Origin: Dimargaris cristalligena
Taxonomy: Eukaryota
Direction of reading: 5' to 3'
DNA length: 56,829 nucleotides
Assembly: GCA_003614675.1 (NCBI GenBank)
Contig: ML002255.1
Location: 1 to 56,829, forward strand
Part shown: positions 1 to 56,829 of the stretch, piece by piece
How positions within the stretch are numbered: position 1 is the first letter of the stretch
Layout of the letters: every line of letters starts with the position of its first letter
The notes under the pieces: generated by a model
Databases searched by the model: none
Told to the model about the DNA's origin: nothing
The model's input: only the letters and a program-made list of their open reading frames with translations
Translations under genes and position numbers: made by a program

Positions 1-343
1 ATTCGGTTAGTCTTGTCACCCCCCCTAACACTAGTAGCCCACTTGGCCATGTCCAACGCCCCACCTACTGTTAGAAGCCTACCCCCGAGACTCTTGACGG
101 ACTGAGAGTGGTTAACTCGGGCGACAATAGAAAAGAAATTCAGCCCATTTCAATCCAGTTTTAAATGACATGCGTATGGTTAAATCAATAGGATATACCC
201 ATATTATGTTATACGTTCCGCAGTGGTAATACGGCCACCATGCGTGGAACCCAAACCCCTGGGTATATGGGTTGTTGTGCTTTTTTTTTTGTCCACCTAA
301 TAATGATTGTTGCATTCGGAAGGGGAATGAGGATGGCTGTATT

Positions 344-487
344 ATATGGGTGAAATCCAGCTCGGCTGTAAAAAGTTTTAACAGATATGTGTATGGGAAA
401 ATCAGTGGGATGTTAATTTTCAACCAGTAGTATTTCCCCCATCAAATGGATTTTTCGTTATACAGCTTTGTTGAACTACTCCCAGAT
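344..487 (+). mobile_element. 144-bp MITE-like element, copy 1
   Basis: ATAT-GGGTGAAATCCA...TGAACTACTCCC-AGAT; imperfect terminal inverted repeats; aligns end to end with five other copies in the window. Confidence 0.8.
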
Positions 488-1575
488 GAAGGAAATGAAG
501 TTGGAGATAGTTCAGATGATTATTAAGTCAAATGTCCGCACCATTAAGATTCGATGTCGAACCTTTCGACTATGGAACCTTTTCATTACTTGCCCGCACT
601 AACTGATGCTCGTTTTTACCCGTGATCAGCATTTGGGCTCCAGTAAAGCCAGTAATGCCCAGGGTTGGGTGTATGGGGGGGGGGCTCTTATCCCTTTCAT
701 AAAGTCAAAATGGAAGGACTGGCCACTTAGGTAGCCCTAACAGGCGGTAGCGGTTCGGTTAATCCATTCAGTTGCAGCAACGAGTAAAGATTGCGTTATG
801 TCCGGTATGCTTCTAGGAGGGATTATCCCAATCGGAACCTTCGCTACCAATCAATCCCTAGAATGCCATATCGACAATTACAAATACCGATATAGTTAAC
901 TGGATGACAGCCCCATCTTATAGATCAAAATATTTGGTTTTCAATCAAGCCCCCATCACCCGGGCTACTGGTTCGGCCATAGAAGAACGGTAGAACGGTG
1001 TCAGAATTATCTGGCGAGTCAAGGGTATACTTCCCTGAAAATACAGCCCCGCTGATAAAATTTAATTAGCTAATGACCTGTCAAATGCCGTACTTCGTAT
1101 TTCCGTAACAGTTTTTCCCAAACTGGGCCTTTTTTCTGAAATGACAAATAAAAGGGCCAATTTTTACATATAGCAGAATGCTAAGCGTGATTATAACAGT
1201 GAGTATAGAAAGCAGCAAAGGGCAAGGGTTACGGAAATTGACAAAAAAACGCATGCCTGCCTGTTTGTCAAACGCAGAAGCTAAAATAATTCGGGTATAT
1301 ATATATATTTATTACAGGTATTGTAAAACTACACCACAGTGACCATGTTATTCCAGCGGCCGAGTCTAAGAGCGTCTGCTATTAACCCTTTATATGTATA
1401 TAGAGGGGAGATAATCAAACAGAGTTGATAGCGAGGACCCTGAAGACAGAATATCCCCAAGGACGACTTGCATGGCTGGAAGTGTGGGAATAAGGGTTGG
1501 ACCTATTAGGGGTTATCGACCATCCTAACGGACTGCTTCTTTCCAGCTACGAACTCAGGTTTGTTCGGTTTCCAA

Positions 1576-3429
1576 TTAGGGCAGACGAATTTTGATTTCT
1601 GGTGTAAGAAAATATAGTGATAGCATATAATACAAGTAATTGGTAAGCATAGACTTGGGTATCTCGCCAATTGGCAGCAGTATTGCCATTGGAGTCAAGG
1701 AATTTTATAAGGAAAGTCCTGGGAAATCGCCGAGGCGCTGGTACATTCCAGTGTGTATATAAACTACTTACTATCCACAATATCTTTGAAGGCCTGGGTG
1801 GCCGGGGAATCCGGGTAGAGTTCCATAAAGCTCACCCCGGAGTCACTTGATTTGCCGATGCGGGGGTCCAGGGGGATTCGGCCAAGGAACGGTACCTTGG
1901 TCATTTCGGCCATCCTCTTCCCGCCTCCGGATGTGGGCGCAAAGATCTGAGACTCGCCCTAGATTGTGTTGATAATGTAGCAATTCGAGGGTTGGTAAAT
2001 TAGATGGCTTGTAAACTCCAATAAATACATGGTAATAAAAGCCCAAGAAACTCGGAATATAAATACAAATATATATATATATACGCCATGGTGGCCCTGG
2101 AAAATATAGCCAAGCCGACATGATGAGGAGCGTATAAATTGTTGTGGTAAATTACCTTGCAGTTGGGGCATACGAACCCGCTCATGTTCTCGACGATACC
2201 TAGGATAGGCACATTGACCTTTCGACAGAAGTTGATTTCTTTACGGACATCCTGTAGGGCGATTTCCTGGGGAGTAGTAACAATGATGGCACCATCAATA
2301 CCGCTCTCACTTAGATAGGACACAATCGAGAGATGTTCGTCCGAGGTTCCGGGGGGCGTGTCCACCAACAAATAGTCCAACTGGGACCAGTCCACGTCGC
2401 GTAGGAACTGTTTGATCATGCCGTTTTTCTTGGGACCACGCCAAATAACGGCGGCATCCTTATCTGGAAGCATGAAACCAATGGACATGACGGCCAGATT
2501 TTCCTGGACGTAAATGGGCGACCATCCGGACATACTCTGATGGATTTGCTCCCCTTCCAGTCCCATGATTTTAGGGATGGAAGGTCCGCATACATCGATA
2601 TCAACGACACCCACCTGCGTGATCCGGTCCTCGTCAACCTTGAGATGCTCGAGGTGCAGGCCACGTTCCCGGGCTGGTCTGGATGGACCGCCTTCTTCGG
2701 TATCGATGGGCTCGCTCTGGGAGGCATCGTAGGCAAGGGCGAAGCCTAGGTTAGCGGTGAAGGTACTTTTGCCGACGCCCCCTTTGCCGGAAAGGACGAG
2801 GATTTTGTAACGAACACCGGCTAAGCGTTCAGTAATCCGGGGGATGTCTGAAATAGGCCAGAGCAATGGAATATGACAAAATAAAGCGAGCGATCTTGTT
2901 TAAATAGTGACTAAGAAAAGTAGTGAGCCGGGAAATGCGGCATACTAAAGCGTTTCTCTATTTAGAAAGGGCACTAATATGTTGAGGTAGGGTGGAGGGA
3001 AGAGCTTACCTGGGTCAGGGCCGCTAGGGCCGGTCGCGCATACATTTTGGTTGGGGCACCCCTCGCAGGCATTGGCTTTACCAGCCTGCTCACTGCCCAC
3101 TCCCTATTGGTGTAGTTAGGACATCAGCCAATTTAATACGAGCCAGATATTAGTTTACAAGGAAATAATATTAGCAGGAGAATTCACAGGTGGGGTGAGG
3201 GTGAGGCTTCAAAGCTACACACATATATATGGAGAGAGAAGCTAGAGAAGACGAGGGAAATTCGTGCAAGACGCAGCCCTTAACATAGGATATACCGCGG
3301 GATTTGGTAAGGGCAGGAATGTCAACTGAAAGAAAATGGGGCGACGCCACGTAATAAAGTAGAAAGGCCACTTACCGGACAATGCTCGGGGGCATCTTGA
3401 GGAGTATTGGAAGCCACGGTGCTCGACAT
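1576..3429 (-). CDS. NBP35: Cytosolic Fe-S cluster assembly factor Nbp35 (P-loop NTPase). Exons (minus) 3429-3376, 3103-3010, 2847-2156, 1958-1772, 1598-1576
   Basis: Spliced translation gives the N-terminal Cys cluster (EHCPG...[12 protein letters not shown]), Walker [39 protein letters not shown] and [10 protein letters not shown]. All four introns are GT-AG and phases are consistent. The last exon (KIKIRLP*) is the least certain. Confidence 0.95.
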
Positions 3430-4420
3430 TTATGTAAAGTAAACCGGGGTGGTGTGGGGTTAACGAACTCGGGAGTCGAAGAAAATAGGGATATACTTTC
3501 AGAAGGGTGGTGGTTATGCTGCTATTGAAGCAGGGCGGGTAAGCAATCGATAGTAAACAAGCAGCAAAATCAAGGGTCTCAGGTAAATAAGATTAGAGAG
3601 GGGTATAAGGTTACAAGAAATTCTAATGCATAATCAAAAAGGATAAGATTGAGAGTGAAATGAAGGTACAGGGAGAGTTGACAACCGACCCGTACCACCT
3701 ATTAATGAGGAATAGACAGAGAAGTACTTACTATATGAGTATGACACACTAACAGACGACAGACCCTAGCGGCGGCAACCCAAGGGAACACGCAGCATAA
3801 CTTAAATTAAGAGGCCTTCCTCCCCTATGGAATATTGCGCGATTTGTCAGCTGAGATCCGGCTGAACCAACCAGATTACACCATCGGTTGGCTCGAGATC
3901 TATATAAGCGAGAAGGCTGCTTATCTGATGACACACAAAATCAAATAGGATTTTTGGCTTGGAGAAGTTGAGTGAAAGGGGCATTGGGCCTCCCCACCGG
4001 CTTATTAGAGAAGACCACCAAACCCCCTCCCTCCCACACCAAGTATACACAGGCTCCGCACAACAGTTTGCGCAGATGGGGATACCCTTGCCCAGCTAAT
4101 TCGGGGTTATGCGTTTGCTCTGAGGTCACCACGATCCTCGCCCGGTCCATTTGTATAATCGGATACAAACGTATCCCAAAGCCGACGACTAACAACCTCG
4201 CATCATTATATTCACCGACGTCATCAGGATTGCTATTGCTGGCAGTCGCGAGTCTGTAGGCCATACACCCGACTTCTTTCAAATTCTAAACATTCGCTAT
4301 AAAGGCTATAAAGCACCGGATACAGGGTTTTAACTTAATAGCCACTGAAAAAATCTTAATTTATTAACAACCCTGTTGTGACCGCGGGGTGTGACATCAG
4401 CCTCAACCGGGACCGCCGAA

Positions 4421-5254
4421 TCAGTTTGGCGGGGATTTGGCTCTGGCATGCTCAATCAGGCCTTCGAGGATGTACATAAATTTGTCGATGGGGTGGGCCC
4501 CTGCCAGTGCAAAAGTTTCGTTAAAAATAAAAAAGGGGGTCCCAGTCACGCCCATGTCATAGTTTTCGTCGACCATGGCCTTCACCACAGGCTTCAATTC
4601 GAGGTCAAAGCCTACCTTCTTCACCTCCTCGCGGACCAATCCCGCCACCTGGATCATTTCGCTAGCCGTGATCATGTCGCAAATGTCACGCTTCTCAGTG
4701 AAGAAATAACGGAAAACAGTCTCGATGAATTCGTCACCACGTCCCCATTCAGCTGCCTTGATCAGGATGGCGTGGTGAATCATGGTGGTACCCCCCGGTA
4801 CATCGAGGGATATGTTGAGGCCCTCTTCCCGGGCCGCTTGGAATATTTTATCCATGAATTGGTGAGCCTCCAGGCTGCCCATCTGGTTGATAAAACGCTG
4901 TTTGGTATCAATCCGGGCCCCGCCTGGGAGGGTATTGTCTAAGAAGAACGGCCGGTACTTCACCGTGATCTTGATGTCAGGGTGGAAGCTGGTGCATATC
5001 CGAATGGCACGCTAACGGTGTATATAATTATATATAAGCATGGTGCAAAGGGGGCAAGATAAACTGAAGTGGGGTGAGGTCAAGGCGAGCCAGTGTGTTG
5101 TTCCCTTTTAGGAAATCTGGGACAGTCCCAGACTTGAGGCTATATAAAATAAAAGGGAACATGGGTAGCTTACGTCGAGGCGCCTCTTGCAAATATAAGA
5201 CCAAGGGCATATGAAATCAAAGACGAATTCGACCAGGACTTCAATCGGGGCCAT
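4421..5254 (-). CDS. DsbA/FrnE-like thioredoxin-fold protein. Exons (minus) 5254-5174, 5011-4421
   Basis: MAPIEVLVEFVFDFICPWSYICKRRLD|RAIRIC...YRPFFLD...GVTGTPFFIFN...GAHP; phase-0 GT-AG intron; cis-Pro loop GTPFF typical of the DSBA family. Confidence 0.85.
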
Positions 5255-6813
5255 GGTAATGAACGCGTTGGTTTGGGCGGCGAGATGTGCCGTAAGTCGG
5301 CTGTAGAGTTAGTAATGGAGGTACAAGGACAAGGCGGGTGGAGTAGTAAGTATAAGACGGGCAAGGGGTATTTAGATAAAGGTGTTATACTATGGGTCGT
5401 AATAGAAAAGAGGGTGAGGAGGGGTAATCAAAGTGCCTCCTGGGTATAGAAGTGGTATTGAAAAGGCCAAGAAATGGTCGAGGATGAGTAGCGGTCCTAT
5501 TCAGTCTGGAAGGAGTATAGGCCGCATAGAGCCAGAGGGAACAGCGCTATATGCGGTATTAAAATGTCAATCAACCGTCGTCGTTTTGGTTATGGTGGGC
5601 CCCCATTCGCCGTTTTTCCTGGTTGCTGGTGATACTGTCGGCCACAGTGGACATTATATGTCTCTCCCCACTCACGCCCATCCGACGCTTATATACCCAT
5701 GGTATCCGGTCTGGGCACGTGGTTCAATTGGTGTGGTGGTCCCCCCCCCAAAATCCCACCGTCTCCTTCCGCATACACTCTCTCCTCTTCCCCCCCCACC
5801 CCGCCTGGTCTTGTCGTCGTTGTATGCTCTGTTGGAAGTCGCGTCAACGCGGTAGTGGGGGAGAGGGGGGGGGGGCTGTTTGACTGGTGGGAAACTCCTC
5901 CTCTCCCTTCCTATAGTTTCCACCACCCACTTAACAATAACCTCCTCTGAGGGCCCTCGCCTCCCTCCTTTTTCTTCATCTTAATGCACTTATCGGATTG
6001 TGGAATACACCTAGTATCTTGTTCATTGCCTCCATCTAGTCCCCAATACCTCGATTATCCCCCGCCTGCCCTCTCTCCCTTTCTCTCTTTCAACCGCAAC
6101 AACGGCGTAATATACTATTCCTGTCAGGCTTCCCGGACTTTCGAGGTAAGAACTCCCCTCCTTATTATATATATAAGCGGCCAACACACCAATACCCAGA
6201 CCACCACTACTTTATTTGACTTGCGCGAAAAAGGGAATTGCCTTTGGGTTGTTTACCAAGCTCCATTACTCTTTTCGCACTGGCCCATAGGGGAGAGGGT
6301 GGTTGTTATCTGTGCGGCCGTGTTTTCCGTATTACATACACCCAGCTTGAGTAGGTGGGTTTCTGAGAAAGGCCGTGTCGTGTGGGGGATGTATGGTTAT
6401 CGAAGATATGGTTTGATTCCCCCTCTTCCCACCCCCCCGGTCAGTTGGCAAGCCGGCCGTGTAAAATCACACATACCCAGGCGATGATGGCTGGCCACAC
6501 CCGCGTTGCTATTTATTCTCCCAGTTTCCTCTGCCTGGCTGCGGGTTGTTGATTAAAGCCGCCACTTGAACTGAACACCATTACCCTTTAGTCTCTTTTT
6601 CGAATACACTCCGCCTGCCCAAAATAAGCACCCGATTCTATTCTACCTATTCTCTAATCCATTAACCTTACCCACTCTTTCTCATCCCTCTATATACAAT
6701 CTCCCGCCTTTTTTGGTTTTTATTCGTGGCTGTAGTACCTGTAAACCGTTTCCTGGCCTTCCTTATTCTCCCCTACTTCACCACCGATCCTTCCTCTCTG
6801 TGGTCTAATTATT

Positions 6814-7207
6814 GTAAGTTGACTACCGCCGTCATGGGGCTCTTTTTTTAATCCCGTGTCAAAGAAGTGCCTTACGACCCAGTACTACCGGGGGGATGTT
6901 TCCTTTCCAACCATTTAACTAGGCCACGGTGCTGGCCTGCTGACCCATGCTGGGTTTAGTAACATTGTAATTCTTTTTCAAACTATAGACACTACCCTTA
7001 GTTAGAGACTTGCCCAAATCCCCCCGGCCTTCCAATGTCTGGGGTTTGCAACCCCCCCCCCTAGCATCCCTGTGCCGTACTAACTAACCGCTAACCCTCA
7101 CGATAACTAACCCACACCACCCTTTGCTGTTGATTGTGTTGTTCCGACCCACCCATTGGGATTGAATCACACTCCTATCTCGAATGGTCCCGTATACTAC
7201 CCTATAG
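6814..7207 (+). other. Probable 5'-UTR intron of the RRM gene; a further upstream intron 6146-6735 is possible
   Basis: GTAAGT donor at 6814, several CTAAC branch motifs at ~7080-7112, TAG acceptor at 7207 shortly before the ATG at 7232. Confidence 0.55.
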
Positions 7208-7231
7208 TCCGTGTGCCAGTGACAGGTTAAA

Positions 7232-8971
7232 ATGAAACGCAGCAACGACTCAGGCTACTACCGCGACAGCAACTCCGGCGGCGGCAACCGCCGGGACTAC
7301 CCCAAGCGCCCGCGTCACGCACCCCACCCTAATATGGCCCAGAATCCCATGTACCCGTACGGTATGGGTATGATGGGCATGGATATGAACGCCATGATGG
7401 CCGCACCCTATGGTATGCCCATGGGTAACCCCCAATTCAATACCCCCATGATGGACCAGAGCCAGGTCGGTGGTCAACATGGCTACGATACCCGCAATCC
7501 CCCCACGCGGACCATCTACCTTGGCGGTGTGCCCGCTGGTACCACTTTCCGCCAGATCCTGGATCAATCCAAGTTCGGCGTAGTGGAGAGCGTGCGTATC
7601 TTAGCTGAGAAAAACTGCGCTTTCGTATCCTTCCTCGACGAATCGACGGCTATTGCCATGATGCAGGCCACTAGCTTCCAGCCCTTCCGTCTTAATAACC
7701 AGGACGTTAAGGTCCGGTTCGGTAAGTCCATACCTGTCCCTCTCAATATTCTGACCGCCGTGCAGAATGGCGCCTCCCGTAACGTATACCTGGGCAACTT
7801 GGACCCGTCCCAGACCGCCGATGAGATCCGCGAGGCCCTCCGGGAATTCGGCGAAGTGGAGCATTTCAATCTGGTGGAGAGCCGGCATATCGCCTTTGCC
7901 CACTTCACCAACATCGCCAGTGCCATCAAGTGCGTCGATGAACTGCCCCGGGTTCCGGGTTGGTCGGATCGTCGGGTAAGCTTTGGCAAGGATCGCTGCG
8001 CTTACAACCCTAAACCCTCTATGGATATGTCCATGGACCCCTCCGCGATGATGTACCCCAACAACCCCATGGCCGCTGGCTTCATGCCCCATGGCGACCA
8101 GGGCTATGATCCCTATGGTATGGCCCAGGGTGGCTTTGACCCCAGCACCGCCGCCATGATGGCCGGCTACGGGGCTGCCGCCGACCCCTCCCAGACCACG
8201 ACCAACCGGACCGTATACATCTCCAATATCCATCCCGAGGCAACGGTGACTGATTTGTGTAACGCCGTCCGAGGCGGTGCCGTCTACCAAATTCGCTATA
8301 TCCCCGATAAGCGCATTGCGTTCGTTAGTTTCCTGGACCCCATGGCCGCCATGGCTTTCCACCAGCTGGCCACTTTCTCGGGGGTTGCGGTCAAGAGCCG
8401 CCGGCTGCGGGTAGGTTGGGGTCACCCCTCGGCCGTTCCTCCGCCAGTGGCCCAGGCAGTCCAGCAGGGTGCCAGCCGTAACATCTACATTGGTAGCCTG
8501 GATGAATCCATGACGGCAGAGAAACTCCGCGCCGACTTTTCCCAATTCGGCGACATCGAACTGGTGAATATCCTTCCCGAGAAGAACTGCGGGTTCGTGA
8601 ACTTCACTAGTATTCGGAGCGCGATGAAGGCCCACAGCGGGATCAAGGAAAGTAACCCCGAATACGGTCAGTGCCGCATTAATTTCGGCCGTGATCGTTG
8701 CGCACAGCCACCACGCCCGCTCCACCAGCACGGGTCAAGATCTCACAATAATAACCACGGCAATAATAACGGCAACAACAGCTCGAACAACGACAGTGGG
8801 GGCCGGAATGACACCAGCTCCAACCCCGATTACCGTGAAGACGGTCCCACTGGCTCTGGTAACTCGGACTCGGGGGCCAATTCCTACCCGGCCGGAGGGA
8901 ACGACGACCAGGGTGGCGATGCCTCCGGGGGTTATTACGTCCAGCCATCGGACTCCTACAGTGGGGTTTAA
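7232..8971 (+). CDS. Four-RRM RNA-binding protein, S. cerevisiae Mrn1 / S. pombe Nrd1(Msa2)-like
   Basis: 579-aa ORF with two tandem RRM pairs (RTIYLG..KNCAFVSF; GASRNVYLGNL..RVSFGKDRCA; NRTVYISNI; GASRNIYIGSL..RINFGRDRCA) and Met/Gly/Asn-rich low-complexity linkers. Confidence 0.9.
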   Translation: MKRSNDSGYYRDSNSGGGNRRDYPKRPRHAPHPNMAQNPMYPYGMGMMGMDMNAMMAAPYGMPMGNPQFNTPMMDQSQVGGQHGYDTRNPPTRTIYLGGVPAGTTFRQILDQSKFGVVESVRILAEKNCAFVSFLDESTAIAMMQATSFQPFRLNNQDVKVRFGKSIPVPLNILTAVQNGASRNVYLGNLDPSQTADEIREALREFGEVEHFNLVESRHIAFAHFTNIASAIKCVDELPRVPGWSDRRVSFGKDRCAYNPKPSMDMSMDPSAMMYPNNPMAAGFMPHGDQGYDPYGMAQGGFDPSTAAMMAGYGAAADPSQTTTNRTVYISNIHPEATVTDLCNAVRGGAVYQIRYIPDKRIAFVSFLDPMAAMAFHQLATFSGVAVKSRRLRVGWGHPSAVPPPVAQAVQQGASRNIYIGSLDESMTAEKLRADFSQFGDIELVNILPEKNCGFVNFTSIRSAMKAHSGIKESNPEYGQCRINFGRDRCAQPPRPLHQHGSRSHNNNHGNNNGNNSSNNDSGGRNDTSSNPDYREDGPTGSGNSDSGANSYPAGGNDDQGGDASGGYYVQPSDSYSGV

Positions 8972-10212
8972 AGTGGGGCAGCAGCTGGTTAAATCATCTC
9001 CAGCGGGTTTATTGGACCTGTCCTTTTTTCTATACTCTATGGGGTTATAGCTGGGTGTGACTACTGATAATTCTATTCCAGCGGGGCTACCACCGAGATT
9101 GGGGCGAATCGAGGCGGAATTAATGGGGCGGGACGGGTGCATTTGTATTTTGGATCTTTCCCCTTCGTTTCCCTTTCCCTTTTCGATTACCTCGCCTTCG
9201 TTTATATACCCTACTGGTCTTGCCTCTTCCATTGCCCGCGACTAAAATGGACTTTGGTTACTTCTATTGCAATACTATCAGTATCCATCTTTTTATATCT
9301 CCAACCTCTTGTTCTTCGTTCTCTCTATTCGCAGTTATCTAGTAATATAGTTTGCTTCTCTTCGCTCCCCACCTGAATGAGAATTCGGGGGTATTGGATT
9401 TTATTTGGGTTGACTTTTCTATTATTGCACCTCTTTAATCGTGAAATTATTCGGTGAGAGTAGGGGGGGGGGCTCCAGTGTATATTGTTATTATATATTG
9501 ATTTACGGAAATATTTCACCTTTTATCACCAAATTCTTGATTGTTGATTCTCAGACATCTTGAATTATCCGTTGGTCAACCCCACCAAAATGAAACCTAT
9601 TCCCTACCGTACCGTTCAAAAACCTATTTCTTGGAAACAGTGGCCCTACATGTATCCGAGCTTCTTTAGGGGTATTTGTGAATATATATATGTATATATA
9701 TATATATATATGGGTCTTTGCTTTAAATTATTATACATAAATATTTTTTAAAGTGATTCACGATTCGCCACATTATATCCATGTCTGAAATAATGGAAAA
9801 AATTGTAATCATTCCACATAGATACAGAGTCTAGGGCTGAAGAGATCAAACTCGGTTGGGGAGGGTGATACAGCGATATCTATTAGTAAATCTGAGTGGG
9901 TTGGTGAAACTATTATGTGTGTGTGTATGTGTGCTCAGAACAACCTTAGAACAAGTAAAAATTCACCACCCTATTGCTGGGGGATTGCTTTGGTTCATTC
10001 AGTTCCAATATAGTGAGAAGCTCCCTTTCTAGTAATCTATTCCCGGCCTTTCGTAAGGGTTCAACTAATTCCTTCCTCCGTATTTCTTTTCGGTTTTTTA
10101 TTTTTATTTTCTCTAGTCTGCCCCAGCCACTCCCCTCCATTTATTATATTTACCTCCACAACATACCCCACCGTTCGTCTCCTTATACAAAACACACCCC
10201 TTCCAACCCCCC

Positions 10213-11314
10213 ATGGGCCGTAACAATGGGAATCCAAAGAAGGGCGGCAAAGGTAGCTCAGTTCCGAATACCGACGTTTTCCACCGGATGAATTTTCTGC
10301 AGGCCGCAGGTATGCTCATGACGGCACTGTCTACGCAGCCCCGTTCGCTGACCGAAACGGCGCGAGCCCGCTACCCCGCTTTACCCACCCCTCCCTCCGC
10401 CGCCGCCGCTACGGACCCGCTCGCCAAAGGAGAGGGGGAGGGGGAGCCACAGCTACCCGGGGGTGCCGATTCAGAAGCCCAGCAGGATACAAGGGCGGCT
10501 AGTTGTTGTAAGCCGGAAGGCGAAAATGAGTTAAAGGAAACGACTACTGGACCTTCGGCCCCAGCCCCAGCTCCGGCTCCGGCCTCGGTACTGACCCTGC
10601 CTTCCACTAGTAATAGTGGTGGCGGTTCAGGCGTGGAAGGAACGGACTTGACTCCGTTGGCGCGATTTTACGGAAATACCATTCGTCGGATTGGCAAACG
10701 CACTGTTGTACGCTGGTAAGTCTGGTGGGGAAACCTGAATGATACTCATCGAGATATGCCGATGGGGTGGTTTATTATTCATATATTTATTTGGTTGGAA
10801 AGCACTTGTGTATTCTATTTATTTGTTTTTAAGAAAAGGGGTAAAACAACCCTACTGGCATGGCTTTAGAAATCCCACTGACTAAACTTTATATATCTTA
10901 TGTTGATTTATTTACTCCATTTAGTGGTCCCAAAGTTAAGCGGCGGATCTGCCGTTGGTGCGATACTATCCTGGTGCCCGGAATCAGCTGTCAGATAAAA
11001 TTCCAAGGTAAAATTGGCCTATATATAATGGTGTGTACCCGCCAAGTGGGACCCTATTGACCATTGATCGGCTTAATCCAGCCCCCTCGAGTTAGTAGAG
11101 GGACATGCGCTAAACACTCTTATATACTATTATAACTATTGTATTAAAATGCATACACCATGTCTTCTGATTCATAATAATTCTATTTACAGCCAAACCT
11201 GAGAAGGCCACGCACATTACATGCGGCTATTGTACGAAAACCCGGGTCTTGATTTACCGACCCGACTACGTTTTGTTTAGTGATAGGCCGGAACACGAGA
11301 CCAGAACTATATAG
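10213..11314 (+). CDS. RPR2: RNase P subunit Rpr2/Rpp21 family. Exons 10213-10715, 10925-11007, 11193-11314
   Basis: HRMNFLQAA, LARFY, KRRICRWCDTILVPG and HITCGYC (two CxxC zinc knuckles) are joined in frame across two GT-AG introns. Confidence 0.85.
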
Positions 11315-13376
11315 ACTACCCCCCTGTAGGGAGGAACCCCTTTCCAACATGTGTACGTAACGGCTCAATGGCCGATAGTGGCGAGGTCTGTGAAACCAAT
11401 GGCACTCTATAGTAGCATTTCGTGTATAAATTTACCGGACCTTTTACACCGTTTATATATCAATAATGCTTCCGATGCTCTATCATAGCAGCGGTTACAC
11501 CTAGCGCCTTTCTATCCGTAGGTATGCTTTTTAAGAATATCTTATTTTTACGGTGGATTGATCGGATGACTCGGCCAACTTGATGAAATTAATGAGATTT
11601 CCCATCACTATGTAGCATCCCTGGATAGGATTCCCGACTTGGAATTATAGAGGCACTGTGTTATAGCCCCGAGTGGGATAAGTTCACGCTAAGCTGGGGT
11701 TGTCGACGGGAGAAGAGAATGGGCATGGGCACTAATAGGGACAATGATTACTACTAAACTAGCTTAGCTAGCCCCTTCCCCTCTGTAACTCGAAATCGGG
11801 ACCCGCTGCTATGATAGAGTAGTGACACCGCCCTTCAGTCGACGAATAGAGGTGAGTCCCCTTTAAGGTTCTGCTTGCCCCCAGGCCCCTTATTACTATT
11901 ATTACATCGCAAGTGTCATATCAATGCGGTGGGGCCTTTGGTATTTAGGGTGAGTTTGTTGAAGAGGTTGGTAGTTAGTGGTAGGGTAAAATCGGTAAGT
12001 ATGTGCCCGTCCCCCACCTGCCCATGCTACCCAAAATGGTATTTTAGAAATGGGATGGGAGGGGGGTTGGAGAGCAAAAAGTACCGCAATAGGGGGAGGG
12101 CTAATCACGATGGATCAGCTGAGTGTGAAGGGTGGGGAATTTCGGCAGTATATAAAACAGTCAAACAAAGCGTCAATATACCGCCCATGACCTTCCGGTG
12201 AGAATCGATGCAATCGACCCCAGGGTGGTGGTGGTGGGTGTGTTGCGGGGCCTGAGGAAACCATTGGGTAGATCGGTGGCACTGACTGGGAACGAACGTA
12301 CGTGTGCTTTCCCTTAACCCCCCTCGTTAGACGGGCTGGTTTAGAAGTAATATCGATTTTATCTGGGCCAGCAACCCCTAGACTCCAAGGTCGTCGTCGT
12401 TATCCTCGTCGCCCTTTTCGTCTTTTCCGCCCCCGACTCCGTGTACTCTTCATTTTTCGCGATGAAACACCCCCCCCCTCCCATTACCAAGTGGACCGCA
12501 GCTGGAATGACTGGCCATGTATACATCAGCCACGCCACAGCTGCACGTCTACTCATTCATACATGACTATATACATTGCCTTATACCTTCTCCTCTCCTT
12601 TCCACTAACACATGCCTTAGTGGATGCGAGGCCGCGTCAGACCGACAGGGAATCTATTTTTAGAACCGGTTGGTAATACATTCGTTTTATAACGGGATGG
12701 CAGAAGGAGGATGGGAGGGGATAGTCTAAATTAAAAGGAATCGGTGGATAAAGTAAGACCGGCATGGTGAATCAGGAGGAACCAAGCAGAAGCTGGGATG
12801 GTGATCGTTGGGCTTTAATGTCCATCAAGGATTAAGACGGCCAATTACGGAGTAATCGGATCATTGAATGGCCGGTGCCACTCTGGGAGTGAAGGGAAAC
12901 CACAGTATCAACCGCCCGTATCCACCTTCTTCGACCCTTGTGTATTATACACTACTCTACTCACCTCCATAGATGGATAGATACCCGAGGTTGGGGGCAT
13001 TCAATTTGCCAGTGGAAGGAGTAAGAGAAATGTATGTTTTCTCCACGCGGGCGTTGGCTACTTGCTCTAAGCAGTGGACCTATGAATGAACGGAACACAT
13101 AAACTGGAAGACGTCTGCCAGTTTATCGACCACAGAGCCATACCATAGGCCCCATTTACTAAGGATTGCCCCCGGCCCACTGGACTCTGCCCCTCTCATT
13201 GACGACCAGGATGACCACGCCTCCTCCTCCTATTAATCACCTCTCTTCCCTTAGTGGTGTCTTGTTGGAATCGCCTGTGGGTGTGTCAGTGACGCGATTC
13301 GGCTGGTGACTGGCCCACCTTTGTTGCCGCCGCTGAAGAGATATGTGGTCGGAAATAGAATATAATCGTCAGGGGC

Positions 13377-13520
13377 ATATGGGTGAACTTCAACCCAACT
13401 GTATAAGATTTTTCACAATATATGTATGGGATAATATGTGGGAGAATAACTTTTGACCAGTAATATTTACCTCATCAAATGGATTATTCGTTATACAGCC
13501 TGGATGAACTTCTGCCATAT
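13377..13520 (+). mobile_element. 144-bp MITE-like element, copy 2
   Basis: ATAT-GGGTGAACTTCA...TGAACTTCTGCC-ATAT. Confidence 0.8.
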
Positions 13521-14764
13521 CTTTTCTTCCCTTCTATTTTACGAGAGGCCATAGTTGCTAGGGAGGGATGTATATAGTGGAAAAGAGTAGAATAGAGTAT
13601 AGGTAAGGATAATTGGTAGGATAGGGCGGGCTAATCACCGTAGTTGGAAGGCCAGTCTATGGTTTTATCTGCGCTGAGCTCAGCCATTTTAGACGGAAAT
13701 CATGGCTCTTCAGGGTTGGTCTGGGGAGCAGTGAGTGTGCCGGTCGATCGAAGCCAGGGCCATCCATCAACATTCCTTCGCCAACATATCCCTTCATTTC
13801 CCCATTCGGCCTTTACTAAGACTATCCCGTCTTTATTGCCCGAGCGATGAACACGCTTAGGCGAGTGTGGATGTAGTAGAGGAGGATGGGAGTCTACGTT
13901 GATCGATACACACCCCAAAAGCCAGTGGTTGGGCTGGATTCTTCCACATTAGGATTATCACCACTATAATCCATCATTATCCCCTGACGAAGCCCTTAAA
14001 ATATAAACCACGGAGGCCCCGCATCTCTGCCACTGCCCCATTAGATAGATACATTATTGACCTTGTGCCCGCTAAGACAGTAAATATCTCTCAAGAAAAG
14101 CGTTAACCTCCTCCACGCACAACACGGCCCATTTCCCCAATAAAATCACTCCGATAGTTACGTAGCTCGCCTAGGCGGTGTTCGGCTTCTCATTATTATT
14201 CCTGTATGAAGTGCAGCTGTCTTTCTTTGGTCTTACTTTCCTCATCTGTGGTTACTTCCTTCTTACTGCTTTTATTTATCCCTGCCCGTTTCCTCGCCAG
14301 ACCATCGTCTGTTTCCCATTCACCTCGCACTGCTTATTCCACTCGCAGAGGTTGCTGCCCTTCTCACCGCCCCCTTCTTCATCGGCTGCTCCTCTCGAGC
14401 CATATACTTCTTACTTTATGCTCCGTACGTGAGTCAAGCCCAGGCCCATCTTATTCTCCGCTACTTTCTCGCCCACCTTTCCACCTCCTAAACTAAAGTC
14501 ATACCCGTATACATTTCCTTTCTATTATACCAGTTCCCCGTTGCCTACCTTTCCCTATTCTTCCTATCCCTCCCATTCCTGCTCCGTTTACTTTATTTCC
14601 GTTCGATTTAGTTAGTTTAAACTGGTGTCATTTAGTCATTAACAGCCTAAACTCAAAAGGACTCTTGCTACGTCTTTAATATAATATATATCCCCTACAC
14701 CACCTCCTGGTTTTGCCACTCGGTCCCTGACAGTAGCGTGGTCTTTTCTATTCCCCGGGCACTT

Positions 14765-14836
14765 GCCTATATGCGCTTATTTTGATTCCTTGGACCACTC
14801 GCTTATATGCACTTATTTTGATTCCTTCGACCACTC
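14765..14836. repeat. 36-bp tandem duplication (2 copies)
   Basis: GCCTATATGCGCTTATTTTGATTCCTTGGACCACTC followed by GCTTATATGCACTTATTTTGATTCCTTCGACCACTC. Confidence 0.85.
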
Positions 14837-14998
14837 GCATTCTTTTCCATACATTTTTATATATAGACTTTCCCCGACCCTCCCCCAGTCTATCTCAACG
14901 CCCCTTGCTTTACTACTATCTCTATATTCCCGTTTATTTCCCGATTCGCCGCAGTTGCATCTCCCCAACCCTTATACATAGCATTCTACTCTCTTCCG

Positions 14999-16200
14999 GT
15001 AAGTACCTCTATTCCCTTATATCTTAAACGCACCGGGGGACCTTTAGCTGGCCCTTTCCCGGGCTCGGAGTTGCACCGGGCCGACTGTCCTGGTCTAGGA
15101 CTGCATATACGCTAGCCGGGTCCAGTGGAAGGTGACACAGGCCGGATGGTCTATCTCAGCTCTATCCGTCGGAGTGGTAAACCGGGGTATATTGGGCGGG
15201 ATCGGAGAGGAGTTTGGAACTGGGCCCACAGTGCCCCAGTCTCGCTGCCCTGGTAAAAATAGAGTACCTACCTACCTCCACGTATAGATAGTACTGGCCT
15301 GCGGCACTAAACTATCCCCCCTGCCTCTACCGCGTGGCCTAGTCTTGCGGTAGCGGTGGGTTGTCCTACTCTGCATGGCTGGGACCATGCCTAGTCGTAT
15401 CACTTCCCCTCTCTTTTGGGTTGATGCGGTAAAAAGAGAGAGAGAGGGGGGGAGCAGTGGGAAGAGAAATTAAGGCAACTGGGTCTGGATTGGGACCTTG
15501 TTGTTTTGTCCCTCTTATTACGTGGGTCTCCACTCTATGCTATATGCTCTATACCAGCGCGTTCCTCCCCCATTTATAATATCTGCTGAGTGCAACAATA
15601 ATAAAATAATGGTATATGGGGGTGGGATAAGCAGCAGTACTGGGAAGCCCTTTTTTCCTAGGAACAATCGTCCTTTTACTTACGTTATCGTCTCCCCCTC
15701 CCACCACTATATTCTGCAGACCGACCTCTCTTTCCACCCGGTTCCTTCTTCCTCTTTTCTTCTCCTTTCCTCTATTTCCTTTTGCTTGGTCTAGCTCGAG
15801 CGGGTTTGGCCTTTTATACTTCTTTCTTGTTCTATCCTTCCGAGTGCCCTTCCCTGGTGACTATTTATTGTATTGGACAGCTCACCCGACTGGTGCGGGC
15901 GCTTAACATTCCCTTTTACCCCGCTGCCTTGGCTTGATGGTGGCTTTAGCCTCCTAGTTCCAACTCATTCTTACCTACCCATTCACCCCTGCTTCCCTAG
16001 ACCAGACCCTCCTCGCAATAGCGTCTCGGGCCGGCCGGGGGTCCTTTTTTCTCCTACTCCACCGCCACTCCCCCCCTAACCCTAACTTTCTCAGTACCCA
16101 CTAACCCTACTATATTCTATTATCCCTCCCCCTTGCTTTATTTTGCCTGATTCTCCCATACCATTGACCACTCCTCTTATCTATCGTCCCGCCCTGCTAG
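14999..16200 (+). other. Probable long 5'-UTR intron of the PUF gene
   Basis: GTAAGT donor at 14999; CTAAC branch motifs at ~16076-16106; pyrimidine tract with first downstream AG at 16200. Confidence 0.5.
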
Positions 16201-16679
16201 TTCTCCGCCACCTTCGGATAGACCTCGCTCGTCTTGTCCACCGTCCGCCCTTGATTCACAGCCACTCTCTCCCCCCTTGGCAACTCCGCCCCGACCTCTT
16301 GCCTACTTCTCCCCACACATATCCCTCTTCCTTTTATCGCTCTTTCTCACCCGATCGCCTTCCTCTCTTCTCTTCGGACTTTGCCTATTTTCTCTGTCCT
16401 CTTCCTCTCTGTCTTGCTCCTTGGATTACCCGAGGCTGCCGTATCTTCATTCCTCCTCCCAACTTCCCCAAAAGCGGACCCACTGTTAAGCGTTTTAGAT
16501 AGCCGCACCTAATCCACATCCGCTCTTTCTCCATCCCTTATTCCTCTGGCCCTACCCAATGTCCATTGACGTGGTTGCAGCCCACTCCGACTCTAATCCC
16601 ACCATGCGACCTCCATCTTCCACCCCAGCCCCCGCCAACAACTCTTCCGTCCCCTTCCCCTCCCTGGGGGGGACCGGAT

Positions 16680-19600
16680 ATGCGGCTACTGTCCAAGCGC
16701 ACCATGGAGATCCAGGCCGAGGAAGGTATTCGACTGGCTCGACCCAGCCCCTTGGCTCCCGCTCCCGCTCCGTCCGCCTTCAACCCCTTCAAGGAGTTTG
16801 TGCGCTCCAAGACCCCCGAGCCTAGCTCCGGCTCATCCCTGTTTGACTGCGGGCCCTACGGTGACTTTGATTCTAGCCCAAGCCAACGGTCAACTGGCCC
16901 CGGCTCGGATGATATCCCGAACGGTGGCCTAAATTTTACTGGTCCGCGTCGATCCAGGGCCGATACCCTCCCTTCCTCGTTCCAGCCCTTGGACCTGAAT
17001 CTGTCCCTCAATGCGGAGCCCCCTGCCGCCCCCGCCCCTCCTTCCCCTAAACTACCGGCTCCGGTCGCTAGTTTACGTGCGTCGGCTTCCACCACATCCC
17101 TGCGATCCAGCCTCCACCGCTCCCGGGGCACCTCTCTGCATCTGCCCCCGACCGCCCTTAAGGAGGCCTTTGGGCCCGGGGTGTATACCTCGGCCTGGCT
17201 CAGTGGGGGCTTGGAGGACAGCGTTCTGCCCAGCCCCATCGCGACCCGCAATCAAATCGAAGAAATGAACAGTTCCCTCGCCAAGACCCTCGACTATCTG
17301 GGTTTGGACGAGGCCTGTATGTCTCCCCTCGAGCCCAAGCGCCAGGAGTTCCACCCACCCCACGCCGGGCGCCCAATGCATCCGAATTTTCTGGAGCTGC
17401 AGAACGCTGGCCGGATCCGGTCCTTCTCTCTCACCAGTGCCGATCTGGAAGATGAAGTCACCACGGGACCGGTCAATCCCAAAGTGGCCAACATCATTAA
17501 CACTCACGTGCGTACCCGGACCATCTCCAACCCCTACGCCGATCTGGGTTACCACTCTCGTGTGCCCTCCTCCCTGAGCGAGTCTATTTCCGCCAACCAG
17601 CTGCTCAATGGATCCGTGGTTGGTGAGTCGACCCCTCTGCGGGCCGCCTCCCCAGCTGGCCTGAACGGTCACCGGGCCCCTCTGAGCCGCTCCCACACCC
17701 CCGTAATGGGATTGGGTATGTCTAGCCTGGATGGGTCCAGCCAGTTGCCCTCCCGTAACCATACTCCTCGGAGTTCGGTCCACATCAACCCGGCCGACCT
17801 CAATGCCGAGATTAGCGGCTACTTGCAGAGCTTAAGCAAACACCCTTCGCTGGAGAATCTGGCTGGAGGCCGCCTCGATAGCTGTGACAGCGACGGCATG
17901 GGTCCGTCTGGTGACACCCTGATACCTACCCGCTCTCTATGGGTGGGTAACGTGGATCCGGCCCTCACTACCGCCGACTTCATGAATATCTTCTCCCCCT
18001 TCGGGGCCATCGAGTCCCTGCGCCTGCTGCCCGATAAGGAATGCGCGTTCATTAACTTTGCCCGCGTCGAAGACGCCATCAAGGCCCGGGATGAGATGCA
18101 GAACGGTAAGATCGGTAACTGCATTGTGCGTGTGGGTTTTGGCAAGGGTGACAACTACGCCAGTGTGGACGCCCAGGCCATGCAGCCTACTCGGGCTATC
18201 TGGGTGGGTAACATTTCCTCGTCTACTACCCCCGCCGCCCTCCAGAGTGTCTTCTCGGCCTTTGGCCCCATAGAGTCGGCCCGGGTCTTGACTCACAAGA
18301 ACTGTGGGTTTGTCAATTTTGAGAAGCTGGAAGATGCCGTTCGGGCCAAGAAGGCCATGAATGGCAAGGAGATTGCCGACTCGGTGGTCCGTATCGGTTA
18401 CGCAAAGGTGCCATCCAAGTCCGACCTCAGTGGCCGGTCTCGTGTGGCATCCGCCGCTTCCCCCCTGCCTAGTCAGCTTCTGACCCCCTGGGCCACGCCC
18501 GCCGTCACGGTGGACCCCAGTCTGAACCCCGAGGATGTACTGGAACCGGGTGCTTCTTTCATCATTGACGAACAACTGGTGGCCTATAACTACCTGAGCA
18601 GCATCCCCCCACTGCCCGAGCCACAGCCCCACCAGCGTCTGGACCAGGCCCGTCTTCGGGAAATCCGCAAGCGACTGGATGGTCACCCCACCCAACGTGA
18701 TGTGGACACTGCCTTTGAAGAACTCTTTGGTGTGTCCGTGGAGCTCTGTACCGACTACATTGGTAACACCATTGTGCAAAAGTTCATGGAGCGTTGCTCC
18801 CCCGAGCAAAAGCAGCGCCTGATTGAGTCGGTGGCTCCCCACACGGCCTCCATCGGTACCCACAAGAACGGCACGTGGGCTATCCAGAAGATGGTCGAAA
18901 CTGCCACCACCTCAGGACAAATGCTGCCCTTCGTCATGTCCATCAAGCCCACTACCCCGCCTCTGATGCTGGACCAGCTGGGCAACTACGTGGTACAATG
19001 CTGTCTACGCTTCGGTCCCCAGCGTAATCAGTTCATTTTTGACGCCATTCACGCCCGCTGCTGGGAGATTGCCCAGGGCCGTTTCGGAGCCCGGGCGATT
19101 CGCACCTGCCTGGAGCACCAGTTGACCACCCGTAAGCAGCAGAAACTAGTGGTGATCTCTTTGGTAAATAATGCAGTGTCTCTGACCACCAATGCTAACG
19201 GCTCGCTCCTGATCAACTGGCTGCTTGATTCGTCGGGCTTCCATGGTCGTTTCCGAGTCCTCGCCCCTCGCCTGGCGGACCATTTGGGCCATCTGTGTAC
19301 CCATAAGCTAGGCTCGTTGGTGGTCCTCAAGATCATCAACCAGCGGACCGAACTGGACGCCCGGGACCTTCTTCTGGGCCGACTCTTCTTCGACCCTTCC
19401 TCTGCTGTACTCGAGGATGTGCTCAGCGACCAGGTGCACGGTGTTTCCATTGTGCAGAAGATCCTGGCTGGCAACAGTTTGAATGAGTCCCAGAAGCAGG
19501 CCATCGCCGAAAATGTCAAGAACGTCTTGGCGCGCCTCCAGGTCTTCGCAGTCCAGGGCTACCGCCGGCTGTTGGAGGAGATTGACCACATCCTGCAGAC

Positions 19601-20246
19601 CTCGTTTGCCTCCCTCGCCGTCCTAGGCTCTTCGACCACTCCGCCCGTGATGCCCGGCCGGCAACAGTCTCCCCTCCACTTACCTCCTCACCTACTGCCC
19701 CACCACCAAGCGTCCCTGCATCACCATAACCACCATGGTCACCCTCAGCAGCAGATTCCTCCCCCTGCCCAAAGCCAACAACAACAACCACAACAGCAGC
19801 AGTCCTTCCCCGTGGGTACCTTCAATGGCCTCTTCCCCCACGCGGGTCCAGCCGCCAACTCAGCTCCTGTGGGTGGAGCCGGTTTCCCCTACAACAACAT
19901 GATGGTCTACAGCCCACTCATGAATCCCTACAGCTACGGCGTTGTAGGCATGTCTCCCAACAGCGGGATGCTAAACATGGGTATGGCTGGTGGGCCAGGC
20001 ACGGTGGGCGGTATGGTCCCCAATAGCATGCTTCTGGCCAACGGCTCGGCGGGAACTAACACGCCACCCTTGGATGCCAACCGGCAGAATCTGTTGGTTT
20101 CGACTCTAGCCAGCGCCACCTACGCCTCGACAGCGGCGGCTACTAATGGTAATTTGGGCTACACTGCTGGGGCCGATAATGCCCTGGCCACCTCGTCGGC
20201 GGATTCCGTAGATCAACAATCCTCGACTCCTATGGCTTCCATGTAA
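16680..20246 (+). CDS. Jsn1/Puf1-Puf2-like protein with two RRMs and Pumilio repeats. First in-frame ATG is 16680; true start may be 16559 (see findings)
   Basis: RRSRADTLPS motif; RRMs PTRSLWVGN..KECAFINF and PTRAIWVGN..KNCGFVNF; PUF repeats DYIGNTIVQK, HKNGTWAIQK, DQLGNYVVQC, GRFGARAIR; His/Gln-rich tail. Confidence 0.9.
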   Translation: MRLLSKRTMEIQAEEGIRLARPSPLAPAPAPSAFNPFKEFVRSKTPEPSSGSSLFDCGPYGDFDSSPSQRSTGPGSDDIPNGGLNFTGPRRSRADTLPSSFQPLDLNLSLNAEPPAAPAPPSPKLPAPVASLRASASTTSLRSSLHRSRGTSLHLPPTALKEAFGPGVYTSAWLSGGLEDSVLPSPIATRNQIEEMNSSLAKTLDYLGLDEACMSPLEPKRQEFHPPHAGRPMHPNFLELQNAGRIRSFSLTSADLEDEVTTGPVNPKVANIINTHVRTRTISNPYADLGYHSRVPSSLSESISANQLLNGSVVGESTPLRAASPAGLNGHRAPLSRSHTPVMGLGMSSLDGSSQLPSRNHTPRSSVHINPADLNAEISGYLQSLSKHPSLENLAGGRLDSCDSDGMGPSGDTLIPTRSLWVGNVDPALTTADFMNIFSPFGAIESLRLLPDKECAFINFARVEDAIKARDEMQNGKIGNCIVRVGFGKGDNYASVDAQAMQPTRAIWVGNISSSTTPAALQSVFSAFGPIESARVLTHKNCGFVNFEKLEDAVRAKKAMNGKEIADSVVRIGYAKVPSKSDLSGRSRVASAASPLPSQLLTPWATPAVTVDPSLNPEDVLEPGASFIIDEQLVAYNYLSSIPPLPEPQPHQRLDQARLREIRKRLDGHPTQRDVDTAFEELFGVSVELCTDYIGNTIVQKFMERCSPEQKQRLIESVAPHTASIGTHKNGTWAIQKMVETATTSGQMLPFVMSIKPTTPPLMLDQLGNYVVQCCLRFGPQRNQFIFDAIHARCWEIAQGRFGARAIRTCLEHQLTTRKQQKLVVISLVNNAVSLTTNANGSLLINWLLDSSGFHGRFRVLAPRLADHLGHLCTHKLGSLVVLKIINQRTELDARDLLLGRLFFDPSSAVLEDVLSDQVHGVSIVQKILAGNSLNESQKQAIAENVKNVLARLQVFAVQGYRRLLEEIDHILQTSFASLAVLGSSTTPPVMPGRQQSPLHLPPHLLPHHQASLHHHNHHGHPQQQIPPPAQSQQQQPQQQQSFPVGTFNGLFPHAGPAANSAPVGGAGFPYNNMMVYSPLMNPYSYGVVGMSPNSGMLNMGMAGGPGTVGGMVPNSMLLANGSAGTNTPPLDANRQNLLVSTLASATYASTAAATNGNLGYTAGADNALATSSADSVDQQSSTPMASM

Positions 20247-20527
20247 CTTTTCCATGGCCTGGTTTGACTAGCAACTCACTTGATTTTTTTCTTAAAGCAT
20301 AAACAGCCGCAATCTTGACCCTAGTGCGCGCACCCCCTCACCCCTAAAACCGTACTCTTTTGATGTTCGAATTGATAATCTCTTTCCACTCACTCACATC
20401 CTCTCTAATTTTTTTACGTCCTTCCTTGACCTTCGAAACACACTTCCCCTAGTTTATATATCCCTTATTCTATATATATATCCACATCTACACTAGATCC
20501 AGCCCCCATTCTCGACCAGCCATTAAC

Positions 20528-20671
20528 ATATGGGTGAAATTCAGCTCGGCTGTACAAGGTTTTAACAGATATGTGTATGGGAAAATCGGTGGGATGTTAA
20601 TTTCCAGCCAGTAGTATTTGCCTCATCAAATGGGTTTTTCGTTATACAGCCTTGTTGAATTACTCCCATAT
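20528..20671 (+). mobile_element. 144-bp MITE-like element, copy 3, between convergent genes
   Basis: ATAT-GGGTGAAATTCA...TGAATTACTCCC-ATAT; most similar to copy 1. Confidence 0.85.
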
Positions 20672-21176
20672 ATTTAAATGTGTTACATACATTCATTACC
20701 GGCTTCTAAGCTTTTATATCCACACCAGCAATATACACCCATCTGTGCTTTTATCTTTATCATTGTTTTAATTAATTTTTTTGGGAAATTTCGCCTTGAA
20801 TATTCCGTATAAATATATATTTACATATGAAACTCATTCGATTAACTAACTACTCCCTTTATTTCTTTTTTATAACATCTACCCCATTAGCTCTATATTG
20901 CTCACTTGAATCACATACCCTTCATTCGTCAATCAACACCAATCTTGATTATTTTTTAAAAAAATCTTTTGCACTCCAGTGATTTTTGTTTTCGGATCAC
21001 TTCATTAAAATGAAATAAAAATATAATTAAATAGTATATACATTGCCCATAGGCATGGATATGTTCACTTAACCATATAGCATTGCGCTAGCTGTCTATA
21101 ATACACAATATGGTCGTTATCGAGTATGGACTAGAACGGGAACATAATGATAGCTACAGAACTGCATTTAAAAAAA

Positions 21177-23603
21177 TTAGCTGCCGTCTTCATCATCAGT
21201 GCTATCACTCGCCAAATCATCTTCCTCACGGTACACCGGCCGCACATGCGGAGCCAACACGGCGTTAATTTCCATTCGGGCGAGTTCACGGTCGATTTCC
21301 CGTTGGCGGCGTTGGACCTCCCGGGGAAAATACAATTTCAAAAAATTGCGCAAAGCGCCGTCCAAATTGCGGGCAGTGGCGGATTCCACAGCGGCGGGAC
21401 AGCGACAGAGGGGACAGTCGACGATACGCTGCCGCACGGCCTTGACCAAACAGCGCACACAGTACCGATGTCCGCAGCGTAAGCGCACGGGGGGCCAACA
21501 CAAGGCCAAACAGAGCGGACAGTCGTAGTCGGTGGGCTGGGGGACGAGGGTGAGTAACCGACGGGCGAGGGCGAAACTCAGGGCGCGGGGTAAGTCTAGT
21601 GCCGCGAAGGAGGACAAGGCGGAGGAAGTGGGGGTTCCATCCAGGCCCCCGGCCCTTCGATGCCGGACGTGAATAACGAGTTCGGAAAACACCGGAGCGG
21701 CCCTCAGGTGGGTCCGTTTATCGTGTTTTTTCAGGATTTTGGTCAGGGCGGTCTGGTTCAAGTCCCGGAACGCCTTGGCAGTGAGGAGGGCCAGATTGAA
21801 ATGCAAGAACTCGGTCAAGACCATGGGGGAAGCCGGGTGACGCCAGTGGTCCGGCAGCCGGTGGCGGTCCAGGATAGTATGGGTAAAGGTCCGGAATTGG
21901 CGTTGGGAGTATTCGACCGGTCCCTCCCCGCGGCGCCAGTCCCCCTGGGCTTGTTCCCAAATGGCCGCAGAACGGTAGCAACGAAACACCGTACGCCAGC
22001 CGTACAAGTCGGGGCTGTACGGGGAAGCTACCGTGGCGAGTTGGCTTTCTAATTTGTCGAGTCGGTGGCGGAAATCGGCTTCGCTATGCCGCTGGAATCG
22101 GTCCATGCGTTCGAGTTGGTTCAGAATGGAACTGAAAAACGTGGTGTCGGATTTCAGAGTGACGGTTTGGCTGGGGCTGGGGAGTAGAGTAGAGTAGGAT
22201 AGGAGAGATAGTATGATGGGTAAAGAAAGAGGGTTAGTTGAGATGGTAGACCAGTGGGTGAAGAACTTCAATGGCCCTTTTAATAGCAAGCCCAGGCTCG
22301 TTACGTCACTGATCCTAATTGATTAAGCGGATTATGGCGATTATGAATTAGAGACAGATCTCCTCATTTAGTAGAGTATAATCTATAATCTATACTTACC
22401 TAACATTAGCCTCGCCAAGCACTTCCGCTTCCTCTGTCGAAGCCGAGCATTCGCTGCTTTTGGCTGCATCCAGGGTGGACGGGACCTCGTGGTTTTGCGA
22501 GCCATCGCGGGTTATAACCGTTTTGGCGGATGGTTTGGGTAATTGAATTACCGAAGTGATTGAGTCGCTGGAATCTGCAAGGAACAAAAATTCGGTAATA
22601 GGGGGATCAAACAATATGTGATTGTGAATGTTAATATTAATATTAATACTTATGCTAATACCGTGAGACCGATGCACTTCGCCGGCAGCTGAAGGATCAG
22701 ACGATTCTCTGGACTTAAAAACAAAAAAGCACGCACCCTGCAGGCAACTTCATGTATCGTTGCTATTGTACAGGTCAGGTCAGGTCCATCATATTTTTCT
22801 GCCCTGTTTGCAGTTTGGGAGTGCTCTTATGAGCCACCACCCCCACCTAAACCACAGGGTAATAGTGCATATGATATTCCCGTGCAAATAAAAGAAGGAG
22901 GGAATAGTATATACAATATGGGGTACATTTACGACTTTGTATATATATATATGGTGGCCAGTTTCTCGGCCGAGGGCCCGCCCCACCTACCGAACGAACC
23001 CCCCAAAAAACAATATAGAATCCAAGGAAACTTACCAATCAGGGAGTACACCAGCCCGCTTAGCAACGGCCGTCTCGACGAGGTATTCGAAAAGTCAGGC
23101 ACCGTGGCGCCGGGGCTCTTAACCAAGCCGGCGGGCAGCGTTTCCGGTGAAGAAGGTATCCGGATCGCGTCGATGAACCCGGTCGACCCTAAAACTTCAT
23201 CAACCTGGTGGCGGCGGCCTTCTGCTGTGGATTCCGCCGTTGTGATCGGCTTATTGGTGGGCGAGTCACTGGAGTGACGACGGGCCACCGCCACCCCCGT
23301 GGCCCCTTCTACCCCAGGTTGTTCGTCTTTGCCGGCGTCGCCAGTGTCGTCGTCCTTGTCTTCTTTTTCCCCTTGGTCTCCTTCACCTTTTACCTCCCCC
23401 GTCTCCTCACGACTGACGGGCGATGGTTCAGGGACGAAGGGACTGCTGTGCCTAGGCTGGGTGGGGGACGGCGGAAAGGTCTCCTCCAGTTCGCGGACGA
23501 TAAACTTGATGCTTTTCTTCAGGCCTTTGTAGTTGATAAGGTAGGGTCGCCAGTCGACGGGCAGCTCCGTGGCCCCGGCCTCGAGGGTCTTGTTAAACTT
23601 CAT
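21177..23603 (-). CDS. SPX-RING E3 ubiquitin ligase (S. pombe Pqr1/Spx1-like, plant NLA-type architecture). Exons (minus) 23603-23036, 22574-22400, 22176(or 22314)-21177
   Basis: SPX N-terminus MKFNKTL..PVDWRPYLINYKGLKKSIK; SPX C-terminal part LNQTALTKILKKHDKRT; C3HC4 RING CPLC..CGHRYCVRC..CPLCR; intron phases are consistent. Confidence 0.9.
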
Positions 23604-25559
23604 GGGTGGGTAGAGCGCACACGCGGGTGGGTGGGGGGGGTTACAGGTGGTCAGTAGAGGACAGTAATGGGTGAGGCAAAAATAATAGCTGGGAGGGAGG
23701 GAATGAGACCCCGGGTGGGTGGTGGTGGGACTATGGCGCGCAAGGGAATGGGGAAGAGAGAAGACGAGGGCGGGTACTCTGAAAAAACGCCTCAACCATA
23801 TGGAAACAGAAGGATGTAGGGGAATAAATATGGTAGAGCGTGTGGGAGAAGCCTCAGAAATTGAAGTAGGCACTATTGGGCAGCAGTCCCTTTTTATATA
23901 ATGTACCCGTTTCTATATGCGTATTTACAGGTAGGTTATATGCCCTTAGCCACCACCACAGTATATTTTTTGCACAGGGAATGGACCACACAGCACCCGC
24001 GGGCGATTGGACAACTCCGGGCAGTGAGAGAAAATATTGCTAAAACTGAGCCCCCCTATTCGCTCCTGGGGCTACTCGACTTGTCGAACGAGGGACGCAG
24101 CATGGCCCATGCGTCCCTTTCTTATACCAATAGTTCGCTGACTTTTAAAGTAGGCTGAACCAGCCAATACTTTATAATGGGGCGAAGACCTATTATTACT
24201 GAATAACTATAACAACAGGCGACTTGCTCCTTAATTCCGATGGAAGTCCTTGGTACGGAAATCCGGGAGAATCGACCGGTTGGCCCGTTCCATTCTGTTC
24301 GATTGGCCGATACCCTCCTATATCCAGCGAATTGAAACGAAAGGATAACTGCTGATCCAACCCCCATGTCCCTCTCCCACCATAGTATTTAGAAAACATA
24401 CTACTCTACGAATAAGCCCACAACACCCACATTTCCAAAGCATATACTTTTAAAGTTATTTATTACAAATGATGAATATCCCAGAACTGCCATCGGACAA
24501 CCTATACGAAACAAGTAAGCCAAAATCAAACATAGAATCATGGATTAGAATCCCGCCTTCACGGAACACACATCAACAGAACCTGCTGTAAAGCAGCCCT
24601 CAGAGATCTTGGTGATAAATTTATAAACTTCATTGCACCTAGCTCGTAAGTAGCAAATATATCAATCATCAGCGGGCATATGGGAGTTGGTTGAATCATC
24701 GATAGCACAGGGGCAATAGACTTACCATTAAAACCACCAACGGACATCACGGGGGGTTACCGATTGGCCTAACGAACATACAGAACACCATCTATTGCAA
24801 CAGGTTTCAGGATCAAGCGGAATAGATAATACTAGTCAATACACAAGTACTGAAATGCGGCAACGAAAGGTCCTTTCATCAAACAGCAGAGGCCGTTGGT
24901 ATATCTCAGCAAAAGTTGGAATCATCGGGAAGCCTTGTGAACAACCCAGATCATACGTAAATTATCCGAAAAACATCAGAGAAGGGGCACACTAACATAA
25001 TACAATCGGTGTGTAGAGGCTTACCTTCTATAGTCAACTAGGCTGGAAGAGATACTAAAAAACACAAGAAAACAAGTGAAATGAGAGAGAAACATAGTTG
25101 CTTAGGCCAGACCGCCTTCTAGCTGTATATAAATATGGCCCCAGGTTTAGCAGGCTAATCAAATGCCTGCTTGCTTCTGATGGGTGGCCTAAATAGCCCC
25201 TTAAAAAAATCAGCAAAAAAAAATTGGATTCAGATATCAGTTTCGGCACGTGACTCAAAAGCAAAGTCAGGTTAAGCATCAAATGATGGTAGAAGTATAT
25301 CAAAATACGCCCCCTCTCTCCCGCACTTAATCTCCTTTGGCTGTGGTTCATGGGAGCAAATGGTTAACAAAATTGGGTACTAGTAGAAACAGATTTGGAT
25401 ACAGGGATATACCAGGTGTTGATAAAAACCAACCGGCGGATGGTTAAATATAGGTGCAAAGTAGCTCGTGGCCCCACTACCAAAAAAAACCCCCCCGCTC
25501 ATGTTCATAAATAAATGTCCATTTGTGATTATAGAGACGCTGATTTAGTTTCTAAATCC

Positions 25560-25703
25560 ATATGGATGAAATTCAAACCAGCTGTATAAGGTTTTACAAT
25601 ATACGTGTATGGGCGAATATCTGTGAGAATAGCTTTTAACCAGTAATATTGGCCTCATCCGATGGATTTTTCATTATGCAGCCTGAATGAACTTCTCCCA
25701 TAT
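25560..25703 (+). mobile_element. 144-bp MITE-like element, copy 4
   Basis: ATAT-GGATGAAATTCA...TGAACTTCTCCC-ATAT. Confidence 0.8.
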
Positions 25704-26155
25704 GTATGTATATACATACTGGCGATTCTAAGTTTTACAATCGAATCACCTTGGTGTCCCAGCTGACGACCCGACTGTTTTTGGATGATGTTGCAGTGTA
25801 GTTCATTCTTTATTGAGGTTTGAAAGGGGTTACTTTGATGTAAATGCAGGATACCTTTGCTAAATCAGTTGAAAAAGTCAATGGTCTCGTTATGCTATGC
25901 ATGAGAATTAATACATACGTGCTAAAATAAGATACAAGCCTAAAGCCCATACTATGGTTTGGAGAAATGAATTCCAGGCTCAAAATTAGATTACCGTCAG
26001 TCTTGGATTCCCCAGCACCGGACCGAGAGTCAGCTCGGGGAGGGTGTGTGTGATTTAATCACCAGGGCGATGGCTGGGCTTACCTAAAAATCCACGTGTG
26101 CCTTAGGCTCTAAGTAGCGCCAATGCCCCTGCCGTTCTCCCGCTTTGCGCCTGCC

Positions 26156-26419
26156 TTACTCCACCTTGCCGCCGGTTTTGGAGTTAGCATCAGTTTTTTT
26201 CTCGTGACCGGTATATTCGCGGAACTTCTCGATGCCCTTATCAAGCGCTTTTTCAAGGCCAATATGCACTGCCACTTCTTTCAGTAGTTCACCGCTAATG
26301 AGGGCCCGTCGTTGCAAGGGGGGTGAAGGGTCGGAGATAGTGTGTATAGGGAATAGGTGGACAGCCGAGGTGAATACCACAACTACTACGGCGGCAGTTG
26401 ATAACCAGTGCGGATACAT
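26156..26419 (-). CDS. Small putatively secreted prepropeptide (87 aa) with LQRR dibasic site and helical 49-aa mature region
   Basis: Hydrophobic N-terminus (WLSTAAVVVVVFTSA), short Pro-rich spacer, LQRR, then ALISGELLKEVAVHIGLEKALDKGIEKFREY...; same strand and architecture as the neighbouring peptide genes. Confidence 0.6.
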   Translation of the reverse strand: MYPHWLSTAAVVVVVFTSAVHLFPIHTISDPSPPLQRRALISGELLKEVAVHIGLEKALDKGIEKFREYTGHEKKTDANSKTGGKVE

Positions 26420-28410
26420 ACTAATTGAACTAATTCGGAGGGTTTGGCTTGGGTGAGAACGGTCTCGTCTGTATAGTCTTGCGTGTCGGATTAGATTGGA
26501 TTGGATGGGGCGTAGTTTGTGGAGTGAGTCCTAAAAATCCATCAAGCCAAAGAGTAAGTTAAATAGATACCACGAATTAATGAAAGCAGGTCGGTGAGGA
26601 TGGCGCCTAGGGCGATATGGTGATACACTCGAAAGTGAATTATCTTCGGATTATCGGGTGGCCTCAGTTAATCACCGTTGTTTGGTTTTCGAGGGAGTGA
26701 AGTAATAAATGGTATCATGTGGAGGCATGGTTGCTATTGTCTGCGTTAAACATTTTACGGACCTTTTGGCAGTAGAGGGGGGTATGCAGATATGAGGTAT
26801 ACGAGGTATATATATACAAAACCAGTAGCATAGATACAACATCCTCTATGACGGTGGGTCCGGTTTATATATATATGTAATTATTACAGGTCGAACCAAC
26901 TAACCCCTCTGTCTCCGGGGACATGGGGTAAAGTATTACGCGAAGGTATAGGCCTGCGTTTATGTTGCTAAGGCGCCAAGGTATTTTTTGAAGCCACGTC
27001 AAATAGTTTGGTAATCCAAGCGACTGGTGGAGGGGAGAGAGGGGGGGGGGGGCTATCAATAAATCCGCTTCATTATTGGCGGTACCCATCGAGGAAGAGA
27101 GGGCGGTGGAGCCCCATGTTATCCGCCAAAACAACCGAAAAGAAGGAATGCCTTTTGAGCACGAATAGTATTATTTGCCATTCACCTGCCTGTCCGGCCA
27201 TACATTTTCTTGTCTGGCTTGGCAGCCTATTGGCCGGAATATCTTTTTTTCCGAAACATGGTCAGTATGACCCCCATTGCCAATTCCTTGGCCGTTCGAT
27301 GAAGGAATTGAGGAGTAGGAGCGACATCTAGTGCATCACTAAGCGGGTATATGAGCCCAAGGGTAAAGACAAAAATAGGCCCAGATGATCTACGCACAAT
27401 CCCTCTCCCCTCCCTACTCATTGGTGTATGTGTCTGTCCGTCCACCAATCCATAGTTCACGGTGGCTCGGGCCCTTGGATAAACCATTTATGCGTGGTAT
27501 ACGGCGGTTGGATAATTGGAAGGGAAGAGGGTGAGTGCGGTTCATTCTACTAGCCCGTTGAACTAGCGCTCTGCCCCATCCATCGCCTCCACATTTACCC
27601 AATCACCGGACTTCCTACAAGCATGCGGGGAGCGCTAGAAATGGAGGGGGGAGGAGTAGACTCACCGCAGGTTTGTACCATTAGCCGACTACCAGATGTA
27701 AGCGGCCGGCCCTTCCACCACACAGGTACACAGGGCAATGTCCTTTGCGTTTCTGGCATCGACTTGGTGCTGGGCATAATTCCCTAAAAACGCACCATGC
27801 AATAAGGATGCCTTACTATGAACTCACTGGCCTATATGGAATCATGGAAACGAAAAAAAAAAAACCTTATCACCGCCACAAGTAAATATTCGGAAACCTA
27901 AACCCGAGTCCCGGTTGTATCCTTTCAGCGTTTTTCGGCTAAAATCACATATATGGTAAATTGATACATAAAAATAAGCAACAGGATTTAAACACCCTCC
28001 CCGCCCTTTCGACAAGCTATATGATAACAATGGTTAAAAACATAAGGTATTTAAAGAGAAATCGAGGCGACCACGGTCTTCATTTGATTGTTTATAATAA
28101 CACAGCGTGTCTGGCGGCAATGTAGGTGAATGAGCCACACAAACCTAAGTCAACGAAGCCGTCCAACATGTAATGGGGGTGGGGGTTTTTGTGGACGGTA
28201 TGAGTATATATCGTATATCTGTACCACTATGTCCCCCGGGTAATTCCCTAATTCTGAGCAACAGGATCCAAACATATAACCAGCCGTAAGCCCCAGAGAG
28301 GCTTTATACAACCAGCTCATTAATAGTCTCATGAAATACCAGTTTATCCTTTTTGTTTGCAGGGTGGATATATGTTTATTGAAAAAGTAGGACGCGCCCT
28401 CACAATAGGG

Positions 28411-28451
<41 letters not shown>

Positions 28452-28583
28452 TAAAAGTCCTGCGAAGGGTAACCATGACTGGATTTTGAATACATACCAA
28501 CTGTGGTGCAAATATCGCTCAAGGCACACGAACAGATGTGGAGGTGGGGAAATCCTGATGGAAAGAATGCTATTTTGAGATTA

Positions 28584-28817
28584 TTATTTGGAGCCAGAAC
28601 CACTGATGGCCCTATTGACACCAGCTTCTGCCCCAGCGTTAGTGGCTGCTTTGCCAGCACTTGATTTGAATAACCTCTTTCCGAAACCAATCGCTTTACC
28701 TAAAATACTATTAGCGCGCTTTTCTAGGACCGGGGCAGCGTGGACGGGAGGTTCTGCTACAAGGTAAACGGCGATAGTCAAAGCTACGAGAGTGGGGATG
28801 GCAGAAGTTAAACGCAT
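28584..28817 (-). CDS. Secreted cationic amphipathic prepropeptide, paralogue A (77 aa)
   Basis: Signal peptide MRLTSAIPTLVALTIAVYLVAEPPVHA, pro-segment APVLEKR, mature ANSILGKAIGFGKRLFKSSAGKAATNAGAEAGVNRAISGSGSK. Frame, length and stop are conserved with paralogue B; prepro changes are mostly synonymous. Confidence 0.85.
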   Translation of the reverse strand: MRLTSAIPTLVALTIAVYLVAEPPVHAAPVLEKRANSILGKAIGFGKRLFKSSAGKAATNAGAEAGVNRAISGSGSK

Positions 28818-29045
28818 GGTGTACGGGGGGAAGTAGGGGTGAGATTGGAGAAAAGAAATATAGGTGTGGAAAATAGGGCCGAAAATTGCAGTGTAGCGAG
28901 CAGAGTTGACTTGGAGGAGTAAATGATAGGAAATGATGGGTATATTGCTAAATGGTAAATGTTAGGATGATGCGGATGAAAGTACGAAAATGATGCTAAT
29001 GGATAGGGTGATAAGGATAGGGTAGGTAAGCTGGATAAACAGGGC

Positions 29046-29053
29046 TTTATATA
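29046..29053 (-). promoter_or_regulatory. Candidate TATA box (TATATAAA) of peptide paralogue A
   Basis: GTATATAAAGCCCTGTTT on the minus strand ~230 bp upstream of the ATG; conserved in the duplicate. Confidence 0.55.
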
Positions 29054-30651
29054 CATTACGTGAAGTAATAGATAGACACTAGCCACCCCACTAACTGTCG
29101 GGGAATGGTATCTTTCTCGCCCGTCTTTTACACAAAAACATGTAGCCCTTGCAACGGAATAAATCGGCCCCGACATGAAATAATCGTCCAATCGTCCATT
29201 TTCATCATAGTGGGCTATATCGCTCAATGGACTAGTCATTGATGACATTACCAAGGCTGCATGATACGCCTACCCTCACCAATACTATAATTATAGATGA
29301 ACATCCAACAATGGAGAGGGCGAGGGGATTGTCGGTTAAATATGAGGTAATCGCGGGATGTAATGCCCCATCGATAGAGTCGAACGTAGCAGCCACCCAA
29401 TCGCCTGTGGCCCCCCATGACCAATGCATTAGTTTGGGCGATCGTCTCTGATCCGTGGAATCCACCCATTTACTATCACTGTACTCTGCTATTTAGGTTA
29501 TAGGTATGATAATATCCCTATCTGCGGGAGGGGGGGTAACGGCTATGTGCATGGTGCCTTTTGCTGGTAAGGGATGTGGGATGTGAAAGCTAGAAGTTAC
29601 CAGTCACTTTATATCAGGCATCGTAATGACTCGCACACCATGCCAGGTCACTACCCCCTCCCGAAGAAGGCACTGTCAAATTTAAAATGAACTTCTTGCC
29701 GTACTAACATCAACTATCCCACCAGCAGGTGAAGACAGTTAGATAACGTAGGCAGGGCGAATAATTCGATTGAAACCATTGGAGTTGAAGGGGGGGATAC
29801 ATAGGATTATAGACGGAGCGGAGAAGGGAAATATGAAAAAAATATATTAATCGAAGTCGAGGGGTTGTAATAAAGAAAAGAGGGAGGTGAGAAACAATGG
29901 GCCGTGGAACAATGTTGGATTTTTCTTTTCGTTATAGCACCCCCCGCTATACAACCACAGTTAAACGCCAGGGTTTCCAGCTTTACCGACTATTGAGGAT
30001 GTAGGCTCTTTTAAACATCAACTGCCCCCGCCCCTACCCATGCCCTCACCCCCCTCCTTTACCTCTGTGCCCATACTTTAACCCTGTCCCTCCTCTTTCA
30101 ATCGATCAACATCTGGGGCTAGGGTTATCCACAATTACGGATAGAGCTCGTTCAGTGAGCTGTAATAAAATTTTTGATTTCGCTTGTTTAGCGGGTGATT
30201 CATTCATCCCAATGGGCTAGCTGTCAGTCCTATCGATAGTTACTATGGTATATAGATACAAAGGACGTACCTGCGGTAGAATCACTAATCGCTGTTTCGG
30301 TACTGACATTCCAAGATTACCTGGTTTATTGAAAATTGTGGCGCTCAGTTCTAATAGTCACTCGATGGATTTGGGTAAGGTCGTCTTATATATGTATGGT
30401 TGATATTATGCGGTGGATAGAGTCTAAAACTTGCATGGTTGGTATGTAAACAACTTATTTGCCAATAACTTACCAGATGTGACGGATTTGTTTCCTTAGG
30501 TGGTATGTGTGCTTGTGTTTTTGTTTGTGTGAGAGTGAGAGTGAGGGCACAGTATAGGTAGGGAATATTCCGCATCTACGGACCTTTGCCCATTATGATA
30601 CTGATTTCTTCAAGCTATTACCTAGACCAGTTGTTATTATCATTGTAATTG

Positions 30652-30795
30652 ATTTAGGTAAAATTTGGCCAGATTATATAAAATTTCCAATGGCATTCTC
30701 ATATATTACACAGGTCGGCAATTTATTCTTAACTAGTGGAATTTACCTTATCCAACGGTTTTTTGTTATAAAGTCTGAATGAATCTCTCCAATAT
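30652..30795 (+). mobile_element. Degenerate 144-bp MITE-like element, copy 5
   Basis: ATTT-AGGTAAAATTTG...TTTTTGTTATAAAGTCTGAATGAATCTCTCCA-ATAT; same length and internal motifs as the other copies. Confidence 0.6.
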
Positions 30796-30844
30796 CTTTT
30801 AAAATAGGAAACACGACTTCAACTCCTACCCCTTTGGCAAACTA

Positions 30845-32160
30845 CAGTGGTACAAATTAGTATAGTAATGGGTTGAACTCCTGGTGCAGGGGGGGTATTG
30901 CTCAGGATCAAATAAACATAAAAATAAATGACTTCCATTAGAAGAAAGCCCTGCTTATCTTGTATATTCACACAACATCATGAGTTTATAATAGCTTCAT
31001 ATAAAAATGTAATGAGGGTTTGAAAATGACTGGTGTACTGATACCCTTTTTCATGCTATCAATAAATAGCTCATTTATTTCTCTGGATTTGAATATCAAC
31101 AAAAATTATTGTGATACAGCTAATAGCTTTCTGCATTTCCTAACTTCTCTTTTTCTCTAACTATAGGCTGATCTTTCTACTCATTATGAAGCTCATAACT
31201 AGGCCAACAAACACAATATCCTGCAGTACTCCTGCAATGACAATAACTACTGAAAAAATATCAAGGTACTTGGTTTAGGCCTTACTACAGTATACTTGGT
31301 TGTTAATAGGGTGCATCCATGCTCTATTCAGGTAACATTATTGTAAAAATAGACCACCCTCACAAGCTATATCAGTGGGATAGGCTGTATCATGTCAGCT
31401 AGATCATGCTAGGAGGGGTGGAAACAGTTGTGGATATCCACAGATTGCTCAGAGGCAATTGGTGTGTCTGTGTATATTAATATGATACATAACAGCCCCC
31501 ACTCAAAGAGATTGTGTGGGGTTGCCAAGCCCAACAAGAATTATTTATCTCCATAAATAGTGTTAAGGAGTATTTTGTTTGGATAGTTGCTTATATAGGT
31601 TGGACTCTGTATAACTGGAAGAGGATTGTATAGGTTAAGAAGACTAACACCATATGTTTCAGGTCTAATGACCACCCCTATATGTAGAAAGATTGGGCTA
31701 AGAAGTTCTAATTGTGCCACATTGATAAAAATATAAAATATGAGATGAAAAATATCTAGTATTAGAGCTATACTATGTTTGATAATAATTACTAAATTGT
31801 CAAGATTGGCAACATACTAAACCAGTACCTCTATAAGAGTATCCTCAAGGAAAATATGTTCTCCTTAGGCATACATCACTGGACCAATACTGACCATATA
31901 ATCTTTTAGTAGAATAATGGCCTTGAATACACAGCTAAATTTGTCCAAAAATAAGTTGCATAGTAACTATTGAACACATACAGACCCTACTTGAAAATTA
32001 TCCCTAATGTGACTATGAATGATTACCTAGGGGGAAGCCCAAGCACCTGGAAAGGATTGAAGCAGCATGATACAGCGCCACCAAAATTAAATGTGGGATA
32101 GTCAATGGCACTTTGCCCATATGCTGCAAGTAAGTGTGTATTGCTGCAAAGTGCAGGATT
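30845..32160 (+). mobile_element. Degenerate Tc1/mariner (Tc1-type) DNA transposon; transposase pseudogene ~31186-32156
   Basis: Possible left end TA|CAGTGG at 30843-30850. Translation from 31601 gives WTLYNWKRIV*VKKTN..FRSND (cf. WTxDDWKRVIWSDETK..FGSDG), LYKSILKENM, and IF**NNGLEYTAK at 31901 (cf. IFQQDNxPxHTAK); C-terminal ERIEAA*...CIAAK. Confidence 0.85.
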
Positions 32161-33778
32161 GGGGAAAGTCGATTTTTTATCGATTTTATCGGGTACGATC
32201 ATTTTCATATTTATTCATGTTGTTATGACGGAGGCAAAGCCATTACTTCAACAATATACACCATCATCACCACTGAAACCGTGGGCGGAAAGCGACCGTT
32301 TATAACAAAGCTCGATAACAGAAAACAGCAGTTATCGATTACGAATAACCATCGCTAGTGACCGCGTGAATACCCCGGTGATATTACATGAACTATTCAT
32401 ATCCGAATGTTTTATTTGAACCCGCCTTTCTCCTCCCTGATTTGGAGAGCATGGATAAGAGCCCGAATATGATCACAAGTACGATTTTCTAGCTATTCTA
32501 ATTATATTATTCTTTAAGATTATTGTCTCCCGAGTATTTCTTATGAATTATTCTATAAATCAGTTTTTGAATGGTTCTTTCTAGTAGACCATCCGTTCGC
32601 TTATCAGCAAAGGATCCACGAAGGTGAAGCCGCAAGTAACCAGGATTCCTTGGGCTCGTTTACGTTAGCCCGGTTCTATTGGATGTTTGATTCTTTTTTA
32701 TAAATAATTTTAATACTCGTTAAATATTCTTATGTCTCGAATGCCCCGGTACCGTTCTGTCTTTCCGAGGGAAACAGAGTCCTCATCATCGTCAGTGTCA
32801 TCATCACCGGTTTCTCGGCCAAGTTTCCCGGAAGTTCGGAGTCTTGCCTCAAGTACCCTCGTGCGGTCTGGTGGCCTACAACCCGAAAGGGCCACGCCGA
32901 ACCCTCCTGGATCCCCGGGTCGTGGCAATACAAGTGATCACTAATAAGGACTACTAAGTGGACTATCAATTGACTTTTATTAGCCCATCAGCGCTTTATT
33001 AGACTTAAAGAAGTGGATTAATATACTAGTTATTTTCAATCCCCCATATCTTGTTTTAGAATGCAGTTATAAACTTATAGTTCTGCTTGTATATACTAGA
33101 AAAGTATGACATTCTCCTAGCGGCACCTATTTATTTATCTCTTCATTAGATCCCGGGCAATTGAACCACAAATTCAATAGGTCAAAGCGTTGATAGTTTC
33201 TTTTCGAGCCACTGTATATGGTGGCATCGACCAACGATGGATGGCATTTATAGGGAAATTGAAGTGGCCACGATCTTCGCGTGATTGTCTAAAAAAACCC
33301 CGGCTTGTCTGACGGTAGTGAAGGCGAATGGGTCACACTATCCTAAGCCAGCGGAGCTGCCCAAAATTTAATGGGGCTGTAGTTTCATGTATATAATAAG
33401 GGTACGAATAATATATCTGCCTCACCATGCCTCCTGGGTAATTACATACAGGCGGAAAACGGTATTCAAATACATAATTGGTCATAAGCCCTGGAGAGGC
33501 TTTGTACCATATTTTTATAAATAATTTTGTGTAATACCCATTCATTATGTTTTGCTTGCAGGGTGAATATATATGTTTATTGAAAAAGTAGGACACACCC
33601 ACAAAAATAGAGTGTCTTTTATATATGCACCAATACACCCATACTGAAAGCCCTGCCAAGGTTGAACCAAGTATAAATTTCGAATACATGCAGAATGAGG
33701 GGGTGGATATCGCTAAAGGTATACGGACATATAGATGGGCGTGGAATCGTTGACGAAATACACGTTATATTGAGAGTA

Positions 33779-34012
33779 TTACTTTGCGCCAGAACCACTG
33801 ATGGCCTTATTGACTCCAGCTTCTGCCCCGGCGGTGATAGCTGCTTTGCCAGCACTTGACCCAAATATTCTCTTTCCGACATTAATCGCTTTGCGGAAAA
33901 TACTAGGAGCGCGCTTTTCTAGGACTGGGGCGGCGTGGACGGGAGGTTCCGCGACAAGGTAAACGGCGATAGTCAAAGCTACCAGGGTGGGGATGGTGGA
34001 AGTTAAACGCAT
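33779..34012 (-). CDS. Secreted cationic amphipathic prepropeptide, paralogue B (77 aa)
   Basis: MRLTSTIPTLVALTIAVYLVAEPPVHAAPVLEKR|APSIFRKAINVGKRIFGSSAGKAAITAGAEAGVNKAISGSGAK. Confidence 0.85.
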   Translation of the reverse strand: MRLTSTIPTLVALTIAVYLVAEPPVHAAPVLEKRAPSIFRKAINVGKRIFGSSAGKAAITAGAEAGVNKAISGSGAK

Positions 34013-34248
34013 GGTGTACGGGGGGGGGGGAAATGGGGGTGAGATTGGAGTAAAGCAATATAAGTGTGGAAAAAGGGGCGGAAAATTGCAGTGTAGCGAG
34101 CAGAGTTGACTTTGAGGAGTAAATGATCAGAAATGGTGTGGGTATAGTGCTAAATGGTAAATGTTAGGATGATGCGGATGCAAATACAGCAGTGATAATT
34201 AATGACAAGAGTGATAAGGATACGAAATGTAGGCAGACTAAACAGGGC

Positions 34249-34256
34249 TTTATATA
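34249..34256 (-). promoter_or_regulatory. Candidate TATA box of peptide paralogue B
   Basis: GTATATAAAGCCCTGTTT on the minus strand, same context as in copy A. Confidence 0.55.
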
Positions 34257-36439
34257 CACCATGTGAAGTAATTGATAGATACTAGCCACTCCACTAGCTG
34301 TCGGGGAATGGCTCCTTTCTCGCCCGTCTTTTACAGGAAGACATGCAGTCCTTGCAATGGGATGAATCAACCCCGACCGGTGGAACAATCGCCAACTCGT
34401 TCATTTACAAGATTTACAGCCATTAATCTAGGTGGACTAGTCATTGTTATGAACAGCATGGCTGCAGGATAAACCCACCTTCCTCAATACTATTATCGTA
34501 GATGGGCAACCAACAAAGGAGAGGGTGGGGAGGAGGAGGGGGGTGATCCTTTTAAATGTGGTAATCACGAGCCGTAGTGCCCCGTCGATAGAGTAGAACG
34601 TAGCGGTCATCCAGTCGCCTGTAACCCCCCACTACCAAAGTACTAGTTTTGCCGGCCGTCCCTGATAAGTGGCGACCACGCCTTTGCTGCCTCTGTATTC
34701 CACTTTTATGGTTGTAGGTATGATTAACGCCCTTTCCGTGGTATGTGTGGTGACGGTTGCGTATATGGTGCCTTTTGCCAGCGTGGGATGTGAACATTAC
34801 AAGATGTTTGGAACTTTCCATCAGTCTTCACAATTACGCGCCAAATATGCAAAAAGTCGCCACCCCATCCCAAAAAAGAAGACGTTATCCAATTTAAAGT
34901 AGGGCCCTTACCGTATTAACATTAATGGCCCCTCCAGCAGGTGAGGGCGGCTAGGTGATCTAGCAGGGCGGATAATACGATTGAAAATATTAGAGTGGGA
35001 GGGGAGCTGGATTGGTGGGTAATACAAATGATTACAGGCGGATCAGGGAAGGAAAAGGGGGGGAAACTATATATTAATAGAAGAGGAGGGGTTGTAATAA
35101 AGAAAAGAGGGAGGGGAGAAACAATGAGTTGTAGATTAATGTCGGGTTTTCCTCGCATTGTAGCGCTCCCTGCTATACGACCACAATAAAGCACCAGGGT
35201 ATATGGCCCCGTCAACTACCAGAAGGTGCAAGTTATTTTAGGCCTTAAATACCCCTGCTCAAAACCACACACCCACTCTTCCCCCCTCCTTCACCTCTGC
35301 GATCGTTCTTTAACTCTGCCCCTCCCCTTCCAACTGATCAACATCTGGGACTGGAGCCAACCATAAGGACGGAAAGAGTTTATTCAGTGGATTGTAAGAG
35401 TTGCTTGGTCAGCGGTTTATTCATCCCAATGGGCCGGCTTTCAACCCAGTTGCTGTCTAATGGAAAGCTCAATGGTAGGACCGGGCTTTATTGACTGTAA
35501 ATATATATATGGCCAATATTTCCTACTCCCATTTTATTATACGCCCTATGTAGCTGGGTCGAAATTACGCCCATGGACCTCAGCCCTTTCCACCCTATCT
35601 ATATTGCTTTATACAGTGCCGATGTACAAAGAAGGTGAACAAGTAGTAGAGTCACCGGCCGCTGTTTCGGTATTGTCATTTTGAGAGTAGGACCAGCTTA
35701 GTTCAGTTAAGGACACTCGGCTTTAATAGTCACACGTTTTGTTTGTTTGTTGGGCAAGGTCTTCATGCATAATTAGGGTTAGTATTGTGCGGCGGATAAC
35801 ATAAAATGTCTGTATGGCTAATGGGCAGCCGACTCATCCGCTGATGACTTATTAGATGTGCCAGTGTGAGTATGAGGGCATCTCGTAAATGGGTATTATT
35901 TCGCGCTCTTGAGCGTCTGTCCATTATGCAACTAGCTTCTTCTAGCTATTGCCTAGATTAATTGCTATTAGCATTGTAATGGGCATAATCAACTTAGGTG
36001 CGCCCGTGTTATTTTGACAACCCTATAAAATGAAAATGCCCAATTTATGGAGCCACTCTATAGTACCATACTTACTCTACTAGAATGTTTGAAACTTATG
36101 TATATGGTAAGAAACGCAAGGTATTATATATTAATGGCTACTGATGGGGTAAAATGGAGGAGGATCTCTCACATTGAATCAATACTTTAATGGAACATCT
36201 ATGGTCTTCTTCTGCCTGGGTTTTTAGGTCACCTGACTTTATAGTCCCAGGTCTATCTCCAAGAAGCACGAAGTCTCTCCTCTCCTACGCTTCCTCAGAA
36301 TCGCTAACTTACCATGGCAATTGGCCAGGATATGCGGAGTCTTGGCAGATGAGAGATGACCTATATTCCCATTCCATTCCATTCCCTCTCCAATTCATCA
36401 TTTGTTTTTTTTTTGGATTTTCGTAACTAATTAAATAAC

Positions 36440-36997
36440 ATGGCTACGTCTACTACCCCCGTCACCAACGCCGACCTCCCCTACGAATGGCACCAAACGC
36501 TCGCCGATGTGGACATTAGCATCCCCCTTCCCGCCGGCACTCGTGCGCGCGACCTCCAAGTAGTGATTCAGAAGTCGCGTATCCGCATCGCCCCCAAGGC
36601 ATCTTCTACTTCTTCTTCTTCTTCTTCCCCTTTGCTCGAAGGCGACCTATTCGCCGCGGTCCAAGTCGACGACAGCACCTGGACCATCGAGGACCAGTGC
36701 CTTTTACTGGTACACCTCGAAAAGCAAAACCGCATGCAGTGGTGGCCCCACGTCGTGACCCACCATCCCCAGATTGACGTGACCAAGATCCAGCCGGAGA
36801 ACTCGAAACTGTCCGATTTGGACGGGGAAACGCGGGGAATGGTCGAGAAAATGATGTACGAACAACAGCAAAAGGCCCGCGGGGAAACGGCGGGAGCGGG
36901 GGCCGATGGTGAGGAGGCCCGTAAACGGCAGATGCTCGAACAGTTTAAACAACAGCACCCGGAAATGGACTTTAGTCAGGCTAAAGTGGATATGTAA
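36440..36997 (+). CDS. nudC: Nuclear movement protein NudC (CS/p23 domain plus C-terminal domain)
   Basis: YEWHQTLADVDI, DDSTWTIED, HLEKQNRMQWWPHVV, PENSKLSDLDGETRGMVEKMMY, FKQQHPEMDFS. Confidence 0.95.
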   Translation: MATSTTPVTNADLPYEWHQTLADVDISIPLPAGTRARDLQVVIQKSRIRIAPKASSTSSSSSSPLLEGDLFAAVQVDDSTWTIEDQCLLLVHLEKQNRMQWWPHVVTHHPQIDVTKIQPENSKLSDLDGETRGMVEKMMYEQQQKARGETAGAGADGEEARKRQMLEQFKQQHPEMDFSQAKVDM

Positions 36998-39900
36998 AAA
37001 CAAAACAAAAAACTAACAGATACATATTGAAGCTGGTTGCTATAAATAAGGCAATTCGAACTATAAGATTAGGTATCCGACGACGTAATTATGATTTTGA
37101 TTGCGCTTTCCTTCTATTCTAATGGCGAGTTCGCCGTGGTCCAAAAAATACGTACGGGTTAGCAAATGCGAGCTATGGGTAAATAGCAGTCACCCCGCTT
37201 TTGTTATTTAGCTGGCACCGACTCCATTCCCGAAATGGAGACCCCCTTATATTTACCAAATCAGTACTCACTACTATTCACCCCCCCCCACCCCATATCT
37301 GCCCAACGAAGTTAATTGCCCCAAATTAGGAAGCCGGTAGCTCGGCAAAATCTTTAAGAAACCTAATCTTCCGTTTCAATAAAGCCAACCCTCTTGACCT
37401 AGCCGTGTATTGGACACGACGAATATGGCAGGATAAGACCCAGGCCCCAATTTGCGGCGATATTTAATCAACTGTTATACCCTTTGTTGCAAATTTGTGT
37501 CGAGGCGGACCTGAGCGATGAGTCTGTAAGGGCCCGGGATAGTGTAGGCCATAAGATCCACTCGCTCCATACGAAACCACCACTAGTATGCCTCGGTAAC
37601 AACCATATTCCGTGGTGGGGTTCCGAAGATCCACCCATCTCCCGGCGGACTTTACAAATGAGAGTCCCCCGACTCTCTCTTTAACCCCTACATTTGCGAT
37701 GTTCATTGGACCCACCGCTGTATAGCACCGTGTTATAGACACCTTTACACGCTATTTTGGACTGCGGTATCGGCCAAAGCAGAGGGTTTAAGGGGTATCA
37801 TTTTAACATGTGATAATGTAGGTTGTATGTGGCATGAACTAAAGCCAGTGAGCTGATTTGCGGTCGGGTAATAGAAATATAAGGGTCGCGCGGTAATGAT
37901 CCACGGCCATTATTCGATAGCACAGACGCTTCTGGGGTTGATGGGGGCTAACTATTGGCGGGTTTAAGATCGCCATCCATCAAATAAGAACAGGAGGTAT
38001 GTATTATAGAGTCAAGGAGAGGAAGGGATTATTATCGTCAAAAACCAACCAAAGGAATCTCCCCCATCCCCTCTACCTCTCACCCTCGCTCCTGGACTAA
38101 AGTATTTAGCACGCATCTAAATATGAAAAGACCGAGGAAACGGACAAGTCCCTCGCATCCCACCCACAAGCCCTTTTAATTGCACCCGCACTGGACTGTA
38201 GTTGTATAACACTTATCCCTGAAGAGGCACCTATAGGCCCATCGTGCAGGATTTACCCATAAGGGGAAAAGACCCGCGACAATCTCGGGTGTCATTCTAT
38301 TTCATGTAAACCCCCCTCACCCTACCTGGATCCCCGGAATATATATGACACCGTGCCAATCATTTACCAAACGACCTCTGCTTACTGGCCGATGAAAGCT
38401 GATAAGAACGGAAGAGCCCCGTGCATAAATGATGTATAGCCAGCCACACATTCGTGACCAGACTGCTTATCCCTGGGATATTCTAGGGTTGGCATATAGA
38501 ATAAGGGTATAGAGAGTAGAGGGTGTTGAGTCAATGGAGAGACCCGACTGGCTGGTCAAACCTAACTATATAACTATATAAAAATTCGGCTTGATAAAAA
38601 ATAAAAAGAACGGTCTAACCCCGTGAGCCGCCCCTGCGCCTCATTGGCAAGAAGCAAGTCACGCCACTATCATGGGCGTATGATATCGCGACTGAATAGG
38701 CAAAAATGGTTTAAAGGCGAAACGAAACAAAGACGGAATGGCAGCATATCCCCTCCGAGCACCAGCACGACCCTCTCTATAGGGACTGTTTCCATACCTG
38801 AGTTGAGTAGACTTGATGGAGATACTACTAGTAGTGCCGACAACTCCCTTAAAACCCCTCTATTTCAGCATGCCCATGTGTGTGTGGTGGGGTCAACCCA
38901 CTACTGGCTGAGGTTTTGTATACATGATCAAGCCTGCGGCCCCCCACCACCTACCTACACGCACATCCCCATCTACCCACATAAACACGAGGAGTCAAAG
39001 TGGCGGTGCTGTATAGATCGTTCGTTGTTGGCGTGAAGCGGGGGTGCCCTACGGACCAATCCCTTGAGCACCTTTTTGAAGAAATAGGTAAGTAGACAGA
39101 GAGAAAAAGGTGGGTGTGGTTGATTGGGCTTGGAGGGACGAGACTCTATAGTCGGAGAGTTACGCTATCCTATCGATAATTCACGTTTAAAATGGACCCC
39201 CGTTTCGATTCTATGTTCATACTACTCATAATAATACTAAAAGATTTGAACGCCAAGAGTAATTTTATTGGGCCGCCACCTCAGGCAGTTTTTAATGAAC
39301 GAACATTAATTACGAGAAGTTGGATAATCCCTGCAGGTGTCAGTTGGAAGGTTGGCGACGAAGAATGAAACTGAAGGAAATCACAATTATAGCATCCGTA
39401 CGCGCATGCCTTCCACCTTGACGCCCTTTCCGCTTGGAATTCATTTCTTGGGGATTTCCAAACATCTCGTTGGGAGAAGGCTCGGGGAATGGTAGGCGAC
39501 CAACTAATTCTAACCTACAAAAAAAAAAGGAGGGGGAGGAAGGACATCATAGGTGTGTAGGAGGGAGGAGGGTAGAGATAGATGGGACTGGGGCGGAACG
39601 TGTTGTTGTGGGTTATTAGTGATAACCATTGGGGCTATAGGAAAGGGGGGATATGTATGTTTCATTATTAGCATGGCCGGACGAATCGTCGGGCCCCTCC
39701 CACTAAACCGGAAGGCTCCCGAAAAACACTATGGCGTTACCGACTGGCCGTATAGTAGGTGTGACAATGTCACGGCCGCCACGACTAGATTACACGACCG
39801 AATCAGCATCCCGCCATGATACCATTATGTTCCAAGTACAGCCATATCGTATACTCTGGAGCAAATGGCTAATGAACCCTCCCCAACCGACGGACTAATG

Positions 39901-41013
39901 TAGTGGGCATGTGGGGAAATACGCCGTGGAGGAAATAGGGAAGCTGGGCGGAACTGTGTTTAAAATATGTGGCCAGCTAGCTATAAGGGAAAAGTGTTTA
40001 GAGAAAAGGGTAAACCGGCCGCTATTCCTAAACTACACTTGGACACTGTATCCCGAACAACTCATCCGAAATAGGCAACCGGATTGACCCAGGGGCGTGT
40101 CGAGAGGAATCCTCGAGATATACTATAACGAAGCCTTCGGGACTAAGAAGACCTGAAGGGCCTTGGCAGTTGGGGGAGTCCAGCCTCCTACTTCCGGTGG
40201 AGACTCGATTTTCCTATGCCCCATTGCGAATACAAAGGAAGTTCCTTACATTATGCCTAGCCGCCGCAGGAGTAGCCCGGAAAAGGAAAGGTGAGCGCCC
40301 TATAGCGAAGACCCGATACCTCGACTACCACCACCTCTGTGGAGGGGGGGCGGCCTGGGGTAAAGGCCAATTAAGGAGGAAATCCACGGACTAGGCCCAA
40401 CAGTCAGTCTGGCGATGTACAAGGGCCAGCACCATTGTTATCAGCAGGGCAGATGGCTGGAAATTAAAAATATATCCCTTAATAGAGAAGGAGGCCTTTA
40501 AACTAGGCGAGGAGAGGGGGGAGGTGCCTCTCTATTCAGGGTGCGTGGAAATATATCCGCCAAAAGCAATTTTATACGCACCCTGTTTTATAAATGTGTA
40601 CCCAGGTATATATACCGTAAAAGCATTTATCTCTTACAACCTTTTCATTACTATATTAAAGATACCGATGAGATGATGCCCTCCCTATATTCCCCACTCT
40701 CTCTCCCCCTTCTTTATCAGCTAAGGAGCACGCCATCGCCAGCCAATCAACCAGTAGGATGGGCCGGGGACAGGTAATGCAGTTCAGTAGCACCACCAGC
40801 ACGAATCTCACAGTGTGTATATCAGCTGGCCCACCACACTCTGCCAAAAGACCATTTCGGCCATGGGCGCCTTCTGGATGTATTCCCCTACTCCGACAGG
40901 GGAGAAAACCCTTGAAAACAAAGGGACGCAAAGACAAGAAAAGCAAAGAAACCCTGTCCGCAAAACAACGGTCACAAAGGCCAGTCTCGGAACCACCCGC
41001 CTATAGGGGATCC

Positions 41014-41046
<33 letters not shown>

Positions 41047-41885
41047 CATTCAAGGCGGTGGTGGTGAGCCATAGTGGGCTGGAATGGGGAGGAGGCGTTG
41101 CTGGGCCATAATAATGCCCAGCGGAAAAGGGGGCATGAGGTGCGGATAGGGAACCCGAGACTGCTGACCAGGCGGCCCCGATTGGGAACCGTGACTGGTC
41201 TACGTATAACCTCCTCCCCCCTTTCTCATATCGCGGGCCACTCTAAATTGTGGGGCGGAGTGGGATGGAAATGACCCGCCCAGAACCGAAAAGAATCATC
41301 TTATCGCAGTCATCAAAGAGGGTGGCGGCAATGATTAATGAAGCGTAGAAATGGAAGGAACTGGCAAAGCGGATGTGGGAATATAGGCGCACCTGACCCC
41401 ATTAGCCGTATCTAATCAATTCTTCATTCCCAATACATGCAATATACCATACCATACTGTACTATACTATACTATACTATATTTATACATATATACATAC
41501 CCACAGACGTGGCCACCCCACCTTGCCCCGCCGCCCCACGCAGCATCCCGGCGCACTAGTGGTCCCCTACCCGAAGGAGTGTTCCTCGCGACAGCGGCAC
41601 CTCGTTCAGTTGATGCACAGCAACGGCTGGGAAACAATACAGTAAAGTTGGTTTATCCTCTCCTATCCAGCCCACGTGCCAAAGGGAGACACCGAATGAG
41701 AAGTGACGCTAAACTGGGCTGGAAAAGGAGGAATTTGAAAAAAAGAATAAAAGGGGGGAGGGGTGTTGAAAGGTCGAGTGATTCTTGTCCATTTTAGCCC
41801 CCTCGCCATTATAAAAATACGCATGGCATCTGTCCAAAACGAGTCACACTGCCAGTTCTATTCCATCACACACCCACCCACATGT

Positions 41886-41916
<31 letters not shown>

Positions 41917-43809
41917 CACATCTGTACTTACGTAGATGCAGCCGAGTGGATTATAGGTGACGGCGGAATGGCTCTTCCAAGTAGCCACTATTCGCTATCG
42001 ATGGCGCCATCATTGTAGGGGTTGTCGGTACACACACATACGCACACCTGCTTTAATAGACCGACCATGGTAGGTATAGTGACTGCCCAGTCGCTGCAGG
42101 TATATTGACCCCTCCATCTAGAAGGACCAGCGCCCGCCCATCTGACGAGAATAATCAATCAGCTGAATACATTATGGAGGAGTGGTGGTAGTAGGTGCCA
42201 GATCCGCAGTGACTCGGAATAGACAAACTCACCCGAACGGCCGCATCGTATCTTTCCAGGATCGCTTGTAGCCGGAGGAAGAGTGCAATGCCGGTCCAGC
42301 CGAAGCCCTGGGAGGTTAGATTCCCGCCCTTTCGGGGCAGCCGCAAGCTATAGACAGGCACGTGAGCGGGGTGATGATGATAGGAGAAGCCCCTCTCCAT
42401 CTTCGTATATCTATTTTTTTCTGGTTTGGCGGACAATCAATGTGGAAAGGTGGGTGTGTGTGTAAAAAATAGAAATACACTAGTGAGAGGAGGGCGCATT
42501 GTTTCTTGGCACTAAAACGAGTCCGCCATACCCAAAGTATGGGTGGGGTCCGCCAGTAGACTTTTTACCGATCACGGGATTATTAACATCCGAAATTGGG
42601 GCCAAATAATTAGTATGGAGAAGGAGGAGGTATTTTCTTCCATGGATGGCCCCCTCTGGTACTGTGTAATGCGGTTGATTTATTTTTCGCAACCGTATAA
42701 TGGCAGTTGGTGCGACCACTAGAAACAAGGAAAAGAGATGGTGTATATTGAACCAGTGACCATGTGTGCGTTGGGGAGAGCGGTTGGACTGCTGCCAAAG
42801 CCAGACAACCATAGCCTCTATACTATTATCAGCGTAGAAGGGGTGTGTGGGCACTGAAACAACAACCAACTGTATTTTCACCCCTATCGCTGGGCCTGAA
42901 CCGGAGGATACCAGCAGGTCCATAGTATATACCCCGACCAAAACTAACCAACTACTCTGGTTTAGCGTAGCAGCTGCCTGCTAAGGACGATTAGGAATCC
43001 TCCAACCACCTCAACTATGGCCATAGGGGTTGGGGAAGAGGAGGGGGTGGAGAACCAAACAATTACCGCACCACACCACACTGACACGGCCCCTTTTACG
43101 GCAACAGGCCGATTTCCACGGCCCTGGTTCACCACTGGGGCGATTAATTTTGAGTGGGGAAACAGTCGGTGGTTAAATTGGGTGGCTACTATAAGCGGCA
43201 ATCGACACTGCCTGACTACTGACCCCTGTACGGCCGGGGTTTTCTCGTTCTTTTCTCACTTATTTAGATATATATATATATATAGTTGGGTAATACTGAG
43301 TGACAACCCCGTCTGGAATATGGGGAGGGGGGATCTGGCTGGGCAGGGCCCATGTGGATAACAGTGAATCATTGAAGCTGTTCCCTTTGGGCGTGGGAGG
43401 CGGCTCTTATGACGATAGCAGCTGTCTGCCTGTCTTATCAGTAAGATCAATATCACCCCAACACGAATACCAACATCAACATCAGCACCACTACTGTAAT
43501 AAGGGGGATATATATTCCCCAGCTCCCTCTTCTTCCGGTTAACCCTCTAATTAACGGAGATGAACACCCCCAATAGATTGGCCATTCACTGCGGAACCCC
43601 AACCGCGTTACAACAAGTCCCACTGTGCAGTCACTTGGTTGATTTTTTTAGCCATAGAGAGGGGGTACATATATATGAGATGGAGAGGCCCCTTTCATCG
43701 CCCATAGACGGGAGGTAACCCAATCACTACTATGTATATATAAATGTACATTTTACGTTATAATAATAACATCGCCGCTGATAAGATGACGGCCGGTTGG
43801 TTGGTTGTA

Positions 43810-43980
43810 ACTTTTTAAGTGGTCACATGAACCAATCAAGTACTTTTTAAGTGGCCGCATGAACCAATCAAGTACTTTTTAAGTGGTCGCATGAACCAAT
43901 CAAGTTGGCCGGGTGTTACTTAGGCATGGCTAGTTTTTATAGTGGGCCGGGTGTTACTTGGGCATGGCTAGTTTTTACAG
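43810..43980. repeat. Compound minisatellite: 32-bp unit x3 followed directly by 38-bp unit x2
   Basis: (ACTTTTTAAGTGGYCRCATGAACCAATCAAGT)x3 at 43810-43905; (TKGGCCGGGTGTTACTTRGGCATGGCTAGTTTTTAYAG)x2 at 43905-43980. Confidence 0.9.
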
Positions 43981-45131
43981 TTAGAGGGTTTTGGACTCCA
44001 GTGTTCTCTCCTCTTCCTCGCATATACCACATCCCTAACCCTAACTAACACCAAAACATGCTTCCACTTAACCTACGAACTTTAGATTGTCGCCTCTCGG
44101 TGGCAATTAATTACAGGGACTCTTTGGCCAGGCTAGTAAAGTATCCCTGACTGCTGGAATATAATATACTCAACACCTCTCTTTACACCAGTAGTGTCCA
44201 TTTGACATGGGGGGGTTAGGAAGAGAAACACACTAGATCTATTAAGTGGTGGTCCTTGCACTTGGCGAGATCCCCCCCTCATGGTTATTATTTAGAAGGA
44301 TCTATTGTTAGCAAATAAGATGGGGGGGGTTAGGGCACACAGTAAGGCCGACTAGGTGCATGGCCGATCCTGGACAACTTGCAGGGCCAAAGATGAACGC
44401 CGCACACTGATTAAGCACCAGAAAGTGTGGGTTAGGGAACCCCAATTGGTGGCATGGTGAGATGACGTATTCCATGGAAGAGGGAGGTTTTATATTGTCC
44501 ATGGCAACACAGCCGCCGCTTCGTCTGGCTTATAATGGCCGATATTCCACTACCCTTCTTGCCACTTCCTCCTCCCCAACCCTCAAGATATATACGGGTG
44601 CGGTCACAATAACCAACAATAACCAGACCTGGCCTGATACAGCGAGGGAGGAAGGAAGGGTGACTACGGTGATGGAAATGAAAAGGATGCATTGGTCAGA
44701 CCACCCGGTGGATTGGGAACAGAACGGGAAAATGGGGACCGAGTTTCACCGAGAGTCGGGCACTGATTGGTTGCCGTATTCGAGGAACGGCCGACAAAGG
44801 AAGCGCGGAGGTTGTGCTCATCCAACGCTGAAGCCGCCACCTCTCTCTCCCTCGCCTCTCTAATTTTTATATCTATACCTCGCTCTTTTCCCGAGTGCCG
44901 TGGAAAGGGCGATTTCTATATATAGCAGTATACTGCTGGGTTAGTCGAAGGGGAGGCGCAGTCGAGAGGGAGGGTGGTATAGCAGCTAATGGATTAACCA
45001 TTAGGCTAGTCTACTTGTACTCTCTCTCTCTCTCTCTTGTACCGGCCCTAGTTGGCATGGGGTAAAATGAGACGGACCGACAGGATAATCAGGCGCCGGT
45101 CACAACAACTGGATATTATACTATAATATAA

Positions 45132-45178
45132 AGGGGAAAGAGAGTGACCGGGATAGGGGAAAGAGAGTGACTGGGATT
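45132..45178. repeat. Short tandem duplication (2 copies, ~23-bp period)
   Basis: AGGGGAAAGAGAGTGACCGGGAT followed by AGGGGAAAGAGAGTGACTGGGAT. Confidence 0.75.
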
Positions 45179-45843
45179 GTGACGGTGGTCAAGCAAATTC
45201 GGCCCATGCTCTGTTTGGGTGGTCCACAGCCGCCTTCCGCGTCCATCGCGACAATCCACTATCATTACTTCTCTTATCATTTTGATCTATCATCCTAACC
45301 CTCTAAGCCTAAGAGAGGACGCGCGACCCAGATGATACCGCCCCACACTAACCCTCTAGGCAAGCAAAGGAGGGGAGGGGGTGCACTGATGGGCGGATAA
45401 GGTCATACACTCCAAGAAGTACCCTCCCTCTTTCGCCTCCCCTTTCCCACCCTCTTTTTTTCACTGGGTTTTTCTATGCTTGGCCATCGTTCCAGCATCT
45501 ACTCTACACGGCCTCCGCGAGATTATCTAAACCGCCTACTCTCTCTCTTATTCATCTCGGCTAATTAACCCCTTGTCCTACTCGGTCCGGTAGATGGTCA
45601 GGCGACTCCAAGGGCGTCCCCGTCCAAATATAGACCAGCGGATAAGGCAGGGTGGAAGCGATAATTCCATCTGGTTGGATTGGTGGTGGGTGTGGACACG
45701 AATACCGGTGTGTAATCGACTCATTGGGCGCTTGTACTCCCTAGAGTAGCACATTGGTAAAGAAGCCCCGTTTTACTTTCCTCGTATTGCCTATTCGCTG
45801 GAGAAATACCACATAATAAGGATGCTGATGATTTATTTTCATG

Positions 45844-45866
45844 ATTATTATTATTATTATTATTAT

Positions 45867-45905
<39 letters not shown>

Positions 45906-45910
45906 CAGTA
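45844..45910. repeat. Compound microsatellite (ATT)n(AGT)n
   Basis: ATT repeats run directly into AGT repeats. Confidence 0.95.
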
Positions 45911-48900
45911 TGAGTGAGATGGTGAAAAAAAACCCCTTCCACATTGGGCCTAGATGAAGAAGACGAAAAAAACACCTAATACACTCTACTATTTCACACA
46001 CAGCTTAATCAGAAACATTTCTACGCACATCTGGCAAAGGCGCAATTATCGGACTGGGCGGCTTACAGTGTATGATTGGCGTGGCGAGTCTGGCCCATCT
46101 AAACTATTTGATTGATTTCTTTTCGGTAGACGATGTTACAAATGGGGAAAGCACTGCGAAAAGGGGGAAGAATAAAGCCGTTTTTTTATTGACCACACAC
46201 CGTTTGGACAGTATGGGGTTGTGTGACTGAATTTCTCGACAGCGGGGCAGTCACGCAATAGGGTCGATTGGCTTATTGCGATCCCCAAGCCATAAAAAAA
46301 CCACTGTGCTGTGTGGCCTGCGTTGGGGCAGCCTCGTCTCAAAAAGAAACCCCCCCCCATTACATCTCCCTCCGCTATCATGATTAGATGGTTCCTGCTT
46401 CACTGACCCAGAAGGCGTTGTAACCTCGGCCCTTGCTGTGGTGACCACCGCCGATACAATAAAAAGCCCCGGTTGGGTTGAGTTGGCCTTTCCTCGGGGC
46501 ATGGGACAGACACACCCCACCTCACTTTAATATCACACCCCCTTCTATTACTAGACAAAACATGTCCCGCTGGAGGTCTGCTCGGTTATATTCCCCTCTT
46601 CATATAATATATATATATATATATTCAACAAAAGAATAAATGGGCCTGTTCTTTCGCCTGCACGCTATGTGTACAGACTGGGGGAGGTGCTGTGTTTTCG
46701 CATGTGCCCAACAACACCGTTCACTAGCATCGTCATCAACGGTTGGCCCGTGGCGAGATGTGGATGGTGTACCAACGATTCCGATTGAATTATACAGTGC
46801 TTTGGGTGGTTAAAGGACTGTTGTTGCCGCAGTGAACAAACGAATCAGCCCTTTTCCCTTCGTTGGGGTCAGCTTGGTGGGCCATTGGTTCATGAACCCA
46901 AATCCCTCTCTCTCCTAACCCAGCCTTGCTAAATGTTTACCGTCTCCCCCACCCAAATAGTCCATAATAAAAATAGGGGAGTAGAAGGAATGTTCTGTGC
47001 CATGGTCATTGTATTTGTCTAGCTTAGCCATGTAATGCTAGCGTCGGAATAGGCCCAACACCTGGCCGAGTATTCCTTGTATTTCCGGCTGGATAGCCCC
47101 CTAGCAAAGCCGCCATTAATAATCACTGACCTAACGGAACAATGCCGATGCTGTTGATATTGATGATGTTAATGGCGGAGGGGCGGGTGGTCACAACTGT
47201 GACCGTGGCTTCCAATGTGAATTCTGACAGGCCCAAGACCAATCTTAAGCAGAATGAAAAGCATGATAATTTATAATATAATAATAAGAGGGAGAGCACG
47301 GGAATAGGCGAAAGAGGGGTGGGGATTTTCGGGGTTGTTTTTGTTACAGTTTAACAGTGAGCAACGGAGAGAGAGAGAGAGAAGGGGTGGTACATGATAT
47401 CTTGGGCCACTGGTTGGTTCCTCATAGACTGTCTTATTGCCAGTCCCACCACCTCCTCCTTATTTTCCCGGTGTGCGTGGATGCCAGTCAACTACCTCTC
47501 CCATTTCATAGCAGCTGGGCCAGTCGGAGAAACGGGGTCTATATAGTCGGGGAGGGGGTATAACCCAATGGGGTGCCCTCTCCTCCCTTAGTAGCTAGCG
47601 CATACAGCCACCCTTATTTTTTTATGCACCTCCCCCATTTAGGGCCATGGTCATTTCGCGTACCTCTCTTTTCTTGTCCTATCCTATCACACACCCCTTT
47701 GCTGGCTGTATCTTCTCTATATATGCGCATCTCCGCCAACTGGTGAGGTAGTATAAAACCCCGGGCCTATCCTCCCACTCGTCGTTCGGTTTGCTTACTA
47801 CTTTTACCTCTCTAGTCCTTCCTTCCTTGTATACCTCCTAATCCTCTACTGAAGAATAAACTCCGTTGTCATTCTTTCGCTTTAATATTCCTTGCGATTG
47901 GTATATTCCCTCTTTGTCTACTGTGTGAAGTTCACCGAGCTATATCAAAAATACACTCTTCCGCTGCCTTAAAAATTATCCCCTCCACTTGCTTGGTCGC
48001 CTTCTCGTTTGTCTACCTGGAAACCTCCTTCAAATACCACCGCCTGGTATCTCTTTCGCTTCAATCTTTATTCGTGAACCTTCCTGCTCTTCCGCTTCCT
48101 CCGCTCTTTGCGACTGCTCTCCACCCTCCTCTGCTCTGGTTCGTACTGCCCTAACCTTCTCCTTTTACCTTTATATATATATACCCCCCAGTGACTTGCC
48201 GTTTTCCATCAATATCTACTACAGGTTGCTTCGGTTCCCTTTTTCTCTCTCTCTCTATTCCTGTATTTTTCTTACCTCCTCTCCTTTTATTCTCCTCGTT
48301 GCTGCAAGGTTGTCATGGCAATTGTGTACCAACGGCCCTTGTTTTTCCAACCGCGCGTTTTTAACACCTTTAATTTCTTGTTCATCTTTTGGCAAGCCCG
48401 TCAGGGTTCTTAAGCTCTTCTCCGCCGATACCGTCATCACTCGGCTTATCTCCCTCCCCCTTTATATATCTCCCCCTTTCTATTTGGGTCCAACACCCCT
48501 TCGCCTGCGAGTTGTTGTGCATCGCATCCTTCTGCACCACTGCCTGTGTCTTTTCTGTGCAGCTCTGCTTGATTACCAAGTCTTTTTGCATCGTCGTCAC
48601 TCAATAAGCCCCTTGGACTGTCCCCCTTTATATATCTCCTCCACCCCTCACTAACATCTGTCATTTCGCCCGCGTACTCTCTCTCTCTCTCTCTCCTTCT
48701 CCTCTCTTCTATCAATTTGACTGTTATTATTCTCCATCTTGGTTGGGTGTGACTTGCCGGTATATTCGTCCCATCTTTTCCTTTCTACTGTGACAGTATA
48801 ACCTCTCCCCGTCTGACGTACAGCACGCGCTCGTTGGATCATTCCATATCAACCCACCGGCTGGCCCCTGATTCCTTATCCATCTGATCAGTTCGGCAAA

Positions 48901-49439
48901 TCTTGCTATATCAGCCAATCCCCTGACTGCTGACGCCTTTTTATTATCGCTTCACATCATCCCGCGTCTTGATATTTCGGTCCCTCTACGGTCTGTGACT
49001 CGCTTTCGGTGCATCCCTTTATTCCTTTCGCCATTTCATTCGTCCGCCGTCAAATGTGTGCTAATGCGGCCTTCTACTAGCTGTCCCCATTTGTCGCTAT
49101 TTTCGTTCCTATCCCTTCCTGTTTTCCTCGCCTGTAATTCCCCCCTTATTCATTACGGCATTTAAACCGCCCAGTGGTTTTACTACTACCATTATTATTA
49201 TTATTATTTCATAATCGACCAATAATCCTTGCCCTTTCCCGGCACGTTTATTTAGTTGGACCCTCTCTATCCCCCGACCCCCGAATTTTCCCGGCCCTTT
49301 CCGATAATTACTGGCAACCTTCTTTTTGGCCGTCAAATCATCTTTAGCTTATCTACTGCGGTCTACATTTCGTAAGCGACCACTCGCTTTGGCTACTATC
49401 GTAGAGTCTTTTTCTCCGATTCTTTCTTCTTCACATACC

Positions 49440-51831
49440 ATGAAGGTCGCTTCCAATATGGCCCTCAACCACTGCGGGGAAACCCTCACCGCTCTTCCCA
49501 ACGGTGCTGACCTCTCCTCTGATATCCCCGTGGATACCCTTGAGAAGATGCGCGCCGAAAACCGAGAACGCAAGAAGCGTTGGCGCGAGAATAACGAAGA
49601 ACGCAGTAAGTATTATTTCATAAGTTAATTATATCACAATGGCCTACTTCATGTCCAACAGCAGCATAATATGTCCCTTTTCATTCAAAGTAATCCTATG
49701 CGCCAAGTTCTCAAATGGGAATTTCCGGGCTTTGGCCGGTGTTCTATATAATATTGAGGAAGGGGGGTCTAAGCTGCTTTTTTTTTTTGTTCCGTAGGCG
49801 GGGGGCGGCGGCTGATGCATCGAAATATTTGGGTACTTGGACGCCTGGTTATGGGAATACCAGCTAGGGTACATTCAAGCCCACCCCAATCGACAATCCC
49901 CCCCCCCTCCTACGGCAAAGCAGCTTCGACCGTCTCTACTTTTTTTATACGGGATTTTTCCAAATGATATCGCACGGCGATTTCAAGCAGGTCACGTGCC
50001 GTTTGTCATATCAGTTTAATCTTGCTGATCTTATCAGTGTACTCTTGCGCCCTCACCCATATACTTACCTATATTTATGCGATTTGGTTTATTCTTTGCC
50101 CTCCCTTTTATATCTTTAGACAAGGATAACGACCTGCGTTGTCGAGTTAACAAGCGGGCCAACAAACTATACGGCGAAGGCCCGTCGGAAGCCAAGGCTC
50201 GTTGGGCCGAGGAGGAATTTCAGCGCCGGCGGTCTCGCCGTATGAATAAGGAAACCAAGCGTATGGTTGGGGGACCTAACCCCAACCACCTTCCCCATCA
50301 TCCCAATGGCTCGGCCCCCAACGGCGGTGGCCACCACCATCTTTACCTGCCTTCGTCACCCGTCAACGGCTGCAGCGCCGGTTTCATGCATCCCGTCACG
50401 CCCGGCAGCAGTGTGCCCACCACCCCTATGCCACTCCAACCCATGGCCTCGAACCACCTACCCCATGCGTCCAGCCTGGCCCTGCCGCCGCTGCATCTAC
50501 CCCCCGCCGTGTTATCCAGCCCCTCCCGTCATTCAGCGGCACCATCATCATCGTCAAACCCTTCGGGTACTTCGATGACCGGAGCTACTGCGACAAACTC
50601 CCACCAGTACGCCAACGACCGACATGCTATCGCCCGCGATTTCTGGAAAATCGTCACCGATCTCAAGCACGATCTATCCTCGACGTCGTCGTCTTCTGCC
50701 AACTCCCCATCAGCTCAACATCTCCATCATATGCCTGCTTCCCTCACCAGCCCCGTTCCATCGTCATGTGGGGGTTCTCCCCGGGCCGGGCGGTTGAATG
50801 ATGCCAGTGTCGATATGGACGCCAGTGCCAACCACGCTAACCCGAACTCCATTTCCAATGCTTACGTGAGGCACCCCCGGGGCTATTCCTCCTCGGCCAC
50901 TGATGTGGGTCGCCGGCAAGGTGGACCTTCGGAAACCACCATGGTTAGCCCTCGTGCCCTCCCCATAGGCGTGGCCTCGATCCAGCCCCGTTGCGAGCTG
51001 AAGCAGTCTATCATTGAAATGGGTCGGGCTTCGTCACCCAATCTGTTCGTGGCCCGCTCGCAGCCCCCCTCCCCCCTTCAGCGGGCCGGTTTCCGCCTCC
51101 CTTCCATCCACTGGGAGTCGTGTCCTCAGCACCCGGTTTCTACCACTACTGCCCTACCTCACATCAACCAGCTTTACGATCACCAGTCCACTTCATCAAC
51201 CTCAGTTTCAATGATGGTAACTACTCCCTCGGCTAAACGGCGGCGGTCCCATGCTGATCACCACGATGGCAGTCGTGGTTGTAATGGTAATCCTAGTGGC
51301 TCGACGGGTAAACCCGGCGAGGAAGCGTTCCCCTCCGGGATGGTAACTCCATCGTCCATCACCAACTCGCCTTCCCTGCCCCCACTCTCCAGCGTCTTTT
51401 GTTCCTGCTGCTGCGGTAAAAACCACGGTCAGCCGAACACGACTTCCCCCGCTCTACTTTACATTGCCCATAGTAAAACATCCATACCCACGCCAGTTGC
51501 TGGTCCAGGGTCGATGGCCGTTTCCGGTGACGGGACTACTATGGCAGCGACCATTGCGAATGGTGAGGCTAACGATGATGTAGTGGCGGCCCATACCCCC
51601 CGCCGGGCCGTTCTGGATTCGAATGTGCCTTCTACGCTCCAACTGGCTACAACCGCTTGTCTCGAAAACGAGTCTCAGCAGCAGCAGAAGCGTAAGCGTT
51701 CTACCCTATCGACATCATCTACTTCTTCCCAGTACGCCAATGATGATGTAGTGAAGGACGACGATGCCAGCAAGTATCCCATGGATGCTGTCATGAGCCT
51801 AGTTGCTCTGCGAGGAACCACTTGGGTGTAA
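49440..51831 (+). CDS. DUF3020-family fungal protein (probably nuclear/regulatory). Exons 49440-49605, 50120-51831
   Basis: Splicing reconstitutes RAENRERKKRWRENNEERNKDNDLRCRVNKRANKLYG...WAEEEFQRRRSRR, the DUF3020 signature, followed by a long Ser/Pro/His-rich disordered region. Confidence 0.85.
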
Positions 51832-53128
51832 CTATTATTTTCCTTTAACAGTGTCTCGAAGCAATAGAATCCCCGTAGGGAGAGAGACCCACCATCCCCC
51901 TTGTTTATTACACTATCCTCCCACTACTCTTCCCAGCATTTCTTTTTCCTCCGACGTTTAATAATATCTTGATCATGATAGCTAGTATATCTCGTATTCT
52001 CTTACACCCCTCGACTGTAACCTCGTAATCATCCGATCTACCCTTCCTTTGAGGAAGACCATCCATTCTTGTTAATTGTTTTTATTTTTATTATTTTCAA
52101 AGTCTACAATTTCATAATCTATATTACACACTTCATTCCATCCGTTTTTATCTCTTTTTTTAACAAACCACTTCTCTTTACCCTGTGTTATATACCTCTC
52201 ATACTCTGCTTGTTTTTATGGTTTATTCTTGTCTGATTCGCGCTTGTTATTCTCCAATCCATTAATTATTCTTCTTATAAATACTCACTTACTCTCATCC
52301 GTCAGATATGGAATACCTCCCGATTCCTTTGTGGTATATAATATTTCAGTATCTCTGGTTGGCTGTGGTGGTTGTTTTGAAGGGTGGAGACTTATTGGAC
52401 CTATGGACTAACAGGCCGATAGCCCTAGGCCCCCGAATTAACCCAATGCTACGTATCACTCGATTTCAAATAACAATATAGATTTAGTGTAGTGCAGAGC
52501 ACTAAATGTGCTTAGAATTTTTCAGTTGTGGCCGTATGTCGGATTCTGCTCCGTATCCCGTTAGATCTGCGAAGATAACCTCCGATCAGTTAATTTAGTA
52601 CTGAGGTGGGTGACCACTTGGGAATAGTTAATGCTACAACTTTTTGATTTATAATTCTTTTGCGAGCTCTGATGGTGATGGATTGGAGGACTAAATTATA
52701 CTCTGTATGAGATTAGATAATACTTTCCTGGACCACTGGTCATTTTATAACAGGGATTACATGGCTATTGTAGACCTTCCCTTTTATTGAGGATTGCTGT
52801 ATAGTCCCTATCAGGGGCCCACAGTATTGGCATATGATATGCCATTTAAAAGTATATATTCTCAGCGTAACTATTTTATATGGCCCATAATTTGGTCAGA
52901 ATCTACAAGTTGGGAAATACCCTAATCATTTCCCTAGTAGCGCTCAATTTACATCCGTACCCAGCCCGGCTAATTCTTTTCCGTATGATCTAAGACTGTA
53001 ATTAATTTCGAGTCAAAGGGTTAACTTGTATCCTCCCAGGATTTCCAAAAAAAAAAAAAACAAGCAAACAATGATTCGACAGCAGTAGTAAATCATGAGT
53101 GATGCCATTGTAGGCGAAATTATCGATA

Positions 53129-53272
53129 ATATGGGAGAAGTTCATCTAAGCTATATAACGAAAAATCCATTAGATTCGGCTAATATTACTAGTTAAAAAT
53201 AAATTTCCCATATATTCTCCCATACACATATAATGTAAACCTTTATATAGCTGGGCTGAATTTCACCCATAT
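53129..53272 (-). mobile_element. 144-bp MITE-like element, copy 6 (inverted orientation)
   Basis: ATAT-GGGAGAAGTTCA...TGAATTTCACCC-ATAT; reverse complement of the other copies. Confidence 0.85.
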
Positions 53273-54658
53273 GAAGGAAGTGCGAAGGCAATTTAAATCG
53301 ATGCGATGTGGTACCAACTTATTAAGAAATTATACCTAATTTAATTAAGAAAGCAGCCTCGGTAACACAGTACATTTTATGACACTACATAAACGGAAGG
53401 TGGTTTCGATTAAGGTGATTCATGGACAACATCCAGCGCTATGGGGGCTAAAGAGATGATGCCGCCCCCTGTGATCTGAATAAAGAACTGCGGGTTTGCA
53501 ACCGAATTACCTATAGCTTCCGCCAATGGGTGACGTTTCTTAGACATTTGGGGAATATAGGTATACATGGGTGTTCAAAATAAATTTAGATGATATCGGT
53601 ATTAATTTAGTGTTGCTCGTTTAAGTAAACAGCCAAAAGAACAGCCGCATCAGTTCCTCCGATAGCAACCAGGTACTAAAGCCCGGATATATATATTAGT
53701 ATTTACATATATATTTGGAAACATAATCATGTTGCCCCCATTTATAATCCTAATTAGCGAATACGAGTTCAGAAGCCCAAGGGCAAATAACACAATCATA
53801 ACCGTTCTTTATAAAATATATATTTCGGCTTTCCAAACTAGAGTAAGCCTACAGGAGCTCTCTCATTCGGGAGGGTTTATTTCCAATATCATATTTCATT
53901 TAAAGTGGGGACCCAGTATGCATAGAATGCATTGTGATAATGAAGCCACCTAATTTGCGGTGGAGTCATGCCACGTACACCGCGACTTATAATTCTTATT
54001 TTTTCCAGGTTCGGTAATGGCTTCACCTTGTTTATGGAAGGTGGGCGAATCATCCGTATCCTTCCTTCCTCCTCAGTCCCCGAAATCATAAGTCCTATAA
54101 AACCCCAATAGCCCCAGCCCTTACCTCATTTCTCTGTACTAACTTATCCTTTTTCAACGTAGCATTAGTTTATATAATTGTTATAATGTTACTTATCCCT
54201 TAGAACTTGAGTACTATTTATATCCACAGTTCCATTCACATGCTGCCCATTGGTTTATCCGCCTATATAAGACGCGTTAAGTTACTTTATTTGGTGTATT
54301 TTACAAATTATTGTATACTTATAGCTACATATTCGTCCATATCCCGATAAACGCAGTTTCATTTCCGCTTACCGCTTAGCCTAACTTGTTGAAGTTAACA
54401 TCCGATATACCCTATTATACACCGACTACCTGGAGCTTCCATTTCCGCGAATTCCCATTATAACATTCAGCTTTCCATCTTTCCGCTCTTTTTTGGGCGC
54501 GCCTCTTTCTAGTTAGTATTTAATCTCACTTAATTCAGCTTACGGCCTCCCATTCCCGGGTTATAACGATTGGTACCTTTTTCGCGTTAATTATATACAT
54601 ATATATATTTAAGTTCATTCATTACTGAGAGCACCTTCTAGAGCAATTACTTTTTTGC

Positions 54659-55633
54659 ATGTCCCCTTCCATCCCCGGTATTTCCCAATCCGAGATGAGT
54701 GATTCGGAGAAAAATCCCGTATCCCCCGTCGTCGTCGTCGCCGTCGCCGACAGCCAGCACCCAGTCCCCTCTTCCCGGGAGGCCGACGAACCCGTGGGAA
54801 ATTTACCGATCCCTTCCCAAGTGGAATACACCGTTTCCGTTAAGACGGAGGTGCCTTCTCCCGCCCTGCCTACCTCGGCCCCAGTAGTGTCTAGTGAGCC
54901 GCCAGCTGCGTTGTCGTCACCGCCACCACCACCACCACCGCCGCCGACTTCGTCGGCGGACCCCCCCTCTGCTCACCAGGCTCCTTACCCGCTTCCCCCC
55001 AAATCCGCGCCTACCTCGCCAACGGAAGGCACACCTCTTAATATTTCCCCGCGCTCCTCCCTTTTCCCCCATCCGCCTTCACCTTCGCTGTTTGTCCCAT
55101 CCCTACCACCCCAGCCGACGGCCGCCTCTCCCCTTCCCGATGGCTATCCTATCCCTTCCACGGCGGAACTCATTTACCGCCTCCGTTATTTCCAACGGGG
55201 GGTCGAATTGTACTTTAATGATCTGGGTCTGGTGGAGCAGCTGTACAATTGTAACTCCGACACATCGTACCTGAACTTAATTAGCCCTGCCCATGTCCGT
55301 TCGCTGTGGATGATCATTTACTTTGACGCGTGGGTACCCAACCTACAGGTGCAAGTTGTCAAGGATTTCAACCAGGGCCTGGATGTCGGCCAACGGGTTC
55401 TGGAAGCCATGCAAGACGGATCCGAGTTCAAAGGGAAAATGTCCCACTATGTGGTACTGGCCACTCCAGACGTGATGACGGGATTTAATTTACTACGGCT
55501 GTTGTATAGTCCGGATTTCCCTGAGCTTATTGAGCATCCCGACCTGGGCCCGTATGACCCGCCGGAGGAATTCGAGAGGGAAAGGGAGAGGGAGGATACT
55601 CCCGAATATTACGGGTACTGGCCAGGATGGTAA
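54659..55633 (+). CDS. Hypothetical protein (324 aa): Pro/Ser-rich N-half, globular-looking C-terminal half
   Basis: Long GC-rich ATG ORF standing out from AT-rich flanks; no family recognised. Confidence 0.65.
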   Translation: MSPSIPGISQSEMSDSEKNPVSPVVVVAVADSQHPVPSSREADEPVGNLPIPSQVEYTVSVKTEVPSPALPTSAPVVSSEPPAALSSPPPPPPPPPTSSADPPSAHQAPYPLPPKSAPTSPTEGTPLNISPRSSLFPHPPSPSLFVPSLPPQPTAASPLPDGYPIPSTAELIYRLRYFQRGVELYFNDLGLVEQLYNCNSDTSYLNLISPAHVRSLWMIIYFDAWVPNLQVQVVKDFNQGLDVGQRVLEAMQDGSEFKGKMSHYVVLATPDVMTGFNLLRLLYSPDFPELIEHPDLGPYDPPEEFEREREREDTPEYYGYWPGW

Positions 55634-56829
55634 TGTTAGACTTAGAGAAATTGCATATATATATTTTTGGACCAATTTTTAACGATGAGTTTTTTTAGAC
55701 GGAGGTTTGTAATAATCTGCTATAAATGAAATCATTTTTTAATTAAGAATAGTATGGACTAGTGGGTATAGTTGGAAGCAGTATTGGGAGATGTGTATAT
55801 AGGTTGACCTAATGCAAGGAATGCTGAACTGCCGATTGAGCTAGGTGGCAATTTACAGCCAACGCAGTCATAATAGCCAGGGTAAATGGAATATCCCTTC
55901 TAATTGAAGTTAACCCACCGAGGGGGCAGTAGGTCCTGACTATGTTCAAACTGTATACGTAAAGCATCAGCGGCTCATGATGCTACATATCTAGTCCAGC
56001 TCCTGCCCCATCTGGATTATACATCACTTTATGGTTCGGGGATAAGCTCTAAACTATACACAATTTCCTATGCCTGAAACTACCATTGTACATATATTAT
56101 TTTTAAGTTCCAATTTCTATTTTCTATATCTCCCATATTCTACTAGTGTCAGTCAAGAAACCCATGTAGCACTTTTCCGCTTTTATTTGAGTCGTGCATT
56201 GTAATGGTCCGCAAATAGAGTTCATTATAAGGCGCCAAATAATAAGAGAGGGCTGGCACCCGAACAGTTTATGAAATGCCAGTATGGCTTCGAATATGAC
56301 AATGCCGCCATTGGAATTTGTCTATAGTGATACAAGTTGTATGGAATCAAGGGGAAAGTGGTTTTTTGGTAGATGGATTTCCTAATTACAAACACTTGTG
56401 AATACCATATCATATGCTGATACTGTGGGCCCCTGACAGGTGTACTGACATGGGTCAGAATGGATTATTCTCTCTACAGGACAAACTAGCCGCAACCTTC
56501 GTTGTGTGATCCCTGCGTATCCCACAGTTACACCCTTGCATGAGTATTCGGAAGACCTATGTTGGTTAATCCTCGTCCGAAGACGAGTTCCTTTCTGCTT
56601 CCTTGTCAGTAAATGTGAATAACCCCGCCCTCGTTGATTGACCACTCCGAGACCTACGAGTGGCACCCAAGGCTTCCACGTCCATATTAATATATATATA
56701 CTGTCCACATGAGAACGTTGGAAGACCTGAGACATCCTTTATCCTCCAATTTCCATTATTTTTCTTTCCTTCCTTTTTCCGCTATTCGTTGAACTCGAAG
56801 ACCCCGCCAGTTTTTCCCTTCGCGGTTTT

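Follow-up and report, generated by a model that had tools for sequence, protein, structure and literature searches.

Gene Pair and Flanking Elements

Two short genes (copy a and copy b) were identified on the minus strand of Dimargaris cristalligena contig ML002255.1, in the window of 56,829 nt that makes up the whole stretch of DNA analysed. Each consists of 77 codons followed by a TAA stop. Copy a (28584..28817) was taken from the open reading frame (ORF) list and characterized by selection statistics, and copy b (33779..34012) was taken from the same list and compared by BLASTP. The encoded proteins are identical at 65 of 77 residues in an ungapped alignment (E=4e-44, BLASTP), and the coding sequences (CDS) differ at 32 of 234 nucleotides. 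The genes are embedded in longer segments without strand assignment (28046..29974 and 33243..35200), which show 74.0% identity over 1988 columns, including 89 gap columns (blastn). Judged from this alignment, copies a and b are neighbours within a tandem segmental duplication of about 2 kb. The initial annotation had described two 77-aa ORFs here as duplicated fungal genes. Both are present as described, and the segmental duplication, the better conservation of the CDS than of its flanks and the result of a neutral simulation (below) mark a pair beyond chance. The fungal assignment is supported by a neighbouring PUF/RRM ORF that places the contig in the Dimargaritales (identity of 86% with Tieghemiomyces parasiticus, and of 79% with Dimargaris and with Dispira).

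The surroundings of both genes, over about 12 kb, are AT-rich and contain no Pfam domain. A scan of 30 ORFs across the window, each 90 aa or longer, matched only PUF/RRM, RRM, SPX-RING, NBP35/ParA, CS and SPP41 domains; no tailoring-enzyme domain was found among these ORFs, a size range that shorter or intron-split genes could escape. The Dimargaritales are described as haustorial parasites of Mucorales in dung habitats (PMC9866270).

The flanks of both copies, read on the minus strand, contain a TATA box, a CT-rich leader, a CACC-ATG start context and an AATAAA signal. The TATA box (TATATAAA) is located 236 nt upstream of the ATG in copy a (29046..29053) and 244 nt upstream in copy b (34249..34256). 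The copy a leader (28818..29045) is 72% CT, contains no upstream ATG and shows 83-93% identity to the leader of copy b (34013..34248), which is likewise CT-rich and free of upstream ATG. The AATAAA of copy a (28375..28380) lies 204 nt past the stop codon, inside a conserved block, and that of copy b (33576..33581) 198 nt past the stop.

Predicted Organization of the Precursors

The predicted signal peptide of copy a, read from the sequence, comprises codons 1-27 (28737..28817), and that of copy b (33932..34012) is identical to it at 26 of 27 residues. The copy a region consists of MR, a 19-residue hydrophobic core and EPPVHA, which puts V at -3 and A at -1. It is signal-peptide-like by the -3/-1 rule, applied by hand rather than with a trained predictor, and AF2 places a helix over residues 6-21. 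A propeptide, APVLEKR, with a Kex2-type end occupies codons 28-34 of copy a (28716..28736) and is identical in copy b (33911..33931), such that 33 of the first 34 residues are shared. The remaining 43-aa part is free of Cys and carries 7 K/R and 1 E (net +6) in both copies, and the layout proposed originally is thus found in each. The L-E-K-R sequence fits the published preference of Kex2 for Leu at P4, Lys at P2 and Arg at P1, as given in bioRxiv 10.1101/2020.05.27.120113. These features suggest that the product is probably secreted and processed by Kex2.

The mature part is divided into a predicted cationic amphipathic helix (residues 1-18; 28662..28715 in copy a, 33857..33910 in copy b) and an Ala/Gly/Ser-rich tail (residues 19-43; 28587..28661 in copy a, 33782..33856 in copy b). 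The helix region has a hydrophobic moment (muH) of 0.47 in copy a and 0.49 in copy b, in both cases with a peak at 100 degrees, and a value as high was reached by 171 and 99 of 5000 shuffles, respectively. Mature positions 4, 5, 8, 9, 11, 15 and 16 are hydrophobic and positions 7, 13 and 14 are basic, as had been noted, and the tail contains the sequence SSAGKAA(TN/IT)AGAEAGV. The earlier proposal of an amphipathic cationic helix holds for residues 1-18, where only 2-3% of shuffles reach the observed moment. The tail is not amphipathic (C-terminal half: hydrophobicity H 0.02-0.13, muH <0.21). Helix hydrophobicity is moderate (H 0.36-0.38), and three Gly residues are present in the helix of copy a. 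AF2 predicts helices at residues 28-51 and 53-73 with low confidence (pLDDT 63).

Seven of the 18 helix positions differ between the copies, and a helical wheel shows that the amphipathic pattern is retained through all of these substitutions. Three changes fall on the hydrophobic face, all hydrophobic-to-hydrophobic, and the polar face holds all four radical ones; random placement of the seven changed residues would respect the faces 1 time in 35 (hand calculation). The net charge is +6 in both copies as the gain of G6R offsets the loss of K17G, and the directions of the two moments are 10 degrees apart.

Proposed Function

What follows on secretion, cleavage sites, membrane effects and targets is inferred from the sequence. 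The hydrophobic N-terminus would direct the precursor to the ER, where signal peptidase would cut after VHA (residue 27), and a Kex2-type convertase of the Golgi would then cut after LEKR (residue 34). The secreted product would have no Cys, a charge of +6 and at most 43 residues. Residues 1-18 may fold into an amphipathic helix on anionic membranes, where they would bind and perturb the bilayer, while the Ala/Gly/Ser tail would stay flexible or weakly helical. Likely targets would be competing bacteria in dung or, where haustorium and host meet, the plasma membrane of the parasitized fungus. The whole explanation, namely paralogous secreted prepropeptides that yield a membrane-perturbing helix, is given a probability of about 40%. 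Antimicrobial or cytolytic activity of the peptide, taken as a claim of its own, is proposed tentatively.

A small secreted protein without lytic activity is an unlikely alternative product. It could be an intrinsically disordered effector directed at the host fungus, or a peptide that coats aerial structures in a cell-surface or repellent-like manner, and its N-terminal helix would then serve for binding rather than membrane damage. Among fungal effectors, the pairing of a signal peptide with a short KR-ended pro-domain is common (K2PP; bioRxiv 10.1101/2020.05.27.120113), and amphipathic KR-released peptides of the Rep1 type are described in PMC12153327. The conserved low-complexity tail (omega 0.19) and the AT-rich 12-kb setting devoid of Pfam domains also fit such a protein. 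Against it, the product lacks Cys residues, a fold and any known binding motif, and a +6 charge combined with a face-preserving amphipathic helix points more specifically to membrane-active peptides.

The length of the mature peptide bears on a further reading. Although 43 residues follow APVLEKR as originally described, the length of the final peptide is uncertain, as a second Lys-Arg at mature positions 13-14 (28674..28679, minus strand, in copy a) is conserved in copy b and is a candidate Kex2 site. This internal KR sits inside the helix, with F or V at P4, and GKR is conserved in both copies despite a synonymous AGG/AGA change. Cleavage at this site would give a 12-mer (+1/+2) and a 29-mer (+3/+2) and would destroy the amphipathic 18-mer. 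A precursor of two peptides, in which both KR sites are cut to release a hypervariable 12-mer and a conserved 29-mer that function in signalling or recognition or as short surface-active peptides instead of a lytic helix of 43 residues, is an unlikely reading. Its support includes, besides the conserved GKR and the P4 residues, the concentration of divergence in the 12-mer (5 of 12 residues changed, compared with 6 of 29 in the remainder and 1 of 34 in the prepro region). Kex2 is described as cleaving every KR of Ece1p (PMC12153327) and as tolerating a hydrophobic P1' residue (PMC10135057). On the other side, K13 and R14 lie on the polar face and the amphipathic register is continuous across the KR (positions 4-16), as expected of a helix that functions intact. 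[quoted passage not shown]

Selection and Coding Status

Copies a and b are very probably real protein-coding genes, and purifying selection on both is supported by the sequence comparison. All evolutionary statistics derive from two sequences with 32 differences in total. For the CDS as a whole, omega amounts to 0.27, with 17 changes in 60.7 synonymous sites and 15 in 170.3 non-synonymous sites (Fisher p=8e-4), and differences at codon positions 1, 2 and 3 number 8, 6 and 18 (chi-square p=0.02). The CDS shows 202/234 identity (86.3%), compared with 1237/1678 (73.7%) in the flanks (binomial p=2e-6), and indel events number 0 and 18, respectively. Directly past the stop codon, identity between the copies falls to 36/60. 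The GC content is 0.50-0.54 in the ORFs and 0.37-0.45 in the flanks.

The alternative that these are chance ORFs or decaying relics carried by the duplicated segment is improbable. It draws on the empty homologue search everywhere looked, on the neutral codon preference of both ORFs and on the leader, in which the lack of upstream ATG is not significant (P 0.24-0.32). Against it stand the low omega and the excess conservation of the CDS over the flanks, the stop codon as a conservation boundary, and the conserved TATA box, leader and AATAAA; in neutral simulations at flank-like rates, an intact ORF of the same length was left in just 0.3% of 200,000 runs. The dN/dS ratio alone leaves the strand unfixed, because an antisense frame whose wobble positions coincide with those of the sense frame gives an omega of 0.24. 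The strand was therefore assigned from ORF completeness, 24 sense-only codons (p=0.015) and the promoter and poly(A) signals.

In the prepro region (first 34 codons), seven synonymous changes and one non-synonymous change were counted (omega 0.047, p=5e-4). This pattern reflects selection rather than gene conversion, because dS in the prepro region (0.29) is close to that in the mature part (0.41). A small membrane-anchored protein, with the 19-residue segment as an uncleaved signal anchor and residues 1-34 constrained as a transmembrane domain, is very improbable. In its favour, the hydrophobic core is long and 33 of the 34 residues are unchanged despite a dS of 0.29; ordinary signal peptides are usually fast-evolving. 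Against it, the c-region has the canonical form, in which PP occupies -5/-4, V -3 and A -1, and peptide-toxin and antimicrobial peptide (AMP) gene families typically combine conserved prepro regions with variable mature parts. Even an anchored form would present LEKR to Kex2 on the luminal side and so release the C-terminal peptide.

Within the mature part, the tail is more conserved (omega 0.19) than the helix region (omega 0.67). A model in which the helix is the warhead and the tail a spacer does not predict this stronger constraint on the tail.

Comparison with Known Peptide Families

Neither the full-length proteins nor the mature peptides matched any Pfam-A family at E<=10 (hmmscan), no PDB chain was found at E<=10, and no homologue of either copy was detected in NCBIfam or metagenome contigs. 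A phmmer search of 1.84 billion protein representatives returned five matches, all giant low-complexity proteins (2518-7214 aa) and none true. On these searches, copies a and b are rated as an orphan family on the known theme of Kex2-released amphipathic peptides.

Candidalysin is an established KR-flanked peptide that is released at Lys-Arg by Kex2 and then trimmed by Kex1, as described in PMC12153327 and PMC8787473. Like it, the predicted peptides would be ribosomal, Cys-free, linear amphipathic helices from a secreted fungal precursor. Its precursor, Ece1p, is a 271-aa polyprotein with seven KR sites, whereas the present precursors have 77 aa and two KR sites, and the phmmer search gave no true match to indicate homology. 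Candidalysin has 31 residues, is very hydrophobic and contains three Lys only (PMC12153327), whereas the present peptides are +6 and moderately hydrophobic; their charge and hydrophobicity appear closer to the bacterial-membrane-selective type of AMP. Candidalysin belongs to the Saccharomycotina and the present genes to the Zoopagomycota, with a mycoparasitic lifestyle.

In the K2PP effectors (SnTox3, ToxA, SIX1/4/6), the signal peptide precedes a short pro-domain with a Kex2-motif end, a layout also predicted here; the account in bioRxiv 10.1101/2020.05.27.120113 gives Leu at P4, Arg at P1 and removal before secretion. In the present precursors, the LEKR motif lies seven residues past the signal cleavage site predicted by the hand rule. 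K2PP effectors measure 100-250 aa, are folded and in most cases rich in Cys, and their pro-domain aids folding, whereas the cargo here is 43 aa and Cys-free and the pro-piece has just seven residues.

The KEP group (alpha-factor, Rep1 and dikaritin RiPP precursors) resembles the present precursors in being secreted with KR sites, and the 12-mer is KR-flanked on both sides. Dikaritin-type precursors are marked by repeated cores and neighbouring UstYa/DUF3328, tyrosinase or methyltransferase genes; no repeats were found here, nor a tailoring-enzyme domain in the 30 scanned ORFs with a length of 90 aa or more. By the KEP rule (PMC6339444), in-silico cleavage at KR/RR should leave four or more fragments and three or more repeated motifs; the present precursors give three fragments, with lengths of 7, 14 and 29 aa, in which no motif is repeated.

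Dermaseptins have Trp at position 3 and a mid-region motif, AA(A/G)KAAL(G/N)A, and cecropins have a basic amphipathic N-helix, a hinge and a hydrophobic C-helix. Dermaseptin precursors are also recognized by conserved profiles of the signal with its acidic pro-piece and of the mature peptide; Pfam holds dermaseptin/FSAP models, and no Pfam family was matched here at E<=10. Neither peptide contains Trp, and AGKAA, a five-residue low-complexity string, is the only part of the dermaseptin motif present in both copies. Cecropin membership was rejected on the missing Pfam match and on a C-terminal half that, after an amphipathic N-helix, is neither hydrophobic nor amphipathic. The named relationship to dermaseptins and cecropins was favoured by no sequence test (no Pfam family and no PDB chain at E<=10), and the suggestion that the dermaseptin resemblance is convergent stands, the likeness being architectural and without homology.

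An unlikely extension of the membrane-perturbing reading is a family restricted to this lineage, made up of linear peptides that Kex2 releases and that form pores in membranes or perturb them; an obligate haustorial mycoparasite would use them on the plasma membrane of its fungal host or on dung bacteria. If true, it would provide a functional analogue of candidalysin with an independent origin in early-diverging fungi, and it would have evolved as animal host-defence peptides do, the prepro region being frozen and the amphipathic warhead free to diversify. A weapon of a fungus-parasitising fungus against microbes or its fungal host is plausible as a prediction. The architecture shared with dermaseptins, cecropins and bombinins comprises a signal, a KR-ended pro-piece and a Cys-free cationic amphipathic helix, but the pro-piece here is not acidic and the C-terminal half is not hydrophobic. 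The likeness to animal linear AMPs extends to the evolutionary mode, a conserved prepro with a more variable mature N-terminus, and to a helix-break-helix form, here a low-confidence AF2 prediction.

The duplicated genes and their predicted products

On sequence evidence, two minus-strand open reading frames of Dimargaris cristalligena form a genuine, lineage-restricted small-gene pair. The first (copy a, 28584-28817) and its paralogue (copy b, 33779-34012) each comprise 77 codons in the ORF listing under the standard code, the coordinates including the stop codon. The encoded proteins are identical at 65 of 77 residues without gaps, and the coding sequences differ at 32 of 234 nt. Both proteins begin with M-R, followed by a 19-residue hydrophobic core, EPPVHA and APVLEKR. 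The predicted mature peptide (43-mer) is Cys-free in both copies and contains seven K/R and one E (net +6), with i/i+3/i+4 hydrophobic spacing in its N-terminal part and an Ala/Gly/Ser-rich tail. The ORF listing, protein comparison and residue layout thus agree with every element of the sequence description in the initial annotation.

Both ORFs are contained in a tandem segmental duplication (28046-29974 and 33243-35200) with 74.0% identity over 1988 alignment columns, 89 of which are gap columns. The repeat families in the duplication are spaced by 5195-5370 bp, and the two segments are separated by an AT-rich spacer of 3.2 kb that is not duplicated. No third copy was found in the window by tBLASTn with both peptides as queries (next best match E = 0.048). 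Assemblies of Dimargaritales have been reported as non-haploid (PMC9866270), for which reason an assembly artifact of haplotypes was considered for the tandem copies; this is ruled out by the 26% divergence of the flanks and the unique spacer. Copy a has a (TA)n microsatellite (28420-28450) in its 3' flank, which copy b lacks.

Evidence for protein-coding genes

Comparison of the two copies revealed a conservation footprint above the 60-70% background identity of the duplicated flanks. Identity was 82-88% in the TATA region, 83-93% in the leader and 77-90% in the coding sequence, fell to 60% in the 60 nt past the stop codon and reached a second peak of 83% at the AATAAA block. Overall, 202 of 234 coding positions were identical versus 1237 of 1678 in the flanks (binomial p = 2e-6), and the flanks contained 18 indel events versus none in the coding sequence (Poisson P(0) = 0.08). 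Nei-Gojobori analysis of the whole coding sequence gave 17.0 synonymous differences per 60.7 sites and 15.0 non-synonymous differences per 170.3 sites, corresponding to a dS of 0.35, a dN of 0.094 and an omega of 0.27 (Fisher p = 8e-4). Differences were distributed 8/6/18 over the three codon positions (chi-square p = 0.02). When neutral evolution was simulated with rates of substitution and indels like those of the flanks, an ORF of the same length stayed intact in 0.3% of 200,000 runs.

Both copies carry the TATA box TATATAAA, at -236 in copy a (29046-29053) and -244 in copy b (34249-34256). The leader is 72% pyrimidine in both and has no upstream ATG, an absence that is not significant alone (P 0.24-0.32). 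The start context CACC-ATG and the position of the TAA stop are the same in both copies, and AATAAA follows at +204 (copy a) and +198 (copy b). The GC content is 0.50-0.54 in the ORFs and 0.37-0.45 in the flanks. Codon preference was uninformative on gene status; two of the five reference frames (PUF and SPP41) were out of frame and are disregarded. Taken together, the sequence features indicate that copies a and b are probably real protein-coding genes (probability about 0.85).

The leader and core promoter (28810-29161 and 34013-34360) show 82-93% identity between the paralogues, higher than the approximately 72% at synonymous sites of the coding sequence, which suggests that regulatory or leader sequence is under constraint. 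Additional blocks of conservation are located upstream at 29850-29909 (85%) and 30084-30143 (75%). A 146-aa ORF overlapping the leader of copy a (28808-29248, minus strand) was rejected because copy b has no counterpart.

Coding strand

Both copies also contain an antisense ORF of 53 aa (28606-28767 and 33801-33962, plus strand), which competes with the sense frame as the coding frame. Its omega is equally low (0.24) because its wobble positions coincide with those of the sense frame; the strand therefore cannot be read from dN/dS. In the 24 sense codons not covered by the antisense ORF, there are 5.0 synonymous differences per 20.2 sites versus 2.0 non-synonymous differences per 51.8 sites (p = 0.015). 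Identity in the sense-only parts is 46/50 and 19/22, compared with 36/60 directly past the sense stop, and the orientation of the promoter and poly(A) signals is that of the minus strand. The antisense ORF was rejected, as constraint spans the 24 sense-only codons and stops at the sense stop. By these three lines of sequence evidence, the question is settled in favor of the minus strand as the predicted coding strand.

Pattern of constraint and the predicted amphipathic helix

Constraint is unevenly distributed along the protein. Codons 1-34, encoding the predicted signal peptide and propeptide (prepro), contain seven synonymous and one non-synonymous differences (omega 0.047, p = 5e-4), whereas omega is 0.67 for mature residues 1-18 and 0.19 for the tail (mature residues 19-43). 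The dS values of the prepro, mature 1-18 and tail regions (0.29, 0.43 and 0.39) are close to the flank divergence. Near-identity of the prepro could also have been produced by recent gene conversion; this was rejected because its dS is similar to that elsewhere, and the near-identity is therefore attributed to purifying selection. Animal antimicrobial peptide and toxin gene families are likewise known to combine a conserved prepro with a variable N-terminal part of the mature peptide. The strong conservation of the tail does not fit a pure spacer role.

The amphipathic-helix pattern described in the initial annotation is supported for mature residues 1-18. The hydrophobic moment (muH) of this segment, on the Fauchere-Pliska scale, is 0.47 in copy a and 0.49 in copy b (H 0.36-0.38) and peaks sharply at 100 degrees. 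The observed muH was reached by 171 of 5000 shuffles for copy a and 99 of 5000 for copy b, and muH stays below 0.21 from mature residue 19 onward. The helical wheel keeps its faces through substitutions at 7 of the 18 positions. Three changes (L5F, F11V and L15I) are located on the hydrophobic face and maintain hydrophobicity, whereas the four radical changes (N2P, G6R, G10N and K17G) are all on the polar face; the chance of such an assignment is 3!x4!/7! = 1/35 (hand calculation). The charge of +6 is maintained, one gain offsetting one loss, and the direction of the moment differs by 10 degrees between the copies. AF2, run on a two-sequence alignment, predicted helices at 6-21, 28-51 and 53-73 with low confidence (pLDDT 62.8).

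Predicted processing

By hand inspection, the c-region PP-V-H-A, followed by A, conforms to the -3/-1 rule; the prolines at -5/-4 are helix-breaking, and signal peptidase most likely cuts after residue 27. The reported preference of Kex2 is for an aliphatic residue (Leu) at P4, for Lys or Arg at P2 and for Arg at P1 (bioRxiv 10.1101/2020.05.27.120113), and L-E-K-R at the end of the propeptide matches this preference exactly.

A second KR, at mature residues 13-14, is kept in both copies, with Phe or Val at P4 and Leu or Ile at P1'. Cleavage by Kex2 after each KR has been described for Ece1p (PMC12153327), and a hydrophobic P1' residue is reported to be well tolerated (PMC10135057); cleavage at the internal KR is therefore possible. 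Such a cut would release a 12-mer (+1/+2) and a 29-mer (+3/+2) instead of the 43-mer.

A secreted cationic amphipathic peptide fits best with the sequence, the processing motifs and the face-preserving divergence. Membrane or antimicrobial activity of the 43-mer is a tentative proposal, given somewhat less than even odds and weakened by the internal KR.

Relatives and known systems

No match at E<=10 was obtained for the full-length proteins or mature peptides in Pfam, nor in NCBIfam or among PDB sequences. The likeness to dermaseptins and cecropins put forward in the initial annotation accordingly holds for the architecture and does not extend beyond it. No homologue was detected by word-index protein search or in the ESM Atlas, and none of 182 pattern matches in metagenome contigs was confirmed as a locus. 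An exact protein look-up was negative; the fungus's own proteome is seemingly absent from the collection searched, because the own protein of a neighboring gene was not returned either. A phmmer search of 1.84 billion representatives yielded five matches, which were rejected as compositional noise, all being low-complexity proteins of 2518-7214 aa matched in 5-19 stretches. The phmmer library covers the annotated proteomes of four Dimargaritales species, and therefore no homologue exists among the annotated proteins there.

The open-access literature searched contains no report of such peptides in Zoopagomycota or mycoparasites, and no description of such a family among candidalysin-like or linear fungal antimicrobial peptides. 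The nearest functional precedent is candidalysin, which is released by Kex2/Kex1 and is Cys-free, amphipathic and helical (PMC12153327, PMC8787473). Candidalysin differs from the present peptides in its unrelated sequence, its origin from a 271-aa polyprotein, its far greater hydrophobicity and its charge of only +3. The predicted layout resembles that of K2PP effectors, but their cargo is a folded effector whereas the cargo here is a peptide. The two copies fall outside the definition of KEPs. They constitute an orphan family on the already known theme of Kex2-released amphipathic peptides.

Characterized ribosomal fungal antimicrobial proteins are mostly Cys-rich, and to our knowledge the molecular weaponry of this fungus-on-fungus parasite is essentially unknown. 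If the proposed peptide is real, it would represent a second, unrelated family of Kex2-released, Cys-free helical peptides, from a member of Zoopagomycota that parasitizes other fungi, and would extend the animal-type linear cationic peptide strategy to early-diverging fungi. It would also provide a candidate effector of haustorial mycoparasitism that can be tested, together with two natural variants (12 substitutions, equal charge and amphipathic register) usable for structure-activity work. If the precursor is cut to the 12-mer and 29-mer instead, these would be candidates for peptide signaling, of which we know no example in this lineage.

Genomic setting

A neighboring single-exon PUF/RRM ORF (16503-20246) shows 86% identity with Tieghemiomyces parasiticus, 79% with two Dimargaris species and Dispira simplex, 61% with Basidiobolus and 54-59% with Kickxellales and Harpellales; the contig therefore derives from Dimargaritales (Kickxellomycotina, Zoopagomycota). 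Members of this order are described as parasites of Mucorales, and some of Chaetomium, that act via appressoria and haustoria and live almost exclusively on dung (PMC9866270). Housekeeping genes elsewhere in the window encode NBP35/ParA, an RRM protein, an SPX-RING protein, a CS-domain protein and SPP41. A scan of 30 ORFs in the window revealed no RiPP-tailoring enzyme, and the ORFs scanned at 24-36.4 kb carry no Pfam domain. Long stretches at 24000-36400 and 37000-48000 have lower GC (0.37-0.48), and their scanned ORFs (90 aa or longer) contain no Pfam domain, the CS-domain gene (36431-36997) being the sole exception. These regions may represent a gene-sparse compartment or harbor lineage-specific genes.

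A third small ORF (26156-26419, 87 aa) shares the minus strand with copy a and is located about 2.1 kb downstream of it. The encoded sequence consists of a hydrophobic N-terminus, PLQRR and 49 residues of neutral net charge that include a strongly amphipathic segment (maximum muH 0.57, reached by 78 of 5000 shuffles). It is unrelated to copies a and b by hhalign and has no Pfam, NCBIfam or word-index match; the nearest ESM Atlas cluster, 'Bombinin' at 0.76, is below noise level. This ORF may be a further prepropeptide gene or a chance ORF.

A dispersed repeat of approximately 145 bp occurs in four copies with 78-92% identity (344-487, 20527-20671, 25559-25707 and, inverted, 53126-53273); it may represent a MITE- or SINE-like element. 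The window also contains a C/D-box snoRNA match (24596-24677, minus strand; SNORD24, 44.9 bits versus a gathering score of 41) and a dispersed 5S rRNA gene (52524-52642, plus strand; Rfam RF00001, 87 bits).

Follow-up and report, generated by a model that had tools for sequence, protein, structure and literature searches.

The Dimargaris cristalligena window that we analyzed (all 56,829 nt of contig ML002255.1) carries two tandem duplicates of a small secreted-peptide gene, copies A and B. From the substitutions that separate them, both are very probably real genes, and the difference in selection along the gene is real. They belong to family I, which has at least eight loci on five contigs of this fungus. 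The value of the pair lies in what is apparently an undescribed fungal family of small cysteine-free secreted peptides, not in a selection contrast between two sequences. The product may be a secreted, cysteine-free, membrane-active peptide that resembles cecropins and dermaseptins in layout with no detectable homology; going by its sequence, we regard this proposal as evenly poised.

RESULTS

Two copies in tandem duplicated units

Each copy sits in a duplicated unit of ~2.2 kb, and the two units (Table 1) are 72.5% identical over 2239 columns. The dispersed repeat that separates them is a probable transposon relic. The right end of this repeat is matched, too, by sequence immediately downstream of the family I fragment on contig C1699. 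The flanking genes are eukaryotic housekeeping genes, encoding CS domain, SPX-RING, RRM, and PUF proteins. The exact copy A and copy B sequences were absent from a collection of 15 billion proteins, and public gene calls appear to have missed both. Therefore, a secretome survey that relies on gene calls would have overlooked the pair. The main text of a zygomycete secretome paper (PMC9391592) contains neither "Dimargaris" nor "antimicrobial." No description of these peptides was found in the literature covered, which excludes most subscription journals; the supplementary tables of PMC9391592 and PMC7329392 could list members.

Table 1. Coordinates of the peptide genes, their parts, and related loci
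Feature	Location	Strand	Observation
Copy B, 77-codon precursor gene of family I	33779..34012	-	ORF; frame-specific constraint
Copy B signal peptide, residues 1-27	33932..34012	-	Hydrophobic stretch; model helix 7-21; dN/dS 0.06
Copy B pro-segment (short; residues 28-34), with the first Kex2-type site, Lys-Arg, at its end	33911..33931	-	Same in both copies
Copy B cationic amphipathic segment, residues 35-51, with second Lys-Arg at 47-48	33860..33910	-	
Copy B Gly/Ala-rich C-terminal segment, residues 52-77	33782..33859	-	dN/dS 0.20-0.27, <1 (p=0.01)
Copy B core promoter and 5' leader	34013..34259	-	TATATAA at 34250-34256; last 200 nt without upstream ATG
Copy B AATAAA, 198 nt past stop	33576..33581	-	Copy A counterpart at +204
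Copy A, 77-codon paralogue, 84% identity to copy B	28584..28817	-	ORF
Copy A helix codons	28665-28715	-	
Duplicated unit around copy A	28046..30226	-	TATATAA at 29047-29053
Duplicated unit around copy B	33243..35443	-	
~800-nt dispersed repeat, spacer between the two units	32129..32935	.	70-90% matches on many contigs
Family II gene of 87 codons; its precursor has a signal peptide and an Arg-Arg site, and the product is neutral and amphipathic	26156..26419	-	2.2 kb downstream of copy A
Family II paralogue on C142	L005:5213-5527	-	Acidic
Family II paralogue on C408	L010:1492-1743	+	Acidic
Family I loci on C142	C142:3132 and C142:16415		66 aa
Further family I locus on C142	C142:19269		Diverged, without motif
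Family I locus on C272			82 aa
Family I locus on C54	L032:1359-1674		Frame differs between signal and mature parts (either a true break or an error of assembly)
Family I locus on C1699	L030:422-559		Without signal part

Both open reading frames are under frame-specific constraint

The original prediction held that a bias toward synonymous change supports coding status, and we found frame-specific purifying selection in both ORFs. Copies A and B align without a gap over all 77 codons, within a surrounding 2.1-kb alignment that holds 20 gaps. In each copy the other five frames all contain stops, and only the annotated frame is open. Differences in the prepro part (codons 1 to 34) fall 1/0/7 on codon positions 1/2/3, and its maximum-likelihood dN/dS is 0.045 to 0.05 (p about 1e-5 against 1). 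Codons 52 to 77 gave 0.26 to 0.27 by the same approach (p=0.01 against 1).

The stretch from TATA to ATG differs by 14% between the copies, compared with ~30% in the flanks (p=1.5e-7). Upstream, each copy retains a TATATAA box at 236 to 244 nt (weak alone, because 18% of random 150-nt windows hold a TATA-like box) and has no ATG in the last 200 nt; AATAAA follows the stop by ~200 nt. It is very improbable that the pattern is an artefact, with the 5' part homogenised by gene conversion or the ORFs being non-coding remnants of a duplicated segment. Conversion may act in the family, because one pair of paralogues on contig C142 has a sharp low-divergence tract, and divergence is reduced in the 5' leader of the window pair too. 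However, synonymous divergence in the prepro part (0.24) is similar to the divergence of the flanks (0.30; p=0.55), which argues that this part was not homogenised, and we rejected conversion as the cause of its conservation. The strong frame-specific constraint on both ORFs also argues against an artefact.

Selection differs along the gene

Our recount of codon differences agreed exactly with the earlier one. Codons 1 to 34 have seven synonymous changes and one amino-acid change (A6T), whereas codons 35 to 51 have seven amino-acid changes (N36P, L39F, G40R, G44N, F45V, L49I, and K51G) and only two purely synonymous codons. The four amino-acid changes in codons 52 to 77 were also confirmed, and four synonymous codons accompany them. 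Changed residues number 1 of 34 in the prepro part versus 11 of 43 in the whole mature part (Fisher p=0.009), and dN/dS is heterogeneous across the three regions (p=2e-5 with F3x4 and 1e-4 with equal frequencies). The 17-codon window (35 to 51) was picked post hoc, and its scan-corrected p is 0.06 when the whole CDS is scanned and 0.41 when only the mature part is. A comparison of this helix with the tail gave p=0.08.

The original prediction went on to read the contrast as diversifying selection on the mature N-terminus. For codons 35 to 51, dN/dS was 0.64 by the Nei-Gojobori method and 1.19 to 1.46 by maximum likelihood, the latter not different from 1 (p=0.70 and 0.41) and with a supported range of ~0.5 to 3.5. 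Nucleotide divergence of the helix (0.275) matches that of the flanks (0.28 to 0.32). The coding status and the layout of a secreted, dibasic-processed precursor are supported. For diversifying selection, dN/dS of 0.64 to 1.5 gave no significant excess over neutral, with the low power of two sequences.

A two-class model, with residue classes defined after seeing the data, gave dN/dS of 0 for class-breaking changes and ~2.2 for within-class changes. These two values differ (p=0.008), and the within-class value exceeds 1 only at p=0.11. In neutral simulations, class was kept with acids and internal Pro avoided in just 3 to 4% of runs, and class alone was kept in 8 to 11%.

We also looked at variation between samples. 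Run X5, a sample from a second study, has at least 20 private substitutions in 16.5 kb. None of those listed lies in the contig piece that spans copy A or in the CDS of the family II gene. Two fall in the piece that spans copy B, one upstream of the ATG and one outside the listed set.

Charge and amphipathy are kept

Retention of net charge and of the amphipathic pattern had been predicted as well, and both hold: residues 35 to 77 carry +6 in each copy, and the split between helix faces is clean in each. One face of the helical wheel is formed by residues 45, 38, 49, 42, 35, 46, 39, 50, and 43, and the other by residues 36, 47, 40, 51, 44, 37, 48, 41, and 52. All seven amino-acid changes of residues 35 to 51 stay on their own face. 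This segment has a charge of +4 and computed hydrophobic moments of 0.55 and 0.66 (the latter for copy B). The best 11-residue moment beat composition shuffles in copy B and the C272 member (p=0.007) but not significantly in copy A (p=0.14), C142_16k (p=0.10), or C142_3k (p=0.20), so amphipathy is significant by this comparison in two of the five intact members. All intact family I members are cationic after residue 25.

The predicted structure has helices at residues 38 to 51 and 53 to 74, with low confidence (mean pLDDT 57.6). It had no match by fold in the PDB, and two PDB sequence matches (E 0.3 and 0.9) were rejected. Pfam searches returned 0 families at E<=1 for both copies and nothing relevant for five other family I sequences. 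The nearest neighbours by language model were all linear antimicrobial precursors (cecropin, 0.77; dermaseptin, 0.76; bombinin, 0.76; moricin, 0.75); these scores are below the 0.9 mark and one third of shuffled proteins reach 0.8, so they are a lead only.

A second Lys-Arg lies inside the supposed mature helix

To treat the mature helix as a unit was an assumption of the original prediction, which missed a second Lys-Arg within it, at residues 47 and 48 of both window copies. This position reads Gly-Arg, Ser-Arg, or Thr-Arg in five of eight family sequences, and four of the eight have no [KR]R site. The C142 members are without such a site, and their cationic segment is much shorter. After a cut at residues 47 and 48, the predicted pieces are a 12-mer with a charge of +1 or +2 and a Gly/Ala-rich peptide of 29 residues. 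Upstream, signal-peptide cleavage was placed after VHA by eye rather than with a predictor. The pro-segment that follows has seven residues, one of them Glu. Contig C197 encodes a Kex2-type protease that has a subtilase domain, a P domain, and a tail resembling a transmembrane segment.

Family I in D. cristalligena and searches outside

The eight loci are a lower bound from genome searches with single proteins, DNA, and patterns. Three of the eight are broken or motif-less, and our best explanation proposes that this is a birth-and-death family. In the shared layout, the signal peptide is followed by a cationic segment whose length varies, then by the motif R-x3-S-x-[VAI]-G-x-A (residues 48 to 57 in copy B; present in eight of the nine sequences examined) and a Gly/Ala-rich end. 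Across family members, conservation of the signal peptide is only moderate. A record from a different assembly of D. cristalligena, KAJ1970545.1, matches the C272 copy at 64 of 67 residues, and the three differences are all in the cationic segment. A protein from the C142 contig is on record as D. cristalligena. Two pattern matches were left out of the family count, one on C607 (one mismatch) and one on C7 (no precursor-like frame).

Subfamilies are 33 to 45% identical with indels, which makes them too distant for a reliable family-wide codon alignment. The C142 pair has four changes in the first 25 residues (signal peptide), one in the cationic segment, and six in the last 11. Therefore, the variable part in this paralogue set is the C-terminus, unlike in the window pair. 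The same pair (L005:3012-3310 versus L006:6295-6595) is 2 to 7% diverged from about -120 to +180 and 18 to 40% outside, which makes this stretch a candidate gene-conversion tract.

No family I relatives outside D. cristalligena were found across protein, metagenome, and prokaryote searches. The protein searches covered near lengths only (longer fused forms were outside their scope); a single-sequence word search gave 0 candidates, a five-sequence profile 0 of 103, and a seven-sequence profile 1 of 1093, which was from the same species. Metagenome scans gave 0 of 594 and 0 of 596 candidate stretches, and prokaryote genomes gave 0 of 30. A full phmmer scan returned three hits (E 1e-4 to 9e-4; 527 to 1336 aa). 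The two that were examined are long repeat proteins and were rejected.

A second family lies beside family I

Family II has three genes (Table 1), and one member is on record as hypothetical protein RKP38591.1. The window product has nine basic and nine acidic residues (neutral), whereas the other two are acidic (10 basic and 18 acidic; 5 and 10). Each has two or three His residues. Two of the three genes are within 2.2 kb of a family I gene, in differing relative orientations; the C142 paralogue is 1.9 kb from one. A rough chance figure for this proximity is 7e-6, but a single ancestral cluster could explain both cases. Complex prediction with family I and family II products scored 0.00, which counts neither for nor against an interaction. 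We offer a functional link between the families as a hypothesis only. It is improbable that family I is, all together, an independently evolved family, in an early-diverging mycoparasitic fungus, of cysteine-free cecropin/dermaseptin-like helix-hinge-helix antimicrobial peptides diversifying under positive selection, with family II as a trans neutraliser or as a second component replacing the frog acidic spacer.

Next to the C142 family II gene, L005:7222-7614 (minus strand) encodes a protein of 130 residues whose start is signal-like and which does not match Pfam. This protein is identical in two assemblies.

DISCUSSION

We propose that the signal peptide would be removed in the endoplasmic reticulum and that Kex2 would cut after LEKR. 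The +6 product could fold as helix-hinge-helix on anionic membranes, where its cationic face would bind and its Gly/Ala helix would insert. It might thereby permeabilise bacterial competitors in dung or the host hypha. Dimargaritales are described as parasites of other fungi that use appressoria and haustoria and occur almost only on dung (excerpts of PMC9866270). The parts of this scheme that we observed are the coding constraint, the family, the Kex2-type protease gene, and a cationic, amphipathic segment with a conserved stretch rich in Gly and Ala after it. If the cationic segment needs only charge and amphipathy, then it would tolerate within-class exchange at about the neutral rate or somewhat above. 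Such tolerance would produce the observed contrast with or without positive selection.

Diversifying (positive) selection on codons 35 to 51, driven by an arms race with targets, is a familiar pattern that is possible for the window pair and compatible with a membrane-active function, but we lean against it. Point estimates of dN/dS are 1.2 to 1.5 overall and 2.2 within class, yet no estimate is significantly above 1 (p=0.11 to 0.73), and the segment was delimited after the fact. Four of the seven changed codons have two or three substitutions. All three residues at which KAJ1970545.1 departs from the C272 copy lie between the signal peptide and the motif, whereas two neighbouring proteins are identical between the assemblies. 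However, for a segment of 33 of the 67 residues, the chance that it receives all three is ~0.11 (hand calculation), and KAJ1970545.1 may be a paralogue rather than an allele. The last 11 codons of the C142 trio have 0 synonymous and 6 to 7 non-synonymous changes per pair, which hints at adaptive change elsewhere in the family. Even so, the C142 pair varies in other parts than the window pair does, and the second-study sample has no difference in the copy A CDS.

The membrane-active +6 peptide also has to be weighed against other products of the same precursor. If a second cut were made at Lys47-Arg48, then the product could be the conserved Gly/Ala-rich C-piece of 24 to 30 residues, either surface-active by analogy with Ustilago Rep1 repellents or membrane-inserting by analogy with candidalysin. 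Lys-Arg is kept at this place in both copies despite a synonymous change at codon 48, and its Arg is invariant in all eight motif-bearing sequences. On this reading, the variable residues could serve as a spacer or form a 12-mer of their own, and constraint on them would be relaxed. Consistent with this, the best-conserved residues of the family come right after that Arg, the segment before it differs in length among members, codons 35 to 46 have a dN/dS of 1.19 (p=0.73 against 1), and Ece1 and Rep1 are multi-peptide Kex2 precursors (excerpts of PMC7329392). However, most members have a non-dibasic pair there, two of the seven changes fall after the site, and a clean amphipathic pattern would not be needed in a spacer that is discarded. 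We consider this product unlikely, and quite improbable that the peptides are non-lytic signalling peptides or haustorium-delivered, host-directed effectors (receptor ligands or cell-penetrating) whose variation tunes specificity. A biotrophic haustorial lifestyle (excerpts of PMC9866270) would suit the latter, killing the host cell would not obviously be useful, and cuts at both sites would give 12-mers with charges of +1 and +2. However, within-class interchangeability would fit a bulk membrane property better than a receptor ligand, and the precursors are without repeats of a pheromone-like core.

Family I can be likened to cecropin and dermaseptin precursors in layout but is a member of neither. 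With insect cecropins (PF00272; papiliocin and cecropin A) it shares the cysteine-free build and, by computation, a cationic amphipathic N-terminal helix. A hinge and a less polar C-terminal helix would be further common features, but the helices here come from a low-confidence model; those of papiliocin span residues 3 to 21 and 25 to 35 (excerpts of PMC4133896). Clustered paralogues are another common feature, and cecropin was the top language-model neighbour. The differences are that family I does not match the PF00272 profile, has a Lys-Arg processing site, is fungal, and is so far from one species. Cecropins have Trp2 and Phe5 as membrane anchors (excerpts of PMC4133896), whereas here there is no Trp, and Phe is at position 5 in copy B only. 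Dermaseptin-type frog-skin precursors (PF03032; dermaseptin was the second language-model neighbour) have a conserved signal part, a dibasic site, and a more variable C-terminal peptide (excerpts of PMC4279096), a layout that the window pair resembles. Their signal peptide is conserved, compared with 1 change in 27 residues for the window pair and 4 in 25 for the C142 pair. Their hypervariable mature domain has dN/dS above 1; the values here (0.64 to 1.5) are not significantly different from 1. The acidic spacer is also absent, its place being taken by the short pro-segment, and there was no PF03032 match.

Nor is family I a KEX2-processed repeat protein (KEP) family or a defensin family. Candida albicans Ece1/candidalysin, Ustilago maydis Rep1, and KEPs are likewise fungal and secreted, with Kex2-type Lys-Arg sites, and yield linear unmodified peptides that act on membranes or surfaces (excerpts of PMC7329392 and PMC9769878), the same type that we propose here. 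The KEP combination of signal peptide, Kex2 sites, and Kex2 is present, with two Lys-Arg sites per window copy at which cleavage is predicted. However, KEPs have repeated cores between Kex2 sites (excerpts of PMC9769878), whereas the precursors here have 77 residues, two dibasic sites, and no repeats. Their diversity comes from separate genes, and no sequence similarity to Ece1, Rep1, or KEPs was found. Fungal defensin-like proteins of the AFP/PAF type are also small, secreted, and cationic, but they are disulfide-stabilised with six to eight cysteines (excerpts of PMC3569713), and neither precursor here has any Cys.

Reviewed fungal antimicrobial proteins are cysteine-rich (excerpts of PMC3569713), and the linear membrane-active examples described come from multi-peptide Kex2 precursors (excerpts of PMC7329392). 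If our proposal is true, a non-Dikarya mycoparasite would have arrived by convergence at cecropin-like genes with a single core. Such genes would also be a first molecular candidate for the way in which Dimargaris deals with dung bacteria or with its host's membrane. The predicted products are 29 to 43 residues long, so synthesis could settle the matter cheaply.

Other features of the window

A 144-nt dispersed repeat occurs at positions 344-487, 13376-13520, 20527-20671, 25559-25703, and 53129-53273, and also on C142, C272, and C408, with very high summed contig depth. It has short terminal inverted ends (ATATGGG ... CCCATAT) and looks like a MITE. At 27039-27041 and 35804, both outside the peptide CDSs, all four sequencing runs differ from the assembly, and these are probably assembly errors. 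Positions 43810-43978 are non-coding and hold a 32-nt unit in three tandem copies, with two copies of a 38-nt unit immediately after. SPX and RING domains are split over two ORFs at 21177-23873 (minus strand), which are probably exons of one gene. Two genes on the plus strand encode RNA-binding proteins, a multi-RRM protein (7232-8971) and an RRM-plus-PUF protein (16566-20246).
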